A stretch of 64,000 nucleotides of DNA from a virus: positions 1 through 64,000 of IMG/VR virus record IMGVR_UViG_3300029705_000104; one strand, 5' to 3'. Shown piece by piece: positions 1 to 64,000 of this stretch. The notes under the pieces are model-generated. The model worked only from the letters and a program-made list of their open reading frames with translations, did not search any database and had not been told where the DNA came from. The position numbers and the translations under genes are program-made. Position 1 is the stretch's first letter. Each line of letters starts with the position of its first letter.

Positions 1-45
1 CGCGTCACAACGACAAATGGTTTTGCCATTTTGATTAAACTAAGT

Positions 46-330
46 TTACTCAAGGTTATCCTCCTTTGGTTTATCTGACGATTGGCCCGTTGGTGCATTC
101 ATGGGGGCGATGGCATTTAAGAACTCTAAAAATGAATTCTTAGATTCCTCCCGTTTTTTTAAATTATTTTTTGCAATTTCTTCAAAAGTTTGCTTGATTG
201 AGGCCATAAAAGTGCCCGCCATATGCATGGCTTCTCTTCTGCCTACTTTATGACCCGCAGAATATCCACACATGAAGGCCAAAACCACAAATAAAATTAC
301 AGAAATAAGTTCAATCGTAATTGTATGCAT
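46..330 (-). CDS. hypothetical small membrane protein
   Basis: 94-aa ORF with hydrophobic N-terminal helix (ISVILFVVLAFMCGY). Confidence 0.3.
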   Translation of the reverse strand: MHTITIELISVILFVVLAFMCGYSAGHKVGRREAMHMAGTFMASIKQTFEEIAKNNLKKREESKNSFLEFLNAIAPMNAPTGQSSDKPKEDNLE

Positions 331-343
331 AATTCTTCAGGAA

Positions 344-616
344 TTACTCGTCGGTAATTCCCATAGCCTCCTTCAACCATTTGGTCAACATCTTTTCAAT
401 AAGATTTCCAAATAAATGCTTGACAATAGCATTGTCTCCAAGTTGAAATATAAATTCAAGTTTAATCGGTACACGAACCGGATACGTTGTTGAGCAAATC
501 CAATTTGACACTGATTGCAAATTAAATTTACGTAAGTAGCCTTTACTTATACAAATTTTGATAAACTTGGTTAATGTTCCTGGATCTTCAACAACTACAT
601 AGGCTCCTTTGCTCAA
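344..616 (-). CDS. hypothetical protein
   Basis: 90-aa ORF, minus-strand gene series. Confidence 0.3.
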   Translation of the reverse strand: MSKGAYVVVEDPGTLTKFIKICISKGYLRKFNLQSVSNWICSTTYPVRVPIKLEFIFQLGDNAIVKHLFGNLIEKMLTKWLKEAMGITDE

Positions 617-740
617 GCATATTTGCTCCTTTCAGTTAAAATATCACATTGTTTTAAGAACCCAAATTATGGATAGTTTTGGTCATACTATTCATACTAC
701 ATCCGGCATCGTCACCACCCCTCATTTTTAAAAAAAATAA

Positions 741-835
741 AGAGAACAAATTGCTGCAGGCTTCGAACCTGCGTCTCCCTTATGGGCGCTCTTGTAAATG
801 ATCCTTCGATCTTTTTACCTCCATTAAGCTATTCT
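741..835 (-). ncRNA. tRNA-like element (canonical T-arm GCAGG-TTCGAAG-CCTGC plus acceptor-like 3' end, then a T-run); not foldable as a standard tRNA by eye
   Basis: Minus-strand reading of 741-835 gives ...GGGAGACGCAGGTTCGAAGCCTGCAGCAATTT followed by T8. Lies directly downstream of promoter-like motif 912-937 and terminator-like hairpin 849-866. Confidence 0.25.
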
Positions 836-911
836 GACGGCTAGTTTTAAAAACTGCATTTTGCAGAGCTCAGCAGCCCTCCGTCGGGTTTATACTCCCG
901 CAATTTGTTCT

Positions 912-937
912 CCATTTATGTGCATGTTTTCAGCGCG
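912..937 (-). promoter_or_regulatory. copy of conserved promoter-like motif (minus-strand reading cctcgcgctgaaAACATGcacaTAAATGGag)
   Basis: Matches the consensus CGC-RYRT-AAACATG-N5-TAATGG found 13 times in the window. Confidence 0.4.
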
Positions 938-1060
938 AGGCAGTTTAGTTGCCAAGAAGTACAATTGAAATCCCTCGTATACAAGCAGATAAGACAAGTA
1001 ACACAGCCATGGTCATACAAAATGCAACTATAATCCCAAGGAGCTCTTTAAAAATATCTT

Positions 1061-1360
1061 TCATTTGCTTGTTCCACCCTTACGAGGATTTTCCATAAGC
1101 ACGACATTGCACAAATGCGTGTAATAGGTATTTCCGTCAATAGTAATCTGAACAGAATCACAATTTTCAAAATCCCGCCAGCTATTTACCTTAACATCTT
1201 GCCACTCCCCATTAAGGTAAATATTAGCGTATCTAAAAGTTTGCTTAGTATCTAAACCAATTCCACGGTTACCAATCATACAGGAGCTCAGCAATCCAAG
1301 TGCTAGAATCAAAAATATAATAAGTCCAGCAATTTTATACCCACGGTTAAGCTTTTTCAT
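1061..1360 (-). CDS. putative lipoprotein
   Basis: Signal peptide ending in lipobox LLSSC (MKKLNRGYKIAGLIIFLILALGLLSSC). Confidence 0.45.
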   Translation of the reverse strand: MKKLNRGYKIAGLIIFLILALGLLSSCMIGNRGIGLDTKQTFRYANIYLNGEWQDVKVNSWRDFENCDSVQITIDGNTYYTHLCNVVLMENPRKGGTSK

Positions 1361-1467
1361 GACAATTTTCCTCCCTTTTATGTTATCGACTAAAAGAAGC
1401 TACTAGAAAACAAAAAGTGCAAAAGAGTATAATGAATGCAATTGCAACACCAATGATTTTCAAATTA

Positions 1468-2631
1468 TCATTCTTCCTCTTCATAGGTATCTACCTCTCG
1501 ATATAGATTTCTGATGTTTGACCTCATTGGTCCTTCTGAAATATAAGTAACCCCAAGTCCTTTAAGATCCTGTACTGTCTTAAGCATTTCATCATAGTGT
1601 GTAAGTGCTATCACACGCTTTGCATCAAGATCACCTACTTTTTGGAAATCAGCAATGGTTCTTTCTATAAGGCTAGGCCAATGAAGTTTTCCATATCGTA
1701 AGGAACCTTGCCATTCATTTGTATGATTTGTCAAATCAATTTTGGCACCTACTTCTTCCCTAGAACATTCGTTCGGCAGTATCCCAGCTCCATGACGTGT
1801 CAAATATGGCCGTGTAATATAACACACTTTAATGTTCATATCATTTGTAAGATAAGGTATAACATTTTGTATGCCAGTATTACTCGGAGTGAGATGCGGA
1901 AAATAATCCATATTATTTTGGTCAAGTAGCAGACCTTGTGCGCCTTCAAAGACCACATAATTGAATTGATCAAAAATAGATTCATCCTTAATAACTACAT
2001 GATCTAGGAAAAACCGTACATCTTCACAATATCGAGAGTGAATATTTTGATTAATCATTAAAGCTTTTTCTTCATCAGTTAAGCGGTCACCTAATAATTT
2101 GTCTATTCGTTCATAATCATAATAATCAATATTAGGCATACCGTCAACTGAAGCTACTGATAAGTAGTTTATTGTATTTTCTGGAGTAGCATTTTTATTT
2201 CGTAAAATTGTTTCATAAATGCCCATACCACAGCTACCATGACGTGCATTTCCTCGCCTTGTTTCCAGAAATTGATTAACCATCATATCCTGAGGCATTG
2301 TAAAGATGCATTTGGGATGACAATAAACCATTGGGCATATTTTTAATTGGCTTAATTTTTCATACTCTCTCCTAAATATAATAGGATTTACAATGAAGTC
2401 GCCCGAAAAATAGGTTGCAACATTAGGTAAGAAACTTCCGCTTCCAAAATGCCCAAATATATGACGACGACCATCAGGCGAGACAACCGTATGCCCCGCC
2501 TGAGAGCCACCATTAAATCGAACATTTAGGACGCGCTCATGTTTAGGAGCCATAGAGCAAAAATAATCAGTCATTAGACCCTTACCTTCATCCCCAAAGT
2601 TGGCCCCAATTACAATTTTCACATCCTGCAT
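1468..2631 (-). CDS. adenylosuccinate synthetase homolog (PurA/PurZ family)
   Basis: 387 aa. N-terminal P-loop GANFGDEGKGLMTD (cf. PurA GxxWGDEGKGK), VFEGAQGLLLD (PurA FEGAQGTLLD), TRHGAG and GSCGMGI motifs. Short, archaeal-like length as in phage PurZ. Confidence 0.7.
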   Translation of the reverse strand: MQDVKIVIGANFGDEGKGLMTDYFCSMAPKHERVLNVRFNGGSQAGHTVVSPDGRRHIFGHFGSGSFLPNVATYFSGDFIVNPIIFRREYEKLSQLKICPMVYCHPKCIFTMPQDMMVNQFLETRRGNARHGSCGMGIYETILRNKNATPENTINYLSVASVDGMPNIDYYDYERIDKLLGDRLTDEEKALMINQNIHSRYCEDVRFFLDHVVIKDESIFDQFNYVVFEGAQGLLLDQNNMDYFPHLTPSNTGIQNVIPYLTNDMNIKVCYITRPYLTRHGAGILPNECSREEVGAKIDLTNHTNEWQGSLRYGKLHWPSLIERTIADFQKVGDLDAKRVIALTHYDEMLKTVQDLKGLGVTYISEGPMRSNIRNLYREVDTYEEEE

Positions 2632-2645
2632 AGTTCTTGCCTTTC

Positions 2646-3779
2646 TTAGACACTATAGTGAGATACAGATGACATAAGAGACCTCTTAAATATAATATTT
2701 TCGATAGTAACATTATCTTGATATTCTTTAAGAAACTTCAGCATGTCCTCGTTATCAGAAAATGGATTAATGTGGCGCTTCCAATCAATAGGAAGAATGT
2801 CAGTTTTATTAATCGTAAGGAGACCATTAACAATTTTCACCTTATTTGGATAGAAATATACAACAATTTCACCCGGAATATGGCCTTCGACTTTATAATT
2901 GCGACCTACAAAGTGATCCAGGTTTTTATTAGTAAAATCAATGTACTCATCATGGCATTCATAAACAAGGCCATTGCTTAATTTAACTTGGATATCGAAC
3001 CTAGTAGCCTCTTTAGTAATATTCAGATCGTTCATTGTCTCTTTAAGGCTATGCCCCTGGTTTAAATCGAAGACGATAGCTCTCAGATAGTCATAAGGCA
3101 TATTAATAGCACTGGACAGATTAACTACATCCTGAATAATCTCATGATACTTAGGATCTAATTTATCTTTCAAATATTCCCGCACTTCATCAGGAGCTGG
3201 CGAAGATAGAACAAAATGATAATGAAAGCGCCCAGGTCTATTAAGCATGTATTCACTGATCTGATTAACATCATTGCATGTGCTAATGAACATCTTATGT
3301 CCACCATCAAGTCCATCAAACAGGGATAAAAGTTGTTCCTGTTCTCCGCGTCCGTCTTCGGTCGTAGTAAAGAGTTTTTCGAATTCATCAAATATAACAA
3401 GACAATCCTGCTTAATGGAAGAGATAAAATCCGGAAGACCAGGAGAAGCCATCGTAACCATAAGTACAGGATATCCTTCATGAATGCCTTCTCTAGCCAA
3501 AAGTCTCAGGAAAAGGCTTTTACCAATTCCTTTAGGACCACTTAATAGAACACCAAAATTCCTATTTGCGATCTTATAAGAGTTCATAGCTTTATGTACT
3601 TTAACAATACTATTTCCATAAATTTTTTCTTCAGTAATGGCTAAATCGTCCATTGTTTCTAAGGAATACCCATTCATCTGGCTAAAGCAAATCCTGTATG
3701 TTTTAACCGGAAGATGAGAAAAGGTTTGAACATCTTCTCCATAAATTTTATACATACTTCCAGCTTTGATGATATTCAT
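2646..3779 (-). CDS. AAA+ ATPase
   Basis: Walker A LLSGPKGIGKSLF, Walker B CLVIFDEFE; 377 aa. Confidence 0.6.
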   Translation of the reverse strand: MNIIKAGSMYKIYGEDVQTFSHLPVKTYRICFSQMNGYSLETMDDLAITEEKIYGNSIVKVHKAMNSYKIANRNFGVLLSGPKGIGKSLFLRLLAREGIHEGYPVLMVTMASPGLPDFISSIKQDCLVIFDEFEKLFTTTEDGRGEQEQLLSLFDGLDGGHKMFISTCNDVNQISEYMLNRPGRFHYHFVLSSPAPDEVREYLKDKLDPKYHEIIQDVVNLSSAINMPYDYLRAIVFDLNQGHSLKETMNDLNITKEATRFDIQVKLSNGLVYECHDEYIDFTNKNLDHFVGRNYKVEGHIPGEIVVYFYPNKVKIVNGLLTINKTDILPIDWKRHINPFSDNEDMLKFLKEYQDNVTIENIIFKRSLMSSVSHYSV

Positions 3780-3793
3780 GTTTTTACTCCTTT

Positions 3794-4318
3794 TTATTCA
3801 TTTTCTTCTTTTTTCAGAATATCATAAATATTGTCAATTAAATATTCGACTTGTCTTTTCGTTGTGGGATGCATGACCATTTTCTTTTCATGCTTAACGT
3901 ACCAATCAAATATTTCATTTAAATCGCCTTTGGCCCAGCTAAAGCTCCACCAGTCGCATACCATTTCATAAATGTATTCAATTGGCATCTCTAAGCCTTT
4001 AAGCACGGGACTGTCATCTTCATGAAGTACCCAATGCTGCCAGTGATGCGGATTATTATGAATATGATGGAGCCATGCATAATCAAAAGCTTCTTTAATA
4101 TCAGCTGTTTGCTCTGGTCCATAAAAATATTCATCATATGCATCATATTCTTGGGCAGATCGTTTGCTGTCGTCATGATGAGATATAAGTTCGCGTGTAA
4201 CTTCAATGGCTGATTCATCAACCAGTTCATGATCTACCAACCAATCAAAGCCCTTTTTAACATTTTCAATATGGTTTTGCAAATATATATCATATTGCGC
4301 ACTCATTATTATCACCAC
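3794..4318 (-). CDS. HD-domain phosphohydrolase-like protein
   Basis: 174 aa. H...ISHHDDSK (HD motif followed by K as in LLHDIGK), cluster of His residues (WLHHIHNNPHHWQHW) and downstream Asp (VCDWW). Size like small phage dNTPases. Confidence 0.45.
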   Translation of the reverse strand: MVIIMSAQYDIYLQNHIENVKKGFDWLVDHELVDESAIEVTRELISHHDDSKRSAQEYDAYDEYFYGPEQTADIKEAFDYAWLHHIHNNPHHWQHWVLHEDDSPVLKGLEMPIEYIYEMVCDWWSFSWAKGDLNEIFDWYVKHEKKMVMHPTTKRQVEYLIDNIYDILKKEENE

Positions 4319-4341
4319 TTTCTTTTGAATTATAAATGCGG

Positions 4342-4377
4342 GGTAGGGATTTGAATTTCTGTCACCCTACATGATAG
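4342..4377 (-). promoter_or_regulatory. conserved hairpin element GGTAGGG..CCCTAC-ATGATAG upstream of gene 3794-4318
   Basis: Third copy of the hairpin+CATGAKAG element also found at 26572-26598 and 28005-28029. Confidence 0.35.
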
Positions 4378-4461
4378 GAGCCTCTACGTATCATAGTTCT
4401 CTTCCTCTATATCCTATCTCAAGCCATCTTGCGTCTACCTATTCCGCCACCCGCAAAAATA

Positions 4462-4779
4462 TCATTCGAAGGGAAATTCTGCAGACAAATCGATGTCCTC
4501 AATTTTTGCTACTGCCACAATGATAAGATCTTCTTCGCCTTCCCACCAATCATTTTCCCAAACATAGGAAGGTTCGTCAGAAGATTTTTCGCGATCATCG
4601 ATAAGAAGCTCCGTAATATCCTGATATTTATCCTCTGGTTCATATGCAGCTTTGATCTTCATTTGCACAAGATAACTACCAGTGGGATACGGAATATCTT
4701 TGAAGATAGCGTCCTTTACCGCATCATACGGATTATCGAATTCGCAAGGATCCGGACCGAAATTCATTAATCGTCTCAT
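4462..4779 (-). CDS. acidic hypothetical protein
   Basis: 105-aa ORF rich in D/E. Confidence 0.35.
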   Translation of the reverse strand: MRRLMNFGPDPCEFDNPYDAVKDAIFKDIPYPTGSYLVQMKIKAAYEPEDKYQDITELLIDDREKSSDEPSYVWENDWWEGEEDLIIVAVAKIEDIDLSAEFPFE

Positions 4780-5032
4780 AATATATCACCTCAAATTTTG
4801 AATATAATAGGCTACCATAAATCATTGAAATCACCGCAATGAAACCTTTTAGGATTTTCCCCAGTATTGTAGCCTTGATTTTTTAAACAAGAAGAGAATC
4901 CTAAAACTCCATGAAATCTTATATGAAAATACACACAATATATGCATTTTTGAGATTTGTATTCTCCTAGAAATAAATGACGAATCCATCTTCTTAGTTT
5001 AAAAAGCGGAGGTCTCATTCTATACGGATACT

Positions 5033-6043
5033 TCATTCTTCAGTTCCAACCAAAGATCTCAGATCGATAATATTATTTGCCGAATCTCCAGATGTCACAG
5101 TAGGGAGCTTGCCATTCCACTGATTAACAGTGTTATACTTCACAAGAGCATCACTAAGAGTTTCAGCAATCTTCTTGTTGGCCTCTGCCTGAGCTTCAGC
5201 TTCGACTTTAACAGCATAGGCTTTTGCATCGGCTTCAATTTTCTGGACATCGGCAGCAGCCTGAGCCTGGATCCGATCACGTTCGGCTTTCTGTTGCATT
5301 TCCATTGTCTGTCGTTCCTGATCGGTCTGTGCTTTCTGCTTTTCCTGAGTTGCTACCTGTTTCGCTTCAACTGCAGATTCAAACGCATCTGTAAAATCAA
5401 TATTTTCAATAGCGAAGGAAATAACATTAATTCCTTTTTCAGCAAGTTCCGTTTTCAGCAATTCATAAATCTGATCGGAACAGGCCTGCCGATTTTCAAC
5501 AAGTTTTTCTGCAGTATATCTAGCAATGACAATCTTAACATCTTCCTGAACTCTCGGTCCGACAAGAATTGTAGGATAGTCGACACCAACTTCCCGATAG
5601 AGATTCATTGCTGTTGTTTTATCAATGTTGACATTAATGGAGCCTTGGAGAACTACTTGCTGAATATCTTTAGAGAATGCTTGAAGCTCAAAAGGAGTTC
5701 TCTGTTCACGATTATCCATAGCAATTACATTTTGCCAAGGCATTTTAAAATTAATGCCTGAAGGTAAAGTATCATTTTCGACTTTTCCGAATGTGGTCTT
5801 AATTCCTGTATATCCAGTCGGAACAATCGTAATGACACTTAAAAGAAGGATTAAAACACACAATGCAACCGATATCACACGAATCGGAAGAACCCATTTT
5901 GTATAGGTGCGAACATCATCGTCATCATAGCGCTGAGAACCTTCATCAATTTTCTTTTGCAGTCGTTTTCCCTGACTTGCAAAGTGGGTTGAGACACCAA
6001 TACCAGCACCGAGAATCGCAAGGGCGAAAATAAGTAAAAACAT
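5033..6043 (-). CDS. SPFH/band-7 (stomatin/prohibitin/HflKC-like) membrane protein
   Basis: N-terminal TM helices, then an SPFH-like core and a long EAQ-rich coiled-coil tail (QEKQKAQTDQERQTMEMQQKAERDRIQAQAAAD...). Confidence 0.6.
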   Translation of the reverse strand: MFLLIFALAILGAGIGVSTHFASQGKRLQKKIDEGSQRYDDDDVRTYTKWVLPIRVISVALCVLILLLSVITIVPTGYTGIKTTFGKVENDTLPSGINFKMPWQNVIAMDNREQRTPFELQAFSKDIQQVVLQGSINVNIDKTTAMNLYREVGVDYPTILVGPRVQEDVKIVIARYTAEKLVENRQACSDQIYELLKTELAEKGINVISFAIENIDFTDAFESAVEAKQVATQEKQKAQTDQERQTMEMQQKAERDRIQAQAAADVQKIEADAKAYAVKVEAEAQAEANKKIAETLSDALVKYNTVNQWNGKLPTVTSGDSANNIIDLRSLVGTEE

Positions 6044-6073
6044 ATTGCATTTGCTCCTTTTAATATAATCTTT

Positions 6074-7003
6074 TTAGAATTCAACTAACTCAGAATTGGC
6101 AGTTTTAGTTGTAAGTCCAGCTAGCGCTTCACGAACAACGATACCTGTGCTACCATCCCAAGAAGCAACAATATCATCCAGAGATTTACCAGCCATGGAT
6201 TCCAGAATAGATACTATAATCTGCGGAACTTTTCTATAGTCACTTACAGGAATAGCTCTCTCTCCAAGAATAGCTTTCCAATCGGCAATGACTTGTTCAC
6301 CAGAATTAGGATTCCATCCATGAGCCATATTCCATCCTTCTTTAAGACAAAGATGGAAGACTTCATATTTACGGTTGACCTGACTTAAAACCTCGCTGAT
6401 AGGAAGACTGTCTTTTTCAATATCTTCTCCAAAGATTCGCTTGATCTCGTCCCTTGTCAGAACCTCAGGATAACTATCATCGCCCATGGTAAATATAAAG
6501 CCCTTTTTATTTCTCTTTTCAAACGAGTCAATACTAGTATGATTCGCTGCAAAATACCAAGTAAGAGGATAACTTTCAAAGCCATTTCCTCCGCCGCCTT
6601 CTTCAAAGAATAACTGAGTCAACTGCTCGGCAATTCGGATATCGCTTTCAAACTGAGTGCACTGAAGAGGATACCTATCTCCGCATCTTGCATCACCAAT
6701 GGCATTAAACATAATTTGCGGATCATCAACAGGCTTACGATCCAAAATCTGTAGAACCAGATCACCAAGCTGAGTAGCCACGGCCTGAAGGATATCACTC
6801 ATGCTTCCCGTAACATCCAGACCGATAATAATCGGAGTGGAATTGGGATGGTCATCACTGTCGCGACTTTCTCTCATAACACCTTTTGGATCGAACTCAG
6901 AATCCATTGTAGAAGCAGTATAAATTTCCTCTGTAGACTTATTATTAACATTTTTAGTCGCATAACTTGTCCAATCTTGAACAGTAAAATTACCGGTTCC
7001 CAT
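6074..7003 (-). CDS. von Willebrand factor A (vWA) domain protein
   Basis: MIDAS-like IIIGLDVTGSMSD and overall vWA fold pattern; 309 aa. Confidence 0.55.
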   Translation of the reverse strand: MGTGNFTVQDWTSYATKNVNNKSTEEIYTASTMDSEFDPKGVMRESRDSDDHPNSTPIIIGLDVTGSMSDILQAVATQLGDLVLQILDRKPVDDPQIMFNAIGDARCGDRYPLQCTQFESDIRIAEQLTQLFFEEGGGGNGFESYPLTWYFAANHTSIDSFEKRNKKGFIFTMGDDSYPEVLTRDEIKRIFGEDIEKDSLPISEVLSQVNRKYEVFHLCLKEGWNMAHGWNPNSGEQVIADWKAILGERAIPVSDYRKVPQIIVSILESMAGKSLDDIVASWDGSTGIVVREALAGLTTKTANSELVEF

Positions 7004-7409
7004 TTACAACTTCCTCCTCTTTTCTAGCAGCTGTAGCTTCTTCAAATATTGCAGCCGCAAGCGTAAATCTCTCATGGAATACAACGTTAGTGTAAATTTC
7101 TTTGGCTCCCTCATCTGCCTGATCTTTATTGTCAGTACGCACTACGATCCAATTATCAGGCTCCAGTTTGACATCGGCATCGGAAATATGCATCATCATA
7201 ACAATTCCCGGTTGCCAGCATACGCATGTCTCCAGAGAGGTTTTATCTTTACAAAAAACCTTCTCTTTCTGATACACTGGCTGATTTGCCATTTCTTCAA
7301 AGTTTACCTCGTTCGACTGTCCCATTGTGATGTCCCCTTTCATGTTATAAAATATAAGATTATATATTAAAAATCCAGATAACTGGATTTGTTGCATATA
7401 GCTTGCCAA
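6990..7409 (-). CDS. hypothetical protein
   Basis: 139-aa ORF between vWA and J-domain genes; true start may be an internal Met. Confidence 0.3.
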   Translation of the reverse strand: MASYMQQIQLSGFLIYNLIFYNMKGDITMGQSNEVNFEEMANQPVYQKEKVFCKDKTSLETCVCWQPGIVMMMHISDADVKLEPDNWIVVRTDNKDQADEGAKEIYTNVVFHERFTLAAAIFEEATAARKEEEVVNGNR

Positions 7410-8414
7410 TTATTTTTCAGAATATATCTGGACAGCATCAGCATGAAAGATTTTAAATTGTCTAGTTCCATATGCCTTAGTTAAAGTATCATTCCAATTA
7501 CGATATTCCTTAATAGGATCATCAGAACTCCCAGAATCTGCCCATTTTAAAATATCTATCGGAATGTCTTTAGCTTTTTTACAAAGCATTCGAGCAATCA
7601 ATTTTACGGACTCGATATCCGTTGTCGGGGTTGCTTCTTTTGTAGTCTTTGACACTGATGACATGAGATTATAAATCTCTTTGGTCGTGCCAGTCATTTT
7701 CCCACCAATAGGAACCGCATATTGCCATCCGCCATATAAATGCATACTATGCTGTTCTGGATCAATATATAATGAATCAATAGTTATTCCATTATGTACG
7801 ATATCATGGGTGTATAAGAAACAACATAGATCAATCATACGACTGATCATCCAAGCAATATCTCTTCCATCTAATTGGTTCTCATATGTTTTTAGGAACA
7901 AATCAAATGGATACTCTGATGGTTCCTTAGCCAAGATTATTGCTTCTTGAGATGCTCCATTAGAGACTAATACCCGTTTAATAAATCTTGGCATACGACA
8001 TGAATATATTTTTTTCATTTTGTCGGGATCATTTGCAAGAGAGGGCCGTGATGCAATAAATCTATTACACCAAATAGATTTGTCCGGATCAAATATAAAT
8101 ACTAATTTATTAGATCCAGAGTACCGCATGCCCAATTCAAAATGGCTTTCGTTTTTGTATTCAATAACTTCATTATTGATTTGCAAACAATTCTTCTTTT
8201 TCCATGTACCATTTTGAATAGCTTCTAGAGCGGCACTATATAATTCATTTAGCTTTTGAAATGCAGCTTCAGCATTTGGCAGTTTGCATACATCAGGATG
8301 TATTAATTTTGCATATTCGCGATATTTATTTTTAATTGCTATTTCACTTTTAGAAAAGAAGTCTCCGCAGTAGATAGCTCCCTCGAGCTCTTTAATGGCT
8401 ATAGATGCATCCAT
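7410..8414 (-). CDS. J-domain (DnaJ-like, HPD motif) protein with C-terminal protein-kinase-like domain
   Basis: YREYAKLIHPDVCKLPNAEAAFQKLNELY fits the J-domain helix II-HPD-helix III pattern. C-terminal LYTHDIVHNGITIDSLYIDP resembles the kinase catalytic loop (HRDLKPENILID). Confidence 0.5.
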   Translation of the reverse strand: MDASIAIKELEGAIYCGDFFSKSEIAIKNKYREYAKLIHPDVCKLPNAEAAFQKLNELYSAALEAIQNGTWKKKNCLQINNEVIEYKNESHFELGMRYSGSNKLVFIFDPDKSIWCNRFIASRPSLANDPDKMKKIYSCRMPRFIKRVLVSNGASQEAIILAKEPSEYPFDLFLKTYENQLDGRDIAWMISRMIDLCCFLYTHDIVHNGITIDSLYIDPEQHSMHLYGGWQYAVPIGGKMTGTTKEIYNLMSSVSKTTKEATPTTDIESVKLIARMLCKKAKDIPIDILKWADSGSSDDPIKEYRNWNDTLTKAYGTRQFKIFHADAVQIYSEK

Positions 8415-8429
8415 ATATTATTTCTCCTT

Positions 8430-9443
8430 TTAATACATGTATTCTGCAGCCTCTTTTTGAGTCATAAAGAAATGAATGCCTGATGCACACGTAATCCAAC
8501 GGTCTTCATTAAAGTCTGGGACCTCAACCGTTTTATTAAGTTCATAAATAAAATCATTATCAAAATAACTACAAATTACAAAATGCTCATCATCGATTTT
8601 GGTTGGCTGGCCAGTCAGTATATTATACACTCCGATTACACGCGCTTTGCTGCATCTACATTTTCGACAAAATGCATTCGATCTTTTGGCATCTTCTTCG
8701 ATCTGTAGTTTTAAGATTACCTCATATGAAGAATACTGTTCTTCATCATCAATATCGTCTTTGCACCTTACGAGGCATTTCTTCCAACCAATAAAAGATC
8801 CTTCAGATGGGCACAGTTGAGGAATATCAGGTTCTCCTTGATCGAAAGATGTATCTGTCAAATTAAAATGAGTCTGACCGCCAATAAATGTTGTTTCACT
8901 GAAATCCGAATGATCTATTTGCATGCCTAAAATCCAACAGTCGAAAAACCGAGAGTCGTAAAAAATAGCATTATCAACCTTATTATCATAGAGGCGGCAG
9001 TTAGTCATTTTTGTTCTTGTCAAACGCATAGCTGAGAAAATAGTTTCAGATAAATCGCATTTCACAAATATGCATTCAATAAATGTTGCTCCTGTGAAAT
9101 CGCATTTCGTTAAAGTACAATTAACAAATACACATTTTTTGAAAAAGGCGCCTTTAAAGATAGCACCTCTAAGATTTGCATCAACAACATTCCATTCGTT
9201 AATTGTTTTTTCAGAAAAATCAGCTCTTAAATGTTTATTATCCTCCAATAGTCCATAATAATCTTCATCCCCAGCATATAATGGCTTTAGTAAAAAATCT
9301 CTTGATTCTAGGTCATACATTTTATCATAATTTTGTTTTCTAAAAAGGTCTTTTCTGCATGTGTCAATAACATCTAACCATTTTTTATGCTCTTCGAGTT
9401 TCTTAGGGAGCAGATAGTTTTCCTCAAAAGTATTCATATTCAT
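8430..9443 (-). CDS. pentapeptide-repeat protein with C-terminal CxxGIHFF domain
   Basis: Tandem A(D/N)LxF-type pentapeptides (FKKCVFVNCTLTKCDFTGATFIECIFVKCDLSETIF...). C-terminal ~110 aa is paralogous to 9451-9882 and 25944-26468. Confidence 0.6.
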   Translation of the reverse strand: MNMNTFEENYLLPKKLEEHKKWLDVIDTCRKDLFRKQNYDKMYDLESRDFLLKPLYAGDEDYYGLLEDNKHLRADFSEKTINEWNVVDANLRGAIFKGAFFKKCVFVNCTLTKCDFTGATFIECIFVKCDLSETIFSAMRLTRTKMTNCRLYDNKVDNAIFYDSRFFDCWILGMQIDHSDFSETTFIGGQTHFNLTDTSFDQGEPDIPQLCPSEGSFIGWKKCLVRCKDDIDDEEQYSSYEVILKLQIEEDAKRSNAFCRKCRCSKARVIGVYNILTGQPTKIDDEHFVICSYFDNDFIYELNKTVEVPDFNEDRWITCASGIHFFMTQKEAAEYMY

Positions 9444-9450
9444 ACTCCTT

Positions 9451-9882
9451 TTATAATGTGTATTCCATTGCTTCTTCTTTAGTCATAAAGAAATGAATTC
9501 CATTGCTGCATTCATTTAATGGATTTGGATCAAAAGCATCAGGTACAATAATATCACCTATTTGATAATGAAAGTTCTCATTAAAGTTACTATAATAGAT
9601 GAAATTAAAACCTAAAATGGTTTTAGGATCCGTTAATTCATTAACCAATTCATAAAAACACGAACTATTTCTGATTAATAGAATTTCTAAAACTTTTGCT
9701 TTACTGCATCTGCATTTTCTTCCAAAAGCATTTGAACGTTGTGCATCTTCTTGAATTTCTAGTTTGGCTAAAGCATCTCCAGAGTACATGCGTCCGTCAT
9801 ATTTATTTTCAGCATAAAATCTTATTTTTTCCAGCCAATAAAAGAACCAGTATCTGGACAATTCCTTTCCCATTTTGGCCAT
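9451..9882 (-). CDS. C-terminal CxxGIHFF domain fragment; downstream part of a frameshifted pentapeptide-repeat paralog
   Basis: Aligns with the C-terminus of 8430-9443 (QEDAQRSNAFGRKCRCSKAKV vs EEDAKRSNAFCRKCRCSKARV). Joined to 9822-10508 by a 1-nt shift at an A6 run. Confidence 0.5.
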   Translation of the reverse strand: MAKMGKELSRYWFFYWLEKIRFYAENKYDGRMYSGDALAKLEIQEDAQRSNAFGRKCRCSKAKVLEILLIRNSSCFYELVNELTDPKTILGFNFIYYSNFNENFHYQIGDIIVPDAFDPNPLNECSNGIHFFMTKEEAMEYTL

Positions 9883-10508
9883 TCAATAAATGCATCTTTT
9901 GGAATATCCCCAGGTAATCCACAGTCAACGAATTGAGTGAATTTTGCATTTATTTTGTGCATTGTGAACTCAAAAAGACCGCAACTTACAAATATATCAC
10001 TCGTAAATTTTGATTCCTTAGCACATGAATCTGTAAATAAGCAATCAATAAAATCAGTACGCTCGCAAAAACAATTTACGAATGTAACATGACCAAAGTC
10101 ACAATTTTTGAATATACATTTTTTAAAGACAGTTTTCGATAAATTAAGTGACATAAAAGAGCAGTCAATAAATGTACAATTTTCAAAATATACTCCATCA
10201 AATGCCACTTGAGGAAAAATTTCTTTGGTGAATACGTAGTGCTTAATGCATTCTCCGGAAGCAAAATTAATTTTTGTACCTCCATCACCAAAATAATTAG
10301 GCAATTCTAAGGTCGATAGATTTCGAATCAAAAAATCTTTTAAATGGTATCTGACTATAGAATCGCCAAGAATAGTGTTACTTGTAAGTTCCTGACTATC
10401 ACATCGTTGTTTTAAAAATGGTGAGGCATATGTATTACCAACTTGTACAAGCCAATCATGGTGTTGCTCTAGACGTTCAAGGATTTTATTATTGCTATAG
10501 GTATCCAT
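9822..10508 (-). CDS. pentapeptide-repeat protein; N-terminal part of the frameshifted paralog
   Basis: Pentapeptide repeats; ends ...GSFIGWKK-stop exactly where paralog 8430-9443 continues GSFIGWKKCLVRC. Confidence 0.5.
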   Translation of the reverse strand: MDTYSNNKILERLEQHHDWLVQVGNTYASPFLKQRCDSQELTSNTILGDSIVRYHLKDFLIRNLSTLELPNYFGDGGTKINFASGECIKHYVFTKEIFPQVAFDGVYFENCTFIDCSFMSLNLSKTVFKKCIFKNCDFGHVTFVNCFCERTDFIDCLFTDSCAKESKFTSDIFVSCGLFEFTMHKINAKFTQFVDCGLPGDIPKDAFIEWPKWERNCPDTGSFIGWKK

Positions 10509-10526
10509 ATTTTTACTCCTCGTCTT

Positions 10527-10925
10527 TTAATCCATTTTTAATCTGGTTGGTCCTTCTTTTGCTACCCATCGCATAAAACGTCCGTAATCTTTATGATCTA
10601 AAAAAGGGAAATATAAAGTTTGTGGCCAAAACTTCTTATTTTTTAATCTCCACTGTTCTAAATCTAAGCCATAACTCGTACCAACAATTTCTTCATATTT
10701 CTTAGCACTATAATATGCTTCTTCCATATTCTGGCATACGAGAAACACACAATCAATATTATCCATACCTGTCCAATCTAAATATTGGCCACATTTAAGG
10801 CATAAATTTTTGTACATTTTCTTTTTCTGAGTCCATATACTTTTGCATCGAGGACAAATATAAAGAATTCGATTGCCACTTGTTTTTCGAATGATAGGCC
10901 GTTTATTCGTATTTGGAGCAGCCAT
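10527..10925 (-). CDS. zinc-ribbon protein
   Basis: CPRC...CLKC motif; 132 aa. Confidence 0.35.
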   Translation of the reverse strand: MAAPNTNKRPIIRKTSGNRILYICPRCKSIWTQKKKMYKNLCLKCGQYLDWTGMDNIDCVFLVCQNMEEAYYSAKKYEEIVGTSYGLDLEQWRLKNKKFWPQTLYFPFLDHKDYGRFMRWVAKEGPTRLKMD

Positions 10926-11073
10926 AACTTATCTCCTTAATTCTTTTCCACAATGTACGCATATGATACAAAAGTCTTTTATCTCGTATTCATGGCCGAA
11001 TAGCCAACATCCTAGACATTTAAACGACTTATGAATAATATGACAGAATCTGAGCATATAAATCTACCCCTTG

Positions 11074-11112
11074 AAAAAAAAAAAATCAGGAGACCAGTTT
11101 TTCTGATCTCCT
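11074..11112 (-). terminator. intrinsic terminator (hairpin + T-run on minus strand)
   Basis: Plus strand A12 then AGGAGACCAG-ttttt-CTGATCTCCT hairpin; downstream of gene 11132-11338. Confidence 0.5.
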
Positions 11113-11131
11113 AATTCACGGTCATAATCCC

Positions 11132-11338
11132 TTACTTTTTCTGTGCAGGCTTATTGTTTTTTACGGTTTCGGTCTTTGCAGGTTCGGGCAGTGCCAGTCC
11201 GATTTCAATGCTCCTATTCGGCGCTTCCAGCAACGGTTTTCCGTCGATTGCATTCAACGTTACCCGCACGCCAACAGCGGCCAGAATAGATCCAACAATA
11301 GTCAGACCAATAATTCCCAATGCTTTTCCGATATTCAT
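11132..11338 (-). CDS. small membrane protein
   Basis: 68 aa; hydrophobic core GIIGLTIVGSILAAVGV. Confidence 0.35.
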   Translation of the reverse strand: MNIGKALGIIGLTIVGSILAAVGVRVTLNAIDGKPLLEAPNRSIEIGLALPEPAKTETVKNNKPAQKK

Positions 11339-11403
11339 TTGTAAAGCCTCCTTTTAAATATTAGGGTTTTATCCCATTAATAGATATGTTTATAATGCGT
11401 GTT

Positions 11404-11859
11404 TTATGGATTATTTTTAACAAAACGGTCATACATTACAATACTTCCAGCAGTAGAGACATTCATGCAATGATCTCCAGGAAGTTGCACAATAGTATAG
11501 CAATCGTTTAAAACTTTTTTAGAGATACCACTATCTTCTGCTCCTAAAAGATAAATACATCTTTCAGGATGAATGAATCTTTGTATAGGTATACTATTCT
11601 CATCTAACTCAATTGCTATAACCGGGCAATCACATGGGATGTGCTTTTTGAAATCCTCCCAGTTTGCATAATGAAACAAAGGAATATGCTTTTGAGTTTT
11701 CATGGTATCGCTACATTGATTAGAATAACGTTTTCCAATTGTAAAAATAAATTGTGCACCTAAAATGTTAGCGCTACGCCACAAGGTACCAATATTTTTA
11801 GCATTTTTGGCATTAAAAATTCCAATACCAAAATATCCTCGTTTATTCTTTTCAGTCAT
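11404..11859 (-). CDS. SPOUT (SpoU/TrmH-TrmL-like) RNA 2'-O-methyltransferase
   Basis: Motifs GIGIFNAKNAKNIGTLWRSA, LLGAEDSGIS and MNVSTAGSIVMYD match SPOUT motifs 1-3; size like TrmL. Likely start at the internal Met MTEKNKRGYFG. Confidence 0.6.
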   Translation of the reverse strand: MTEKNKRGYFGIGIFNAKNAKNIGTLWRSANILGAQFIFTIGKRYSNQCSDTMKTQKHIPLFHYANWEDFKKHIPCDCPVIAIELDENSIPIQRFIHPERCIYLLGAEDSGISKKVLNDCYTIVQLPGDHCMNVSTAGSIVMYDRFVKNNP

Positions 11860-11872
11860 TGTTAATATGCTC

Positions 11873-12316
11873 CTATTTTCGTATTTGAGATACCCAAATA
11901 TTCTTTTCTTCGCATTTAATGGCATATTTATTGTATTCTTTTAGAAGCCAATCTAGCATATCGTATGATGGAAATTTCATAAGGTCCGGATCTGGAATAG
12001 CAAAATTTAATTCTTCGTCCTGATTCCTGCCATAAGGGCATAAAAAAGGGCTTATATTATGATGCTCGGCAAAATGCTTTAAGAATACAATCTCACGTTC
12101 ATTGCCTCTCAAAATATAAGTATTACGCCAAAGCATTGTCCAAAAGATAGCGGCAACTGTTTTTCCTGTTCCTCTGTCCCAATCTTTCCATTGATATGGA
12201 TACGGATAGTTATGATTAAGAACAACTTGCTTTTGTTTTTTGGTTAACTTAATACTTGTAGCCTTTTGAATTTTATGAAGTCTCCATCTGATGATAATTC
12301 TAGTAAAAATATTCAT
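11873..12316 (-). CDS. hypothetical protein
   Basis: 147-aa ORF. Confidence 0.3.
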   Translation of the reverse strand: MNIFTRIIIRWRLHKIQKATSIKLTKKQKQVVLNHNYPYPYQWKDWDRGTGKTVAAIFWTMLWRNTYILRGNEREIVFLKHFAEHHNISPFLCPYGRNQDEELNFAIPDPDLMKFPSYDMLDWLLKEYNKYAIKCEEKNIWVSQIRK

Positions 12317-12537
12317 GTTTCTTTCTTCCTTAAAATATAAACAATTTTATCTCCATTTTTTAGAGTAATTGTAATTGCCGCAGGAATTTGGTATGAATTA
12401 TCGGTTATTTCACCATTTACTTCTTTTGTTTCCGGCGTAATATAAGTAGGTCTATAATCCTCTACTTTCCCTTTAAGGTGCAATGACCTAACTACGGAGT
12501 TATAAAATTCACCATATGTCATCTGCATAAATATCAT
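12313..12537 (-). CDS. hypothetical protein
   Basis: 74-aa ORF; overlaps the downstream start, suggesting translational coupling. Confidence 0.3.
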   Translation of the reverse strand: MIFMQMTYGEFYNSVVRSLHLKGKVEDYRPTYITPETKEVNGEITDNSYQIPAAITITLKNGDKIVYILRKKET

Positions 12538-12543
12538 CCTTTT

Positions 12544-13125
12544 TTAAAGATCTTTTATTACTGTATTATCTTTATCGTCCGTAATCGGAAGATAAATATA
12601 GAATAAGGAATGTCGGTTCCCAGAATTCTTATATAGAGCATGCTCTATCACAATAATAGAATCGTCATTAACCAATGTTCTCTGACTTACTGCATAATAA
12701 GTTCGAGCAGCATTGTGATCTGGATCCAAAAGGTTCCCACGATAAAAGATCATATCGTTTAAATTGGTGATCGCAGGTCCGTATTTCTGTTCGAGTCCCT
12801 CTTCGATCATATTATATGGATCCATCATAGTATCAATATTTTTTGAACTGCGAACTCTATAACTAATAAAAATCTTGTTAAGTTTATGATTGTCAAAAAA
12901 GTATGTAATAGTAGAATTAGGTATCCCGCTCAAGGTCATATATGGGCTAAATACTTTATCGCCATATACTTCAAATGTTTGGCCCTCTTTCTCTAGAATA
13001 GTATCTATACTATCGCCAAATGAAATATCATTGCGAAAATGAAAATCTTCCCCGAAGGCAACAGATGAGAGTAACATAAGAGTTAGCATAGCTACCAGAA
13101 TACAAGCAATAATTTTTTGAGCCAT
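12544..13125 (-). CDS. secreted protein (signal peptide)
   Basis: MAQKIIACILVAMLTLMLLSSVAFG signal peptide; 193 aa. Confidence 0.4.
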   Translation of the reverse strand: MAQKIIACILVAMLTLMLLSSVAFGEDFHFRNDISFGDSIDTILEKEGQTFEVYGDKVFSPYMTLSGIPNSTITYFFDNHKLNKIFISYRVRSSKNIDTMMDPYNMIEEGLEQKYGPAITNLNDMIFYRGNLLDPDHNAARTYYAVSQRTLVNDDSIIVIEHALYKNSGNRHSLFYIYLPITDDKDNTVIKDL

Positions 13126-13140
13126 CTAAATGACCTCCTC

Positions 13141-13554
13141 TTAAATATGTCCACGATTCTGAAGTTCGTATAAATTCTGATGGAGAGCTGATGATAGCAT
13201 AGCAACATCCAAATTATAAGTTGCACTTTTAGCCATACCTTCTGCCAAATTATTTGTTAGAATTTCTTCAGCCTTGTTATGAGCAGCCGAAATAATTCGC
13301 TTGGCCCTTTCGTTTACTTCTTCTTCAACTGCAGGTAAAGAAAGAAACTCTTCGATTTTTTGGACATAGCGTTTAACTAATTTATCTTTTAAAATTTCTT
13401 CAAATCGTGAATCTCTATTATAAGGACCTTTAGTATTTAACTCATTGTAGGCTTTGCGAGCAGTGGCTAACAAATCTTCATCACTAATTTCTGCTGCAAA
13501 TAACGTCGCTAATTGGTTTCCAAATACTTCATCAACTTTAGCTGATATATTCAT
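13141..13554 (-). CDS. hypothetical protein
   Basis: 137-aa ORF, helical. Confidence 0.3.
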   Translation of the reverse strand: MNISAKVDEVFGNQLATLFAAEISDEDLLATARKAYNELNTKGPYNRDSRFEEILKDKLVKRYVQKIEEFLSLPAVEEEVNERAKRIISAAHNKAEEILTNNLAEGMAKSATYNLDVAMLSSALHQNLYELQNRGHI

Positions 13555-13668
13555 ATTTTCACCTTCTATAATTCAGTTTTTCCACACTTAGTACAAATTT
13601 GATGAACCATACCAAATATCGCTGTTTCCATTGGAGTTGATAAACGATAGTCATGAAGGCAAAATGGT

Positions 13669-14013
13669 CTATTTAATATCATTTGGAGCTTCTTTTTTAG
13701 CTTTTTCATTTTCTTTCATATCCTTCTTTATGGATTGAAGCATTTTAATAAGAGAGGTTACTTGTTGAATTGTGTCAAAATCCAGACCAAAGATCTGTTC
13801 AACAATATCATCATCGGCAAGAATAATGTTTTCTCTTCCTGGTCTATGCTTTTTTAAGGTTCTTCCAAACAGTAAAGCCGGGGATCCAGTATTATTATTT
13901 TCTGTCTTAGTAATCAAAAGGTGCCCTGGTTCAAAAGAAAAACCTTTAAACTCGTGATCGTCCACAATTTGCGTAGCCTGAGAATTAGGAAATGGATGTG
14001 AGTAATGCAACAT
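13669..14013 (-). CDS. hypothetical protein
   Basis: 114-aa ORF. Confidence 0.3.
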   Translation of the reverse strand: MLHYSHPFPNSQATQIVDDHEFKGFSFEPGHLLITKTENNNTGSPALLFGRTLKKHRPGRENIILADDDIVEQIFGLDFDTIQQVTSLIKMLQSIKKDMKENEKAKKEAPNDIK

Positions 14014-14028
14014 AATATTATCTCTCCT

Positions 14029-14424
14029 TTACAAAATAGCATAAATTCTTCCGTCAGCATATAAAATTGTTCGATCTGGAGGAATATAATTAGGATCAAA
14101 CTCATCAAGGGCTTCCATAATAACAAGATCAATAGGTGCCGAATCAATATCAAAAGGATTGAAAGTATGAAACTTTGTATGGTATTTGCATTGGTCGCAC
14201 TGTACCATTACTCCGCTATCTCCAATAAAAACATCAGGAGCCTGCTGCATTGTTAACACAGAATATTCAGTACTTCCACAAATAGGGCAATGTCTTTTTA
14301 AATCACCTGTTGCGTGCTGATTAGTCACATACTCTGCTTGACTAATGGATGAGTCACAATATTCGCAAGTATGAGATCTCCATGGAATTGGTGCTCCACA
14401 ATTTTTGCAATTCATATAAATCAC
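14029..14424 (-). CDS. double zinc-ribbon protein
   Basis: CKNCG...CEYC and CPICG...CDQC motifs. Confidence 0.35.
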   Translation of the reverse strand: MIYMNCKNCGAPIPWRSHTCEYCDSSISQAEYVTNQHATGDLKRHCPICGSTEYSVLTMQQAPDVFIGDSGVMVQCDQCKYHTKFHTFNPFDIDSAPIDLVIMEALDEFDPNYIPPDRTILYADGRIYAIL

Positions 14425-14427
14425 CTC

Positions 14428-14652
14428 TTATTTACTTAATAAATAAGGCGGTAAAATATTCCAAAATAATTTAGTTCCGCAATTTTTGCAAACCTCATCA
14501 TGTTCCAAAGCTCCAAATTGATGTCGACATTTTGGGCAAACAGGTGCATACACAACTTCATCAAAATCAGTTCCACCACAGTCTGGTGGGCAAGATAACA
14601 TAACCGGCTCAAATGCAACTGGAGTTCTACCATTTAATTCGCTTTTATACAT
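14428..14652 (-). CDS. zinc-ribbon protein
   Basis: CPPDCGG...CPKCRHQF...CKNCGTKL. Confidence 0.35.
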   Translation of the reverse strand: MYKSELNGRTPVAFEPVMLSCPPDCGGTDFDEVVYAPVCPKCRHQFGALEHDEVCKNCGTKLFWNILPPYLLSK

Positions 14653-14828
14653 TTAATTCACCTCACGAATATCCAGTATCTTTCTTAACTGTAGCGAGAA
14701 GTTCCAAGAACGCAGTTGTTACTCGAAAATCGCCAATAACACCTCCATTATTTAAGGTGTCGTACATATTAAGAGCTTCAGAAATATAATCTTCACCATA
14801 GTGCTGAGCTATCCATTTTTCAAAAATA

Positions 14829-15527
14829 TCACGGAACTCTGGCTTGTTTTTGCCACCGCTCTTCCCGTTTTTGCTTCTTTTCCTGAGTCTTAAGAATAAA
14901 TTTTTTATACTCTTCATACGTCTTAAACCTCACATGATTAAATGTAGTAACGTCGAGACAATCTTCTCCGTTTGCGAATTCATACTCATTTGTTGAAATA
15001 ATGAAATATACGTCAGTACCCGGATTGTCCTCTATGACGACTTTAACAAGATCTTCTTTTATACTTAAGATACCATCAATTGATAATCCGGACCCAACTG
15101 CGTCTAATAGAATCCAAATTTCTTTATAATCTTTAGATTCAGATGTGCGTTTTGTTTTAATTTTATGGCCAATGTGTCTAGCTTGTTCACATATGCCATG
15201 CATTATCTTTTCGCCTTCAGATTCAGTCATGGCTTGCGACACAAGATCGAATCGTTGAAAAAATGAAAATTTTGAAGCAAGATTAGCGCTTCCATCTGGA
15301 CCTTTATCGTCATAGCATAAAAGCAAAATAGATTTGTCCTTTCTTGCTATAGACATAAGCTGATCGTTTAGTAAAGTTAATAATGTAGATTTTCCAGATC
15401 CATTGCAACCGACTAATGCCGTCAACCCTGGATTAAAGCCAATATCTTTTCTAGAATATAGACGAAACGAATCATCAAATGGCCTTGTTGGAATTATAAA
15501 ATTCTTTTTAAAGGATTGGTCCTGCAT
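14829..15527 (-). CDS. small ABC-type/P-loop ATPase-like protein
   Basis: Walker A LVGCNGSGKSTLL, signature-like MTESEGEK, Walker B-like IWILLDAVGSG. Confidence 0.45.
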   Translation of the reverse strand: MQDQSFKKNFIIPTRPFDDSFRLYSRKDIGFNPGLTALVGCNGSGKSTLLTLLNDQLMSIARKDKSILLLCYDDKGPDGSANLASKFSFFQRFDLVSQAMTESEGEKIMHGICEQARHIGHKIKTKRTSESKDYKEIWILLDAVGSGLSIDGILSIKEDLVKVVIEDNPGTDVYFIISTNEYEFANGEDCLDVTTFNHVRFKTYEEYKKFILKTQEKKQKREERWQKQARVP

Positions 15528-15540
15528 AATAATAGCCTCC

Positions 15541-15939
15541 TTAGTCTTCGTCTAAAGTCATCACTTTCTTAATAATAAAAGCACCCGTACCATAATACAA
15601 ATCATCACGAATATTTTTAACCGGTTCGTCATTAGCATTAAACCATATTCCTACCTCGCCGATTGAGAAACAAGCAACATTATATGAATTTTCATAAAAA
15701 TAAGGATAGCTCAATTCTAGCTTACAAAAGTTTTCATCAAAAGGTATACCCTTTTCTTCGGCGAATTTACGAAGTTTTTCCATAGCTTTTTCTTCTGTTG
15801 AATATAAGCCTAGCGGCTCCAATACAGGACTATACTTTGCATTAATATTACGACCATTTCTATAAAACCAATCTTTAGGATATTTAGTTATATATGAAGT
15901 AAAATCTAATACCTCATACCAAACTAATTCCATAGCCAT
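15541..15939 (-). CDS. hypothetical protein
   Basis: 132-aa ORF. Confidence 0.3.
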   Translation of the reverse strand: MAMELVWYEVLDFTSYITKYPKDWFYRNGRNINAKYSPVLEPLGLYSTEEKAMEKLRKFAEEKGIPFDENFCKLELSYPYFYENSYNVACFSIGEVGIWFNANDEPVKNIRDDLYYGTGAFIIKKVMTLDED

Positions 15940-16730
15940 TTAAAAATCTCCTTTCTTAATCGGCAGCTTCTGCTATAGTGTTACTTAATGTGTCACCTCT
16001 AGAAGCGGATAAACGCGTTGCGAGCTCTATTTCAAGGCTTCTTGTTCAAAATTGATTAAGAAGTGGAATATCAACGGAAATACCTTTGAGCATTTCTTCA
16101 TATTTTTCTAGAAACCTAATGATATCTAATGCCATATCTTTATTTAAAGGTAATGATGTGTCTTTTTGACTAGAATTATTAAATACATTCAATAATGCGG
16201 ATTTTCTAGATTCTACTTTGACAATTTCTGAATTGATCTCTTTGACAGTTGTAAGCATTTTGTTTTACCCCCTTTTTAAAAAAGTATTTCTTGGCAGGTA
16301 GAAGTATTTTCATTTTGATCGATTCGTCTAGTTGTAGGTTGTCTTTGAAGAGTTGCTTTTGTACTCTGTTTAATATTATAAAACTGTACACCTAAGCGTT
16401 CTAATCGCATTCGCAGTTCATTAATGACAGAAATACATAGTTCAGCATTTATTCCATCCAAACTATTTTTATCTGCTGCCTTACTATTAAGCCAAGTCAT
16501 TACTTGTTCCATACTTTTTCTGCTAGGCATTGGCTCACCTTCTTTTTACATCCCAATGATGAATAGTATATCTTGGATTACTTTGCCCAGGCCAATCTTT
16601 ATCAGATGATCTTGTGACTATTAAGTCATCTTCTCGTAGACCTTTAAGGATTTTCTTTTCTGAATGATCAGTTGTTCCAAAATATACATCCGGATCCTTA
16701 TTCCATTGATAATGTAAAACAGTTACCATA

Positions 16731-17279
16731 TTAAGGATCCTCCTCCAAATACTTAGTCATAACAAAACCACGATTAGTAACTGACCATTCTTCTGTTTTA
16801 TACCAAACCTTCAAATGGTCACCATTATGAAGCCATTTAAGACGATCCCCGTTGATGCATTTTCTACAAGCTACTCTGGCTTTTGAAATGATGCAATATC
16901 CTTCACCATCGAGAGGTTCAGGTTCGTCTTCGGTTAGATATCCTGTATAAACCCATCCTTCTCCAGCTTCATTTGATAAATTAGGGCAATATGCATAACC
17001 ATTTTTTACTTTATTACTAATGGTTACGATTTCACCAGGCATCAAATATCCCGCGACTTCACTTTTTCGACTAGGATGAAGCCTAATATAAATAAAATCA
17101 TCGGGTTGGCAAATGGCATACATTTCTCTAAGCTCATCTTCAGCATTAGCTGTCCGTGCAGCAATTAATATGCCTACAACAAAAAGAAATAAAATAAGCG
17201 CAATAGCTAAGTATTTTGTAAAATATCTCATTTTATATCTCCTTTCTGATCTGAAAATAATGAGAGGAGTTGTTTCCAT
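16731..17279 (-). CDS. membrane-anchored protein with two SH3b-like repeats
   Basis: N-terminal TM helix, then two similar segments (GEIVTISNKVKNGYAYCP / GDHLKVWYKTEEWSVT). Confidence 0.35.
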   Translation of the reverse strand: METTPLIIFRSERRYKMRYFTKYLAIALILFLFVVGILIAARTANAEDELREMYAICQPDDFIYIRLHPSRKSEVAGYLMPGEIVTISNKVKNGYAYCPNLSNEAGEGWVYTGYLTEDEPEPLDGEGYCIISKARVACRKCINGDRLKWLHNGDHLKVWYKTEEWSVTNRGFVMTKYLEEDP

Positions 17280-17332
17280 TTTAAACTCCCCTCATTATCG
17301 AGATTCAGCTGACGATTTATAAAATCGCTATT

Positions 17333-17770
17333 TTATCCTAATCTAAATAGTTTTGATATAAATTGGGCTATTTTAATTGCTGTTGGATCTTCTTGGCTCA
17401 AACAGATCGCGAATAATCCGATTGCGCCAACCACTACAAGGGTTGCCATCACCTTCGGTTCTATATAAAATTTTGATTCTTTATATTTTTTCATTATTTC
17501 ATATGCTTTTTGCAACTCGTCACTCAGAGTCTCATATTCAGGCGTTCCGGGTTCAGACTTTGCCATCGCATATTTAATCCGTTCAATATTCCGCTGGATT
17601 TCACGTCCATTAGATCCAATACGAACTACAATATTACCATTTTCATCGGTATTATTTTGTTCATTTTGAATCGCTTCACGGTCATCATGATCTTTCTTGA
17701 TCTTGATACCAATTCCTACAACTGCAACTGCTGCGATAATTCCAATAGGTAACAATAACTTATTCAACAT
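17333..17770 (-). CDS. membrane protein
   Basis: TM helices at both ends; 145 aa. Confidence 0.3.
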   Translation of the reverse strand: MLNKLLLPIGIIAAVAVVGIGIKIKKDHDDREAIQNEQNNTDENGNIVVRIGSNGREIQRNIERIKYAMAKSEPGTPEYETLSDELQKAYEIMKKYKESKFYIEPKVMATLVVVGAIGLFAICLSQEDPTAIKIAQFISKLFRLG

Positions 17771-17808
17771 AAAATACCAGCTCCTTTTTAAAATTTTTAC
17801 AGCTTCAT

Positions 17809-17836
17809 CTCATTTATTAGCATGTTTTGTACACGG
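17809..17836 (-). promoter_or_regulatory. copy of conserved promoter-like motif
   Basis: Minus reading ccgtgtacaaAACATGctaatAAATGAg upstream of gene 17333-17770. Confidence 0.4.
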
Positions 17837-17837
17837 A

Positions 17838-18095
17838 TTACCATCTGCGCTGGGGATTATACTCATAGATCTGAACGAGATTGTTTAAGCCTTTAGACAC
17901 TAATATGTCATGAGCTTTTTCTTTGTCGCGATCAAATTCCTCTTGAGTCTTATGAAAAGGACAATTTCCATTAGGGTAACCTTCATTTAAAATTTTGCAT
18001 TGCGTTCCACAGATATTAGCAAAACAATCGTACTTTAAACAGCGAACCAACATAGGCATATTTGTCACCTCAGCTATAAATATGTTGAACCCCAA
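17838..18095 (-). CDS. Cys-rich small protein
   Basis: CLKYDCFANICGTQCKILNEGYPNGNCPFH. Confidence 0.3.
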   Translation of the reverse strand: MGFNIFIAEVTNMPMLVRCLKYDCFANICGTQCKILNEGYPNGNCPFHKTQEEFDRDKEKAHDILVSKGLNNLVQIYEYNPQRRW

Positions 18096-18564
18096 TTAAT
18101 AAATCATCTGCATTAATCCTTTGAGATCTTAAATCGTCCCGGATTTTGATTAATATATTAATTTTCGTCCGTCCTAATCCTTTAATTGTGCGCAAGTTTT
18201 CAAAAGTTGTACCTCGTAGCCAGGCAATTAAATCTCTAGCCCCCTGTTCATTATTTATAAAATATAAATTTCCAACCACGCGTTTGATAATGCCATCAAT
18301 TGAAAGATTTTGATGGCAATAACCGTAAATCATATTTTCATACAATTTATTCAAACGGTCAACTAAAATAGGTAGGGATCTGATAGGGGTTTTATTAATA
18401 TAATGCCTTTTACGTTCCTGTTGAAGAATTTGCTGGACTCGAATAAGACTTAAATCATAGTCTTTAACAATCTCGGTGGATGTTTTACCAAGATCATGCC
18501 ATTGATGAAAAATCTGCAAATCCCTTTCTCTTAGTTCTTTACCATTTTTACACGATCTAGACAT
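18070..18564 (-). CDS. sigma-70 region-4-like HTH DNA-binding regulator
   Basis: LRERDLQIFHQWHDLGKTSTEIVKDYDLSLIRVQQIL matches the sigma r4 / LuxR-type HTH; C-terminal GLGRTKINILIKI is HhH-like. Confidence 0.45.
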   Translation of the reverse strand: MSRSCKNGKELRERDLQIFHQWHDLGKTSTEIVKDYDLSLIRVQQILQQERKRHYINKTPIRSLPILVDRLNKLYENMIYGYCHQNLSIDGIIKRVVGNLYFINNEQGARDLIAWLRGTTFENLRTIKGLGRTKINILIKIRDDLRSQRINADDLLIGVQHIYS

Positions 18565-18578
18565 AATAGATCTCCTTT

Positions 18579-19190
18579 TTAAATTCGATAAATACGATAG
18601 CCAAGCCGTTGCCAGTCCAGAATATCCATTGTGTCAATTCGACGATCTAATTTTTCTCTGTAATTAGAAATCATCTCATTGTAGGCAGTTTCTAACTTTT
18701 TCTCATATTTTGCCTTAATTGCATTGAGATCATCTGTAAGTCTGTCCATAGTTAATTCAACCGATCGAGCTTGGACATCTTTGATAATAGCATCTTTATT
18801 TATTAGATCTATTTCTTCACGAAGCTTTTGATCAATTTGAGGTATAAGTTTATCTCGTTGAGTTGCAATTTCTAAACGTGTCTCAGAATTGATCTCTGTA
18901 AAAATATCATTGCGAATGTTTCGTACATTCTCACGAACTGCTTCAGGAACTTCTCGATTAACTGCTTGCTGAACTGCCTTGTTCACAACTTCTTCTTTAA
19001 CCTGAATTTCAGTTTTATCTGCCAAATCTTTGATTACGGAATTTAATTTTGTGGTGGCTTTTTTATTTTCAGCATCAGTTGCATTAAGCTGTTTATTAAC
19101 TTTTCGAGATTCTACACAAACTACACCTAATGCGGCAGCAGCAAGGGCTACTGCAAGGCCACCAAGAATTAAAACAACATGCTCTTTCAT
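18579..19190 (-). CDS. membrane-anchored coiled-coil protein
   Basis: N-terminal TM helix (LILGGLAVALAAAALGVVCV) plus long helical region. Confidence 0.35.
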   Translation of the reverse strand: MKEHVVLILGGLAVALAAAALGVVCVESRKVNKQLNATDAENKKATTKLNSVIKDLADKTEIQVKEEVVNKAVQQAVNREVPEAVRENVRNIRNDIFTEINSETRLEIATQRDKLIPQIDQKLREEIDLINKDAIIKDVQARSVELTMDRLTDDLNAIKAKYEKKLETAYNEMISNYREKLDRRIDTMDILDWQRLGYRIYRI

Positions 19191-20161
19191 ATTGGAAAAA
19201 CTCCTTCCTCTTCATCAAATTCAACAATATTCCCATCTCTTAAACAATATAAAACATTAGGCTTTAAAATTTTGCCATCTATTTGAACGGCTTTTACACA
19301 AACAGGTATCCATACGCATTCCCCAGATTGGTCAGTTTTATATAAAGTCCATTCAGCTAAAACAATCCAATCTCCTATTTTTCCACTAACTCTAGAAAAA
19401 CATCCAGTAGCTACTCCAATAGATCGTTTGCCGTCCATTCGTATAACAGCATTTGATCCAGTGCAACATATAACGGACTCATCTCCAGAAGTATAGTACC
19501 GTGATCCAGAAGTTGTACTAACGATTTGAGCATCCTCACCTAAAGCAGCAATCTTTGAACATCCTCCAGTCGTTGCGATTCTTGTATGCTGTCCAGTATC
19601 TGCAATTTTTGATATACAACTAGATGTGGCGATATGATTGCAACTTCCTGTACTCGCAATAGTCGCTTCTGATGTAGAAGCGCTAATGCTATTGTCAGCT
19701 CCAATGATGCCGATTCGAGCTTTTGCATATTCAAATGAGGCATTTATCTGATTTTCAGTAATTTCTGCATGTATTGTATTACGTAAAAGCTCATACATAT
19801 ATCGCCCATATCGTGTAGTTGCTGCAGACCATTGAGTTAATTTTTCCGATAATTTATCAAGTCCTATTTTTATAAAAGTGTGAAGTGAAATTTTTCGGCC
19901 AATATATAACTTTTGTGTAGCTCTTTTGTTCCCATGCCTAAAAAGAGTATTTCCCAATGCTTTGACATGTGCAAATGCGTAGGGCCTCGCTTGTTTATCT
20001 AATATTGGATAATAATCAAAGCAATCTAAAGGCGTTTCACAAAAATGCATTGTCCCAGGTTTACAAATTCCACGGCCATTTTCTTCATAAGTTTTGTAGG
20101 ATTCATATCGTTTACCACGACAGGTCATATCTGCTTCAAAAGCTTTATATCCCTTTATCAT
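19187..20161 (-). CDS. protein with N-terminal CxxG-HFC domain (related to the CxxGIHFF domain) and 9-residue beta-helix-like repeats
   Basis: N-terminus MIKGYKAFEADMTCRGKRY...CKPGTMHFCETPLDCFDYY. Middle carries about 6 tandem IAxTGxxSx nonamers (IASTGSCNH/IATSSCISK/IADTGQHTR/IATTGGCSK...). Confidence 0.45.
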   Translation of the reverse strand: MIKGYKAFEADMTCRGKRYESYKTYEENGRGICKPGTMHFCETPLDCFDYYPILDKQARPYAFAHVKALGNTLFRHGNKRATQKLYIGRKISLHTFIKIGLDKLSEKLTQWSAATTRYGRYMYELLRNTIHAEITENQINASFEYAKARIGIIGADNSISASTSEATIASTGSCNHIATSSCISKIADTGQHTRIATTGGCSKIAALGEDAQIVSTTSGSRYYTSGDESVICCTGSNAVIRMDGKRSIGVATGCFSRVSGKIGDWIVLAEWTLYKTDQSGECVWIPVCVKAVQIDGKILKPNVLYCLRDGNIVEFDEEEGVFPI

Positions 20162-20342
20162 TGTGGATATTCCTCCTTAAATTATAACTGTAATTGATTT
20201 TGTATCTGGATATGCTTTTATAAGACGCTTTACTTCTCGCATAGCACTTTTTCTCCATCGAGATTTTCTATAGGATTTTCTACCAAAATGCATATCAATT
20301 TTTACAGCTTTGAACATTTTATTGTTCCTCCTTTTTTTTTTT

Positions 20343-20380
20343 AAAAAAATATAAAGAAGCTGTTAATCATTTAGCTTCTT
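20343..20380 (-). terminator. intrinsic terminator
   Basis: Hairpin AAGAAGCT-gttaatcattt-AGCTTCTT followed (on minus strand) by a long T/A run. Confidence 0.45.
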
Positions 20381-20401
20381 TATATGGGCTGCTTTTGCTT
20401 T

Positions 20402-20533
20402 TTATGCATTAGATTCTTTTATAGACTTAGGGTTTAAAACTCCTTCCACCGTTTTTACTATTTTGTCAACTCCCAGATAGACAATAATACCAAAAACTGC
20501 AATTACAATTAAACCATTAATTTCCACTTTCAT
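20402..20533 (-). CDS. small hydrophobic peptide (43 aa)
   Basis: Minus-strand ORF MKVEINGLIVIAVFGIIVYLGVDKIVKTVEGVLNPKSIKESNA with AGGAGA RBS; below the ORF-track size cutoff. Lies between promoter motif 20559-20585 and terminator 20343-20380. Confidence 0.35.
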   Translation of the reverse strand: MKVEINGLIVIAVFGIIVYLGVDKIVKTVEGVLNPKSIKESNA

Positions 20534-20558
20534 TTTGAATCTCCTTTCTAGGCATAGT

Positions 20559-20585
20559 CTAAGCTACTCCCATTAAAGGACATGT
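20559..20585 (-). promoter_or_regulatory. copy of conserved promoter-like motif
   Basis: Minus reading ttttcgcatataaAACATGtccttTAATGGgag. Confidence 0.45.
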
Positions 20586-20616
20586 TTTATATGCGAAAAA
20601 AGTATAAGGCCATGTC
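20586..20616 (-). terminator. intrinsic terminator
   Basis: A6 then GTATAAGG-ccatgtcga-CCTTATAC hairpin (plus-strand view); downstream of gene 20634-21107. Confidence 0.45.
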
Positions 20617-20633
20617 GACCTTATACTTTTGAT

Positions 20634-21107
20634 TTAGCAATCCCATGCCAAATAGAAACCTTTTCTTTTTAATTGAACCTCTTTGCTCAATTTCATAAAT
20701 TTGCATACGCTGGATTGATCCCAGTTCATGCCTCTTGCTGCGGCCTTTTGTGTAGGCCATCGGTCAAGCACATTATCATATTGATTTAACTTCAATACAT
20801 GAGCTTTTTTATTAGCATTTTTTCTTTCATCTGCCTTACTTACTTTGACAGGTTTTTCATTTATAGGGTTCTTTTTCGCTGCCTTTTGAGCAGCAAAGTT
20901 TCCAGATTCTAGTGCTTCAATTGCCATTTCTAGCGCATCTATATCTGCTTTGCATGCGTCTCTTTCTGCTACAGCTTTATCTAAAGCATCTCGTGCTTTT
21001 TCAAAATCCGCTTGCAGAGTTTTCACTTTTGCTTCACTTAGTTGTAAAGCAGGTTTTATCTTTTTGAGTTCCTTTTTCATATCTGAAATAGTCACTTCAA
21101 TGTCCAT
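20634..21107 (-). CDS. coiled-coil protein
   Basis: Likely start at the internal Met MDIEVTISDMKK; heptad-rich. Confidence 0.35.
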   Translation of the reverse strand: MDIEVTISDMKKELKKIKPALQLSEAKVKTLQADFEKARDALDKAVAERDACKADIDALEMAIEALESGNFAAQKAAKKNPINEKPVKVSKADERKNANKKAHVLKLNQYDNVLDRWPTQKAAARGMNWDQSSVCKFMKLSKEVQLKRKGFYLAWDC

Positions 21108-21120
21108 ATAATTTTCCTCC

Positions 21121-21345
21121 TTATTTAATTTGGTAAAAAACCACACAGACCAGAATGCAGAATGAGCGGTATAATGCTTTTGCATTTAACCACGCAGTCG
21201 CCATTTTATGCCTTCTGCAGGCACGGTTCGTTTTGTGAACCAGTTTTGTGTACAATGCCATCTTGTCTTCAAATGACAGATTCATTTTCCACAATTCGTT
21301 AGTTTGAGCATTAAGCTCATTAATAAGTTCCATTGTGTTTTTCAT
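21121..21345 (-). CDS. hypothetical protein
   Basis: 74-aa ORF downstream of promoter motif 21387-21414. Confidence 0.3.
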   Translation of the reverse strand: MKNTMELINELNAQTNELWKMNLSFEDKMALYTKLVHKTNRACRRHKMATAWLNAKALYRSFCILVCVVFYQIK

Positions 21346-21386
21346 TGTTTTTCTCCTTTCTTTTGTATTTATCTAGTATAGTGTTT

Positions 21387-21414
21387 CCCATTAATATACA
21401 TGTTTATCTCGCGA
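21387..21414 (-). promoter_or_regulatory. copy of conserved promoter-like motif
   Basis: Minus reading tcgcgagataAACATGtatatTAATGGg. Confidence 0.45.
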
Positions 21415-21426
21415 TATTTATAATCG

Positions 21427-21459
21427 AAAAAAAAATATCCCGTGTTTTTTACACGGGAT
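21427..21459 (-). terminator. intrinsic terminator
   Basis: A9 then ATCCCGTG-ttttttaca-CACGGGAT hairpin. Confidence 0.5.
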
Positions 21460-21472
21460 TTCGAGGAATTCA

Positions 21473-21688
21473 TTAACGGCCATACCAAATTAAGATCTCT
21501 GCCATTCCTCCAGGCAGTGGATTCACTGTCGCCTTTAATGGTAGAATACTCGGGTTTTGCTTTTCTTCTCTCTTATATCGCCCATTCATTTTTCTTACCT
21601 CTAAATAGGCTTCTCGAGAGTCGCTACAGACCTTCGCTCTATCAAAAAAAGTCCAGTGCAACTGCCTCTTTGTAGTTTGTCTCAACAT
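21473..21688 (-). CDS. hypothetical protein
   Basis: 71-aa ORF downstream of promoter motif 21715-21742. Confidence 0.3.
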   Translation of the reverse strand: MLRQTTKRQLHWTFFDRAKVCSDSREAYLEVRKMNGRYKREEKQNPSILPLKATVNPLPGGMAEILIWYGR

Positions 21689-21714
21689 GGTTATTAACCT
21701 CCTTCATGTTTATT

Positions 21715-21742
21715 CCATTAATATCCATGTTGATCACGCGTG
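21715..21742 (-). promoter_or_regulatory. copy of conserved promoter-like motif (CACGCGTG palindrome variant)
   Basis: Minus reading cacgcgtgatcAACATGgatatTAATGG; near-identical to copies at 35591 and 35890. Confidence 0.45.
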
Positions 21743-21833
21743 CATAAATGGTGATTTATCTTCAACTTTATATCACCATAGGTACCTCATCGACTTATAA
21801 ATATAAGTTTTATAGAAGAATGAAGCAAGAAAA

Positions 21834-22931
21834 TTATGACGAAATGAACTTGAGGATTTTCTCGAAATCCCAACTAGCTACCCAATCACAATTTTCTTTC
21901 AACAGACCATTGATCTCTTTGTCACTTACGACCACATCAGCCTCAGTAGGATCATCTACGACAGTACCAGACCATGCGTAAAGATCTCTGAGATTGATTA
22001 CGTCCGTAATCGTGAAGTATCTCTTCAAGAAATCCAATTGTGTTGCCCCAGCGACTCGAGTGCTCCCAGAACGAGCCAGGTTAAGCCAGATCATTTCTCG
22101 AGCTTCTAAATCTAAGGCGAACAGATATACAAAGCTCGATTCTGAAGTTATTCTAAAAGATGTTTCGACCGTTTTGGGATCGAATATCACTGGTTGCGGA
22201 AGAGAAAGAGCACCATAAACCGGACCCCTTTCACCCTTAAATATAAATTGGTTGGGATCCTTATCACGGATCATAAAACCTGCTATGCAGTCGCACTCAT
22301 TGAATTGACCACCATGTGTATATACATTGTTACACAGTACAATGTATCGAATATTCGGATATGTCTTTTTAAAGGCCTCAATATCTATATCATAATATTC
22401 GCTTCCGCCATTGTAGCCACTAGTCTGGTCACCAGAAAATACTATTGCAGCTCCAGACCACCTATTAGGCATGGTCCTCCAACTGAATTCTGTCTGGTTC
22501 CCATTGCAATCAAGACCAATGCAGCTTAGGTCAATGTCATTAACTTTTTCCCAATAGGTAAAAGCCCTGACAAATTGACCATTAGGAATTGGTATATGAC
22601 TCCCAGTAGGAAGAACCCCATATCCAGTTTCTCCAGTTGACATAGTCAATGGAACTGCGATTCTTTCCATTCCTGGGGCAATCCATACCTTTCCAAGCCG
22701 TCCAGCTAATGTCCGCTTTAAGCTTTCTTTAAGAGCCATTTTTGCAGAACTAAGCTTAAAAGAATTCAAATGGCTTTTACGCCTTTGAACTTCTTCTGTG
22801 CTTTCTTTATGCACAGTCATTCGATGGTTATGCATAAAGGTAAACGTTCTAGCCCCAGAAGTTGGGGTGATTGCGTCATAATGATACTTAAGCATCATCT
22901 GAATTAATACAACTGGATTTACTCTAGACAT
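21834..22931 (-). CDS. TerD-domain (tellurite-resistance/stress TerD-like) protein
   Basis: DIDLSCIGLDCNGNQ...IVFSGDQTSGYNGGSEYYDIDIEAF matches the TerD signature (DLDxSxxxLDxxGK...SGDNxTGEGDGDDE). Confidence 0.55.
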   Translation of the reverse strand: MSRVNPVVLIQMMLKYHYDAITPTSGARTFTFMHNHRMTVHKESTEEVQRRKSHLNSFKLSSAKMALKESLKRTLAGRLGKVWIAPGMERIAVPLTMSTGETGYGVLPTGSHIPIPNGQFVRAFTYWEKVNDIDLSCIGLDCNGNQTEFSWRTMPNRWSGAAIVFSGDQTSGYNGGSEYYDIDIEAFKKTYPNIRYIVLCNNVYTHGGQFNECDCIAGFMIRDKDPNQFIFKGERGPVYGALSLPQPVIFDPKTVETSFRITSESSFVYLFALDLEAREMIWLNLARSGSTRVAGATQLDFLKRYFTITDVINLRDLYAWSGTVVDDPTEADVVVSDKEINGLLKENCDWVASWDFEKILKFISS

Positions 22932-23992
22932 TTTATTACCTCCTTAAGATCCGATTCCAGGACACAGCGACTAAGAATATAATTCAAATGCCGCACTAAA
23001 GCAGATGGACCTTTTTCAGCAACTAAAACTTTTGCAGCTTCTGCCGGTTTGTTCTCCTTCATAAGCTGTTCAAACCTTGAATAGGTCGAGTGATTTACAT
23101 TACTCCGGATATCAATTACAAATGCCTGCATAAGCTTTGATTTCGGTTTGTAATGAAGATGATGAAATAGACCACACCAGATCTTTCGTTTTTCAAAACA
23201 TTCCGAGAAATTGCATTGGTTCACACTTGCAGTATTGAAATAGTCAATCACAGCAGTAATAAATTTTCTATCCTGATTTTTAAGGTTCAAAGCTTTCAAA
23301 TTTTCGCTGTGATATTGAGTCCACTGAATATAGCGAACCAATTTAATGATATCGGAAAGCTTCAAATATTTGCAGAATTCAAGTTCTTTGAATTTGTATA
23401 AAAGACCGATAACTGTCTCTTTACAGGGCATGTTCTTAGGCAAAATGCGAGTCGTGTAATCACGATATCCTTGTTCAATTAATTTTTCCCACATTTCACT
23501 TAAAGGGCGATTCAAGCTAAGCATGTCTTGCAAAGAAGTAATCAAAACTTGCTCAGCTTCGTATTCATTCAAAATCTTGAATTCTTTCGGCTTAATGTTT
23601 TCATTATATACAAGCCGTTCAAAATTTTCACGACCTAATGTGGCTTCTGCTACAGAATGTCCAGGTTGATCGAACCATCCAAAACCATAAGTTTGAATAT
23701 AATGGTAGACCTGGTCCATAAGACGAAGATCAGCAGGAATCAGATCTCTTACTGTTCTTGGAAACCCACGATAAAAAGGTTCAGGCACATCTTCTCCTAA
23801 ACAGACCTGGGCATCACGAATCATATGGACATTCGCAAGCTGGGGATTTTCAGTAATATGAATCCCAAATTTCTGTCCTAGAGTAATAATAACATCCAGC
23901 GGAGTATAATTTTCTTCAATATTATTTTCATCACATTTATTGCAAACCAGAATATGTTTAGTAAATAAGAAATCCCGATAAATATCTAACAT
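22919..23992 (-). CDS. hypothetical protein
   Basis: 357 aa; 13-nt overlap with the TerD-like gene downstream suggests co-translation. Confidence 0.35.
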   Translation of the reverse strand: MLDIYRDFLFTKHILVCNKCDENNIEENYTPLDVIITLGQKFGIHITENPQLANVHMIRDAQVCLGEDVPEPFYRGFPRTVRDLIPADLRLMDQVYHYIQTYGFGWFDQPGHSVAEATLGRENFERLVYNENIKPKEFKILNEYEAEQVLITSLQDMLSLNRPLSEMWEKLIEQGYRDYTTRILPKNMPCKETVIGLLYKFKELEFCKYLKLSDIIKLVRYIQWTQYHSENLKALNLKNQDRKFITAVIDYFNTASVNQCNFSECFEKRKIWCGLFHHLHYKPKSKLMQAFVIDIRSNVNHSTYSRFEQLMKENKPAEAAKVLVAEKGPSALVRHLNYILSRCVLESDLKEVIKCLE

Positions 23993-24039
23993 AGTTATTT
24001 GCTCCTTTTCATGATGTTGATGAACTAAATATTTTAGCC

Positions 24040-24410
24040 AATATATTGTAGAAGTAAGTCCATCTAGCTATTGCTCGCATGCAATAAATTTGATAACTAT
24101 TAGAAGATTAACAGTCTTTTCATAGAAGTAAGCCTATCATAGCTTTGCATGCATTTTCCGACATATTGTGAGACTCTTATTTGCACAAGGGTATCAGCCT
24201 TTATAAAGAAGTAAGCCTCACTAGCTTTATCATAAAAGATTTTGATTAAAATCAGAGGTTATTGTTACGCTCGGCATAAAAGTGACTAGTGATTAGCCGT
24301 TATTATATATGCGTAGAAGTAAGCATGCCCACGTTTTTAGGTTATATTGATAGACTCTTTGTGGTCCCAAAGCATATTTTGGAGAAGTAAGTCTATCTAG
24401 CTTCGCCACT
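24040..24410. repeat. array of 5 degenerate ~21-bp direct repeats (AGAAGTAAGYCYATCWAGCT) in a 470-bp non-coding region
   Basis: Copies start at 24050, 24124, 24207, 24315 and 24384 (spacings 74, 83, 108, 69 bp); each is preceded by TATA-rich sequence and two are followed by GCATGC. Confidence 0.6.
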
Positions 24411-24462
24411 TTTACACCAACTAGCTCTTTTGATTATAATCTAAATCTATTAATAAGTAAAA

Positions 24463-25245
24463 TTAAATATCCGTAGCCGATTTTTCATTCATTTTAGATT
24501 TCATCATTTCTGCTACGGCATCCGGATCGCCTTCAACCCATTCCCAAGTTTTGGTCTCGCGATTGAATTTTTCTCCATAAACGCAATGATATTTTTGATC
24601 GGCATCAAAATATCCAACCATATTACCCCAAATAGGTTTGCTGGCTGATCCATCAGATTCCTTCTTCCTTGCCCATGGAAGATCATCTGTATGGCACTGA
24701 ATATATTTTTCATCTTTACACCGTTTAGAAGATGCTCGCCAGTTCCAATTGCATGCAACTCGCAGACTATTCACAGGTTTACTATGATAGGTGAGTTGCT
24801 CTTCAGTGCCTTTAGGAATCAAGCATGCAGAAATCCAACGGTGAGAAGCGCTGGCAATGATATGAGTATCTTTCAGCTTTTCTGCAACTTTCAGAAAGAA
24901 AGCATTACATTTTTTAAGCTGCTCTTGCCGTTCAATATTCGGCCGGTTTGCAAGATTTTTTTCTGCCTTCTCTGAGGCACTAGTATTTTCTGCTTTAGGA
25001 GTATCGGGAGGAAGTTTTAACATTTCCAAAGCATTCGGATCATCCGTTTTGATATCGACTCCTTTTTCTCTCGCATGCAGAACCAGATTGCGAATGCTTT
25101 CATTTTGAACAGGCTCTGACAAATCAACCTGTAAAGTAATATAACCAGGAAATTCTACTCCGGCCATCTCGGAAATATGGAATCCTTCATTCATATACCA
25201 TTTGATATCGTCCCAGTTTCTCATTTCAATAATAATATTAGACAT
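24463..25245 (-). CDS. hypothetical protein
   Basis: 260-aa ORF. Confidence 0.35.
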   Translation of the reverse strand: MSNIIIEMRNWDDIKWYMNEGFHISEMAGVEFPGYITLQVDLSEPVQNESIRNLVLHAREKGVDIKTDDPNALEMLKLPPDTPKAENTSASEKAEKNLANRPNIERQEQLKKCNAFFLKVAEKLKDTHIIASASHRWISACLIPKGTEEQLTYHSKPVNSLRVACNWNWRASSKRCKDEKYIQCHTDDLPWARKKESDGSASKPIWGNMVGYFDADQKYHCVYGEKFNRETKTWEWVEGDPDAVAEMMKSKMNEKSATDI

Positions 25246-25317
25246 TAAAAATTCCTCCTTTTAATAAAAGAAAGGAACACGTTTTAAATTACGTATTCCT
25301 TTAATCTTTGGATTGGG

Positions 25318-25626
25318 TTATCTTTGATCATGCTTCAAGTTTTCAAATTTCAACATCTCGGTCATGTAGTAAATTGCATCATCTGTAAAACCAGAGTCTT
25401 TCAACTGCTTTTCAAAGGATTCAAATGTTGCAACATAATCGGCCTTAAGAACTTTAAATTGACCAGTTTGTTCAATTAAATCTTCCATTAGTTTTACATT
25501 ACCGGTCGAAATTTCAATGTTAAGGTCTTTTGATGCATCCTGAATCACATGAGAAACGGCTTGGAGATTCTTTTTCTTCTCCAGCAATAACTCATACCGG
25601 GCATTTACATCTTTGATAGTTAGCAT
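25318..25626 (-). CDS. hypothetical protein
   Basis: 102-aa helical ORF downstream of promoter motif 25643-25669. Confidence 0.3.
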   Translation of the reverse strand: MLTIKDVNARYELLLEKKKNLQAVSHVIQDASKDLNIEISTGNVKLMEDLIEQTGQFKVLKADYVATFESFEKQLKDSGFTDDAIYYMTEMLKFENLKHDQR

Positions 25627-25660
25627 AATTCTAACCTCCCTTCCTATTTAAGCGCATGTT

Positions 25661-25942
25661 TTAGATGCGTAAGAAATGACAAATAATTCCGACAATAATA
25701 CAAAGTCCGGTTATCAAAGCCAATATCTTTTGGCCAGAAATTGAATGAATTGGAGCTTTTTCTGATTCAGCACTTTCAGCTATTGCCTTCTTTCGAAAGA
25801 ATTCTAAACTCTTTTCATATTCATTTTTTTCGCGAACCAGCATCGAGCCACAATAAGAACAAGTAATTTGTTCATCATCATCTCTGAAAAATATTGTGCT
25901 TCCGCAATTTGGACATTTAAAATAGCCAGAAATATTTTTCAT
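25661..25942 (-). CDS. zinc-ribbon, tail-anchored membrane protein
   Basis: CPNCG...CSYCG ribbon and C-terminal TM helix. Start placed at MKNISGYF (AGGAGG RBS), which removes the overlap with 25944-26468. Confidence 0.35.
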   Translation of the reverse strand: MKNISGYFKCPNCGSTIFFRDDDEQITCSYCGSMLVREKNEYEKSLEFFRKKAIAESAESEKAPIHSISGQKILALITGLCIIVGIICHFLRI

Positions 25943-25943
25943 T

Positions 25944-26468
25944 TTAAAAAAGTGCCTCCTTTGACTTATAAGCATTTTTTCGTATCTTTGCATTATGCCT
26001 TGTTCGACATAAAACATCGGCATAAATTAAGGCACTTTTTTTATGCTTAAAATAATGGATTCCTGATCCGCATACATTTAAGGAAAAATCGAATCTCCAG
26101 TAAGGATGAACAATTATTCCTTTAAAATATGAAAACTCTGGATCATGAAATGAAAATGCTGGCCCTTCAAAAACCATTGGTTTTCCAGTATAATATGATA
26201 TGAACTCTATAACTTTTGCTATATCGCACCGATGCTTGGAATAAAGCTCTAAAAATGGATCACCATAAACAGTTTGCCATGCATTTTTAAGAATCTGGAG
26301 TTTAATAATAACTGGAATAGCGACATCATCTTGATTACGATAATAACACACTTTATAACCAATTTCATTTTCGGTTGCTCTCAAAACATTGTCTGCAAAA
26401 TATCTAGGATTTGTTATAATGCAATCATAAATTTTTTTGGAATTTGCTGGTTTAGTTGCCATTTTCAT
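25944..26468 (-). CDS. CxxGIHFF-domain protein (third paralog of the pentapeptide-protein C-terminal domain)
   Basis: HRCDIAKVIEF...CGSGIHYFKHKKSALIYAD aligns with KCRCSKAKVLEI...CSNGIHFFMTKEEAMEY. Confidence 0.45.
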   Translation of the reverse strand: MKMATKPANSKKIYDCIITNPRYFADNVLRATENEIGYKVCYYRNQDDVAIPVIIKLQILKNAWQTVYGDPFLELYSKHRCDIAKVIEFISYYTGKPMVFEGPAFSFHDPEFSYFKGIIVHPYWRFDFSLNVCGSGIHYFKHKKSALIYADVLCRTRHNAKIRKNAYKSKEALF

Positions 26469-26487
26469 TCCGTCCTTTCTTTTATTA

Positions 26488-26559
26488 CGGGCGTAGTAGG
26501 ATTCGAACCTACTCTAACAGAGTCAAAGTCTGTTGTGCTGCCTTTTACACTATACGCCT
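26488..26559 (-). tRNA. tRNA-Gln (anticodon UUG)
   Basis: Minus reading AGGCGTATAGTGTAAAAGGCAGCACAACAGACTTTGACTCTGTTAGAGTAGGTTCGAATCCTACTACGCCCG. Anticodon loop CTTTGAC; T-arm GTAGG-TTCGAAT-CCTAC. Confidence 0.7.
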
Positions 26560-26571
26560 ATAAGGTGCAGG

Positions 26572-26598
26572 GGTAAGGATTTCCACCTTACATGATAG
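26572..26598 (-). promoter_or_regulatory. conserved hairpin element GGTAAGG-atttcca-CCTTAC-ATGATAG immediately 5' of tRNA-Gln
   Basis: Near-identical copy at 28005-28029; diverged copy at 4342-4377. Confidence 0.4.
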
Positions 26599-26941
26599 TA
26601 CCTCCATGTTTTCTGTGTATCATCGCTCCATCCTCGTCATGCCCCTAAACGCTCTGGTGCACGCGTAGGATCGTACCTATCTGACCCAGCGTCTACTGGA
26701 CTCTTAATAAAGTAGTGTCGGCCTAACACATTTTTAATAGGACTCTATTAAGTTCCCGAACTGTACATATTCGTTCTATTCCGCCACCCTGCAAATGTAG
26801 ACCATATTCATACTAAAATCTCGAGATTAATGCCCTTTCCCTTTTGAATAACATGTACACAACGTTGCACGTACATGGCTTTCTAGCAAATTCAAAAGTA
26901 ACGCACCAGGCATTATTTAGTATTATTAGTACGGTCTACAA

Positions 26942-27026
26942 TGGTGCACCTAATAGGAGTTGAACCTACACATCCTAAGATACATGGACCTGAACCATGC
27001 GCGTCTACCTGTTCCGCCATAGGTGC
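26942..27026 (-). tRNA. tRNA-Leu (anticodon CAG), type II, CCA encoded
   Basis: Minus reading GCACCTATGGCGGAACAGGTAGACGCGCATGGTTCAGGTCCATG...GTAGGTTCAACTCCTATTAGGTGCACCA; long variable arm; anticodon loop TTCAGGT. Confidence 0.7.
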
Positions 27027-27050
27027 ATTAATAAGGCTTGTTTCTCATTT

Positions 27051-27245
27051 TTATTCTCCTTCTTGCCATTCTTCAACAACTAATGATGATTCCTGAATAA
27101 CCTTAGCAACAAAGTTCGCTTCGTCTGGAGTCAACTTATCCACCATATTATTCATGATCCATGAAAAAGTATTGTAGACAAGCGTTGCAGTTTCCTTGTC
27201 ATTCATAGTATGCCTCTGGATCGATAATTTCAAGCAATGCGCCAA
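27051..27245 (-). CDS. hypothetical protein
   Basis: 64-aa ORF in the tRNA island. Confidence 0.25.
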   Translation of the reverse strand: MAHCLKLSIQRHTMNDKETATLVYNTFSWIMNNMVDKLTPDEANFVAKVIQESSLVVEEWQEGE

Positions 27246-27435
27246 AGAGAATTATGCCTAATGGAGATATGATAATAAACCAAGGAATCCCCGAATAACC
27301 GCCGAGCAAAAGAATTAGCAATCCCAAGCTGGATAAAAGGGAAAGCCCAGTAAGAAAAAGCAATACAAATTCTAACAAAGTCATACATACGTATTTAATG
27401 GACTTTAAAAATTCATTGAACATCATGTTTGCCAA
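27199..27435 (-). CDS. small membrane protein
   Basis: 78 aa; very hydrophobic (LLFLTGLSLLSSLGLLILLLGG...). Confidence 0.3.
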   Translation of the reverse strand: MANMMFNEFLKSIKYVCMTLLEFVLLFLTGLSLLSSLGLLILLLGGYSGIPWFIIISPLGIILFGALLEIIDPEAYYE

Positions 27436-27460
27436 GTTTGACTCCTTTCTAAAATATAAC

Positions 27461-27498
27461 TGGCCCAGTAGGATTTGAACCTACCCGCCATAGGTGCA
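27461..27498 (-). pseudogene. tRNA fragment: 5' end of a tRNA-Leu-like gene fused to a T-arm/acceptor segment (GTAGGTTCAAATCCTAC-TGGGCCA)
   Basis: GCACCTATGGCGG (identical to the tRNA-Leu(CAG) 5' end) joined directly to a T-arm with no D or anticodon arm. Confidence 0.4.
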
Positions 27499-27504
27499 TT
27501 TTAA

Positions 27505-27590
27505 TGGTGCGCATAGTGGGACTCGAACCCACACGCTACTGAGAGCACAAGATTTTAAGTCTCGGGCGTCTGCCATTCCGCCATATGCGC
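27505..27590 (-). tRNA. tRNA-Leu (anticodon UAA), type II, CCA encoded
   Basis: Minus reading GCGCATATGGCGGAATGGCAGACGCCCGAGACTTAAAATCTTGTGCTCTCAGTAGCGTGTGGGTTCGAGTCCCACTATGCGCACCA; anticodon loop CTTAAAA. Confidence 0.7.
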
Positions 27591-27599
27591 ACATTTAAA

Positions 27600-27968
27600 T
27601 TATTTTTCAGATTTAAATCCATTTGGATATTTCCATTCCATATAAAAAATCAGGAATGCATCTGAAAAGAATTTAGCTTTATTGTGGACATCAAATATAT
27701 CATGAATCGATATAATAGTCATATCTTTTGAGCTATCATCATTTTCTACTTTTAATGCCCATGTTTTTTCATATGATTTTTCATTTGAATAGCCAAATGA
27801 AATAAAGAAATTAGATGGATAACCTTCATTTAGTTCATTGAGATACATTACATTGTGGCAGGTGCCGACCATATGACCTATTGCATATGAAATATCTGAA
27901 TATAATACTTCTTGTAATGTAGTAAAATGATTAACTATAAGATTATCAAAGTCCACAATTTTACTCAT
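27600..27968 (-). CDS. hypothetical protein
   Basis: 122-aa ORF preceded by hairpin element 28005-28029. Confidence 0.35.
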   Translation of the reverse strand: MSKIVDFDNLIVNHFTTLQEVLYSDISYAIGHMVGTCHNVMYLNELNEGYPSNFFISFGYSNEKSYEKTWALKVENDDSSKDMTIISIHDIFDVHNKAKFFSDAFLIFYMEWKYPNGFKSEK

Positions 27969-28004
27969 TATTTTATTCTCCTATTTAATCATAATCAAAC
28001 ATGA

Positions 28005-28029
28005 GGTAAGGATTTCCACCTTACATGAG
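28005..28029 (-). promoter_or_regulatory. conserved hairpin element GGTAAGG-atttcca-CCTTAC-ATGAGTA upstream of gene 27600-27968
   Basis: Near-identical to 26572-26598. Confidence 0.4.
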
Positions 28030-28219
28030 TAACCATGAGCGGTTTTAGGTTGTCACTCCCTGTGTGTTACTCTCCAGACAACATTCAGCGTCTACTACAA
28101 ATATGACTGTCAGCCCTCAATCATATTTGCCGCATGTCACTTTACCCCCACAAAGAAACATACGTCTATTCCAGCCACTCATGTTTGAAAGAAAGGAAGG
28201 GAAAAGAAATGGTCAAAAA

Positions 28220-28501
28220 TTATGTTGAAGATTCATCTGAAGGCTTAAAAGAATATAATTCTTCCTTTTCACGCTTCTCGCAGGCTTCAGTTCCCCAGTT
28301 CAAATAAACACCTGCTTTTTTCAAATCTTCTACGCCGTTTTTGTGCCCATAACGAGAAACATACTTTAAGACATTCCCAATGCAAAATCCTTCGAATTGC
28401 TCAGGAGTGAGTTTATCGCGAATATAGTCAATAACCTCGATTTCGCCAAAAGTATAATGTGCTGGGCGATTTACATTATCCACTTTTGCACCATCTGCCA
28501 T
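28220..28501 (-). CDS. DUF3310-family phage protein
   Basis: VNRPAHYTFGEIEVIDYI matches the DUF3310 N-terminal PxHY...IE.ID signature. Confidence 0.5.
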   Translation of the reverse strand: MADGAKVDNVNRPAHYTFGEIEVIDYIRDKLTPEQFEGFCIGNVLKYVSRYGHKNGVEDLKKAGVYLNWGTEACEKREKEELYSFKPSDESST

Positions 28502-28521
28502 AGTGTGCCTCCTATTAATTA

Positions 28522-28713
28522 TTAGGTTTTTAAATAGATAGTTGCTGCTAAGTTTTCATCCATTTGCATTACGGTTTTGACTATCAACTCTTTAGTTTCT
28601 GAAATCTTTTTATCGAGAAGCTCCTTTTGCTCAGGATGTTTCTCTTTTAAAAGTGTATCAAATTTCATTCTATTTTGAAGATGCCATAAGGAAATAAACC
28701 GAGCAGCCGACAT
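28522..28713 (-). CDS. hypothetical protein
   Basis: 63-aa ORF. Confidence 0.25.
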   Translation of the reverse strand: MSAARFISLWHLQNRMKFDTLLKEKHPEQKELLDKKISETKELIVKTVMQMDENLAATIYLKT

Positions 28714-28715
28714 TT

Positions 28716-29453
28716 TTATTCCTCCAAAGGTTTGATATCATCGAAAAGCGCCGGGAGTTTCATTCGCAGTTCATTCAGCAGGGGAACCATAACCTCTAAC
28801 ATCTGAGGATGGGGCTTTCCTGTAGTGCCGGCCGCACGCAGATTCAAAATATGACGCCATTCCCTCATATTAGCCGTTATCACAATCTCTGTTTTAAGGC
28901 TATTGGGGAGAACGGAACGCGCTTCTTGAGGAGTTGCACCATCTTCCAGCATTTCAAAATAAGACTCATCAGCACAAAGACAGGCATAATACCAATCGAT
29001 GTATTGCCTTTCTCTTGGAGTAAAGGTTTCATAAATGCCAGATTTCAGATTCTCCTCGTAAAGTCGAATAATTTCAGCAGCACGTTCATCTGAAATTTCA
29101 TCAAAGAAACAAGGCCGGATTACCGTAATTTCATGACCAAACCGGTCATCAGAATAATTGCAATACCGAGTACTTTCTTGGGCAAAACTACACGGACGGT
29201 GACGAACCATCTCGTGAGAAACTCCGCGGTCATTGATGAACTTAACAGTCATAATTGCATGCTCTAGCATTGCATCATGATGATTATTGCGAAGCCCTCT
29301 TACAAACTTTTCCGCACTTTCATCTGTAATCTTGGCTTCACTTTTGTAGCAAGTGCGGCCAGCTTTTTCGATGGCCTTATAAATATCACTTGCACATTTG
29401 GGATCATCAAGATCCATATTTAAAATTTGGTATCCAGCTCTTACAATTTTCAT
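28716..29453 (-). CDS. thyX: flavin-dependent thymidylate synthase ThyX
   Basis: ThyX signature RHRxxSxxxxSxRY present (EMVRHRPCSFAQESTRY). Start placed at MKIVRAGY with a GGAGCAA RBS. Confidence 0.75.
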   Translation of the reverse strand: MKIVRAGYQILNMDLDDPKCASDIYKAIEKAGRTCYKSEAKITDESAEKFVRGLRNNHHDAMLEHAIMTVKFINDRGVSHEMVRHRPCSFAQESTRYCNYSDDRFGHEITVIRPCFFDEISDERAAEIIRLYEENLKSGIYETFTPRERQYIDWYYACLCADESYFEMLEDGATPQEARSVLPNSLKTEIVITANMREWRHILNLRAAGTTGKPHPQMLEVMVPLLNELRMKLPALFDDIKPLEE

Positions 29454-29469
29454 AAATAGGTTGCTCCTT

Positions 29470-29697
29470 TCAATTTCTCTCAAGAAAAAGCAAAGCCTCT
29501 TCTTTAGTTTTGCCAATCAGCATATAAGGGAGAATAGAAATCTCACCAGCATAAAATGTTTTGAGAACTGTCCAGTCTGTAAAACTATGCTTATGAGGAA
29601 GATTATCATCGAAACGGACTATAATTTTTTCCATTCCTTCATATTCCTCAGCTGGGATAATAGATGCTTCAATAATAATATTATTCTTCGCTTCCAT
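29470..29697 (-). CDS. hypothetical protein
   Basis: 75-aa ORF. Confidence 0.3.
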   Translation of the reverse strand: MEAKNNIIIEASIIPAEEYEGMEKIIVRFDDNLPHKHSFTDWTVLKTFYAGEISILPYMLIGKTKEEALLFLERN

Positions 29698-30010
29698 TTT
29701 GATTTTCCTCTTCCTTTGATATAAGTACGCCTGATGGTCCTTTGCTTAAAGCCAGATCATAAAAATCTTTTAATCCCTGGTTATAAACAAGCAATTTGGG
29801 GGCATCACGATTAATGATCATGGCTGCAGTCATTAATCCCAAAGTAAAACCTGCTCGTTTAGAATCCGAGCAAGTCTCAATCATATGATCTGCCTCTTTT
29901 GAAAAACAGAAGTCATTAACTGCTTTGTATATATCCTGATAGCGAATAAGTATATCAGCTATTGGTATAGACGTTATTTTTTCTTCAGGCATATATGATC
30001 CTTCTTTCAA
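29681..30010 (-). CDS. hypothetical protein
   Basis: 109-aa ORF downstream of promoter motif 30047-30074. Confidence 0.3.
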   Translation of the reverse strand: MKEGSYMPEEKITSIPIADILIRYQDIYKAVNDFCFSKEADHMIETCSDSKRAGFTLGLMTAAMIINRDAPKLLVYNQGLKDFYDLALSKGPSGVLISKEEENQNGSEE

Positions 30011-30046
30011 AAGAAAATAGAACTGGCATAAGATACCTTATCAGTT

Positions 30047-30074
30047 CCATTTATGCATATGTTTTTTGCGCGTG
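30047..30074 (-). promoter_or_regulatory. copy of conserved promoter-like motif
   Basis: Minus reading cacgcgcaaaaAACATAtgcatAAATGG. Confidence 0.35.
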
Positions 30075-30075
30075 C

Positions 30076-30474
30076 TTAAAATGATTCAAAAATACCACAT
30101 TCATGCCAAGCTTTTGCAATTTTCGGGCCTTGAAGAGATATCCAATCAACCATTTCTTCATTTTTCGGCCAAGGACCAGAAAAGCGAGAAGCATCATGAC
30201 ATAGTCCACTTTCATCTAAAAAAGCATGTACGATTTCATGCCTAAGACACCGCTTCATAAGTTCATCAATAAAACCCTGTTCATCTTCAGCGAATATAGG
30301 GTCTATGGAAAGATCAGCAATAACAATTAATCTTTCAGGGAATGATGAATATCCATCGGCATGCGAATCTTTTAGATCTTTATCTTTCATGCGATCTCGT
30401 ACTTCAATTCTCCATGGGGTACCTAAAATAGACACGGTCGCCGGAAAAGTCATTGCCTTAAGTTTCTTAGCCAT
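30076..30474 (-). CDS. putative Zn-metallopeptidase-like protein (HExxH)
   Basis: CLRHEIVHAFLDESG contains HEIVH; 132 aa. Confidence 0.4.
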   Translation of the reverse strand: MAKKLKAMTFPATVSILGTPWRIEVRDRMKDKDLKDSHADGYSSFPERLIVIADLSIDPIFAEDEQGFIDELMKRCLRHEIVHAFLDESGLCHDASRFSGPWPKNEEMVDWISLQGPKIAKAWHECGIFESF

Positions 30475-30535
30475 AATATTTCTCTCCTTTAAAATATCAA
30501 TATTTCCTTTTTGGGATCTTTTTTACTTTAATCTC

Positions 30536-31120
30536 TTAGCCCCAATATTTTTGTCCATTGACTGGCCATTCAAATCCAAAATCAGAACGCTTAATTTTGC
30601 ATTGCGGTTCTCCATCTTTCCAGAATACAATTCCTTCAATTGGAGTTTCTTCAAGATAATGGCGTAAACCTTCGAATGATCTATCAACTACAAGTCGTAC
30701 ATCTCCGTGCCTTACAAGTACATCTAAAGTCATATTATAAGGATTACCTTGAAAATGGGGGCCGATAACTTCGTAGGTTCCATCTTCGAGCTCATGTCCG
30801 GTATGCTTTAGAGCTTCAATATACCATTTTGAATCCGGATCATCCTCTTTGACAGGAACCCAATGAGGCCAATGACCTGTTACAGGATCTGGATGGCAAC
30901 AAGGAATTGCTCCTTCAGGAGGTTGTTTTCCTTTCTTTGCATCATAACGCCTATAAAATTTGCCATCCAGGATAGCACAACAAGCGCCATCAAGTTTTAA
31001 TGTTGCTTCCCCTTCTCCATCAAGCACCCATTGCAAAGAAGGGTCAGACAATTCTGGTTTGATCCCTACTTTTCGATGCCCATCGTATTCTCTTTCAAAT
31101 AAAGTTGGAATTTTTTTCAT
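30536..31120 (-). CDS. nucleotidyltransferase/ATP-dependent ligase-like protein (KxDG motif)
   Basis: ATLKLDGACCAILDG carries the covalent-adenylation motif I (KxDG) of DNA/RNA ligases. Start at MKKIPTLF with a GAAGGAG RBS. Confidence 0.45.
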   Translation of the reverse strand: MKKIPTLFEREYDGHRKVGIKPELSDPSLQWVLDGEGEATLKLDGACCAILDGKFYRRYDAKKGKQPPEGAIPCCHPDPVTGHWPHWVPVKEDDPDSKWYIEALKHTGHELEDGTYEVIGPHFQGNPYNMTLDVLVRHGDVRLVVDRSFEGLRHYLEETPIEGIVFWKDGEPQCKIKRSDFGFEWPVNGQKYWG

Positions 31121-31131
31121 AACTATCTCCT

Positions 31132-31866
31132 TCAATATACTTCTTCTATAACTGAATATTCTCCACTTACCCATAAGACTCGGTTTTTATATAAAATAGC
31201 ATGCCATCCATTTTCTGAAGTAGCCACCCAAGGATACATAGTCCTTTTATTTTCAATTTGCGTAACTATTCCAAAATTGGTGCCATTTCCAAGTCGAATA
31301 TTTACTTTATTCATAGTTGTAACGACCATCTTTTTCAATTCTTTTGCAGCCGTTGAGCTATTTGTGGAGTATTTTAAGTAATATTTGCAAGCCTCATCAA
31401 CTCGTCTATCTAATGCAGCTTGATCCGTTTTAGCAGGTTTTTCATACTTTTTCATGATGATATTGCAAGGAGTAATAATATCTGTAGCATTGATAACGGC
31501 TTCCCAAACTGTTTTATACTTAGGCATTTCCGTAAGTAAAAAATCAATTTGTACTTCCGGGCTACCAATATCTTTTCCTTTAGCAAAATCATATAGTGCT
31601 TCCTTACGTGTATAATAGCACCATTGGGCTAATCCAAATGCAATGCCATCTTTAGAAAAAGATTTTCGATCAAGGGTATCATGGTTAACTAAATCGGCGT
31701 ATGTTCTGGAATCGACATAATATTTCCTGTTCGCTCCAGTCATGCATAAAGGATTTAGAGAGCTTTCTAACATTAAATTTCCCATAATAGCGGCAACTCC
31801 GCATGGGTTTTTAATTGTTAAAAATAGACGATTCCAAATTTCTTGTTCAATATTGGCATCAATCAT
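31132..31866 (-). CDS. peptidoglycan hydrolase (phage tail-lysozyme-like) with C-terminal SH3b-like domain
   Basis: NPCGVAAIMGNLMLESSLNP resembles the tail-lysozyme GN..ES motif; C-terminus VNIRLGNGTNFGIV...GWHAILYKNRVLWVSGEY is SH3b-like. Confidence 0.5.
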   Translation of the reverse strand: MIDANIEQEIWNRLFLTIKNPCGVAAIMGNLMLESSLNPLCMTGANRKYYVDSRTYADLVNHDTLDRKSFSKDGIAFGLAQWCYYTRKEALYDFAKGKDIGSPEVQIDFLLTEMPKYKTVWEAVINATDIITPCNIIMKKYEKPAKTDQAALDRRVDEACKYYLKYSTNSSTAAKELKKMVVTTMNKVNIRLGNGTNFGIVTQIENKRTMYPWVATSENGWHAILYKNRVLWVSGEYSVIEEVY

Positions 31867-32338
31867 CGCTATCCTCCTCTTCACATATTGGCTCAAGTGT
31901 AATGTATATAGTCCAATCATCATGGTCTTTTATCTTAGCCCTAAATGTAGGACTATTTCCATCCCTAAAAATATAAGCTGTGAGATGAAAAAAGGGACTC
32001 ATTCCTGCATTGATAGCTTCAACCACTTCATTATAATTTTTTTCAACCCAATCTTCGTATGTGATATTGGAATAATCGAGGATGTCCATTGCCATTTCGC
32101 ATTCAAAAATAGAAACAATATTGTTTGATAACTTAATGTATTCATAATTATTCCATATATGATTTATTTTTTCTAGTATGGAATTTGTGCCATCAGCAAA
32201 AGCATTATACATGGTAACGAATTCAGATTTGAGTAGTTCCCATTGCATATCAGGCAAATCTGTTTGCGGATCAAAGCCTTCAGCATGGAATATAACTTGG
32301 CAAGCATTTTTATTATTCATAATAATCCTCCTTAGCAC
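31859..32338 (-). CDS. hypothetical protein
   Basis: 159-aa ORF. Confidence 0.3.
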   Translation of the reverse strand: MLRRIIMNNKNACQVIFHAEGFDPQTDLPDMQWELLKSEFVTMYNAFADGTNSILEKINHIWNNYEYIKLSNNIVSIFECEMAMDILDYSNITYEDWVEKNYNEVVEAINAGMSPFFHLTAYIFRDGNSPTFRAKIKDHDDWTIYITLEPICEEEDSDD

Positions 32339-32599
32339 TTAGTATCCGCCCTTGTATTTAATCAACCATTCTTTAACAGCAACCTGTGCTTTAGCAAAAC
32401 ATAGTTCAATATCAGAACTTTGCACATCACACAAAATAGCGTCTTTTCCATCTGTAGAGGTCTTAGTTCCTGGATAATCTTCGGCGCATCCTTTTTTCCA
32501 CACTGTAATACACCAATCAAGTGTTTTACTGCAATAAATTGATACATGAATAGCCTCATCACTTGTAAGCTTGTCTATGAATTTTATGAAGTCGTTCAT
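32339..32599 (-). CDS. hypothetical protein
   Basis: 86-aa ORF. Confidence 0.3.
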   Translation of the reverse strand: MNDFIKFIDKLTSDEAIHVSIYCSKTLDWCITVWKKGCAEDYPGTKTSTDGKDAILCDVQSSDIELCFAKAQVAVKEWLIKYKGGY

Positions 32600-32756
32600 C
32601 CCGCTCTTTCCTCTTTTCCGCCCTCAGCGGGCAATATTTAGGAATGTCCATTGACACCTTATGAATGTTTTCTGGGTGTGGATTATTCTTTAAATTGTAT
32701 TCACAGGTTCCATTTTGACAAACTTCTTTAGGACACCATTGTTCAAATTTTTTCAT
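32559..32756 (-). CDS. hypothetical protein
   Basis: 65-aa ORF. Confidence 0.25.
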   Translation of the reverse strand: MKKFEQWCPKEVCQNGTCEYNLKNNPHPENIHKVSMDIPKYCPLRAEKRKERDERLHKIHRQAYK

Positions 32757-33589
32757 ATAGAATTTTCCCCTTTTGGAAGTAATTGATAAATCTTTCCTTT
32801 ATACTCTTCACGCTGCTTGCCTTTAACATACGGCCGAACAAATACCACCTTACCATTTTTGTAGTGTCTAAAATGGCCACGTACGCCCCATGCTTGACAT
32901 TGAATTTCGGTCTTCTTTCGTTCGACCTTTACTTGCCAATTTTTTCTGAGCTTATACTGATTGACCAGACGAATGGTTCGTGTTTCGACAGTAGAATGAG
33001 GATACTGCACTTTTCGACTAGGGCCTTGGCATTGAATTTCTTTTACTTTGAAAGCAACGTCTTTGAAATGAAAGAAAAAGCAATTAAGTAATAGAAAAAG
33101 CATAGCCATGGTTTCATAGTTATATAAACCGCTGTCCCCATCTTCTTCTCGTAAAAATTTCGTAACTGCACTATTGCTGTTTACATTTTTTAATTCGAAT
33201 AATGCATGACCTGTTTGATTTGGAAATACTTTAATATCACAATCTACAGAAAAGCGTTGAAGTTCAGGACTTTGCTCCCAAATGCGAATATGAAGCATAT
33301 TAGAGCTAATAACTGAAAAATAGTAGGTTTCTTCTCTAAAAATAAATTTAATTTTACGGAGTGCAACATATTTCAAATTAAAATAGTTAGGATCCTCTTG
33401 AATATAAGGATTTGTAATTTGAGAAATTTGGTGAAGTTCGTCCGTAGTCAAGGTTATCGTGTCCCAGCCCTTTTGGTCATACGATTCTTTTAGTTGAAGT
33501 TGGTCTAAATTTGATTGCGGCTTGTGCAAAAAGTTTGCGCCTAATGTCTTCTTCCATTCATCCCAATTTGGCTCTTTACTTGCTTCCAT
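32753..33589 (-). CDS. hypothetical protein
   Basis: 278-aa ORF. Confidence 0.35.
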   Translation of the reverse strand: MEASKEPNWDEWKKTLGANFLHKPQSNLDQLQLKESYDQKGWDTITLTTDELHQISQITNPYIQEDPNYFNLKYVALRKIKFIFREETYYFSVISSNMLHIRIWEQSPELQRFSVDCDIKVFPNQTGHALFELKNVNSNSAVTKFLREEDGDSGLYNYETMAMLFLLLNCFFFHFKDVAFKVKEIQCQGPSRKVQYPHSTVETRTIRLVNQYKLRKNWQVKVERKKTEIQCQAWGVRGHFRHYKNGKVVFVRPYVKGKQREEYKGKIYQLLPKGENSI

Positions 33590-33654
33590 TTTGATTTAAT
33601 CCTCCTAAAACTGTGAGAAAAGAAAGAGCACCTGTATAAGTGCTCTTTACATTT

Positions 33655-34539
33655 TTAAATGGATCCCACAAGTCTGTAATTGTTAGATCCGGCTTCAACG
33701 GCTTCCTCAGCGACTCTTAATGCCTGCTCTTTAGTATCACAAGCAATTAAGAAGTTTGCTGTATGAGCAAAATGGATTCCTCTGTCAGGATCAGCATGAC
33801 CGAGCCAGTCAGTCGGAAAATCCATTCTATTTACAAACGATCCAGGATTTTTAGGGACCGTTTGAACATTCCATCCTCCTCTTGTTGAAGGATATACTGT
33901 AAATAATACATCCTTAAGTCTAACATCGGATTGGACAGTATCCGCCCAAGGCAGATAGGTATCCAGTACCAATATGTTTCCCCCAAAATAGCAGCTGAGA
34001 ACTTTTTCTCGTGCTTCTACAATGGAATTTGCATGATCGATATGAGCCTTCAAAAGGATCATAGCAACCTGCATAGCTCTATGAAAATTTACATCTTCAG
34101 AGCTATTATCATTCCAATTAGGGTTCATAACCTTAATTGTAGAGGACAACAGATTCTGCTGAACGCCATTATCAGCTTTATCGATTCCGACAACTAAAGT
34201 ATTATCCACTTTAGCCCAGGCAGTTCTGTCCGGACACAGTAAATGCCCAAAGTCTCTCCACAAAAGTCCAAAACCGCAATACGGAATTGGATCTCTTCCA
34301 GGATCGGCTTTTCGGAATGCTTTATCTTCCTGATGGTGATCGTATTTTCCCATTCCGATATCAAATACGAGTGCTTCCTCACCAATATTTGCGGCGCGCT
34401 TAAGTGCTTCTTCGACATCCAAAGTCCGAATAATTTTAATATCCGGATTTATCAGTCGGCACATAGCCACACCAAATACATCATCAGCATGAAAAATTGT
34501 GCTATGAGTGATTACCTGTTTGTAATTAAATTCTTCCAT
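33655..34539 (-). CDS. MYG1/UPF0160-family metal-dependent hydrolase
   Basis: ITHSTIFHADDVFGVAMCRL (cf. THNGSFHCDEALAC) and the GKYDHHQ motif. Confidence 0.55.
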   Translation of the reverse strand: MEEFNYKQVITHSTIFHADDVFGVAMCRLINPDIKIIRTLDVEEALKRAANIGEEALVFDIGMGKYDHHQEDKAFRKADPGRDPIPYCGFGLLWRDFGHLLCPDRTAWAKVDNTLVVGIDKADNGVQQNLLSSTIKVMNPNWNDNSSEDVNFHRAMQVAMILLKAHIDHANSIVEAREKVLSCYFGGNILVLDTYLPWADTVQSDVRLKDVLFTVYPSTRGGWNVQTVPKNPGSFVNRMDFPTDWLGHADPDRGIHFAHTANFLIACDTKEQALRVAEEAVEAGSNNYRLVGSI

Positions 34540-34588
34540 TTTGATTTTCTCCCTTCATTTTGTCAGTAGTGTTAGTATAAAATCTGTT

Positions 34589-34614
34589 CCATTAAAGAGC
34601 TTGTTTTATACGCG
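34589..34614 (-). promoter_or_regulatory. copy of conserved promoter-like motif
   Basis: Minus reading ttttcgcgtataaAACAAGctcttTAATGGaa. Confidence 0.45.
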
Positions 34615-34656
34615 AAAAAGATAAAGACGACTTGTACTCGTCGCCTTTATTTTTTT
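34615..34656. terminator. terminator-like hairpin flanked by an A-run and a T-run (possibly bidirectional)
   Basis: AAAGACGAC-ttgtact-CGTCGCCTTT followed by T8 on the plus strand and preceded by A5. Confidence 0.35.
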
Positions 34657-34663
34657 TCAATGC

Positions 34664-34999
34664 TTACGAATCTGTATTTTTCTTATTTTCGCTTACATTT
34701 GTACTGACTAGGAGTCCATCTGCATCCAACTCTAAATCAACATTAATTCCTTGAGAAATATCATATTCGTCACTTTCCAGATAGATCCGAATTTGATCAG
34801 CTAAACGCTGAGCTTTGATACTATTTTTCCTATAAATTTCCATTTCTTTTTCGAATTTCTCACGTTCGATGGCTTCTCGACGGGCATTAGCCGATCGGGT
34901 AACCAATTCTCGATCTTGTTCGTCAACGCAGACTTTAACGGTCAAAAGACCTAAAGCCAGTGCTGCTGCTCCTAAAACAATCCATCCTAGTTTAGTCAT
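34664..34999 (-). CDS. membrane-anchored coiled-coil protein
   Basis: N-terminal TM helix WIVLGAAALALGLLTV; 111 aa. Confidence 0.3.
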   Translation of the reverse strand: MTKLGWIVLGAAALALGLLTVKVCVDEQDRELVTRSANARREAIEREKFEKEMEIYRKNSIKAQRLADQIRIYLESDEYDISQGINVDLELDADGLLVSTNVSENKKNTDS

Positions 35000-35052
35000 T
35001 TTTATTCTCCTTTCATACTTTTATGTAATCAGAGTAGTACATAGATTAGTCT

Positions 35053-35079
35053 CCCATTAAATGACATGTTTTTTGAACG
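35053..35079 (-). promoter_or_regulatory. copy of conserved promoter-like motif
   Basis: Minus reading cgttcaaaaAACATGtcattTAATGGga. Confidence 0.45.
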
Positions 35080-35109
35080 TTTTAGGACAAAATATTATTC
35101 CCCGTTAAT

Positions 35110-35325
35110 TTAACGAGGAATATAAATACCACCATATTGTGTAACATTCATTGCTACCATGAGTGTCTCTTTTTTAGTTTGTAATTCGTCAATTTCGAGG
35201 CCATTATAATATGAACTATATGGGGACGACAAATTCTCGCATTTACGAATTATTTGAATTTCATCATCAATTTTCAACAATTCTTGGTACTTCTTTCTAT
35301 AGTCATTCCATTCATTACTAGTCAT
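35110..35325 (-). CDS. hypothetical protein
   Basis: 71-aa ORF. Confidence 0.3.
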   Translation of the reverse strand: MTSNEWNDYRKKYQELLKIDDEIQIIRKCENLSSPYSSYYNGLEIDELQTKKETLMVAMNVTQYGGIYIPR

Positions 35326-35342
35326 ATAAATATACCTCCTTT

Positions 35343-35369
35343 CTCATTAAAGAGCATGTTTCACGTGCG
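35343..35369 (-). promoter_or_regulatory. copy of conserved promoter-like motif
   Basis: Minus reading cgcacgtgaAACATGctcttTAATGAg. Confidence 0.45.
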
Positions 35370-35399
35370 AAAAAAAAGATGCTGTGTTTTTCACACAGC
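35370..35399 (-). terminator. intrinsic terminator
   Basis: A8 then GCTGTGT-ttttc-ACACAGC hairpin. Confidence 0.5.
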
Positions 35400-35560
35400 A
35401 GAATCTTTTATACCGTTCTTTTTGTTGTAACACCTTCTAATCCATTCCTGGGATTCCTTGGGAAGTTTATTGATGTCGATCTTGTGCACCTTAACAGGGA
35501 TTTCCTCTTTTTCATCCTTGCGTATAAATGCCTTTATCAACTCCACAATAAACATCTTTT
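35396..35560 (-). CDS. small protein (54 aa), below the ORF-track cutoff
   Basis: Minus ORF MFIVELIKAFIRKDEKEEIPVKVHKIDINKLPKESQEWIRRCYNKKNGIKDSAV with AAAGGAGGA RBS; flanked by promoter motif 35591-35618 and terminator 35370-35399. Confidence 0.35.
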
Positions 35561-35590
35561 TATCCTCCTTTTAATTTATAGTATTGTGTT

Positions 35591-35618
35591 CCATTAATAT
35601 CCATGTTGATCGCGCGTG
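35591..35618 (-). promoter_or_regulatory. copy of conserved promoter-like motif
   Basis: Minus reading cacgcgcgatcAACATGgatatTAATGG. Confidence 0.45.
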
Positions 35619-35621
35619 GTC

Positions 35622-35652
35622 AAAAAAAGAAGTCCGTGTTGTTAGCACGGAC
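35622..35652 (-). terminator. intrinsic terminator
   Basis: A7 then GTCCGTG-ttgttag-CACGGAC hairpin. Confidence 0.5.
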
Positions 35653-35833
35653 AAATCATTTGGTAACCTGGAACATAAGACGGATCAACACCGAGTACTT
35701 TAAGTCCACGGATAACATCATGAAGCGCTTGCTCCTGTTCATCGGTCAAATTGTATTCTTTCTTCCATGCATCCATATTAGCATCGATTACAGCTTCTAA
35801 CTTGTCCCATTTTTCATTAACATTATTATTCAT
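35642..35833 (-). CDS. hypothetical protein
   Basis: 63-aa ORF. Confidence 0.3.
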   Translation of the reverse strand: MNNNVNEKWDKLEAVIDANMDAWKKEYNLTDEQEQALHDVIRGLKVLGVDPSYVPGYQMICPC

Positions 35834-35889
35834 TGTGTTTTCCTCTCTTTCTTTTATGTGAGTACTTAGTAATTTGGTTCATCTCTGTT

Positions 35890-35917
35890 CCATTAATATC
35901 CATGTTGATCACGCGTG
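35890..35917 (-). promoter_or_regulatory. copy of conserved promoter-like motif
   Basis: Minus reading cacgcgtgatcAACATGgatatTAATGG. Confidence 0.45.
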
Positions 35918-35919
35918 GC

Positions 35920-35945
35920 AAAAAAGAAACGCCACGTTTGTGGCG
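35920..35945 (-). terminator. intrinsic terminator
   Basis: A6 then CGCCAC-gtttg-TGGCG hairpin. Confidence 0.45.
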
Positions 35946-35982
35946 CTTATAAAATATCATACTAGCTTTTTTTCTCAATCGT

Positions 35983-36321
35983 TTAAAGCCTACCCTTTAA
36001 GGCAGTCAATGACTTACACCAATTCGTGTGTGCTTTTTCCAGATCCTTACGGCCGGCAGCTTTATCACAGTTTACTAAATTACTAAAATGATCATATGCT
36101 TCATTAAGTATCTGGTAAATATCATTCCAGTCATTAATCTCAATTTCTGTTTTCTTAATTTTTCTTCGAATATGATTACATGCTAACCACATATATTCGG
36201 CATAGTCACTATAGTGGTTATTACGAGTGCAATGCTTATTCTCATGGTAAGCCCACATTTGATCATAATGCATCAAAAAATGGTTTAAAATCTTAAGAAT
36301 CTGTTTTTTAAAGTTGGACAT
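35983..36321 (-). CDS. hypothetical protein
   Basis: 112-aa ORF. Confidence 0.3.
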   Translation of the reverse strand: MSNFKKQILKILNHFLMHYDQMWAYHENKHCTRNNHYSDYAEYMWLACNHIRRKIKKTEIEINDWNDIYQILNEAYDHFSNLVNCDKAAGRKDLEKAHTNWCKSLTALKGRL

Positions 36322-36330
36322 AATTAGCCC

Positions 36331-36675
36331 TCATTTCTTTAAATATTTTCTAGTAACTGCATCTAAAAAATCATGATAATCAGTTTTATACCTTTTAATA
36401 TCTAGATCATATTTTTCAGAGTCTAAGCACATTAGAAGATGTGCCATGCAACCATATACTTCAACTTCATTTGCTTTTTGAGTAGAAGCCGCTTCTAGAA
36501 GTAGATAAGCTTCTCCAACATAACGTTTTTGAACATTAACATTGACTCGTTGAACATTAGGGTCTTTCCGCTTATAAGTATTGTGCAGCCGTTCGATGGT
36601 TGTGTCTGATAATGTGTTACGAATTCGATCAATCCAGCCAACTAATACAAGTCTTTCGTATGTGTCTAAAGCCAT
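36331..36675 (-). CDS. hypothetical protein
   Basis: 114-aa ORF. Confidence 0.3.
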   Translation of the reverse strand: MALDTYERLVLVGWIDRIRNTLSDTTIERLHNTYKRKDPNVQRVNVNVQKRYVGEAYLLLEAASTQKANEVEVYGCMAHLLMCLDSEKYDLDIKRYKTDYHDFLDAVTRKYLKK

Positions 36676-36722
36676 TTTAGTTGCACCTCCTTAAAAATAT
36701 AAGGGAAGCATATTGAGCCTCC

Positions 36723-36749
36723 CTCATTTATAGCCATGTTCTATATGCG
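36723..36749 (-). promoter_or_regulatory. copy of conserved promoter-like motif
   Basis: Minus reading cgcatatagAACATGgctatAAATGAgg. Confidence 0.45.
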
Positions 36750-36836
36750 AAAAAAAATAAATCCATGTTTAAAAAGAGAAGACCCTCTATTACTAGAAGG
36801 CCTTCCCCTTTTAAAGCATTACTTATATGAAATTCA

Positions 36837-37184
36837 TCAGGAAATTACGCCTGGTGTCCATCCAAGGATTAAATTTTCCCCTTCGATGGAAGTTGTAAGC
36901 ACCGGCATCGTTAATCCCGTTAAATCTCCAAGTTCATGCCAACGCTCGTCTTTGGCAATATAGACAAATTCCTTATTGTTATAAATAACTTGATTACCAT
37001 TTGCGGCGATTACGCTTTCACCATCAACGGTAATTGGATTTGTAGACGAGCCATCAACAAGTGCTGTTTCAGTAATCCCAAGGAAATAAGTACCGCCAGC
37101 AATTGCCGCACGAGCAACTGCATCTTTAAGCTCGATGGTCTTTCCATCACGCATTGTTATATGTGAAACAACGTAATCAGCCAT
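36837..37184 (-). CDS. hypothetical protein
   Basis: 115-aa ORF. Confidence 0.3.
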   Translation of the reverse strand: MADYVVSHITMRDGKTIELKDAVARAAIAGGTYFLGITETALVDGSSTNPITVDGESVIAANGNQVIYNNKEFVYIAKDERWHELGDLTGLTMPVLTTSIEGENLILGWTPGVIS

Positions 37185-37198
37185 ATTAACACCTCAGT

Positions 37199-37711
37199 TT
37201 ACTTTTTAATAAATATCAGTGTCTCATCTTCAACAGTATACTGTTCAGCAAACATACCTTCGCCATCAGTCGGATAGTACGGACGAACAACAAGAGGTCT
37301 TGTGATAACAGGAATTACTACTTCATAAAGAGTTTGAATATCCGTTGCCTCAATGACCGGTTCATCTTCACTACTGCCTTCCTCTTCTTCACCCTCATCT
37401 TGGGAATCTTGAGGATCTTCAGAAATATCAGGCTCGGGCTCAGGCTGAGGTTCCTCTTGAGGTACTTCAGCATACAGCCAAGCATAGATATATTTACCAG
37501 TTTCAAGTAAGCCGTTTGGTATTAATGCACTTCCATTTTGAATTACTGCAGGAATTGCAATACCACCATGTTCTTCATTTGAGAAATGAATTTCACTATG
37601 CTCACCAATTTCAATGCCTTTAAGAATTAGACGCTGACCCTTATCATATTGGTAAACACTTTCGGTGAAAGCTTTGGTACTACCATTTGTGAAATTTGCT
37701 ATAATTGCCAT
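37199..37711 (-). CDS. acidic hypothetical protein
   Basis: 170 aa with an EEPQPEPEPDISEDPQDSQDEGEEEEGSSEDE tract. Confidence 0.3.
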   Translation of the reverse strand: MAIIANFTNGSTKAFTESVYQYDKGQRLILKGIEIGEHSEIHFSNEEHGGIAIPAVIQNGSALIPNGLLETGKYIYAWLYAEVPQEEPQPEPEPDISEDPQDSQDEGEEEEGSSEDEPVIEATDIQTLYEVVIPVITRPLVVRPYYPTDGEGMFAEQYTVEDETLIFIKK

Positions 37712-37717
37712 TTAATA

Positions 37718-38095
37718 TCACCACCGTAAAGGACGATCGTAGTAAGGTGCAACAGGATAATGACCACTATAATTGTCGTGATTCATTTGAGACATAGCTT
37801 CAGAGTATCCACGAGAATACCCATCACCATAGCTCATTTTAGCTGACGAATCTGCTCCAAGGCGACTAACATATCGTCCGTCCGCCCCGCGGCCTCGTTT
37901 TTCACTGATACCTTCTTCTCCGGGCTCTTCAGCTTCGAGCATGGCCTCTGCCGTTAAATGACACTTCAGAGCATGAGTAAGGCAATCATATTTTCTAGCC
38001 TCAGAATCTGAGAATTCTTCTTTGTTGGCCATTTGTGAATCCAGCTTACGGAGTTCATTAAGGACAACCCGCTTGAGATTTTTTAATTCTTCCAT
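37718..38095 (-). CDS. hypothetical protein
   Basis: 125 aa; Y/G/S-rich C-terminus. Confidence 0.3.
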   Translation of the reverse strand: MEELKNLKRVVLNELRKLDSQMANKEEFSDSEARKYDCLTHALKCHLTAEAMLEAEEPGEEGISEKRGRGADGRYVSRLGADSSAKMSYGDGYSRGYSEAMSQMNHDNYSGHYPVAPYYDRPLRW

Positions 38096-38109
38096 ATCCT
38101 TGTCCCTCC

Positions 38110-38595
38110 TTAAGCCACGCGATTAACTTTAACATTCAGATTTCGTGCTTCGATTGCTGGTGCAGGTGTCGTTCCTGGAGTTGCACTAACCGAAGCATTT
38201 ACGAGAGCCACATCGATACAACATCCAGCCGGAACATCGATTGTAGTATCGCCCCCGACATGCCAGAAAGAGCTAACTACCGTCGGAGTTGCAGCAGCGA
38301 TAGTCAACGGACGAACAAATCCATTAACGCTTAAGGCCAGTTGAATTTCACCAGCGGTTCCTCCTTCAGGAACAGCAATATTACCGTTAAAGGCAACCGT
38401 ATACTGTGCTTTGGGATTGCAGCAGGCAGTATTTCTAACCAGACCTCTAAGAATTAAGTTTGGCGTTTGATTATCATGCACAACTTGCTGAGGGCATTTC
38501 TGGCATGGCCGAATGTCTTGAAGAATTGCAGCAGCCCCAGGCTGAATAATCTGCGATTCAGTATATCCATATTCTGCCATTTTGATTTCCTCCAA
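38110..38595 (-). CDS. hypothetical protein (A/T/V-rich)
   Basis: 161-aa ORF. Confidence 0.3.
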   Translation of the reverse strand: MEEIKMAEYGYTESQIIQPGAAAILQDIRPCQKCPQQVVHDNQTPNLILRGLVRNTACCNPKAQYTVAFNGNIAVPEGGTAGEIQLALSVNGFVRPLTIAAATPTVVSSFWHVGGDTTIDVPAGCCIDVALVNASVSATPGTTPAPAIEARNLNVKVNRVA

Positions 38596-38661
38596 TCAAT
38601 ATCGTTTTACACGAAATGAAAGAGCTTTGGCATTAGCTCTTCTTATGATTTTAATAGGGGA

Positions 38662-39312
38662 TTAGACTCCACAACCGCATCCGCATCCGAAATTCTGGCT
38701 GCAGCAATTCGGATTCTGAACAATATAAGCAGGCTTCGGAACAGGAGCCAGATACTGTTCAAGAGCAAACGTCTGAGCAGCATTATCCGCCAGAATCTGA
38801 GCAGTCTGCTGACCCTGAGAAGCTGCGAGCTGAGCCATTTGCAGCTGCTGACGAAGATTAGCAATCTGTTCATTCTTGGCATCGATCTTATCCTGACACA
38901 TCTGATCGAGAATCTGCTGAGTAGACTGAGCCAGGGCCTGACGATTATTGCATGCCTCGCTAGCAATCGCATAACGAAGGTCAGCAGTAGCCGCACTATT
39001 CATGGCAAAGCCATTCTGCATAGAGTTCTGTAATGCAAAGATCTGATTCATGTCAGCCATCTGACGATTAGCCGCAGCAGATTCAGCATTGGCAAAGCCA
39101 TTACAAATAGAAGTCTGGATTCCATTAATGCCATTAATAACAGCACTCTGATCGAAACCACGCTGTACATCAGCACCAAGGAAGCCATTTCCACCTCCGC
39201 CATAACCGCCGAATCCATTGCCCCAACCCATCATAGCAAGCAGAACAATGATCCACCAAGCACCATTACCGTCGAACATACCATTACCATAGTTTGCGGG
39301 GCCAACGGGCAT
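38662..39312 (-). CDS. Gly/Gln/Asn-rich membrane-anchored protein with CGCGCGV C-terminus
   Basis: TM helix WWIIVLLAMMGW, GNGFGGYGGGGNGF tract, Q/A-rich helical region, C-terminal CCSQNFGCGCGCGV. Confidence 0.4.
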   Translation of the reverse strand: MPVGPANYGNGMFDGNGAWWIIVLLAMMGWGNGFGGYGGGGNGFLGADVQRGFDQSAVINGINGIQTSICNGFANAESAAANRQMADMNQIFALQNSMQNGFAMNSAATADLRYAIASEACNNRQALAQSTQQILDQMCQDKIDAKNEQIANLRQQLQMAQLAASQGQQTAQILADNAAQTFALEQYLAPVPKPAYIVQNPNCCSQNFGCGCGCGV

Positions 39313-39525
39313 ATACGCCTGTAGAATCTGTCATAAACAAATTCCTCCGAAAATAATATTTATCTAAGCGTTTATCTCCTGAATTATCAGTTCGTGGCCA
39401 CTAAGACAACCGCAAAGATAGCAAAAGTTTAAAGCCACTTATTTAAAGACGCTGGCTTTATGACGTCCAATAAATTTGTGACTGCTACAAAGCATTTGTG
39501 CCACAAATTTACTTCCATTTTGATT

Positions 39526-39717
39526 TTATACAACTTTGTCCCAATGTTTCCGGATATACTCTGCATTCACCGAATGATCAGTTGATGGAAAACCCTCACT
39601 CGTAGCTGGGCAATTAATTGTTCGATACACAGATCCGTCTGTGAAGTGGGCAAAGTGGTATACAAAAATGGTTCCTTCAATTGGTTCAGTTGTTAAGTCA
39701 AAAATGTTATTTAACAT
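39526..39717 (-). CDS. hypothetical protein
   Basis: 63-aa ORF. Confidence 0.25.
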   Translation of the reverse strand: MLNNIFDLTTEPIEGTIFVYHFAHFTDGSVYRTINCPATSEGFPSTDHSVNAEYIRKHWDKVV

Positions 39718-40025
39718 TACTCGCCTTCAGTGGGTTCAGTTGGTTCGATAGGTTCAGTAGGCTCTTCGCCGCCTTCACCTTCTGGTTCAGTTTCAGGAGT
39801 CGGTTCCTTCACGTAAACAATCCGCTCAACAGAACCGTTTTCCAGAGTACCCCACTCAATAGCATCAATCTGGTTTACAAAATCGTCGCCACTCAAAGCA
39901 TTAGCTCTGAACAGACAATATTGGCGTTCCATAGCGCGCCGCGTACCATAATAGTTTAGAGGGGTCTGCGGGACGCCCTCACCGTTAATAGATTTTCTCT
40001 GAGCATAATAATGAAGTTCTGCCAT
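39717..40025 (-). CDS. hypothetical protein with PTE/PEG repeat tail
   Basis: C-terminus EPTPETEPEGEGGEEPTEPIEPTEPTEGE. Confidence 0.3.
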   Translation of the reverse strand: MAELHYYAQRKSINGEGVPQTPLNYYGTRRAMERQYCLFRANALSGDDFVNQIDAIEWGTLENGSVERIVYVKEPTPETEPEGEGGEEPTEPIEPTEPTEGE

Positions 40026-40046
40026 TGTAAAGTTCCTCCTTTAAAA

Positions 40047-41708
40047 TTAGGGTATAATCAGCCATCTGTCCGAACCGGAATCATAAGGCTGATAAGTAGT
40101 TAAGTCAATACCGTTGAGATCACAGATGTGTTCAAATTCTGCTACGGTTGTAGGCTCATTGCCTGCTCCGAACATAACTGTTAGGTCAATGAGAATTGGT
40201 TTTCTGCCTTTTGTGACATCGCCAATAGGTATATTATCCGACGATGTATAGCATATAAACATCATACGTGTTAAGGAGCCAGAAGGCGCTTGTTTGATAT
40301 TTTTAAGTGTTGTCCAAGTATTAGAATATACCTTTGTTTGCGCTGTCCACGTATTACCGACAATATTTACAAAATATGCATAAGAACCCTCTTGTCCTTC
40401 GTGATAAACATCATAGTTCACATAATAATAATGATCTTTATATTCAGAGAAATAATATTTTGTAACAACGCTGACGGTATATCGTTGTGATGTAGTATCT
40501 ATGGTTGTCCTTGTGACAATGTCATCATCGAAACTCACAGACGCTTTGTTTTCACTGTATACTTTCCAGTTCTCTGCATTAATAGGTTTTGCAAGCTGAT
40601 TCCACTTAACCTTCTTATGATGTCCCATATCAAAGTCCATAGCTTTTTTACGAGCATCTAGCATAGCTTTTGACTCAGTTACAGCATACGTGACTTCCGT
40701 AATATCATTCGCATCAGACCAGAAATTATTATGGTCGAGGAAGGCTTTCATATCTTCAGCAGGAATTGGAATATGAATAGGTTCTCTCAGTTTATAACTT
40801 ATCTCAGCATAATCGTCATCGCTCATTGCTTGATAAACTTCTTCGGATATACGCATATAAGTTATTACGGGGTTCATTGAATCCTGGGTAACAATAACTC
40901 CTATGTTCTCTCCATATGAAGCTTCAGACCACGGATTAGCAATTATTCCACGATTAAATTTTTGCTGTTGTCGAGCAATGGCCCATTCTACTCCAGAATC
41001 GGTTTTGGGGAAAATACTTTGAGTTTGTCTATAATCCCGTCCGGTACCACTTGGCGTAGACTTGTTTCCAAAGTCGGTCTTCTTCGCCCTTGCTAAATAA
41101 TATTCAGCCACAATCTCACCTGCTACAGGATCAATATAACCGCCATAGATTGTTTCGCCGTCTGGGAAAGTTATTGGAATTTGTCTGGGCTCAACATAAT
41201 CAGAATATTCGGTTGCCTGAGATCCAACAGTAAATGATGGCTTTGGATTATCTAAATATTGTGTTCCTATAGTTATACCAACAAAATATACATTATCCGG
41301 TATAACTCTGGATGGTGTATAATCATCCCACGTTTTCTGATCTACATAGTCTCCATTTTTATCGAAATAGCATAGATAACCATGTTGTCCACTATTTCGA
41401 TTAAGCCGATATGCAACACCGGGTTTTACAGGAATTTTCGGAGTAACGCAATGATTTGGATATCCGCTTACAACAGATCCTTTCCACCAAACCTTGTTAT
41501 CACCAGTAAGAGCATTAAGGTCAATCAGGTTTTTCCCTTCCTGACGACCATTCAACCCCGTCCATCCTTCAATCGGAATAGGGTTCTCTGGCGAAGGTGT
41601 TCCAGCAGCCTGCTTCGGCAGAAAATGAAACTTCAGACTCTCGATCGGAACTCTTGAAGGAGTCCGGAAGGAAGCGATGTCTCCGGACACAGTATAACTT
41701 AAGCCCAT
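40047..41708 (-). CDS. tail fibre / receptor-binding protein
   Basis: N-terminal PIESLKFHFLPKQAAGTPSPENPIPIEGW motif shared with 43629-45680; 553 aa in the tail module. Confidence 0.5.
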   Translation of the reverse strand: MGLSYTVSGDIASFRTPSRVPIESLKFHFLPKQAAGTPSPENPIPIEGWTGLNGRQEGKNLIDLNALTGDNKVWWKGSVVSGYPNHCVTPKIPVKPGVAYRLNRNSGQHGYLCYFDKNGDYVDQKTWDDYTPSRVIPDNVYFVGITIGTQYLDNPKPSFTVGSQATEYSDYVEPRQIPITFPDGETIYGGYIDPVAGEIVAEYYLARAKKTDFGNKSTPSGTGRDYRQTQSIFPKTDSGVEWAIARQQQKFNRGIIANPWSEASYGENIGVIVTQDSMNPVITYMRISEEVYQAMSDDDYAEISYKLREPIHIPIPAEDMKAFLDHNNFWSDANDITEVTYAVTESKAMLDARKKAMDFDMGHHKKVKWNQLAKPINAENWKVYSENKASVSFDDDIVTRTTIDTTSQRYTVSVVTKYYFSEYKDHYYYVNYDVYHEGQEGSYAYFVNIVGNTWTAQTKVYSNTWTTLKNIKQAPSGSLTRMMFICYTSSDNIPIGDVTKGRKPILIDLTVMFGAGNEPTTVAEFEHICDLNGIDLTTYQPYDSGSDRWLIIP

Positions 41709-42082
41709 GACATCACCCCTCCGTACACTCCATCAGTAATAATAATTTCATATGTGGTTTCGGCTTCAAGGCTGGAAATATCAAACCACACTGGAAGCTT
41801 CACGGTCTGAGGAAGAACCACAATACAGTTAGATCCAGCAGTAAACCGAACAGTGATCGAACCTACTGCTGGAGGTGTGATAGAGAGTTCACTTATCAAA
41901 TTTTCGCATATGTAACGCACATTAGGTAAGCCAATAATTGTTGGAGTAGTTGAAGTAATATTCTCAACAATCGTTGCACCAGCTTCTGAAAATTTGTTTT
42001 CTATACGACTACGTAAATCATCATAGATTACTTGCAAATCCTCAAGATTCACGGCTTTATCTTTGTTATTAGCTACACTCAT
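41699..42082 (-). CDS. hypothetical tail-module protein
   Basis: 127-aa ORF between fibre genes. Confidence 0.3.
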   Translation of the reverse strand: MSVANNKDKAVNLEDLQVIYDDLRSRIENKFSEAGATIVENITSTTPTIIGLPNVRYICENLISELSITPPAVGSITVRFTAGSNCIVVLPQTVKLPVWFDISSLEAETTYEIIITDGVYGGVMSWA

Positions 42083-42096
42083 TTTTCACACCTCCT

Positions 42097-43629
42097 TTAC
42101 GATGCAGGTTCTTCTTGAATATATGAGGCATAAGTAGACCAATTTGCAGCTGACTTATATGCTTCCAGGATTGAATGGTCTGCCGAATAAGGAACATAGA
42201 TAATACAATCAGAAGGCATACTGCCGAACATATTAGTTCCTCCTGTTGGAACCGTGGTGCTTAAAAAATGATATTCGGCGACACCCCAGCAACCGCTAAA
42301 CGCATTATTTCCTATGCTTGTTACACTATCTGGTATTACAATGCTCGCAAGAGAATAGCAATTACTAAATGCATAGTTCCCTATGCTTGTCACATCATCG
42401 GGTATCGTAATACTCGAAAGAGAATAGCAATTACTAAATGCATAGTTCCCTATGCTTGTCACATCATCAGGTATTTCAATGCTTGTAAGAGAATAACAAC
42501 TACCAAATGCGTATATTCCAATGCTTGTTACACTATCTGGAATTGTGATATTTACAATGGAAAAGCTATTCTGAAGCATGCTGTCTGGAACACTTGCTAT
42601 TCCATATGGTATCACAATGTTTGTAAGAGATTGACATAAGCTAAACACATTATTTCCAATGCTTGTTACACTATTTGGAATTTCAATGTTTGCAAGAGAA
42701 GTGCAACTATAGAACGCATAATTTTTGATAATTGTTACACTAGTCGATATTGCAACAATTGATAAAGCATGGCAATTATAAAACGCATTTGTTCCTATGC
42801 TTGTTACACTATCTGGAATTACAATGCTTGCAAGAGAATAACAATTACTGAATGCATAGCTTCCAATACTTGTTATGCCCTTAGGAATGGTAATGGTCAA
42901 AAGAGAGAAACAATTATGGAATGCATAGCCATCAAGAGATATATTTTTGCCGATTCGGACATTTTGTACAGTACTTGAATATGTTTTATTTTCATTATCC
43001 GATGCATTTTTTCGCAATAATGAATATGAAGTTGACCCGTAAAAACTATACTGATTGTCCCCGGTTGCATTTATACTGATTGTATAAGCCCCTGCTTGTG
43101 CATACGTATGAGGCACGGCTTGGCGCTTCGTTAATGATGTTCCTGCTACAGTATCCGGAGTTGTATTATCTCCCCAATCAATGGTAATTGTTCCTTTAAC
43201 GCAAACGGTTAAAATCGGTTCTAATCGGCCCTCTTGCATAATAACATCAATTTCCGTTGCGCCACTTTGTGTAATATACATTTGCCCAACAGTAATCGGT
43301 GTATCGGGCATTGCCAGTAACTGTGTTTTAATTTGAGCCAATGTCCAGTTCCATCCCTGTGCTGTCAAGCCTCCATGCGATGGATTTGCAGGAAGATCGC
43401 TGTCAGAAGACATAGAACTGATTTCATCTTTTGTATAGCTATGCAGCAATGTTCCATCATAATCGATAAAATTAACATCTTTCTTAGCAGGAGCACCACT
43501 AGATGAAATATTGCTAATAGCATTAATGAAACCTTCCGGATACTCTAGAGGTAAATCTGTATTTCCTTTTGCTCGAATAGCATTAGCTACAGCGGTGAGT
43601 TCCGATGTATTAGTTTTATAATCGGCCAT
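42097..43629 (-). CDS. BspA-like leucine-rich-repeat protein
   Basis: About ten 23-aa repeats SIGNYAFSNCYSLxSIxIPDxVT; contains a near-perfect 69-bp tandem DNA duplication. Confidence 0.55.
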   Translation of the reverse strand: MADYKTNTSELTAVANAIRAKGNTDLPLEYPEGFINAISNISSSGAPAKKDVNFIDYDGTLLHSYTKDEISSMSSDSDLPANPSHGGLTAQGWNWTLAQIKTQLLAMPDTPITVGQMYITQSGATEIDVIMQEGRLEPILTVCVKGTITIDWGDNTTPDTVAGTSLTKRQAVPHTYAQAGAYTISINATGDNQYSFYGSTSYSLLRKNASDNENKTYSSTVQNVRIGKNISLDGYAFHNCFSLLTITIPKGITSIGSYAFSNCYSLASIVIPDSVTSIGTNAFYNCHALSIVAISTSVTIIKNYAFYSCTSLANIEIPNSVTSIGNNVFSLCQSLTNIVIPYGIASVPDSMLQNSFSIVNITIPDSVTSIGIYAFGSCYSLTSIEIPDDVTSIGNYAFSNCYSLSSITIPDDVTSIGNYAFSNCYSLASIVIPDSVTSIGNNAFSGCWGVAEYHFLSTTVPTGGTNMFGSMPSDCIIYVPYSADHSILEAYKSAANWSTYASYIQEEPAS

Positions 43630-45680
43630 TAGAAACTCACCCCCTGAGCACTAGGAATGATATCACCATTCCACTCAGTAATAATCTCTTCAGTTTCCGC
43701 TTTAGTTGCAAAGACTGGAAGATCAGAAGTGGATGGAACACCGAGCATAGTTTGGATGGCAGTTTGAGATTCCTGCGGATACGTGCCAACTATAACATCC
43801 GAAACATTAGCAAGATCAATGCCAGCGGCCTTTGAGAGACCGAAGAATGCCGATTCATGCTGATAAGACGGAGTAATAGGACGGTATGCATGAGTTCCTG
43901 TTTTTATGTCCGATTCTAATGCTCTGAAAATACGAAGTTGATAACCATTCATTTCGACACCAGCCCATGAAGCAGTTTGCACTACACCTGCTTTAGATGA
44001 TGTCGCATAATCCGTATCTCTGACATAATGCCCATCAATCGGTGCAAGTTCGCAATTCGTCCCAGGAGCAATGACATCATCGATAGCAATAGCCGTGGTT
44101 ACCCTGTAGCGAGCTCCCTCAAATATAAAGGTATCACCAATAGCATAAGCTTTATTTGCTGTTCCAGTAGATTCATAGTCACCTAAGATACCACTAAGGC
44201 CGATCATGTTTTGAATGGCATGCTTAGCAGCACTAGTATACGTACCTACAGGATTCGAAGACTGAGCCATGTCTATGCCAGCAGCTTTAGAAAGGCCATA
44301 GAAGGCAGAAGCATGCTGTAGTTCAGGAACTACTGGATTATAAGCGCTTGTTCCAGCTTTTATACCATTAAGACTTGCTTTGTCTGTACAAAGATTACCT
44401 TGTGTCGTAACATAAATTCCAGCATTGCCACGAGGCTGAACCAAACCTAATACAGAAGCACTAGCTATTGGAATATCTGCTAGCGCTTTTTCAACAAATT
44501 TTTCCGTATCAACACGGTACTCAACTTCCATACCACCATTGGCATCTGACCAAATGGTGTTATTTCCAAGAAGTGTTTTAAGCTGGGAGGGAGTGAGTTG
44601 GACTTCAACAGGGATTGCAAGTTGATAGCAAATAGTCAATGGATTTTCTGCAAGATATGCTTTAAATGCTTCGATCGTTGTTAAATCTGTAACAAGGGCG
44701 AAAATAATAGGTGTTTCACTTTCATTCCCCATAAAGCACATTTTGTTTGAATAATTCCTGTCGTCGAAAGATACTGCTTTATATGAATCAGCCAAAATTG
44801 CAATATCGTTTGACTGTCTTGCATCCGGCATATTGATATATGCTCTGTAATATTCTGTTGTTCCAACCCTTACAAAATACCATACTTCATCTGACGAACC
44901 ATCAAATGTCTGTGTTTTCCATCCATCCATCAACTTCCCACTCACCGCTTCAAGCTCTCCACCATACACAGGGGACGGGAAAACAATATCAGTGTCGGTG
45001 ATCGGCCGATAAGGGATGTATGCAGATGACATCGTTCCTTCTTCAAACATAATTTCTTTGATCGAAAGAACAGTATCACTACTCCTCGGATACGTGAAAT
45101 CAATGTGTGAAATTGTTTTACCAGCATTTGTCGTAACGGTTTTTGTTTGTTCTTCGATACCTTCGATCTTAATCCATGAACTTGTTGAATTATCTGTATA
45201 ATGAATTACAATCCATGACCCACCTGTGTCCGTATTATTTTTCCCAGTTGCAGTTAATGTATATTGAGTATTAGGTTTAAACGGAGGCAATGCAAATTTA
45301 TTTCCATTTCTACCAAAAGCAACATAAAATGCTTGTCTTGTACCTGTGTAATACCCATCCACAAAAGAAATGCCATCCACAAGTAACTGCTCTTCATTAA
45401 ACAGATTTATTGTACATTGATTTACTGATAACCCATTCCACGGAATGATGCTTCTTATATTTTCCGGCGAAGGATCCCCCGTCCCCTCCTGTCTCGGAAG
45501 CAGATGTGCTTTCAGGCTCTGGATAGGCAGACCATCAGCACCATCTGAGAAAACTGCGGGATTTCCTACAGCGCTGTTAAAAATAACGGGGGCAGAGCGC
45601 TCCCGGAGATCTTTATACAAAAGATTGGCTTTTTCAAGAGTAATCAATTCGTTACCAAGACTCATACGCTCACCCCCCAC
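43629..45680 (-). CDS. tail fibre protein with two C-terminal YRPITP...ESAF modules
   Basis: N-terminal PIQSLKAHLLPRQEGTGDPSPENIRSIIPW motif; C-terminal duplicated ~100-aa module shared with the 45662-50341 protein. Confidence 0.5.
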   Translation of the reverse strand: MGGERMSLGNELITLEKANLLYKDLRERSAPVIFNSAVGNPAVFSDGADGLPIQSLKAHLLPRQEGTGDPSPENIRSIIPWNGLSVNQCTINLFNEEQLLVDGISFVDGYYTGTRQAFYVAFGRNGNKFALPPFKPNTQYTLTATGKNNTDTGGSWIVIHYTDNSTSSWIKIEGIEEQTKTVTTNAGKTISHIDFTYPRSSDTVLSIKEIMFEEGTMSSAYIPYRPITDTDIVFPSPVYGGELEAVSGKLMDGWKTQTFDGSSDEVWYFVRVGTTEYYRAYINMPDARQSNDIAILADSYKAVSFDDRNYSNKMCFMGNESETPIIFALVTDLTTIEAFKAYLAENPLTICYQLAIPVEVQLTPSQLKTLLGNNTIWSDANGGMEVEYRVDTEKFVEKALADIPIASASVLGLVQPRGNAGIYVTTQGNLCTDKASLNGIKAGTSAYNPVVPELQHASAFYGLSKAAGIDMAQSSNPVGTYTSAAKHAIQNMIGLSGILGDYESTGTANKAYAIGDTFIFEGARYRVTTAIAIDDVIAPGTNCELAPIDGHYVRDTDYATSSKAGVVQTASWAGVEMNGYQLRIFRALESDIKTGTHAYRPITPSYQHESAFFGLSKAAGIDLANVSDVIVGTYPQESQTAIQTMLGVPSTSDLPVFATKAETEEIITEWNGDIIPSAQGVSF

Positions 45681-48600
45681 GTCTTAGGATATAATGCAAT
45701 AAGTTCCATGACATCCTGTTCGGTTGCCATAGTAAGGCCAAGCATTTCCTGAATGGCCGCTTTAGCTTCGTCAGTATATGTACCTACAGGATTAAAGCTG
45801 TCTTTCATATCTGCACCAGCGGCTTTGGCTAAGCCATAAAATGCCGCGTCTTTCGCAAGATGCGAAGTTATCGGATAGAAAGTATTTGTTCCAGCTTTTA
45901 TAAAACTAGAAGTTGCCGGCTGAATTGTCAATGTACCATCATTCAGCATGACACCGTACTGAGAATTAACTTTCACTAAGCCTGGAGTGTTTACAGATGC
46001 TATATCTGCGCTCGTAATATAAATGCCATCTAGGGGACTTAATACGCAATTAATATCTGGAGCAATAATATCATTTATAGCAATGTTAGCAGTTGCTCGA
46101 TAGCGCTTACCATTATAGATAAACGTTTCACCGATTGTATAGGCTTTGCTGGCTGCTGCCGAGCTCTCGAAGTCGCCCAGGATGCCATCGAGACCAAAGA
46201 GTTTCTGGATGGCTTGCTTGGCTTCGTCCGTATAAGTTCCTACGACATTGCTGGAATCCTTCATGTCTGCGCCAGCAAGCTTAGCGAGAGCATAGAAGGC
46301 CGACTCGTGTTGCAAATTTGGAGTTATTGGTCTGTAAGAATCATTGCCTGCCTTAATAATTACAGAACTCGCAGATCTTGTACGTAATTCGTGAGTGCTT
46401 GTATTGATGTCAATGCCTGTGCTTCCACCTTGAGATACTTGCGCAACTCCGAATTGTCCGTATGCCATTTGAGGAATATTGGCTATACCATTTTGAAGAA
46501 TCGACGTACCATCAATACGTACATCATCAACAGCTGATACTCCAAGCTTTACTCCACCTGTGCCATCCGGATTGCAATTTACATATACATCACCAGCAAA
46601 ATGGCCATTACCATCCCAATCAAGAGAATAGGCATTTGATGAAACAAAATTATTTGTATTTGGATCAAATATGCCATTGCCAATAATATGAATATATTTA
46701 CCTTGTTTGTAGTGATGCTGTTTCCATTTACTAATATCAAACTCGGCATCAGAATTGGCTTCAATGCACTCAAAGTAATAAGTTCCAGTAGTACTATATG
46801 ACTCATTAGCATGATATGTAATGTCGATTTTAATTGTATCACCGACAGAATAAGAATGACCAGTTTCCCATGTATTCCAATTATCGTAGTCGGGTATAAT
46901 ATCTGCAACATTACCATAACCTGAAACGAACTGAACAAATCCATTTGCAGTAGTACTAGCCCCAGTTACAAAGGATTGATTACCGATTGCTTTAGTACCA
47001 CCGCCAAAAGCAGCAGAATCTGCACCTTCAGCTATGACACCACTACCAGAGGCAAGTGTATTAGAACCTGAGGCATTAGTGCCAGAACCTTTAGCATAAG
47101 AGCAAATACCACTAGCAGTTGATCCATATCCTTGAGCAAGAGAAGCATATCCAGATGCAGTTGCTCCACTACCAAAAGCAATCGACTCATTACCACTAGC
47201 AGTAGAACCAATACCCATGGCGATGGTGTTGGCTCCAATATTAAAAGCATAATCACCAAGAGCGATGCCTTTAGCTTTAAACTTACCAGCAATTTCTTCA
47301 TTGCCATCCCAGTCTAAAGTACGTCCATTTTTGCGATATTCATCACTATCGGATGTACCAATACCAACGATTTCAACATATTTAGTTTTTCTGCCGCTCA
47401 ACATTTCAGTATTATCGGTCCATTTTTCTGGGTCAAATTCGGTATCACTATTAGGCTCATGGCATTGATATAAATGTTCAACACCCTGAGAATCAACAAT
47501 CCGAACATCGTCATATTCTTGATACTCATGACCAGATTCCCATAAATCAATATCTGTATGATAATCATGGGAATTATAAGCACCCACAACATGTGAATGG
47601 GCACCATAAGCTGTAGTATAATAGCCCTCAGCATGAGAGTTTTCACCTGCAGCTATAGTATGATACCCCTCAGTATGAGCCTGATTACCAGATGCAGAAG
47701 TCACATTACCTTCAGCGTGTGCACTCCTACCAGATGCTTCATTACTATTACCTTCAGCATGAGAATAATATCCAGTTGCTCGATTAGAAGAACCTTCAGC
47801 ATGAGCATTATATGCCGAAGCTACAGTGTAACTACCCTCGCTATGAGAATAATTGCCAGAAGCAGTAGTATATTGGCCCTCGGCATGAGCCTGATTACCA
47901 GACGCAACTGATCCGTTACCTTCGGCATGAGAATACTCTCCTGAAGCCTGAGTAGAATAACCTTCAGCATGAGACGTAAATCCTGTAGCACGAGAAGAAT
48001 ATCCTTCAGCATGAGATGCCCAAGCACTTGCGATAGTATATGTACCTTCAGCATGAGAATAATCACCGCTGGCCTCTACATCCGAACCGAAAGCAAAAGA
48101 ACCAACTCCAGTGGTTAATCCAGTACGGCCACGACTTAAAGTAGTCAAAAGGACAGTATCAAGTTTATCGGCCTTGTCGGAAATATCAATACGAGCAGAT
48201 CCAAAGATCTCCCAAGCATTATTTTTGTAAATCCATTCTGTAAATAGATCAGGACTACTTCCATTTTGATTAGGAACAAGATAAAATTTCTTACTACTCG
48301 GATTCTGAACAATAGGAACAAAGGTATTTACATCATATTCATTTGCTGTGCAGATATGATAGAGATCATCTAAATCCAAACCAGCAATGTCTTCCATCGT
48401 GGCAACTCTAGTGCCGCCAGTGGAATCAGCATTGCAATGAACATAAAGATTACCTTTAAGACGTTCATTACCGCTCCAATCAAGAACACGAGCATTTGAA
48501 CGTGACTGACTAGATCTACCATTACCAATAATTTCGGCAAAATTCATTTCACCGACTTGATCTTCCCAATGAGTTCTATCCCATTCAGTATCTGTATTAT

Positions 48601-50341
48601 CGGCTAAGCAGATATAGCCAGTAACTGTGGTTACTTCATTCTCAGTTATCGTTCTTTTACATTTATCGCCAGTATGGTATTCATTGCCTGATACCCATTC
48701 TGGCCAATTAATATCATCATAACTATCGCCAATATTATTCTTACCGCCGACATGGCTCGTTGCACCTACAGCGATTGTTCCATTGCCCTCGGCATGCGAA
48801 GCAAACCCTGAAGCAGTTGTAGCACCGCCTTCAGCATGTGCACAATTTCCACTAGCGGTAGTTCCACCACCCTCAGCATGGGAATAAGTTCCAAGAGCTC
48901 TAGACCCACTACCTTCAGCATGAGAATTTCCGCCAATAGCCTGTGCTCCGCCACCTTCAGCATGGGCACCTTGTCCGGAGGCTATAGTCCCGTTACCTTC
49001 AGCGTGTGCACCATATCCAGATGCTGTTGACCCGCTACCTTCAGCATGAGCATAAGTACTCGAGGCATAAGTACCCCCGCCTTCAGCATGTGCACCTGTA
49101 TTTGTGGCACGAGCTCCACTGCCTTCTGCATGAGAACTATCACCGCTAGCAGTTGTACTACTGCCTTCAGCATGGGCAGCCCGTTCAGATGCTGTGGATC
49201 CAGACCCTTCTGCATGAGAACATATTCCACTAGCAGTAGTTCCACCACCTTCCGCATGCGATCCAGAACTACTAGCCGTAGTATCAGCACCTTCTGAATG
49301 AGAGGAGGTGCCACTAGCAATTGTGTGACCCCCTTCAGCATGAGAGGAAACACCAGAAGCTATTGTAGATGTGCCTTCAGAATGGGCTGCATCTTCTAAT
49401 GCCTGTGTTCCAGACCCTTCAGCATGAGTACTGTCTTGTGCAGCGATGCTTCCAGAACCTTCTGCATGTGCGCCATTATAACCAAGGGCCTGTGTATTAA
49501 AACCTTCAGCATGTGCGTAGTTTGTCATTGCTAAAGTTTGACCACCCTCTGAATGAGACCCAGTCCCTGCAGAATAGGTTTTATAACCTTCACTATGAGA
49601 GCTCTCAGCATATGCTCCAGAAGTATAAGAAGTTATTCCTGACATAAAGGATCCGCCAGTTCCTTCAGCATGAGATGTATAGCCATAAGCTAACGTACCA
49701 CAGCCTTCAACATGACTACTTGCACCTGAAGCATATGCCGTATCACCTTCGGCATGACTATTATTTCCACTAGCATAAGTATATCTACCTTCGGCATGAG
49801 AATTAATAGCCACTGCCTGAGAATAATAGCCCTCGGCATGAGCACAATCTTCTTTAGCCTGGGTCTCATATCCTTCTGCATGAGAATAATCTTCTTTAGC
49901 CCAAGTGTAATATCCTTCAGCATGGGAGGCCATACCAGAAGAACTAGTATTTTTTCCCTCCGCATGAGCAGCCGAATTTGTTGCTTGGGTATGATCACCT
50001 TCTGCATGAGTACCTTGATTAGAGGCAACTGTGTATAAACCTTCGGCATGAGCAGAATGGCCTGAAGCCTCGGAAAAAGAACCTTCGGCAAATGAACTAG
50101 TGTTTGTAGCCTGTGTATAACGTCCGAATGCGGCAGACGTGGCTCCTGAAGCTGTTGTTTGCTCGCCAAAGGCAATAGACCCACTTCCAACGGTAGTATT
50201 TGATCTGCGATCGCGACTTAATGTCGTTAGTAAGACAGTGTCACTCTTATCGGCCTTATTTTGCAGATCGGCTCGAGCAGCCGCGTCCTTAAAATTGACA
50301 ACAGTACCATCTAGTAATGTCATCCTTGAAATATCGGCCAT
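45662..50341 (-). CDS. giant fibre/adhesin-like protein built of 14-residue SHAEG repeats (Hep_Hag-like left-handed beta-roll)
   Basis: 1559 aa. Scores of tandem xxSHAEGxxTxAxG 14-mers; C-terminal region shares the YRPITP...QHESAF module with 43629-45680. Confidence 0.55.
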   Translation of the reverse strand: MADISRMTLLDGTVVNFKDAAARADLQNKADKSDTVLLTTLSRDRRSNTTVGSGSIAFGEQTTASGATSAAFGRYTQATNTSSFAEGSFSEASGHSAHAEGLYTVASNQGTHAEGDHTQATNSAAHAEGKNTSSSGMASHAEGYYTWAKEDYSHAEGYETQAKEDCAHAEGYYSQAVAINSHAEGRYTYASGNNSHAEGDTAYASGASSHVEGCGTLAYGYTSHAEGTGGSFMSGITSYTSGAYAESSHSEGYKTYSAGTGSHSEGGQTLAMTNYAHAEGFNTQALGYNGAHAEGSGSIAAQDSTHAEGSGTQALEDAAHSEGTSTIASGVSSHAEGGHTIASGTSSHSEGADTTASSSGSHAEGGGTTASGICSHAEGSGSTASERAAHAEGSSTTASGDSSHAEGSGARATNTGAHAEGGGTYASSTYAHAEGSGSTASGYGAHAEGNGTIASGQGAHAEGGGAQAIGGNSHAEGSGSRALGTYSHAEGGGTTASGNCAHAEGGATTASGFASHAEGNGTIAVGATSHVGGKNNIGDSYDDINWPEWVSGNEYHTGDKCKRTITENEVTTVTGYICLADNTDTEWDRTHWEDQVGEMNFAEIIGNGRSSQSRSNARVLDWSGNERLKGNLYVHCNADSTGGTRVATMEDIAGLDLDDLYHICTANEYDVNTFVPIVQNPSSKKFYLVPNQNGSSPDLFTEWIYKNNAWEIFGSARIDISDKADKLDTVLLTTLSRGRTGLTTGVGSFAFGSDVEASGDYSHAEGTYTIASAWASHAEGYSSRATGFTSHAEGYSTQASGEYSHAEGNGSVASGNQAHAEGQYTTASGNYSHSEGSYTVASAYNAHAEGSSNRATGYYSHAEGNSNEASGRSAHAEGNVTSASGNQAHTEGYHTIAAGENSHAEGYYTTAYGAHSHVVGAYNSHDYHTDIDLWESGHEYQEYDDVRIVDSQGVEHLYQCHEPNSDTEFDPEKWTDNTEMLSGRKTKYVEIVGIGTSDSDEYRKNGRTLDWDGNEEIAGKFKAKGIALGDYAFNIGANTIAMGIGSTASGNESIAFGSGATASGYASLAQGYGSTASGICSYAKGSGTNASGSNTLASGSGVIAEGADSAAFGGGTKAIGNQSFVTGASTTANGFVQFVSGYGNVADIIPDYDNWNTWETGHSYSVGDTIKIDITYHANESYSTTGTYYFECIEANSDAEFDISKWKQHHYKQGKYIHIIGNGIFDPNTNNFVSSNAYSLDWDGNGHFAGDVYVNCNPDGTGGVKLGVSAVDDVRIDGTSILQNGIANIPQMAYGQFGVAQVSQGGSTGIDINTSTHELRTRSASSVIIKAGNDSYRPITPNLQHESAFYALAKLAGADMKDSSNVVGTYTDEAKQAIQKLFGLDGILGDFESSAAASKAYTIGETFIYNGKRYRATANIAINDIIAPDINCVLSPLDGIYITSADIASVNTPGLVKVNSQYGVMLNDGTLTIQPATSSFIKAGTNTFYPITSHLAKDAAFYGLAKAAGADMKDSFNPVGTYTDEAKAAIQEMLGLTMATEQDVMELIALYPKTWGVSV

Positions 50342-50402
50342 AGACTTTCCTCCTTATAGAAAAATAACCGTATAACTCGGCGGCTGTTTCTCCTTCCATT
50401 TT

Positions 50403-50449
50403 GAATGAAAAGAAACCGGATCGGTGGAAAGGAGCAAACACCGACCCGG
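50403..50449 (-). terminator. intrinsic terminator downstream of the endolysin gene
   Basis: CCGGATCGGTG...CACCGACCCGG hairpin followed (on minus strand) by a T-rich run. Confidence 0.45.
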
Positions 50450-50489
50450 CCGGTCTTATTTCAAGCGCCTATAAGACGAGGCAATCTAA

Positions 50490-51278
50490 TTAACCATATA
50501 ATGTATTAAGCTTTTTCCAAGTCTGAGGTCCGACAATGCCATCAACTTTCAGACCATAACGATTTTGGAAAGCTCTAACGGCGCTTTGCGTACCAGGACC
50601 AAAAATACCATCAATGACTAATGTGGAGCCATCTTTTGATAACATGGTCTGCAATAAACGAACGTTTTCTCCTCTAGCACCGCGTCTTAATGTAGGATAT
50701 GTTTTAGCCTTAGGCTCAGGAGTAGCTGGTTTAATAGCGATGTTAGACGCAGAATAATCAACGTACTTAAGCTCTCCCCATTCAACCCATTTTGAGTTTG
50801 TGATTTTGCTCTTAATTACGCCCTTAATGGTTCCTTCTGCTTCGATAACCCAGCCATCTCCGATGTATAAACCTATGTGCCCGCGATTTTTCTTTACTTT
50901 ATTATAAGTAAACACAGCAGTTCCTGGCTTCAAAACTTGTCCATCAGTTCGCTGCTCATTAACTAATTTTCCTTGCGCTACACAATATTTGTTCCAAATA
51001 GTATTACTACCATGGTACATGTAGCTACCAAGTTGTTTAAATGCCCAGCTAAATAGTCCACTGCAGTCAGCAACTTTATGGCCAATCCATTTTTTGCCAT
51101 ATTTTCGACCCATCTCTCGATTAGCATCAGTGGTCTTTTCAAGATTGGCCTGTTTTGCTGCTGTCCACTTTTCACCAGCTTTTGCCCAAATATATCCCCA
51201 TTTTTCGTCTAAAGCCTGTTGAAATTTCTGAATAAGAGCTTCAGTTGAAATAACTTTATAGTTAGTTACAGTAGCCAT
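50490..51278 (-). CDS. endolysin: NlpC/P60 peptidase with C-terminal peptidoglycan-binding (PG_binding_1) domain
   Basis: Catalytic Cys in KVADCSGLFSWAF and His in RGHIGLYIGDGW. C-terminus PGTQSAVRAFQNRYGLKVDGIVGPQTWKKL matches PG_binding_1. Confidence 0.7.
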   Translation of the reverse strand: MATVTNYKVISTEALIQKFQQALDEKWGYIWAKAGEKWTAAKQANLEKTTDANREMGRKYGKKWIGHKVADCSGLFSWAFKQLGSYMYHGSNTIWNKYCVAQGKLVNEQRTDGQVLKPGTAVFTYNKVKKNRGHIGLYIGDGWVIEAEGTIKGVIKSKITNSKWVEWGELKYVDYSASNIAIKPATPEPKAKTYPTLRRGARGENVRLLQTMLSKDGSTLVIDGIFGPGTQSAVRAFQNRYGLKVDGIVGPQTWKKLNTLYG

Positions 51279-51282
51279 ATAT

Positions 51283-51555
51283 TCACCACCTTGGAAATTG
51301 GTTTACAATTCTGGAAATTTGGTCATTTGAAATATTTCGAGTCCTCTGAAGATATTGCAAAACTTGATTTGGATCATTCGCAATATTTTCGGGAATATCA
51401 GGAAATTGCTGTAAAACAAAATGTACCGGATCCTTTAATGCCTGTACCATATAATTCATTTTTTGAATTGGATTAGAAAAGGCTGGCATTTGCATAGATG
51501 GATATTGCTGTACAGGTTGTTGCTGATTCATGAGCATCGAATAAAGCGGATTCAT
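51283..51555 (-). CDS. Q/N-rich hypothetical protein
   Basis: 90-aa ORF. Confidence 0.3.
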   Translation of the reverse strand: MNPLYSMLMNQQQPVQQYPSMQMPAFSNPIQKMNYMVQALKDPVHFVLQQFPDIPENIANDPNQVLQYLQRTRNISNDQISRIVNQFPRW

Positions 51556-52073
51556 TTCTTATCACCACGGCTTCCATTTTGATTGTTTTGAGCCGGCTGA
51601 CTTAAATGCATATTCTGATTAGTTTGCAGCATTGAACGGATTTCATCCCGAATCGCCACTAAATCTTCTTTAGTTGCATATTGATCATTTGTATGATTCG
51701 TCGAATCTTCTGAAACTAAAGATGCTCCACTAGATTGTTGCATCGTAGGAATGTAATAAGATTGCTGTTCCGGCATTTTATATCTTATCTTTTGCATAGG
51801 ATTCGGAATTCCTATAGGTCCCCAACTTTTAAGCCAGATCACTGTATCGGTACTATCCCAAAGGGGAATAGGCCGATTAGCCGGCCATCCCGGAGGCATA
51901 TTAAATGCTTTTGCGCCTACTTCGCCCTCTACCCATTTCATAACAAGTTCAGAATCAACGATATTTGGATTCATTTGCTGAGACATAGCCATATAGTTTG
52001 CCCCAGATACTCCATTGTATGAAGCTACGGATGGAACCTGATATAAACTAGATGGCACATAATACGGAGGCAT
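51552..52073 (-). CDS. hypothetical protein
   Basis: 173-aa ORF, Q/N/S-rich. Confidence 0.3.
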   Translation of the reverse strand: MPPYYVPSSLYQVPSVASYNGVSGANYMAMSQQMNPNIVDSELVMKWVEGEVGAKAFNMPPGWPANRPIPLWDSTDTVIWLKSWGPIGIPNPMQKIRYKMPEQQSYYIPTMQQSSGASLVSEDSTNHTNDQYATKEDLVAIRDEIRSMLQTNQNMHLSQPAQNNQNGSRGDKK

Positions 52074-52100
52074 ATATCATAAATCCTTTCTACAAATATT

Positions 52101-52478
52101 TTAAGATACTATTTTCCAGAAGAAACTAGGTATTTCGTTTCCAGAATCCCAACTATCATAGTAATCGCCATCAATAATAGCGACTGCATGGTTTCCAGTC
52201 CCGATAATATAAGTGCCTTTAGGATACATTACACAGAACAAAGAAATAGTAGTACATTCAGGACAAGATTGAGGAAGAAGGAAGGGCCGAAAACCATGTT
52301 GATATAAATATTTTCCCCATACTGCATCGGCATTTGGTACATTAGCTTCACGACGACCCAATTCACAAAGATCATCATAAATATCTATCCAACGCCGATT
52401 AAGAGCTATACAAATTGCTCGTATTACACAATCTGCTACCTCTTTATGTTTAGGATTTGGATTACATCTTATCCACAT
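52101..52478 (-). CDS. putative papain-like (CHAP/C39-like) cysteine peptidase
   Basis: Cys in EVADCVIRAICIAL and His/Asp in GTGNHAVAIIDGDYYDSWD, arranged as in Cys-His peptidases; sits in the lysis cluster. Confidence 0.35.
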   Translation of the reverse strand: MWIRCNPNPKHKEVADCVIRAICIALNRRWIDIYDDLCELGRREANVPNADAVWGKYLYQHGFRPFLLPQSCPECTTISLFCVMYPKGTYIIGTGNHAVAIIDGDYYDSWDSGNEIPSFFWKIVS

Positions 52479-53134
52479 TAAACTTCAACATCGCTTTCCT
52501 TTAAAAATGATCCTTCCTCCAAACACTTATGATATACTTTCATAATAAAATCGAAGTCCTCTTTGTAAACATCATTCTTCAAACGATACTTCTTTACCAT
52601 TTTCTCGTATTCTTCATTTTCTTTAATGATGTTATCAAAGTCTTTCTTGGTATGTCTGTGTTTATTAAGACAACTATTTGCAAAGTCTAATACATGTGCT
52701 TTAATTTGTCGAACTGTCTGCATGTCATTAGACTTCTCCATTTTATCTAATCGATCTTTCAGTAACTTATTTCCTTTAGTTGTAGCTATAGCGATATTGG
52801 AAACATTATCGTTGACGGAGGCTACAATTTGGTTTGTTGAGTCTTCAAATCGATCAATATCAATACGTATAGCTTCGATTTTATTATCTGTTTCTTTCTT
52901 AATTTCCTCAAATTTTTTTTCAGTCTCTATTTTAAGATCAGAAATATCTTTTCGCACATCCTTAGTTAAGGCTTTTCCAATGAGACTAAGAACCCATCCC
53001 AGTGGGTCAATCTCTTTTTTGGTAAGCTTAAAAAAGCATGACAATAAAAACAGAATAATAAGAAGTGACCAGCCGATGGTTCCGAGATTATCAATGATCC
53101 ATCGGCCGATCGTTTTAGATGTTTCAGTAATCAC
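52478..53134 (-). CDS. membrane-anchored coiled-coil protein
   Basis: N-terminal TM helix WSLLIILFLLSCFF; 218 aa. Confidence 0.3.
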   Translation of the reverse strand: MITETSKTIGRWIIDNLGTIGWSLLIILFLLSCFFKLTKKEIDPLGWVLSLIGKALTKDVRKDISDLKIETEKKFEEIKKETDNKIEAIRIDIDRFEDSTNQIVASVNDNVSNIAIATTKGNKLLKDRLDKMEKSNDMQTVRQIKAHVLDFANSCLNKHRHTKKDFDNIIKENEEYEKMVKKYRLKNDVYKEDFDFIMKVYHKCLEEGSFLKESDVEV

Positions 53135-53169
53135 TTGAGGGACACCGCCTTTCTACAGAAAATGCAAAT

Positions 53170-53457
53170 TTATGCGTCTTCCTCTTGCGGATCGATAGGC
53201 TTATTGTCATCCCAAGGCTCATCATAGCCCATAGCACGTTCACTGTCATTCAAACCAGCTGTAGTTGGGTCAACAATTACACCAATTAAACCAAGGAACG
53301 TAAGAACCTGGTTAAGCAGTTGCACAACCAAGTTTTGTGTTACAGCCGGGAAAATATCAAACATAGCTAAGATACTATAAATGAAACCAATAACCAGACT
53401 GCAAAAACTACCAAGCCAAACCTTATTCTTAAACCTTACTTTCCAATTGACCTGCAT
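53170..53457 (-). CDS. holin, phiLC3 family
   Basis: MQVNWKVRFKNKVWLGSF...LIGVIVDPTTAGLNDSERAMGYDEP matches phiLC3-type holins (..DPTTKGxSDSxxAxxY). Start at the internal Met with an AGGAGGA RBS; the longer track ORF is an over-extension. Confidence 0.65.
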   Translation of the reverse strand: MQVNWKVRFKNKVWLGSFCSLVIGFIYSILAMFDIFPAVTQNLVVQLLNQVLTFLGLIGVIVDPTTAGLNDSERAMGYDEPWDDNKPIDPQEEDA

Positions 53458-53461
53458 AAAA

Positions 53462-53800
53462 TTATTCCTCCTCTGTATTCGCCTCAGGCGAAATTGTTTT
53501 TTCTTCAATGACGATATCCGTACCCTCAAGCCGAACATCAATTGTGAACTCATGTTTTTCAATGGCTATTAAAGAAGTAAGTCCCTTATAAATAATTTGT
53601 TTCCTATAAGAATCAATGCCAAATTCAAATGTTAGTGTTTTAAAGGAATTAGGATCGGAGAATAATGCAAATGCCTCATTAAAAGAGAAGCCTTTTAAAT
53701 AACACCACAATGTTCTATTATAATATCCGCATTCGCAATTATCCAGAACCGTTCCATCATCCAAAATAAGCTTATTAATTGTCTTTTCAGACATCTCCAT
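53462..53800 (-). CDS. hypothetical protein
   Basis: 112-aa ORF. Confidence 0.3.
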   Translation of the reverse strand: MEMSEKTINKLILDDGTVLDNCECGYYNRTLWCYLKGFSFNEAFALFSDPNSFKTLTFEFGIDSYRKQIIYKGLTSLIAIEKHEFTIDVRLEGTDIVIEEKTISPEANTEEE

Positions 53801-53814
53801 TATCCTCCTTATTA

Positions 53815-54087
53815 TTACTCAGAAATAGCTTCAGGCTCAATTTCTCCAACTTCAACTATTTCCACTTCAGGCTCTTCTTCATTAGCTTTAGTTGCTGAAG
53901 GATTTTGAGCAGTCTGTGCCACAGCCTCTAATTCATCCATTTTCATAGAAACCTGCCGTAAATATTTCAAGGCAACGGAAAGATGCGGACCAATAGCATC
54001 TAAATAGTCAGCGGGCACATTGATTTTTCTAAGCTCTTCAATAGAAATCCCAATTGCTTCTTTAATAGTAACAGTTCCATTAATCAT
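53815..54087 (-). CDS. hypothetical acidic protein
   Basis: 90-aa ORF. Confidence 0.3.
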   Translation of the reverse strand: MINGTVTIKEAIGISIEELRKINVPADYLDAIGPHLSVALKYLRQVSMKMDELEAVAQTAQNPSATKANEEEPEVEIVEVGEIEPEAISE

Positions 54088-54123
54088 TTGTTTTTGCTCC
54101 TTTCAATTATAAAACTGCATATA

Positions 54124-57100
54124 TTAATTCGAGAAATAAAATGACCTTTGTTTGCCATCTACTTTAAACTTAATATACCGATAATAATAATCTTCTTTAG
54201 CAGGCAAACTACTAACTAGTTTCGGATTCCATCCAGCTAGCACATTAGTTGGAGATGAACTGCTGGAAAATTTTCCACAGCTATCAATAGTCACACTGTA
54301 TGATGGCGAAGATCCTCCTCCAGAAGGAACATGCCAAATCTCTCCAGTTCTAGCATAGACCCCATTACTAGGATTCAGCATTACAACTTCGACATAACTG
54401 CCAGCGGTTAAATCTCCATGATGACTTGATGGTGCACTCACATAATCTAACCAGCCTTTACCAGTATACCAATATCCTCCCGTATACTTCGGATTACCGG
54501 TATTTATGTCAGCACTAAAAGTTCTAATATAGGCCTTTGGACTCAAAGAACCTTGGAAATTACTTCCTGTTCCATAATCAATCCAAGCACTATTATTATT
54601 TTGCCATCCATCAGCATAGTCTGCTTGTGTGCTAACTCTGCCAATTACGGTATTACCTTCTTTAAGTACAACACATCGAGTATCACTATTACTTCCACTG
54701 GTGTACGTACCTCTGGCTAAAGTAAAATTAGCGGCCTTAGTTGCTCCATTGCTAGCAACACCTTTAATGGAACAAATAGTCCGCAAATCATTTGCTCCTA
54801 AACTGGCATTATTTGTTGTAACAGATGTAACGGTTACACTATCAACACCATTCTGCCATACCGTTGATGCATCAATTGATACTGTAGCTGAAAACCCTGT
54901 ATCATATGTATGTGTTTCATCTGTACCATATTGAACTTTATAAGTACGCTTTACTGCTTTATCCGACACTGTAATAGATCCAGTTGGGGTTAAAGCAAAT
55001 ATCTTAGTGGTGAGATTATTAGAACCACCAGTCACCGTATAGGTACCACCTGACCAAGATCCAGATACGGTTGGACGACTAGGTGCAGTGATCTTTCTCT
55101 GAGCCACATTAGTTTTAGACGAAGCTCCACTCGACGCTTTAGCTTGTGCATAAACAGTCACGCTTCCACCATAGCCTAAAGCTAAATCAGCTGTATTATC
55201 TAAGCCTACAGTGCCGTAGCACCCGCTCCAACCATTGCTCTGGCCATCAGTATACTCACTAGTTGCATCAATCTGAATCCTAGCAATCCTATTGCCAGCA
55301 TTAGTATTAATTTGGTGAGCATAAGCATAAAGTTTATGACTAGAGAAACTACTATCTTTGGACATAACGATGACCAAATCTCTAGATTTAGGAGTCGGAG
55401 CTGTAGTTTTAAATGTTGCAGTATTTGTGTCAACTGCAATATTACTCTCGGTAGTAGTAGCCCAGCTTGGAGTACCAATACTCACATTATTTTGTCCAGA
55501 CGTATACCCACTAGCTTCTCCTGCCGTAACGCCATCAGTGTAAAAACTATTGGCATCAATACGAGCAACAACAGTGGACCCATATTTTAATTCAACTACC
55601 CTAATTGATGAGCTTGTCCCAGATGGCCTAAAAGAACTATTTTTGGATAATGTATATGTATAATCATCTTTACTTGATGATCCATCTACTTTAGGCTTTT
55701 GTACAGTAATCGATGCTGCTAGTGTGTCACCAATAGACCCAGTAGGAATAGTAGTAGCTGTTCTACACTCATTCCAGCCATCATTATAAACACTAGTGGC
55801 ATTAATGGAAATGGTTGATGTAAAACCAGTAGAATATACATGCTCGTCATCCGAGCCATAATACACTTCAAATGGCCTACTAACCCATTTGTTGGATTTA
55901 GATACTACGCTATTTTGAACTGGTGAAATAGATCTTAGAGTCGTATATAATGCATCTACTCCATTATTCTGGACAGTATATGTGCCGGAAGACCATGTCC
56001 AGGTAAGATTAGGTTGTCCGCCGGCTTTCCTAAAAGTTAAATTATAACCAGATGGATTTGTAATTTCACCACCTGTGGTTTTATATAAATGCAACGTATA
56101 TAAACCATTATTTTCAGTAATATTGGCATATGCAACTGCATTTTTAAGATTATAGCTCCCCATTTCACTATCGGTACCTGTATCGATATAGAAATTTTGA
56201 GCCGATAGGTTGCCAGCAGCAATAGTATGCTTACCAACTAAATAATCAGCAGTAATATAATCTGCTTCCAATGTACTGACTCTAGATTTTAAAGCATTTA
56301 ACTCTGAAATTTCAGCTTTTTGAATTACAGCATTCTTTACTAAAGTCACGTCACTACTTAAAACCGTAATGGTTTGTCCTTGGTCACGTAAATCCTTAAC
56401 CAAACCTGCAGTTTCGTCGCCTACTGTTTGACCAATAATAGTAACATCGGAAGAAAGGCTAGTAACCGTTGATCCAAGATCAGCTAAATCTTTAATCAAT
56501 CCGGATGTACTATCACCAACTTTTTGGCCGATTAAAGTAACATCAGAACTTAGCGCAGAAACGGTAGTGTCAGTCGCTGCTAAATCAGCGGTTAAACTTG
56601 CAACAGAACTATCTAGATTTTGACCAAGTAAAATAACATCATTAGAGATCGAGGCAATGCTTTGACCTTGTTCGGCTACGGTCTTGATAAGTCCATACGT
56701 TTCATCACCTACTTTTTGCCCGATTAATGTAACATCAGAATCCAGAAGTGAGACTGTTACTCCTAATTCTTCAAGATCGGCTTTCAAATCAACCGTACTA
56801 TGATGAATATCACGAGCATTAATATAAATCGGTTCGCCTGTTGACGGATCAATTTTTACATTTCCTTCATCATCTAATTCTGCAAACAAAAAAGTTCCAT
56901 CATCGGTCAAGATTTTGGCAATATTTAATCCATCACTGTTAAAAATATTTAAAACGCTGGCACCAATACCAGTTTTATCTTTAACAAAATCAATGATTTT
57001 ACTAACTAATCCAGCCTGACCCTCGGCATCTTCCATCCCAGAGAAAATAGAAAAACCGCCTTCCTCATCAGGAATAATACTCGGCATCTTTGTACTAGTC

Positions 57101-59100
57101 TGGGTTTTAAGATCAAAACCGTATTCATAAATCACATATTCAAAAATATGATGATTCTCAAGCAATTTAGGGGTAATTTCTGAATATTGTCGCTTGAGCC
57201 AAGAGCCTCTAGGACGACCCTGATTATCATGCCCCCATTGAATGACCCCATTTGTGATGCCTGTAATGACAGGACTCCAGAACAAAACTTTACCGCGCCC
57301 GTCATCACCCATTTCAGAGTCAAAGACCCAAAAATAAGGAGGATGGGATTGACCAGATGAGTCAATTAAAGATGGACCTCCTTGTTTATTAGCAGGCACA
57401 TTATGTTTATACCAAACTTTATGGCGTTTTAGCCAAGAACGAACTTCATCAAACCAGGTGCCATATTCATTGCCTGCTTCTTGATCATCCGAAGGAGGCG
57501 TATACCCGCCACTTGATGATTTTTTACTAGTAGATGCCCCGGAGGATCTGTAATTCTTGGTAAGTGCCATAGAAGGAATACCAAAACTATAAGTGGTATT
57601 CTCCGGATTATAAAAATCATAATCTATCTCGAGGCATGTAAAAAGTCGTTCTATAATTGGCGGCACAGGGCCTCGGCCATATGGAAATTTTAAATATACT
57701 CGATCGCCAACTGAAATTTCAGGAACGGATTGACTAAGTAGATGCATATCAATAGCCTGGACTGTAACTTTTTCAATAGATCCATGATAGTTATCACGAA
57801 CCCATTTTACAGCGGCATTAAATAGCTTCTCTTGAGTGTCCATGTCATCAAAGTTGATGATCTTCCAAATAACACCATAATCTTCAATAGCATAACGATA
57901 ATCGTCTGCTAAATGATATCCTACATTTAACTCTTGTTCAGAATAAACTTTTAGAATATCTGGGACATCAATTGAATTCCCAGAAATCGTCCAAGATTCA
58001 CCATTTATTGTCTGAACAGTATAACCTGTCAAATATAAATCTTTATTATTACTTTTGCCAATAGGAATAATTTTTGTAAAAAGATTATCTACTTCCGTAG
58101 ATTCATCAATATTTAACAAATTTTTTCCAATTTCGATTTTCTGAGTATTAATATCAGCATTAAAATACTGATCAAGCCAATCCAAATAAATTCGATAATA
58201 ATCAACATGATTATAATACCAATCCTGTCGTTCATGTAACCGAATGGCATAAAATTCAGCTTCATCAGGATTATTAAATTTTCCAAGATACTCTCCTGTT
58301 TGATTATAATGATCAATTGCTGTATTTTCATCTACAAGCTGACCATTTACCACCATTGGGAGCAGTACTTCTTCATTATTAATATTTACTGTAAAACTAT
58401 ATTCAGTACTAATTGACCCATCTTCATTTTGAACAGGAATTCGATTATTAAGATCGATATTTCCTTTGCCATACTGGCCAATGTCAGAAAATGCATCAAT
58501 CTCGTATCTGGTTCTCCAGCATCCTCCATAATGACTCTTTAAGTCATCCAAAATGCTTTTTGTTTGCGACCAACTAGAAGTTCCAAATGAAAACTCTTCA
58601 TTAGCCATACGCTGTTCATTTTGAATAGCATTAGAGTAATGCCCCGGCACTTCAGATAAGAAGAAGAATTTTTCAGGCTGGTCAATAATTTGTGTGTTAT
58701 GATTATTAATTACAGAAACAAGATAATCATATACAGAAATAGGAGTTCTCTCTTTTTCTGTTTTTGGAGGATAATAAGTATCTAATAATAAAGAAATAGC
58801 TCCCTCACAGGTAATCTTTCTTTCTCCATAAAAACCATTAGTCACAGTTAAGACACGACCATAAAAAACATTTTTATCTCCCAAATCTACAATAATAAAT
58901 GTAGTCATTTGAGCAAAAGCGTTATAATAGGTCTCATCTGGTTGAATACTAAAACTCAAACTACCTGCGCTGTCAATACCTACTTTACAGCTAATATTGT
59001 CAATATGAATACCATTAGTGGCGGGAACATCTTGAATCAAAACTCTATTAGGATTAATTGTATCATTGATAACAAGATTAATCCCATAAATATTTATCAT
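54124..59100 (-). CDS. tail-associated lysin / tail tip protein (Tal; Prophage_tail N-terminal domain)
   Basis: 1658 aa immediately after a Dit-like gene; N-terminal region is typical of siphovirus Tal proteins. Confidence 0.6.
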   Translation of the reverse strand: MINIYGINLVINDTINPNRVLIQDVPATNGIHIDNISCKVGIDSAGSLSFSIQPDETYYNAFAQMTTFIIVDLGDKNVFYGRVLTVTNGFYGERKITCEGAISLLLDTYYPPKTEKERTPISVYDYLVSVINNHNTQIIDQPEKFFFLSEVPGHYSNAIQNEQRMANEEFSFGTSSWSQTKSILDDLKSHYGGCWRTRYEIDAFSDIGQYGKGNIDLNNRIPVQNEDGSISTEYSFTVNINNEEVLLPMVVNGQLVDENTAIDHYNQTGEYLGKFNNPDEAEFYAIRLHERQDWYYNHVDYYRIYLDWLDQYFNADINTQKIEIGKNLLNIDESTEVDNLFTKIIPIGKSNNKDLYLTGYTVQTINGESWTISGNSIDVPDILKVYSEQELNVGYHLADDYRYAIEDYGVIWKIINFDDMDTQEKLFNAAVKWVRDNYHGSIEKVTVQAIDMHLLSQSVPEISVGDRVYLKFPYGRGPVPPIIERLFTCLEIDYDFYNPENTTYSFGIPSMALTKNYRSSGASTSKKSSSGGYTPPSDDQEAGNEYGTWFDEVRSWLKRHKVWYKHNVPANKQGGPSLIDSSGQSHPPYFWVFDSEMGDDGRGKVLFWSPVITGITNGVIQWGHDNQGRPRGSWLKRQYSEITPKLLENHHIFEYVIYEYGFDLKTQTSTKMPSIIPDEEGGFSIFSGMEDAEGQAGLVSKIIDFVKDKTGIGASVLNIFNSDGLNIAKILTDDGTFLFAELDDEGNVKIDPSTGEPIYINARDIHHSTVDLKADLEELGVTVSLLDSDVTLIGQKVGDETYGLIKTVAEQGQSIASISNDVILLGQNLDSSVASLTADLAATDTTVSALSSDVTLIGQKVGDSTSGLIKDLADLGSTVTSLSSDVTIIGQTVGDETAGLVKDLRDQGQTITVLSSDVTLVKNAVIQKAEISELNALKSRVSTLEADYITADYLVGKHTIAAGNLSAQNFYIDTGTDSEMGSYNLKNAVAYANITENNGLYTLHLYKTTGGEITNPSGYNLTFRKAGGQPNLTWTWSSGTYTVQNNGVDALYTTLRSISPVQNSVVSKSNKWVSRPFEVYYGSDDEHVYSTGFTSTISINATSVYNDGWNECRTATTIPTGSIGDTLAASITVQKPKVDGSSSKDDYTYTLSKNSSFRPSGTSSSIRVVELKYGSTVVARIDANSFYTDGVTAGEASGYTSGQNNVSIGTPSWATTTESNIAVDTNTATFKTTAPTPKSRDLVIVMSKDSSFSSHKLYAYAHQINTNAGNRIARIQIDATSEYTDGQSNGWSGCYGTVGLDNTADLALGYGGSVTVYAQAKASSGASSKTNVAQRKITAPSRPTVSGSWSGGTYTVTGGSNNLTTKIFALTPTGSITVSDKAVKRTYKVQYGTDETHTYDTGFSATVSIDASTVWQNGVDSVTVTSVTTNNASLGANDLRTICSIKGVASNGATKAANFTLARGTYTSGSNSDTRCVVLKEGNTVIGRVSTQADYADGWQNNNSAWIDYGTGSNFQGSLSPKAYIRTFSADINTGNPKYTGGYWYTGKGWLDYVSAPSSHHGDLTAGSYVEVVMLNPSNGVYARTGEIWHVPSGGGSSPSYSVTIDSCGKFSSSSSPTNVLAGWNPKLVSSLPAKEDYYYRYIKFKVDGKQRSFYFSN

Positions 59101-59570
59101 ATACCCGCCTCCGTTTCGTTAAGATTATACTTCACTGGACTTAATCTATAATTTAAGGACGCTGTCGAAAATGCCTCTCCAGTTGTCCAAGTTTCCATAG
59201 TAACACGGCCAATATAATAATGAGTATTATCATCTTCTAAACGAACACGCATTTGACTCCCGTCAAAAAAGCTAAGGAGCTCATTTTTTCGAGCAATCCA
59301 ACTGCGATTATCTATAATTTGACCGTCATATTCTTTAATAACTACAAATTCAAAAGTTCCACTTCGATCTGAATAAGAAGGTGCTCCTGTCAAATAATCT
59401 GTAAGATCTAAAGATCCAACACGACCTGGAATATCAACATACTTAAATGTCCTAGCAGGAATTGCAACATCTGGACGAGAAGAAGGTATTAAATGAAAAT
59501 CGTTCCAGGTATTTTTAGTGACGCTATTTTTGGTAAATATAATAGAATGAAAATCCGAACTTTGCGACAT
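59097..59570 (-). CDS. distal tail protein (Dit-like)
   Basis: 157 aa between the tape-measure and Tal genes; 4-nt overlap with the Tal start. Confidence 0.5.
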   Translation of the reverse strand: MSQSSDFHSIIFTKNSVTKNTWNDFHLIPSSRPDVAIPARTFKYVDIPGRVGSLDLTDYLTGAPSYSDRSGTFEFVVIKEYDGQIIDNRSWIARKNELLSFFDGSQMRVRLEDDNTHYYIGRVTMETWTTGEAFSTASLNYRLSPVKYNLNETEAGI

Positions 59571-59636
59571 CTTTATGCCTCCTTCCCATAAAAGTAATAG
59601 AGAGGGCTCCCGATTACCGAAAGCCCTCCCCGTTTG

Positions 59637-62600
59637 TTAAATATCCGTACGAGAAGAATAAAATCCACGCTGGCCTAAATATCGATCCATTTCAGGACCA
59701 ATGGCACCAACAACCGCACCTGTATTCATAACAAGTTTTATGTTCTTTATTGATGCATTAAGCATGGAGACATCTTCTCTCAAATTTGTAATTTCCTGGC
59801 GAATATCATGCATGCTTTCTGTGTAATCTTTGGGCATAGCAGTATCCGCCATAATTGTTGCTCTACTCGGATCGATGGTAAGGCTCCCACTCGTAAGACT
59901 AAGGCCCGAAGATCCAAACCATCCATTTAAACGAGCAACACCACTTTCAACATTAGTTAAGTCTAAGATTGGAGTAATCGTCGGTTGTGTAAATTCCTCT
60001 CCATTAATCAATTTAGATAATAATGTTAACGCACCTTCTGCACCGAAGAGAGTGTCTGTAATTAGCCCTTCGGCAGCATCCGCAGGCTTATCAGTGTTAC
60101 GTTCAATACCCGCAGCTACTCCTAATGCAATGTATGTACCAACAGTGTCTCTAAATAATTTAGAAGGAGAGGCCGATCGAGATTCAGCCATTGCCGCATC
60201 ATGAAGTTTTTTGATCATATGTTTGGCTGCTTCAACTAAATCATCATCCGAATCCTTATTTAAAATTCCTGCTTTAATGCCTAATACCATGTTTCTACCA
60301 ACGCCATAAAAATCATAATTTTGATCGCGCGAATTAACAAATGCATTAAGCCCTTCAGCAAACCTGGCGAACATATCAATAGAATCCATATTAATTTCTT
60401 CGCCGTTTTCGTTCCAATATGCAATGGTTTCACAAATTTGATGCATTAGGAAAGCAACTCCGTCCAACACTGAGGATACTTCACGAGATCCAGTTGATGC
60501 ATCATATTCAATTACAATATCATCTTGTAGATGATTTAATAAATCAGCTAAAACCGAAACATAACTAAATCCATTTCTTAATTTATCCTCGGGAATATAG
60601 CTTAATGCAGACATAATTTCAGTGAAGGATGCAACAGAACTTAATGCACTATTTACAACATCAGCATTAAATTTAGCAGTTTGTCCTTCAATTTCACCAT
60701 TTAAGGCATTACTAAGATTCATTAATCCTGCGCCCATAACGGTAATGTCATCTGCTAATTCACCGAAGTCCTCTTTATGACCTGTAAACCATTGAACAAT
60801 ACCACCTACATCTGGCATCTCATTGCGCATTTTGATTAAATCTCTCAATGCCTGCAATGCATTATTAAATGTGGTGGATGTATCTGAATCAAACTTTGTA
60901 TTATTAGCAAAATCCTGGAGTGCTGCTCCTAATGCAATAATATCTTCCGAGAATGTTCCTAAGGTTTCAGGCGTTACATTAGTACCTTCAAATATCAGAG
61001 TTGCCTTAATAGATTCTTTTGTCAAATCAGTGTTTAACTGCTTAAAGAACTTAAGTGCGTTAGTAGCATTAGAGACATCTCCAAAATCTTTGGTACTTTC
61101 ATAAAAGCTATATAAAGCACCACCGAGTAATCTAATATTTGTAGCAAATCTAGACATTACTCCGACTTTAACTTCTTTAGTAACTACATCTACAACTGCA
61201 ACGGTATCAGCAGTTAAACGCTTATTTAATTCGGCTAAGAAATCCAATGCTTTAAGTCCAGCAGCTGCTTTTCCATCATTAAATTTTTTGCATGCGTTAG
61301 CATATGATACAACAGCATTCGCTAATGCTGCTAACTGAGACGGAAAATCTTTAAGATCAGCCTCACTCGGTAAATCCGGAATTTTAAAGCTACCATTCTC
61401 ATTAAGAGAATCACTAATAGCCGTCATAATTCGAACCGCACCGCTTACTCCATCTGCAGATAACTCTTCATCGGTTAGTCCGGTGACTTCCTTAGCACCA
61501 AGAGCATATAAGGATAAAGCGCCACCTAAGCCTTGAAGAACTTCAATAAATCCATCAAGATCTAATTCACTAAAAGCCTGAATATCATTCTTGCATGCAA
61601 GAATATTTTTCAGTAACTTTAATGCAATGGGCTCTTCCTCTTGAATAGATGCTTTCCCTTCAGGATTTACAAAGCTAGAAATAGCTCCACCTAAGGATGC
61701 CATATTATCCGAGAATGTTCCTAAAGCAAAGCCATTAATTTGATCTTTTAGACTACAAATTTTATCGATCAAGCGAATTGCCGGATCATTATCTGGACCT
61801 TTAACATTGCCTGTCAGATTTGCATATAGACGCAGCGCTGCTCCAAGTTTACGAACCATTGTCGTAAAATTAGCTAAAGGCTGCATATAAGAACTTACAT
61901 CTTGTAAACCGGCAATTAAATTATATAATGATTCAAATTTACGTTTAGCAGAATCGATTTGCTCTTCGCTCATTCCAGACATATTGCTTATAAAAGATGT
62001 AAGCATGCTGGAAATCAGAATTAACTTGGCACTCAATTTCTCTAAACTACTTCCAATGGCACCAATTACCAAAGGCATAACTAGCGATAAGACCGCCATA
62101 ATAGCAGCTACAGCCGCACCTAAAATAAGGATACCTTTAATAGCTCCGGATAAAGACAATTTAGATGTAATCTTCAATGCTTCAGCCATAGCTATTAATA
62201 ATGCAGCCAAGCCTAAAGAAAATGCTAATATCTTATCAACTTTTAATGTCTTAATTTCATTTAATGCCATAGAGAACACTAAAACTACAGCGGCCAAACC
62301 AACCATAGCCACTAGTGCATGAAGGCCCTTCATAAGGGATTTTTCATTGCTGTTAATCATATCGACCATGGCAAAATATACAACAAGAAGTGCAGATAAA
62401 GCAATCATGGAAACTACAATAGTGTCCCATTTGACTCCCTGCATCATTTGCATACTAAGACCAAAGGCTAATAACACAACCGCTAAAGGAACTAATGCGG
62501 CAAATGCAGCAACACCCTCTCGAATTTTCATTCCCTTAGAAAGTTCCATTAATACATAAATTGTGCCTAAGAGTACAATTAAGCCTACTGCCATTCTTGC

Positions 62601-64000
62601 AAGGCCTTCCCAGGAAACAGATGCTAATGGCGTAAGTGCTCTTACTAATACCCATATTGATACAGCAACGGCAATAACACCTGCCATCTCACCGAATCTG
62701 TAAGAACCAAGGCCAGAATTAAATGCACTAAGCATTAACAAAATGGCTCCTAAGCCGGCACCCATTTTAGCAAGATTTTCCCAGCTAAAGGCAGCCAAGG
62801 GTTTTAATGCCTCAACTAATATCCAAATACTTCCAGCCAATAATATTAATTTACCTAGGGCTGTACCTTTTAAAGACTTAACACTAGTAGAAAATCCTAC
62901 AAGCATAAGCAGTACTACCCCTAATGCTGAAAGCATCTTTAAGATGCCATCCATAGACAAATTAGCTAATGGTTTCAATGTAGAAATTAACAACCCTATG
63001 CTTATAGCTAATAGGATGGCACTTAGCATACCGGTTCCTTTGAGGCTACCCATGATACGGCTAAATCCAGCAAGCATCAATAAGATTGCTAATAATCCTA
63101 CACCCATCTTAGCCATTCCTTCCCAGGAAATTTTAGTTAAGGGTTTTAAACTTCTAACTAATACGCCAATTCCAAGGGCTAATAGTGCCATAGCAAACAT
63201 ATCCTTGGATTTTACTTTCTTAAAATCACCGGATACATATTTAGCAAATAGGCCAAGGATCAGAACAATTCCACCTAAACCGGTAAGCATCGTTGCAATT
63301 TGATCCATACGCATATTAGCTAATGGCTTTAAGGCAAGCACTAATAAAGTAATACCTATAATAATGCCCGTAAGTGCTATGCCCATAAGACCAATTGAGG
63401 CAGTCATACTAATGATCTCGGCAAGACCCATACCTTCAATTGTGCTCTTCATAAATTTCACAAAGAGCCCCATAAAGAGCATGATCAGTCCAACAGTAGC
63501 CACGCCTTTAATCAACGAGCTAATTTTCATGCTGCCTAAAACGGCAACTGCTGCTGCAATCAATGCAATACCAGCCGCAATCTTTAAGAATTTTTCACCA
63601 GCAGTTTCAGTCTTATCAGACACATCTAGAGATATACCTTTTTTAAGGCTGTCCCCTAATCCTTCAAAGAATCCACCGATGGTTTTAAACATAGTTTTTC
63701 CTTTAGAAAGCATCTGGAATCCTTTAAACAATGTTAAAAGTCCACCAAAAGCTTTAGTAAGTTTAAAAATGTTACTGCTACTAAAGATTTCAGTCATGCT
63801 TTTAATAAAGTTACCTGCAGCTCCTAAACCTAGATTATTCTTTAATAATGAAAATAAAGTGAATTCCCCTTCTTCATTTTTAAAGCCATCCAGCAAACCG
63901 CCAAAGACGCCAAATATCTTTTTAAACCACATTTTAATAGCGCCAACAGCAGTTTGTGCTTCACCTTCTACAACTTCACCATCATCAAAACCAAATACGT
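59637..64000 (-). CDS. tail tape-measure protein (5' end may lie beyond the window)
   Basis: At least 1431 aa with many hydrophobic helical segments and A/G-rich repeats. First in-window Met is at 63932, but the same frame stays open to position 64000. Confidence 0.65.
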   Translation of the reverse strand, partial: VFGFDDGEVVEGEAQTAVGAIKMWFKKIFGVFGGLLDGFKNEEGEFTLFSLLKNNLGLGAAGNFIKSMTEIFSSSNIFKLTKAFGGLLTLFKGFQMLSKGKTMFKTIGGFFEGLGDSLKKGISLDVSDKTETAGEKFLKIAAGIALIAAAVAVLGSMKISSLIKGVATVGLIMLFMGLFVKFMKSTIEGMGLAEIISMTASIGLMGIALTGIIIGITLLVLALKPLANMRMDQIATMLTGLGGIVLILGLFAKYVSGDFKKVKSKDMFAMALLALGIGVLVRSLKPLTKISWEGMAKMGVGLLAILLMLAGFSRIMGSLKGTGMLSAILLAISIGLLISTLKPLANLSMDGILKMLSALGVVLLMLVGFSTSVKSLKGTALGKLILLAGSIWILVEALKPLAAFSWENLAKMGAGLGAILLMLSAFNSGLGSYRFGEMAGVIAVAVSIWVLVRALTPLASVSWEGLARMAVGLIVLLGTIYVLMELSKGMKIREGVAAFAALVPLAVVLLAFGLSMQMMQGVKWDTIVVSMIALSALLVVYFAMVDMINSNEKSLMKGLHALVAMVGLAAVVLVFSMALNEIKTLKVDKILAFSLGLAALLIAMAEALKITSKLSLSGAIKGILILGAAVAAIMAVLSLVMPLVIGAIGSSLEKLSAKLILISSMLTSFISNMSGMSEEQIDSAKRKFESLYNLIAGLQDVSSYMQPLANFTTMVRKLGAALRLYANLTGNVKGPDNDPAIRLIDKICSLKDQINGFALGTFSDNMASLGGAISSFVNPEGKASIQEEEPIALKLLKNILACKNDIQAFSELDLDGFIEVLQGLGGALSLYALGAKEVTGLTDEELSADGVSGAVRIMTAISDSLNENGSFKIPDLPSEADLKDFPSQLAALANAVVSYANACKKFNDGKAAAGLKALDFLAELNKRLTADTVAVVDVVTKEVKVGVMSRFATNIRLLGGALYSFYESTKDFGDVSNATNALKFFKQLNTDLTKESIKATLIFEGTNVTPETLGTFSEDIIALGAALQDFANNTKFDSDTSTTFNNALQALRDLIKMRNEMPDVGGIVQWFTGHKEDFGELADDITVMGAGLMNLSNALNGEIEGQTAKFNADVVNSALSSVASFTEIMSALSYIPEDKLRNGFSYVSVLADLLNHLQDDIVIEYDASTGSREVSSVLDGVAFLMHQICETIAYWNENGEEINMDSIDMFARFAEGLNAFVNSRDQNYDFYGVGRNMVLGIKAGILNKDSDDDLVEAAKHMIKKLHDAAMAESRSASPSKLFRDTVGTYIALGVAAGIERNTDKPADAAEGLITDTLFGAEGALTLLSKLINGEEFTQPTITPILDLTNVESGVARLNGWFGSSGLSLTSGSLTIDPSRATIMADTAMPKDYTESMHDIRQEITNLREDVSMLNASIKNIKLVMNTGAVVGAIGPEMDRYLGQRGFYSSRTDI

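Follow-up and report, generated by a model that had tools for sequence, protein, structure and literature searches.

A split copy of a widespread gene cassette encoding a J-domain pseudokinase, a vWA protein and a PurA-like enzyme in a tailed phage

Specialised J proteins are known that are encoded beside, or act on, a specific client. Auxilin and GAK direct Hsc70 to the clathrin tail and HscB directs HscA to IscU; the clathrin heavy chain offers Hsc70 a disordered hydrophobic C-terminal motif, and GAK carries a kinase domain and a J domain in one protein. The AtcJ-AtcABC operon of Shewanella is a dedicated J-domain adaptor system (PMC6715715). Phages do encode functional J proteins, as was demonstrated with Rki of phage RB43, the target of which is the control of sigma32 and not an enzyme complex (PMC3486835). 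Proteins with a vWA domain are found in the TerY-P triad, together with a Ser/Thr kinase and a PP2C phosphatase, and in the vWA-MoxR pairs such as Mg-chelatase ChlD/ChlI and RavA-ViaA. The adenylosuccinate synthetase PurA has a virus-borne paralogue, PurZ, in which the Asp of the P-loop is replaced by Ser (bioRxiv 10.1101/2025.10.22.683976). The genes of NAD+ salvage, which include the NAMPT and NMNAT of the NAD+ reconstitution pathway NARP2, serve as phage counter-defences (bioRxiv 10.1101/2024.02.11.579819).

The analysed window comprises 64,000 nucleotides of the virus record IMGVR_UViG_3300029705_000104. Its origin from a tailed phage was confirmed by the tape measure (59637-63932), tail and tail fibre proteins that it encodes, and metagenomic contigs roughly 100 kb long carry genes identical to those of the window. 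The initial annotation had singled out three adjacent genes, coding for an SPFH membrane protein, a vWA protein and a fusion of a J domain with a kinase-like domain, as a possible membrane-associated host-manipulation or conflict system; this interpretation was partly supported. The coordinates of the three genes were right and all three run on the minus strand, but an additional ORF lies between the J-domain and vWA genes. The whole region is a single long co-directional gene array, in which no promoter or terminator structure was detectable beyond the shuffled expectation. The features are as follows:

7410-8414, minus strand, J-domain protein with a predicted pseudokinase domain, 334 aa, first gene in the conserved cassette order
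6990-7409, minus strand, small ORF between the J-pseudokinase and vWA genes, 139 aa from TTG
6074-7003, minus strand, vWA-fold protein, 309 aa, central gene of the cassette
5033-6043, minus strand, SPFH/Band_7 membrane protein, 336 aa, prohibitin/stomatin-like
4812-5036, minus strand, small ORF from the ORF list, 74 aa
4462-4779, minus strand, small ORF from the ORF list, 105 aa
3794-4318, minus strand, DUF5662 protein, 174 aa (Pfam DUF5662, 4.9e-31; phrog_20637)
2646-3779, minus strand, AAA ATPase, 377 aa (Pfam AAA of the PF00004 type, 2.5e-11; phrog_2376, 3.6e-96)
1468-2631, minus strand, PurA-like adenylosuccinate-synthetase paralogue, 387 aa, third conserved gene of the cassette

The J-domain protein is composed of an N-terminal J domain and a C-terminal protein-kinase fold. 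Residues 23-60, the HPD motif included, matched Pfam DnaJ with 30.2 bits (cutoff 27.8), and among 95 diverse homologues H39 and D41 were invariant, with P40 kept in at least 90%. The sequence search against PDB returned J-domain structures and VRK3, and the top Foldseek matches of the AF2 model (pLDDT 93.6) were a DnaJ-PKA chimera, VRK3, VRK1 and CK1. The fusion described in the initial annotation was thus borne out by Pfam and Foldseek, but the kinase is predicted to be inactive. In comparisons of 35 and 95 sequences, the position of the HRD Asp was occupied by Gly209 and that of the DFG Asp by Tyr227 ('YGG'); the catalytic loop reads 'VHNGITIDS', and the beta3 catalytic Lys is missing, as judged by eye from the sequence and the model. 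With these three canonical catalytic residues gone, the domain is a predicted pseudokinase. The family counts 3492 representatives with a threshold of E<=1e-3 and 797 with one of E<=1e-30, and gp251 of mycobacteriophage Turret is a homologue. Sequence kinship with the known J-adaptors was seen in the J domain only.

The vWA protein had no match in Pfam, NCBIfam or PDB by sequence, so that, of the three domains proposed, SPFH and DnaJ scored above their Pfam cutoffs whereas the vWA fold was assigned from the AF2 model and Foldseek. The model (pLDDT 88.7) was most similar to the SpaC pilus adhesin, integrin beta subunits, alpha I domains and the Ku80 von Willebrand domain, with E values of about 1e-6 to 1e-4. 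The residues D63-x-T65-x-S67, which follow strand beta1, T116 and D175/D176 were invariant across 33 homologues, which indicates an intact MIDAS-type pattern and upholds the MIDAS-like motif noted before. The protein also matched phrog_2971 (1.2e-52) and had 4968 homologues at E<=1e-5. Its C-terminal tail (residues 300-309) was disordered in the model and ends in the hydrophobic sequence ELVEF. Many tails of the family are acidic, as is ELVEF, and are not ideal peptides for DnaK binding.

The PurA-like protein matched Pfam Adenylsucc_synt (2.7e-33) and phrog_1211, and about 300 of its residues align to solved PurA structures. The fold-defining motifs GDEGKG, AGHT, FEGAQG and TRHGAG (general pattern TR.G.GP) are retained, and GDEGKG was present in 139/139 relatives with a recognisable P-loop. 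The scores against the NCBIfam equivalogs were far under both cutoffs: 96 for PurA (cutoff 402) and 45 for PurZ (cutoff 300). The family profile gave 146 bits on E. coli PurA compared with 25-39 bits on the PurZ structures. In the family, the P-loop Asp of the PurA type and most of the putative IMP-contacting residues are conserved. In contrast to canonical PurA, the putative aspartate-binding loop TTGRxRR has diverged to N..QG.[L/F]R[Y/F]G, TKLD has become THLD, the loop equivalent to GTTGRGIG reads HGSCG.GI, and the C-terminal region is divergent and shorter. Since the putative aspartate loop and TKLD are changed, the substrate or the amino donor of the enzyme may differ from those of PurA. 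In one locus (L132), an intein was recognised by eye within the AGH/T catalytic motif of the PurA-like gene.

The comparison of 168 related loci, defined as those carrying a vWA homologue, showed that the conserved unit consists of the J-domain pseudokinase, the vWA (MIDAS) protein and the PurA-like enzyme, a putative GTP-dependent ligase, in that order, and that the block in the window is a split copy of this widespread three-gene cassette. The PurA-like gene was present in 162/168 loci, nearly always co-directional and directly after vWA (median distance from stop to start 19 nt, n=139). The J-pseudokinase gene was found upstream of vWA in 117/168 loci, again nearly always co-directional and immediately adjacent (median 20 nt, n=115). 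Accordingly, the J and vWA genes of the proposed block are true partners, but their usual third gene is PurA-like and not SPFH. In 33 loci, vWA was preceded by a gene for a Met/Gly-rich protein, never alongside the J-pseudokinase. When the loci were grouped into 46 lineages by clustering at 60% identity and a partner was scored within 2.5 kb, PurA-like was found in 45, J-pseudokinase in 23, the Met-rich protein in 15 and SPFH in only 3 lineages. A tail motif of two hydrophobic residues, any residue and then Phe/Trp at the C-terminus was present in 94 of 117 J-associated and in 3 of 33 Met-rich-associated vWA proteins (Fisher p=6e-14); by lineage, the values were 14/26 and 1/15 (p=0.003).

Adjacency of the cassette genes was observed in Bacillota, Pseudomonadota, Spirochaetota and Gastranaerophilales, and in mycobacterial, rhizobial, vibrio and gut/rumen phages, with vWA identities falling to about 32-35% across this range. 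The vWA and PurA-like genes were distributed in parallel among GenBank phages, in Mycobacterium (201 and 202, respectively), Rhizobium (10 and 10) and Vibrio phages (6 and 6). Desulfosporosinus and Desulfitobacterium contain compact operons of NrtR, J protein, vWA and PurA-like genes amid non-prophage genes. The cassette occurs in hundreds of phages and bacteria and is apparently undescribed: our literature search found neither a published description of it nor a report of PurA or PurZ tied to vWA plus a J-pseudokinase or Met-rich protein.

The conserved genomic context of the cassette is NAD+ salvage, rather than membrane signalling. NrtR-type NAD regulators were located within 8 kb of the cassette in 50/80 bacterial loci and adjacent to it in 35/80, 26 of these being divergent. 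In phage and Clostridium loci, genes of NAMPT and the bifunctional NMNAT-Nudix lie immediately beside the cassette or within it, while NAMPT was present in just about 4% of GenBank phage records. The consulted publications on the NARP pathways do not mention J-pseudokinase, vWA or PurA-like genes. The window differs from NARP2 in that its 64 kb yielded no gene for NAMPT, NMNAT-Nudix or NrtR.

In the window, six ORFs separate the vWA and PurA-like genes, placing the latter 3.4 kb downstream; the cassette is likewise split there in the closest relative (L089). In the window, the lineage-specific genes between the two comprise SPFH, two small ORFs, DUF5662 and the AAA ATPase. The SPFH protein was confirmed by Pfam Band_7 (E=1.6e-26, 93.9 bits, cutoff 23.6) and matched phrog_200 (1.3e-42); like HflK/HflC, flotillins and the prohibitin-like phage proteins, it contains the Band_7 domain. 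Judged by eye, its N-terminus holds two hydrophobic membrane segments, and its C-terminal part is rich in Ala, Gln and Glu and probably forms a coiled coil. With 43% identity, it resembles 'prohibitin family' proteins encoded by Faecalibacterium phages, which are among the phages with close SPFH homologues and no vWA gene. SPFH was present in 17/168 loci and recurs close to the J-pseudokinase/vWA pair in four gene orders (the window with L089; L112; L119; the L012 group). SPFH is tied to the cassette in one phage group only, and the association could reflect shared ancestry inside one clade of Clostridia phages. SPFH is best read as an accessory of one clade, or an occasional passenger, outside the cassette core.

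The ORF at 6990-7409 was called as a gene of 135 aa (6990-7397) on the identical contigs L169-L172. Its product had a relative only in L089 (38% identity over 73 aa) and no match in Pfam, PHROG or PADLOC; it is a lineage-specific insertion. ORFs 4812-5036 and 4462-4779 were also called as genes, on L169, and the product of the latter had no family match in the same three databases. Neither DUF5662 nor the AAA ATPase is conserved with the cassette. The former had a phmmer match in 1/168 loci, with a tblastn homologue about 9 kb upstream in L007; the latter, 2.3 kb from the vWA gene in the window, was found in 1/168 loci, 6.8 kb away (L143).

From gene order and motifs we infer a complex, the recruitment of DnaK and a substrate, with about even confidence in the whole: a vWA/PurA-like complex served by a dedicated DnaK-recruiting adaptor and tied to NAD+/adenylate salvage. 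The vWA protein and the PurA-like enzyme are proposed to form a complex because they are a near-obligate gene pair with very short gaps. The MIDAS vWA protein would seemingly be an adaptor subunit for another enzyme, as in the vWA-MoxR pairs. The J-pseudokinase would be non-enzymatic and bring host DnaK/Hsp70 to the complex through its HPD J domain. DnaK would probably act on the hydrophobic C-terminal tail of vWA, which resembles the Hsc70 motif of the clathrin heavy chain in being disordered and hydrophobic, and would assemble, remodel or release the enzyme; alternatively, the tail could dock on the pseudokinase. In contrast to the known J-adaptor systems, the J domain is N-terminal, the kinase fold is predicted to be catalytically dead and the presumed client is the vWA/PurA-like pair. 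The recruitment of DnaK would be dispensable for this pair, since a third of the lineages have the Met-rich protein instead of J. The PurA-like enzyme most likely acts on IMP, or on a different 6-oxopurine nucleotide, to yield the succinyl-adenylate from which AMP is made. The cassette is probably controlled by NrtR in bacteria and stands beside NAMPT and NMNAT-Nudix in phage genomes, and it would likely serve to refill the pools of adenine nucleotides and NAD+ in the course of an infection or when NAD+ is broken down. SPFH, outside the core, may anchor the complex at the membrane. Because the recycling of ADP-ribose already returns AMP, NAD+ salvage has no obvious need for a further AMP-synthesis step; we know of no PurA-type reaction with a role in this pathway.

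A membrane signalling or conflict system of SPFH, vWA and J-kinase, resembling TerY-P or vWA-MoxR and possibly acting on FtsH via an HflK/C-like scaffold, as initially suggested, is considered improbable. All three domains are real, SPFH adjoins the pair in four gene orders, and few phages encode homologues of it (tblastn, 34/50,697 GenBank records), but 151/168 loci lack SPFH and near homologues exist in phages without vWA. A MIDAS vWA gene beside a eukaryote-type kinase fold recalls TerY-P; the analogy fails because the kinase lacks its catalytic residues and no PP2C was found by Pfam in the ten ORFs of 1468-10508 or among the conserved neighbour families. The cassette further differs in the J domain borne by the kinase fold and in its PurA-like third gene. 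The sole nearby AAA ATPase is not of the MoxR type (AAA_3/AAA_5), and the link to HflK/C and FtsH found no support: the SPFH protein scored 37.1 against HflK (cutoff 134.4) and 18.6 against HflC (cutoff 159.4), being an orthologue of neither, and neither an FtsH nor an NfeD partner was noted near its gene. PADLOC gave only a weak LeoBC match to SPFH (E=0.0018). That the cassette itself is a conflict system, with vWA and J-pseudokinase as a sensor or switch of a PurA-like enzyme with a new substrate, is unlikely but less so. The enzyme might re-aminate IMP, ITP or deamino-NAD produced by host deaminase defences, or make a non-canonical succinylated nucleotide as a signal or toxin. The altered putative aspartate loop and HGSCG.GI loop around a retained catalytic core, the tight linkage to salvage genes known as counter-defences, the AbiH gene adjoining the operon in Desulfitobacterium and the sharing of the cassette by phages and bacteria agree with this. 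Against it stand the lack of a PADLOC match or any sign of a toxic effector, the bacterial copies under the metabolic regulator NrtR amid housekeeping genes, and the PurA-type P-loop Asp with most putative IMP-contacting residues kept.

It is hardly credible that the PurA-like protein is a PurZ of the 2-aminoadenine (dZ) genome pathway, with DUF5662 as a DatZ-like hydrolase and vWA and J as unrelated neighbours. Phrog_1211 places the protein with PurZ-annotated proteins, DUF5662 has HD-like His/Asp motifs, and a dGTP_diPhyd_N (MazZ-like) gene occurs in L007, a relative. However, Asp stands where PurZ has Ser, the equivalog and family-profile scores oppose PurZ, the same gene belongs to NrtR-controlled bacterial operons, and the window has no MazZ homologue. 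It is also very improbable that the genes form no functional unit and are independent accessory genes brought together by chance in a variable part of a large phage genome. The long co-directional array without promoter or terminator signals, and the AAA, DUF5662 and small ORFs unconserved with the cassette, would fit such a reading. For the three core genes it is contradicted by the adjacency kept across bacterial phyla and diverse phages at the low vWA identities given above, while for SPFH, AAA and DUF5662 it is possible.

The ORFs around the genes considered here form, according to the ORF list, a tightly packed co-directional array, all on the minus strand.

ORFs of the window from the J-domain gene to the PurA-like gene
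7410-8414, minus strand, protein of 334 aa with a J domain and a kinase-like domain (Pfam DnaJ, 30.2 bits against a gathering threshold of 27.8; HPD motif)
6990-7409, minus strand, small ORF; the gene call on identical metagenomic contigs gives 135 aa
6074-7003, minus strand, 309-aa protein (phrog_2971 at 1e-52)
5033-6043, minus strand, SPFH/Band_7 protein (Pfam, 1.6e-26)
4812-5036 and 4462-4779, minus strand, two small ORFs (ORF list)
3794-4318, minus strand, DUF5662 protein (Pfam, 4.9e-31)
2646-3779, minus strand, AAA ATPase of the PF00004 type (Pfam; phrog_2376)
1468-2631, minus strand, PurA-like protein (Pfam Adenylsucc_synt, 2.7e-33)

The window derives from a tailed phage, since a tape measure, a tail protein and a tail fibre are encoded at 43-64 kb. 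Genes identical to those of the window were present on contigs of ~100 kb. Megablast of positions 4800-8500 against GenBank phages gave no match. In the promoter and terminator scan of positions 1000-11000 the counts equalled the shuffled expectation and, therefore, the operon boundaries could not be drawn.

The initial annotation had described the SPFH, vWA and J-domain/kinase-like genes (5033-8414) as an unusual three-gene block that could serve in host manipulation or conflict. The domains themselves were confirmed, SPFH and DnaJ by Pfam, and the vWA domain with its MIDAS and the kinase fold by AF2 models and Foldseek. The composition of the unit was determined from the loci around vWA homologues, taken from 80 of the 407 bacterial and 80 of the 153 IMG/VR relatives, in which all ORFs were scored with HMMER.

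Partners of the vWA gene, by locus (n=168) and by lineage (clusters at 60% identity, n=46; partner within 2.5 kb)
PurA-like protein: 162/168 loci, 45/46 lineages
J-domain pseudokinase: 117/168 loci, 23/46 lineages
Met/Gly-rich-tailed protein (no Pfam family): 33/168 loci, 15/46 lineages
SPFH protein: 17/168 loci, 3/46 lineages
AAA ATPase: 1/168 loci, lineages not counted
DUF5662 protein: 1/168 loci, lineages not counted

Thus, the partnership of the vWA and J-domain/kinase-like genes was upheld and SPFH recurs nearby, but the third member of the unit is the PurA-like gene. It is nearly always located directly downstream of the vWA gene and co-directional with it; the median distance from the vWA stop to the PurA-like start was 19 nt (n=139), and that from the J-pseudokinase stop to the vWA start 20 nt (n=115). 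The J-pseudokinase and the Met-rich protein were mutually exclusive, no locus having both. In the window the cassette is split, with 3.4 kb and six ORFs separating the vWA and PurA-like genes, and the same pattern was found in the closest relative, L089. In another related locus, L090, the PurA-like, J-pseudokinase and vWA genes form a contiguous run. The AAA ATPase and DUF5662 proteins were rejected as cassette members, each being present in a single locus.

The cassette is common: its relatives numbered 407 in a set of 185,579 species-level genomes of bacteria and archaea, 153 in IMG/VR, and ~219 in GenBank phages. The vWA gene was detected by tblastn in 219 GenBank phage records, from phages of Mycobacterium (201, e.g. 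Bixzunavirus Turret), Rhizobium (10) and Vibrio (6), and the reverse check with the PurA-like protein resulted in 202, 10 and 6 records, respectively. In these three groups of phages a 'PurA-like adenylosuccinate synthetase' is encoded one or two genes downstream of the vWA gene, and in Turret an annotated Ser/Thr kinase gene stands just upstream of the vWA gene. Among the bacteria, Desulfosporosinus hippei and Desulfitobacterium sp. Sab5 have a compact operon of a NUDIX/NrtR regulator, a 335-aa J protein, vWA and PurA-like genes, which stands among ordinary chromosomal genes. A search of the published literature returned no account of the cassette or its genomic setting.

In about a third of the lineages, all of them phages (loci L001, L002 and L122-L168, with examples at L158:6041-6784 and L164:7324-7977), the gene preceding the vWA/PurA-like pair encodes the Met-rich protein, ~220-250 aa in length. 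Its N-terminal domain (…MFRKVDGVVWDLMTGKIGI…) is conserved, and its C-terminal tail is rich in Met and Gly.

The J domain of the window's J protein scored above the Pfam gathering threshold, and its alignment to Thermus DnaJ2 spans the HPD motif. As in J-domain proteins acting as Hsp70 co-chaperones, HPD stands between helices II and III, modelled by AF2 at residues 24-38 and 48-68. Among 95 family members H39 and D41 were invariant and P40 was conserved in at least 90%. The AF2 model, computed with a homologue alignment as input, had a pLDDT of 93.6, and in this model the protein carries a bilobal protein-kinase fold; Foldseek matched it to a DnaJ-PKA chimera, PKA, the pseudokinase VRK3, VRK1, CK1 and CDK2 with E values of about 1e-7 to 1e-5. 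An active kinase was not supported by the catalytic residues. The catalytic loop reads V-H-N-G-I-T-I-D-S with Gly209 at the position of the HRD Asp, Y-G-G stands in place of DFG and, in our reading, the beta3 strand lacks a conserved Lys. The protein is therefore a predicted pseudokinase, for which atypical chemistry may exist. Outside the J domain only W188 and H222 were invariant in the alignments of 35 and 95 members. The family is large and of uniform length, with 3492 cluster representatives at E<=1e-3 and 797 at 1e-30. Tblastn of the J-pseudokinase against GenBank phages gave no match at 1e-5; despite this, gp251 of Turret, the annotated Ser/Thr kinase, was homologous to the window's J protein by pairwise BLASTP, and it too carries an HPD, together with the loop 'VHGAITPDN'.

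The 309-aa protein had no sequence match in Pfam, NCBIfam or PDB. Its AF2 model, also computed with a homologue alignment as input (pLDDT 88.7), matched the SpaC pilus adhesin, integrin beta subunits and alpha I domains and the Ku80 von Willebrand domain in a Foldseek search of PDB, and the protein is thus assigned a Rossmann-like vWA fold on the basis of the model. D63-V-T65-G-S67 at the end of beta1, T116, and D175/D176 after beta4 were invariant in 33 homologues. These residues correspond to the MIDAS consensus DxSxS...T...D with the middle Ser replaced by Thr, and would form a MIDAS-type, putatively metal-binding site.

In the vWA model the final ten residues, which end with ELVEF, are disordered. 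When the terminal tail motif was defined as two hydrophobic residues, any residue, and then Phe or Trp (LVEF, LIEF, IIRF, LVKF, FIKF…), it was present in 94 of the 117 vWA proteins associated with a J-pseudokinase versus 3 of the 33 associated with a Met-rich protein (Fisher p=6e-14). Counted by lineage, the corresponding values were 14/26 and 1/15 (p=0.003). Most of the J-associated tails missed by the strict pattern are still hydrophobic at the end (LVEM, LITL, PVAL, GFFF). In many tails the hydrophobic core is preceded by basic residues (…RKRGLLNSIIKF), an arrangement which we take to resemble DnaK-binding peptides. The covariation of tail and partner suggests that the tail may serve as a handle for the J-pseudokinase or for the DnaK recruited by it.

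The P-loop GDEGKG was found in all the 139 relatives of the PurA-like protein with a recognisable P-loop; four further relatives were without one. GDEGKG, the His of AGHT, the Gln of FEGAQG and TR.G.GP showed no variation among 55 family members and could be aligned with E. coli and Legionella PurA, in an alignment spanning ~300 residues; TRHGAG is also kept. The family profile scored 146 bits on PurA versus 25-39 bits on PurZ structures. However, the NCBIfam PurA score of the protein, 96 bits against a cutoff of 402, is below the equivalog level, and the protein differs from PurA orthologues in the loops expected to bind the substrates. TTGRxRR, putatively the aspartate loop, is replaced by N..QG.[L/F]R[Y/F]G, GTTGRGIG by HGSCG.GI, and the putative guanine motif TKLD by THLD/THYD; the aspartate and guanine roles are presumed to be as in E. 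coli PurA. A 6-oxopurine nucleotide is the probable substrate of the enzyme, and the altered loops may leave room for a new reaction. Another reading was that the gene is PurZ and belongs to a 2-aminoadenine (dZ) genome pathway. In PurZ a Ser stands at the position of the PurA P-loop Asp (bioRxiv 10.1101/2025.10.22.683976). Since the PurA-like protein keeps the Asp, it is not PurZ; the NCBIfam PurZ score was only 45 against a cutoff of 300, no MazZ homologue was found in the window, and the reading was rejected.

Two observations concern relatives of these genes. On L007, a related 93-kb phage contig that shares the J-pseudokinase and vWA genes, a protein with a dGTP_diPhyd_N (MazZ-like) domain is encoded at L007:4224-4703, and a glycosyltransferase family 8 gene is located together with it directly upstream of the J-pseudokinase. 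In an IMG/VR phage the PurA-like gene (L132:3400-5922) contains an intein-like insert with LAGLIDADG-type endonuclease motifs recognised by eye, which sits exactly in the catalytic AGH/T motif (…GGSQAGH|C……SHN|TVETP…).

When the neighbour ORFs of the cassette were clustered and scanned with Pfam, genes of NAD+ salvage were found repeatedly. The bacterial NUDIX neighbours are NrtR-type regulators (NUDIX plus the NrtR winged helix); such a gene occurs within 8 kb in 50 of the 80 bacterial loci, adjoining the first cassette gene in 35 and being divergent in 26 of these 35. The NUDIX gene of the phage loci encodes a bifunctional NMNAT-Nudix. NAMPT lies directly beside or inside the cassette in relatives: the gene order is NMNAT-Nudix, NAMPT, Met-rich, vWA, PurA-like in loci L146 and L149, NAMPT, J-pseudokinase, vWA, PurA-like in a Clostridium (L058), and vWA, NAMPT, PurA-like in L156. 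As NAMPT occurs in only ~4% of GenBank phage records, its adjacency to the cassette is strongly enriched. NAMPT and NMNAT make up the NARP2 counter-defence pathway (bioRxiv 10.1101/2024.02.11.579819); the NARP1/2 and NARP3 papers contain no mention of PurA, vWA or DnaJ. Among the window's ORFs of at least 100 aa there was no NAMPT, NMNAT-Nudix or NrtR, and hence not the NAMPT and NMNAT genes of a NARP2-type module; both stand beside the cassette in relatives. Another nucleotide or NAD-related neighbourhood was observed in Rhizobium phage RHph_TM2_3B (L001:929-3265), where the Met-rich, vWA and PurA-like genes are preceded, at a distance of 3-5 kb, by a ComF-like PRTase (PF15610), a Nudix gene and a gene whose annotation is dehalogenase/hydrolase-like.

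The SPFH gene takes variable positions. It follows the vWA gene in the window and L089, precedes the J-pseudokinase and vWA genes in L112 and the vWA and PurA-like genes in L119, and is located ~5 kb upstream of the cassette in the group of L012 and L091-L111. Homologues of the window's SPFH protein were found by tblastn in 34 of 50,697 GenBank phage records, and owing to this rarity the association with the cassette is unlikely to be pure chance. However, it is confined to related Clostridia-type phages, the genomes of the closest GenBank homologues (Faecalibacterium phages) are without the vWA gene, and 43 of the 46 lineages have no SPFH gene next to the cassette. For these reasons, SPFH is treated as a clade-restricted accessory or co-inherited neighbour.

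The known systems to which the initial annotation had related these genes were compared with the cassette. A vWA gene beside a kinase fold recalls the TerY-P triad, in which a vWA protein, an active Ser/Thr kinase and a PP2C phosphatase share one operon, but the kinase fold here is predicted to be catalytically dead and no PP2C match was detected among the ten ORFs of 1468-10508 or the conserved neighbour families. The pairing of vWA proteins with MoxR ATPases could have been represented by the nearby AAA ATPase; this belongs to PF00004/phrog_2376, not to the MoxR families, and recurs in 1 of the 168 related loci. The SPFH protein, proposed to be HflK/C-like, has a Band_7 domain, but its scores were 37.1 against a cutoff of 134.4 with hflC (TIGR01932) and 18.6 against 159.4 with hflK (TIGR01933), and it is not an orthologue of either. 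One SPFH gene was seen in the region examined. With PADLOC-DB v2 no match was obtained for the vWA, J-pseudokinase, PurA-like, AAA and DUF5662 proteins, the only hit being a weak LeoBC match (E=0.0018) in the C-terminal region of the SPFH protein; PADLOC and NCBIfam searches of ten neighbouring proteins gave nothing relevant. On these comparisons, TerY-P, vWA-MoxR, HflK/C, PurZ and the PADLOC defence systems were all rejected as the identity of the cassette.

The cassette was instead rated as auxiliary nucleotide/NAD metabolism of phages and bacteria in which a J protein serves a dedicated client. Each part falls in a known superfamily (J proteins, the kinase fold, vWA, PurA, SPFH). The cassette unites three features, each unusual in phages and bacteria: the fusion of a J-domain co-chaperone with an apparently dead kinase fold, a vWA/MIDAS adaptor whose C-terminal tail is specific to the partner, and a PurA paralogue distinct from both housekeeping PurA and PurZ. 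The repeated siting by NrtR, NAMPT and NMNAT-Nudix suggests a missing piece of NAD+/adenine-nucleotide salvage, a pathway now recognised as central to the contest between phages and the NAD+-depleting immunity of bacteria. Compared with the SPFH/vWA/J block, this cassette and its connection to NAD+ salvage are the more interesting finding.

Starting from the observed domain identities, composition, gene order, tail covariation and NAD+ salvage context, the following mechanism can be proposed. The vWA protein and the PurA-like enzyme would form a complex, and the J-pseudokinase would act as a dedicated Hsp70-targeting adaptor, predicted to stimulate the DnaK ATPase. Such an adaptor would be comparable in logic with auxilin/GAK and the clathrin tail, HscB and IscU, and the Shewanella AtcJ operon (PMC6715715). 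Rki (PMC3486835) is an example of the J proteins known from phages. The PurA-like enzyme would supply or restore adenine nucleotides in connection with NAD+ salvage, although extra AMP synthesis is not evidently required there. A more far-reaching reading would be that the J-pseudokinase or Met-rich protein, vWA and PurA-like enzyme constitute a hitherto unrecognised enzyme system within the NAD+ salvage regulon, gated by a chaperone, with a PurA-like reaction new to the pathway. A candidate for this reaction would be the aspartate-dependent re-amination of hypoxanthine nucleotides or deamino-NAD made under immune or stress conditions; the cassette would then serve phages as an NAD+/adenylate reconstitution counter-defence beside NARP1-3, with the dead kinase fold as an Hsp70-targeting switch. 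We regard this reading as rather improbable. Likewise, the chance that the cassette hides a truly new reaction or counter-defence pathway is estimated to be small.

Further features of the loci were recorded. In the gut phages or prophages of the L012 and L091-L111 group, including Clostridiales bacterium CCNA10, DUF2828/DUF7788, SPASM-domain and LemA genes flank the cassette (examples at L093:5048-6634, L109:10201-11298, L097:11485-12781), and a predicted membrane protein adjoins LemA. In the window, the AAA ATPase and DUF5662 genes (2646-4318) lie directly upstream of the PurA-like gene and are elsewhere not kept with the cassette; an ~85-aa C-terminal part of the ATPase is outside the PHROG profile, and the DUF5662 protein has HD-like His/Asp motifs. 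The minus strand carries 59 of the 60 non-overlapping ORFs of at least 100 aa in 1-64000, the GC skew is negative across all 2-kb bins, and the GC content rises from ~0.34-0.39 to 0.41-0.45 in parts of the tail-gene region at 38-52 kb. A SpoU_methylase Pfam match (RNA 2'-O-methyltransferase family) was obtained with the identical-contig homologue of 11404-11925, ~3 kb upstream of the cassette. Three tandem pentapeptide-repeat/DUF5758 paralogues immediately precede the J-pseudokinase gene, with repeats and a C-terminal DUF5758 domain at 8430-9443, DUF5758 only at 9451-9882 and repeats only at 9822-10508; these paralogues gave weak matches to the Qnr/MfpA-type and HalA pentapeptide models.
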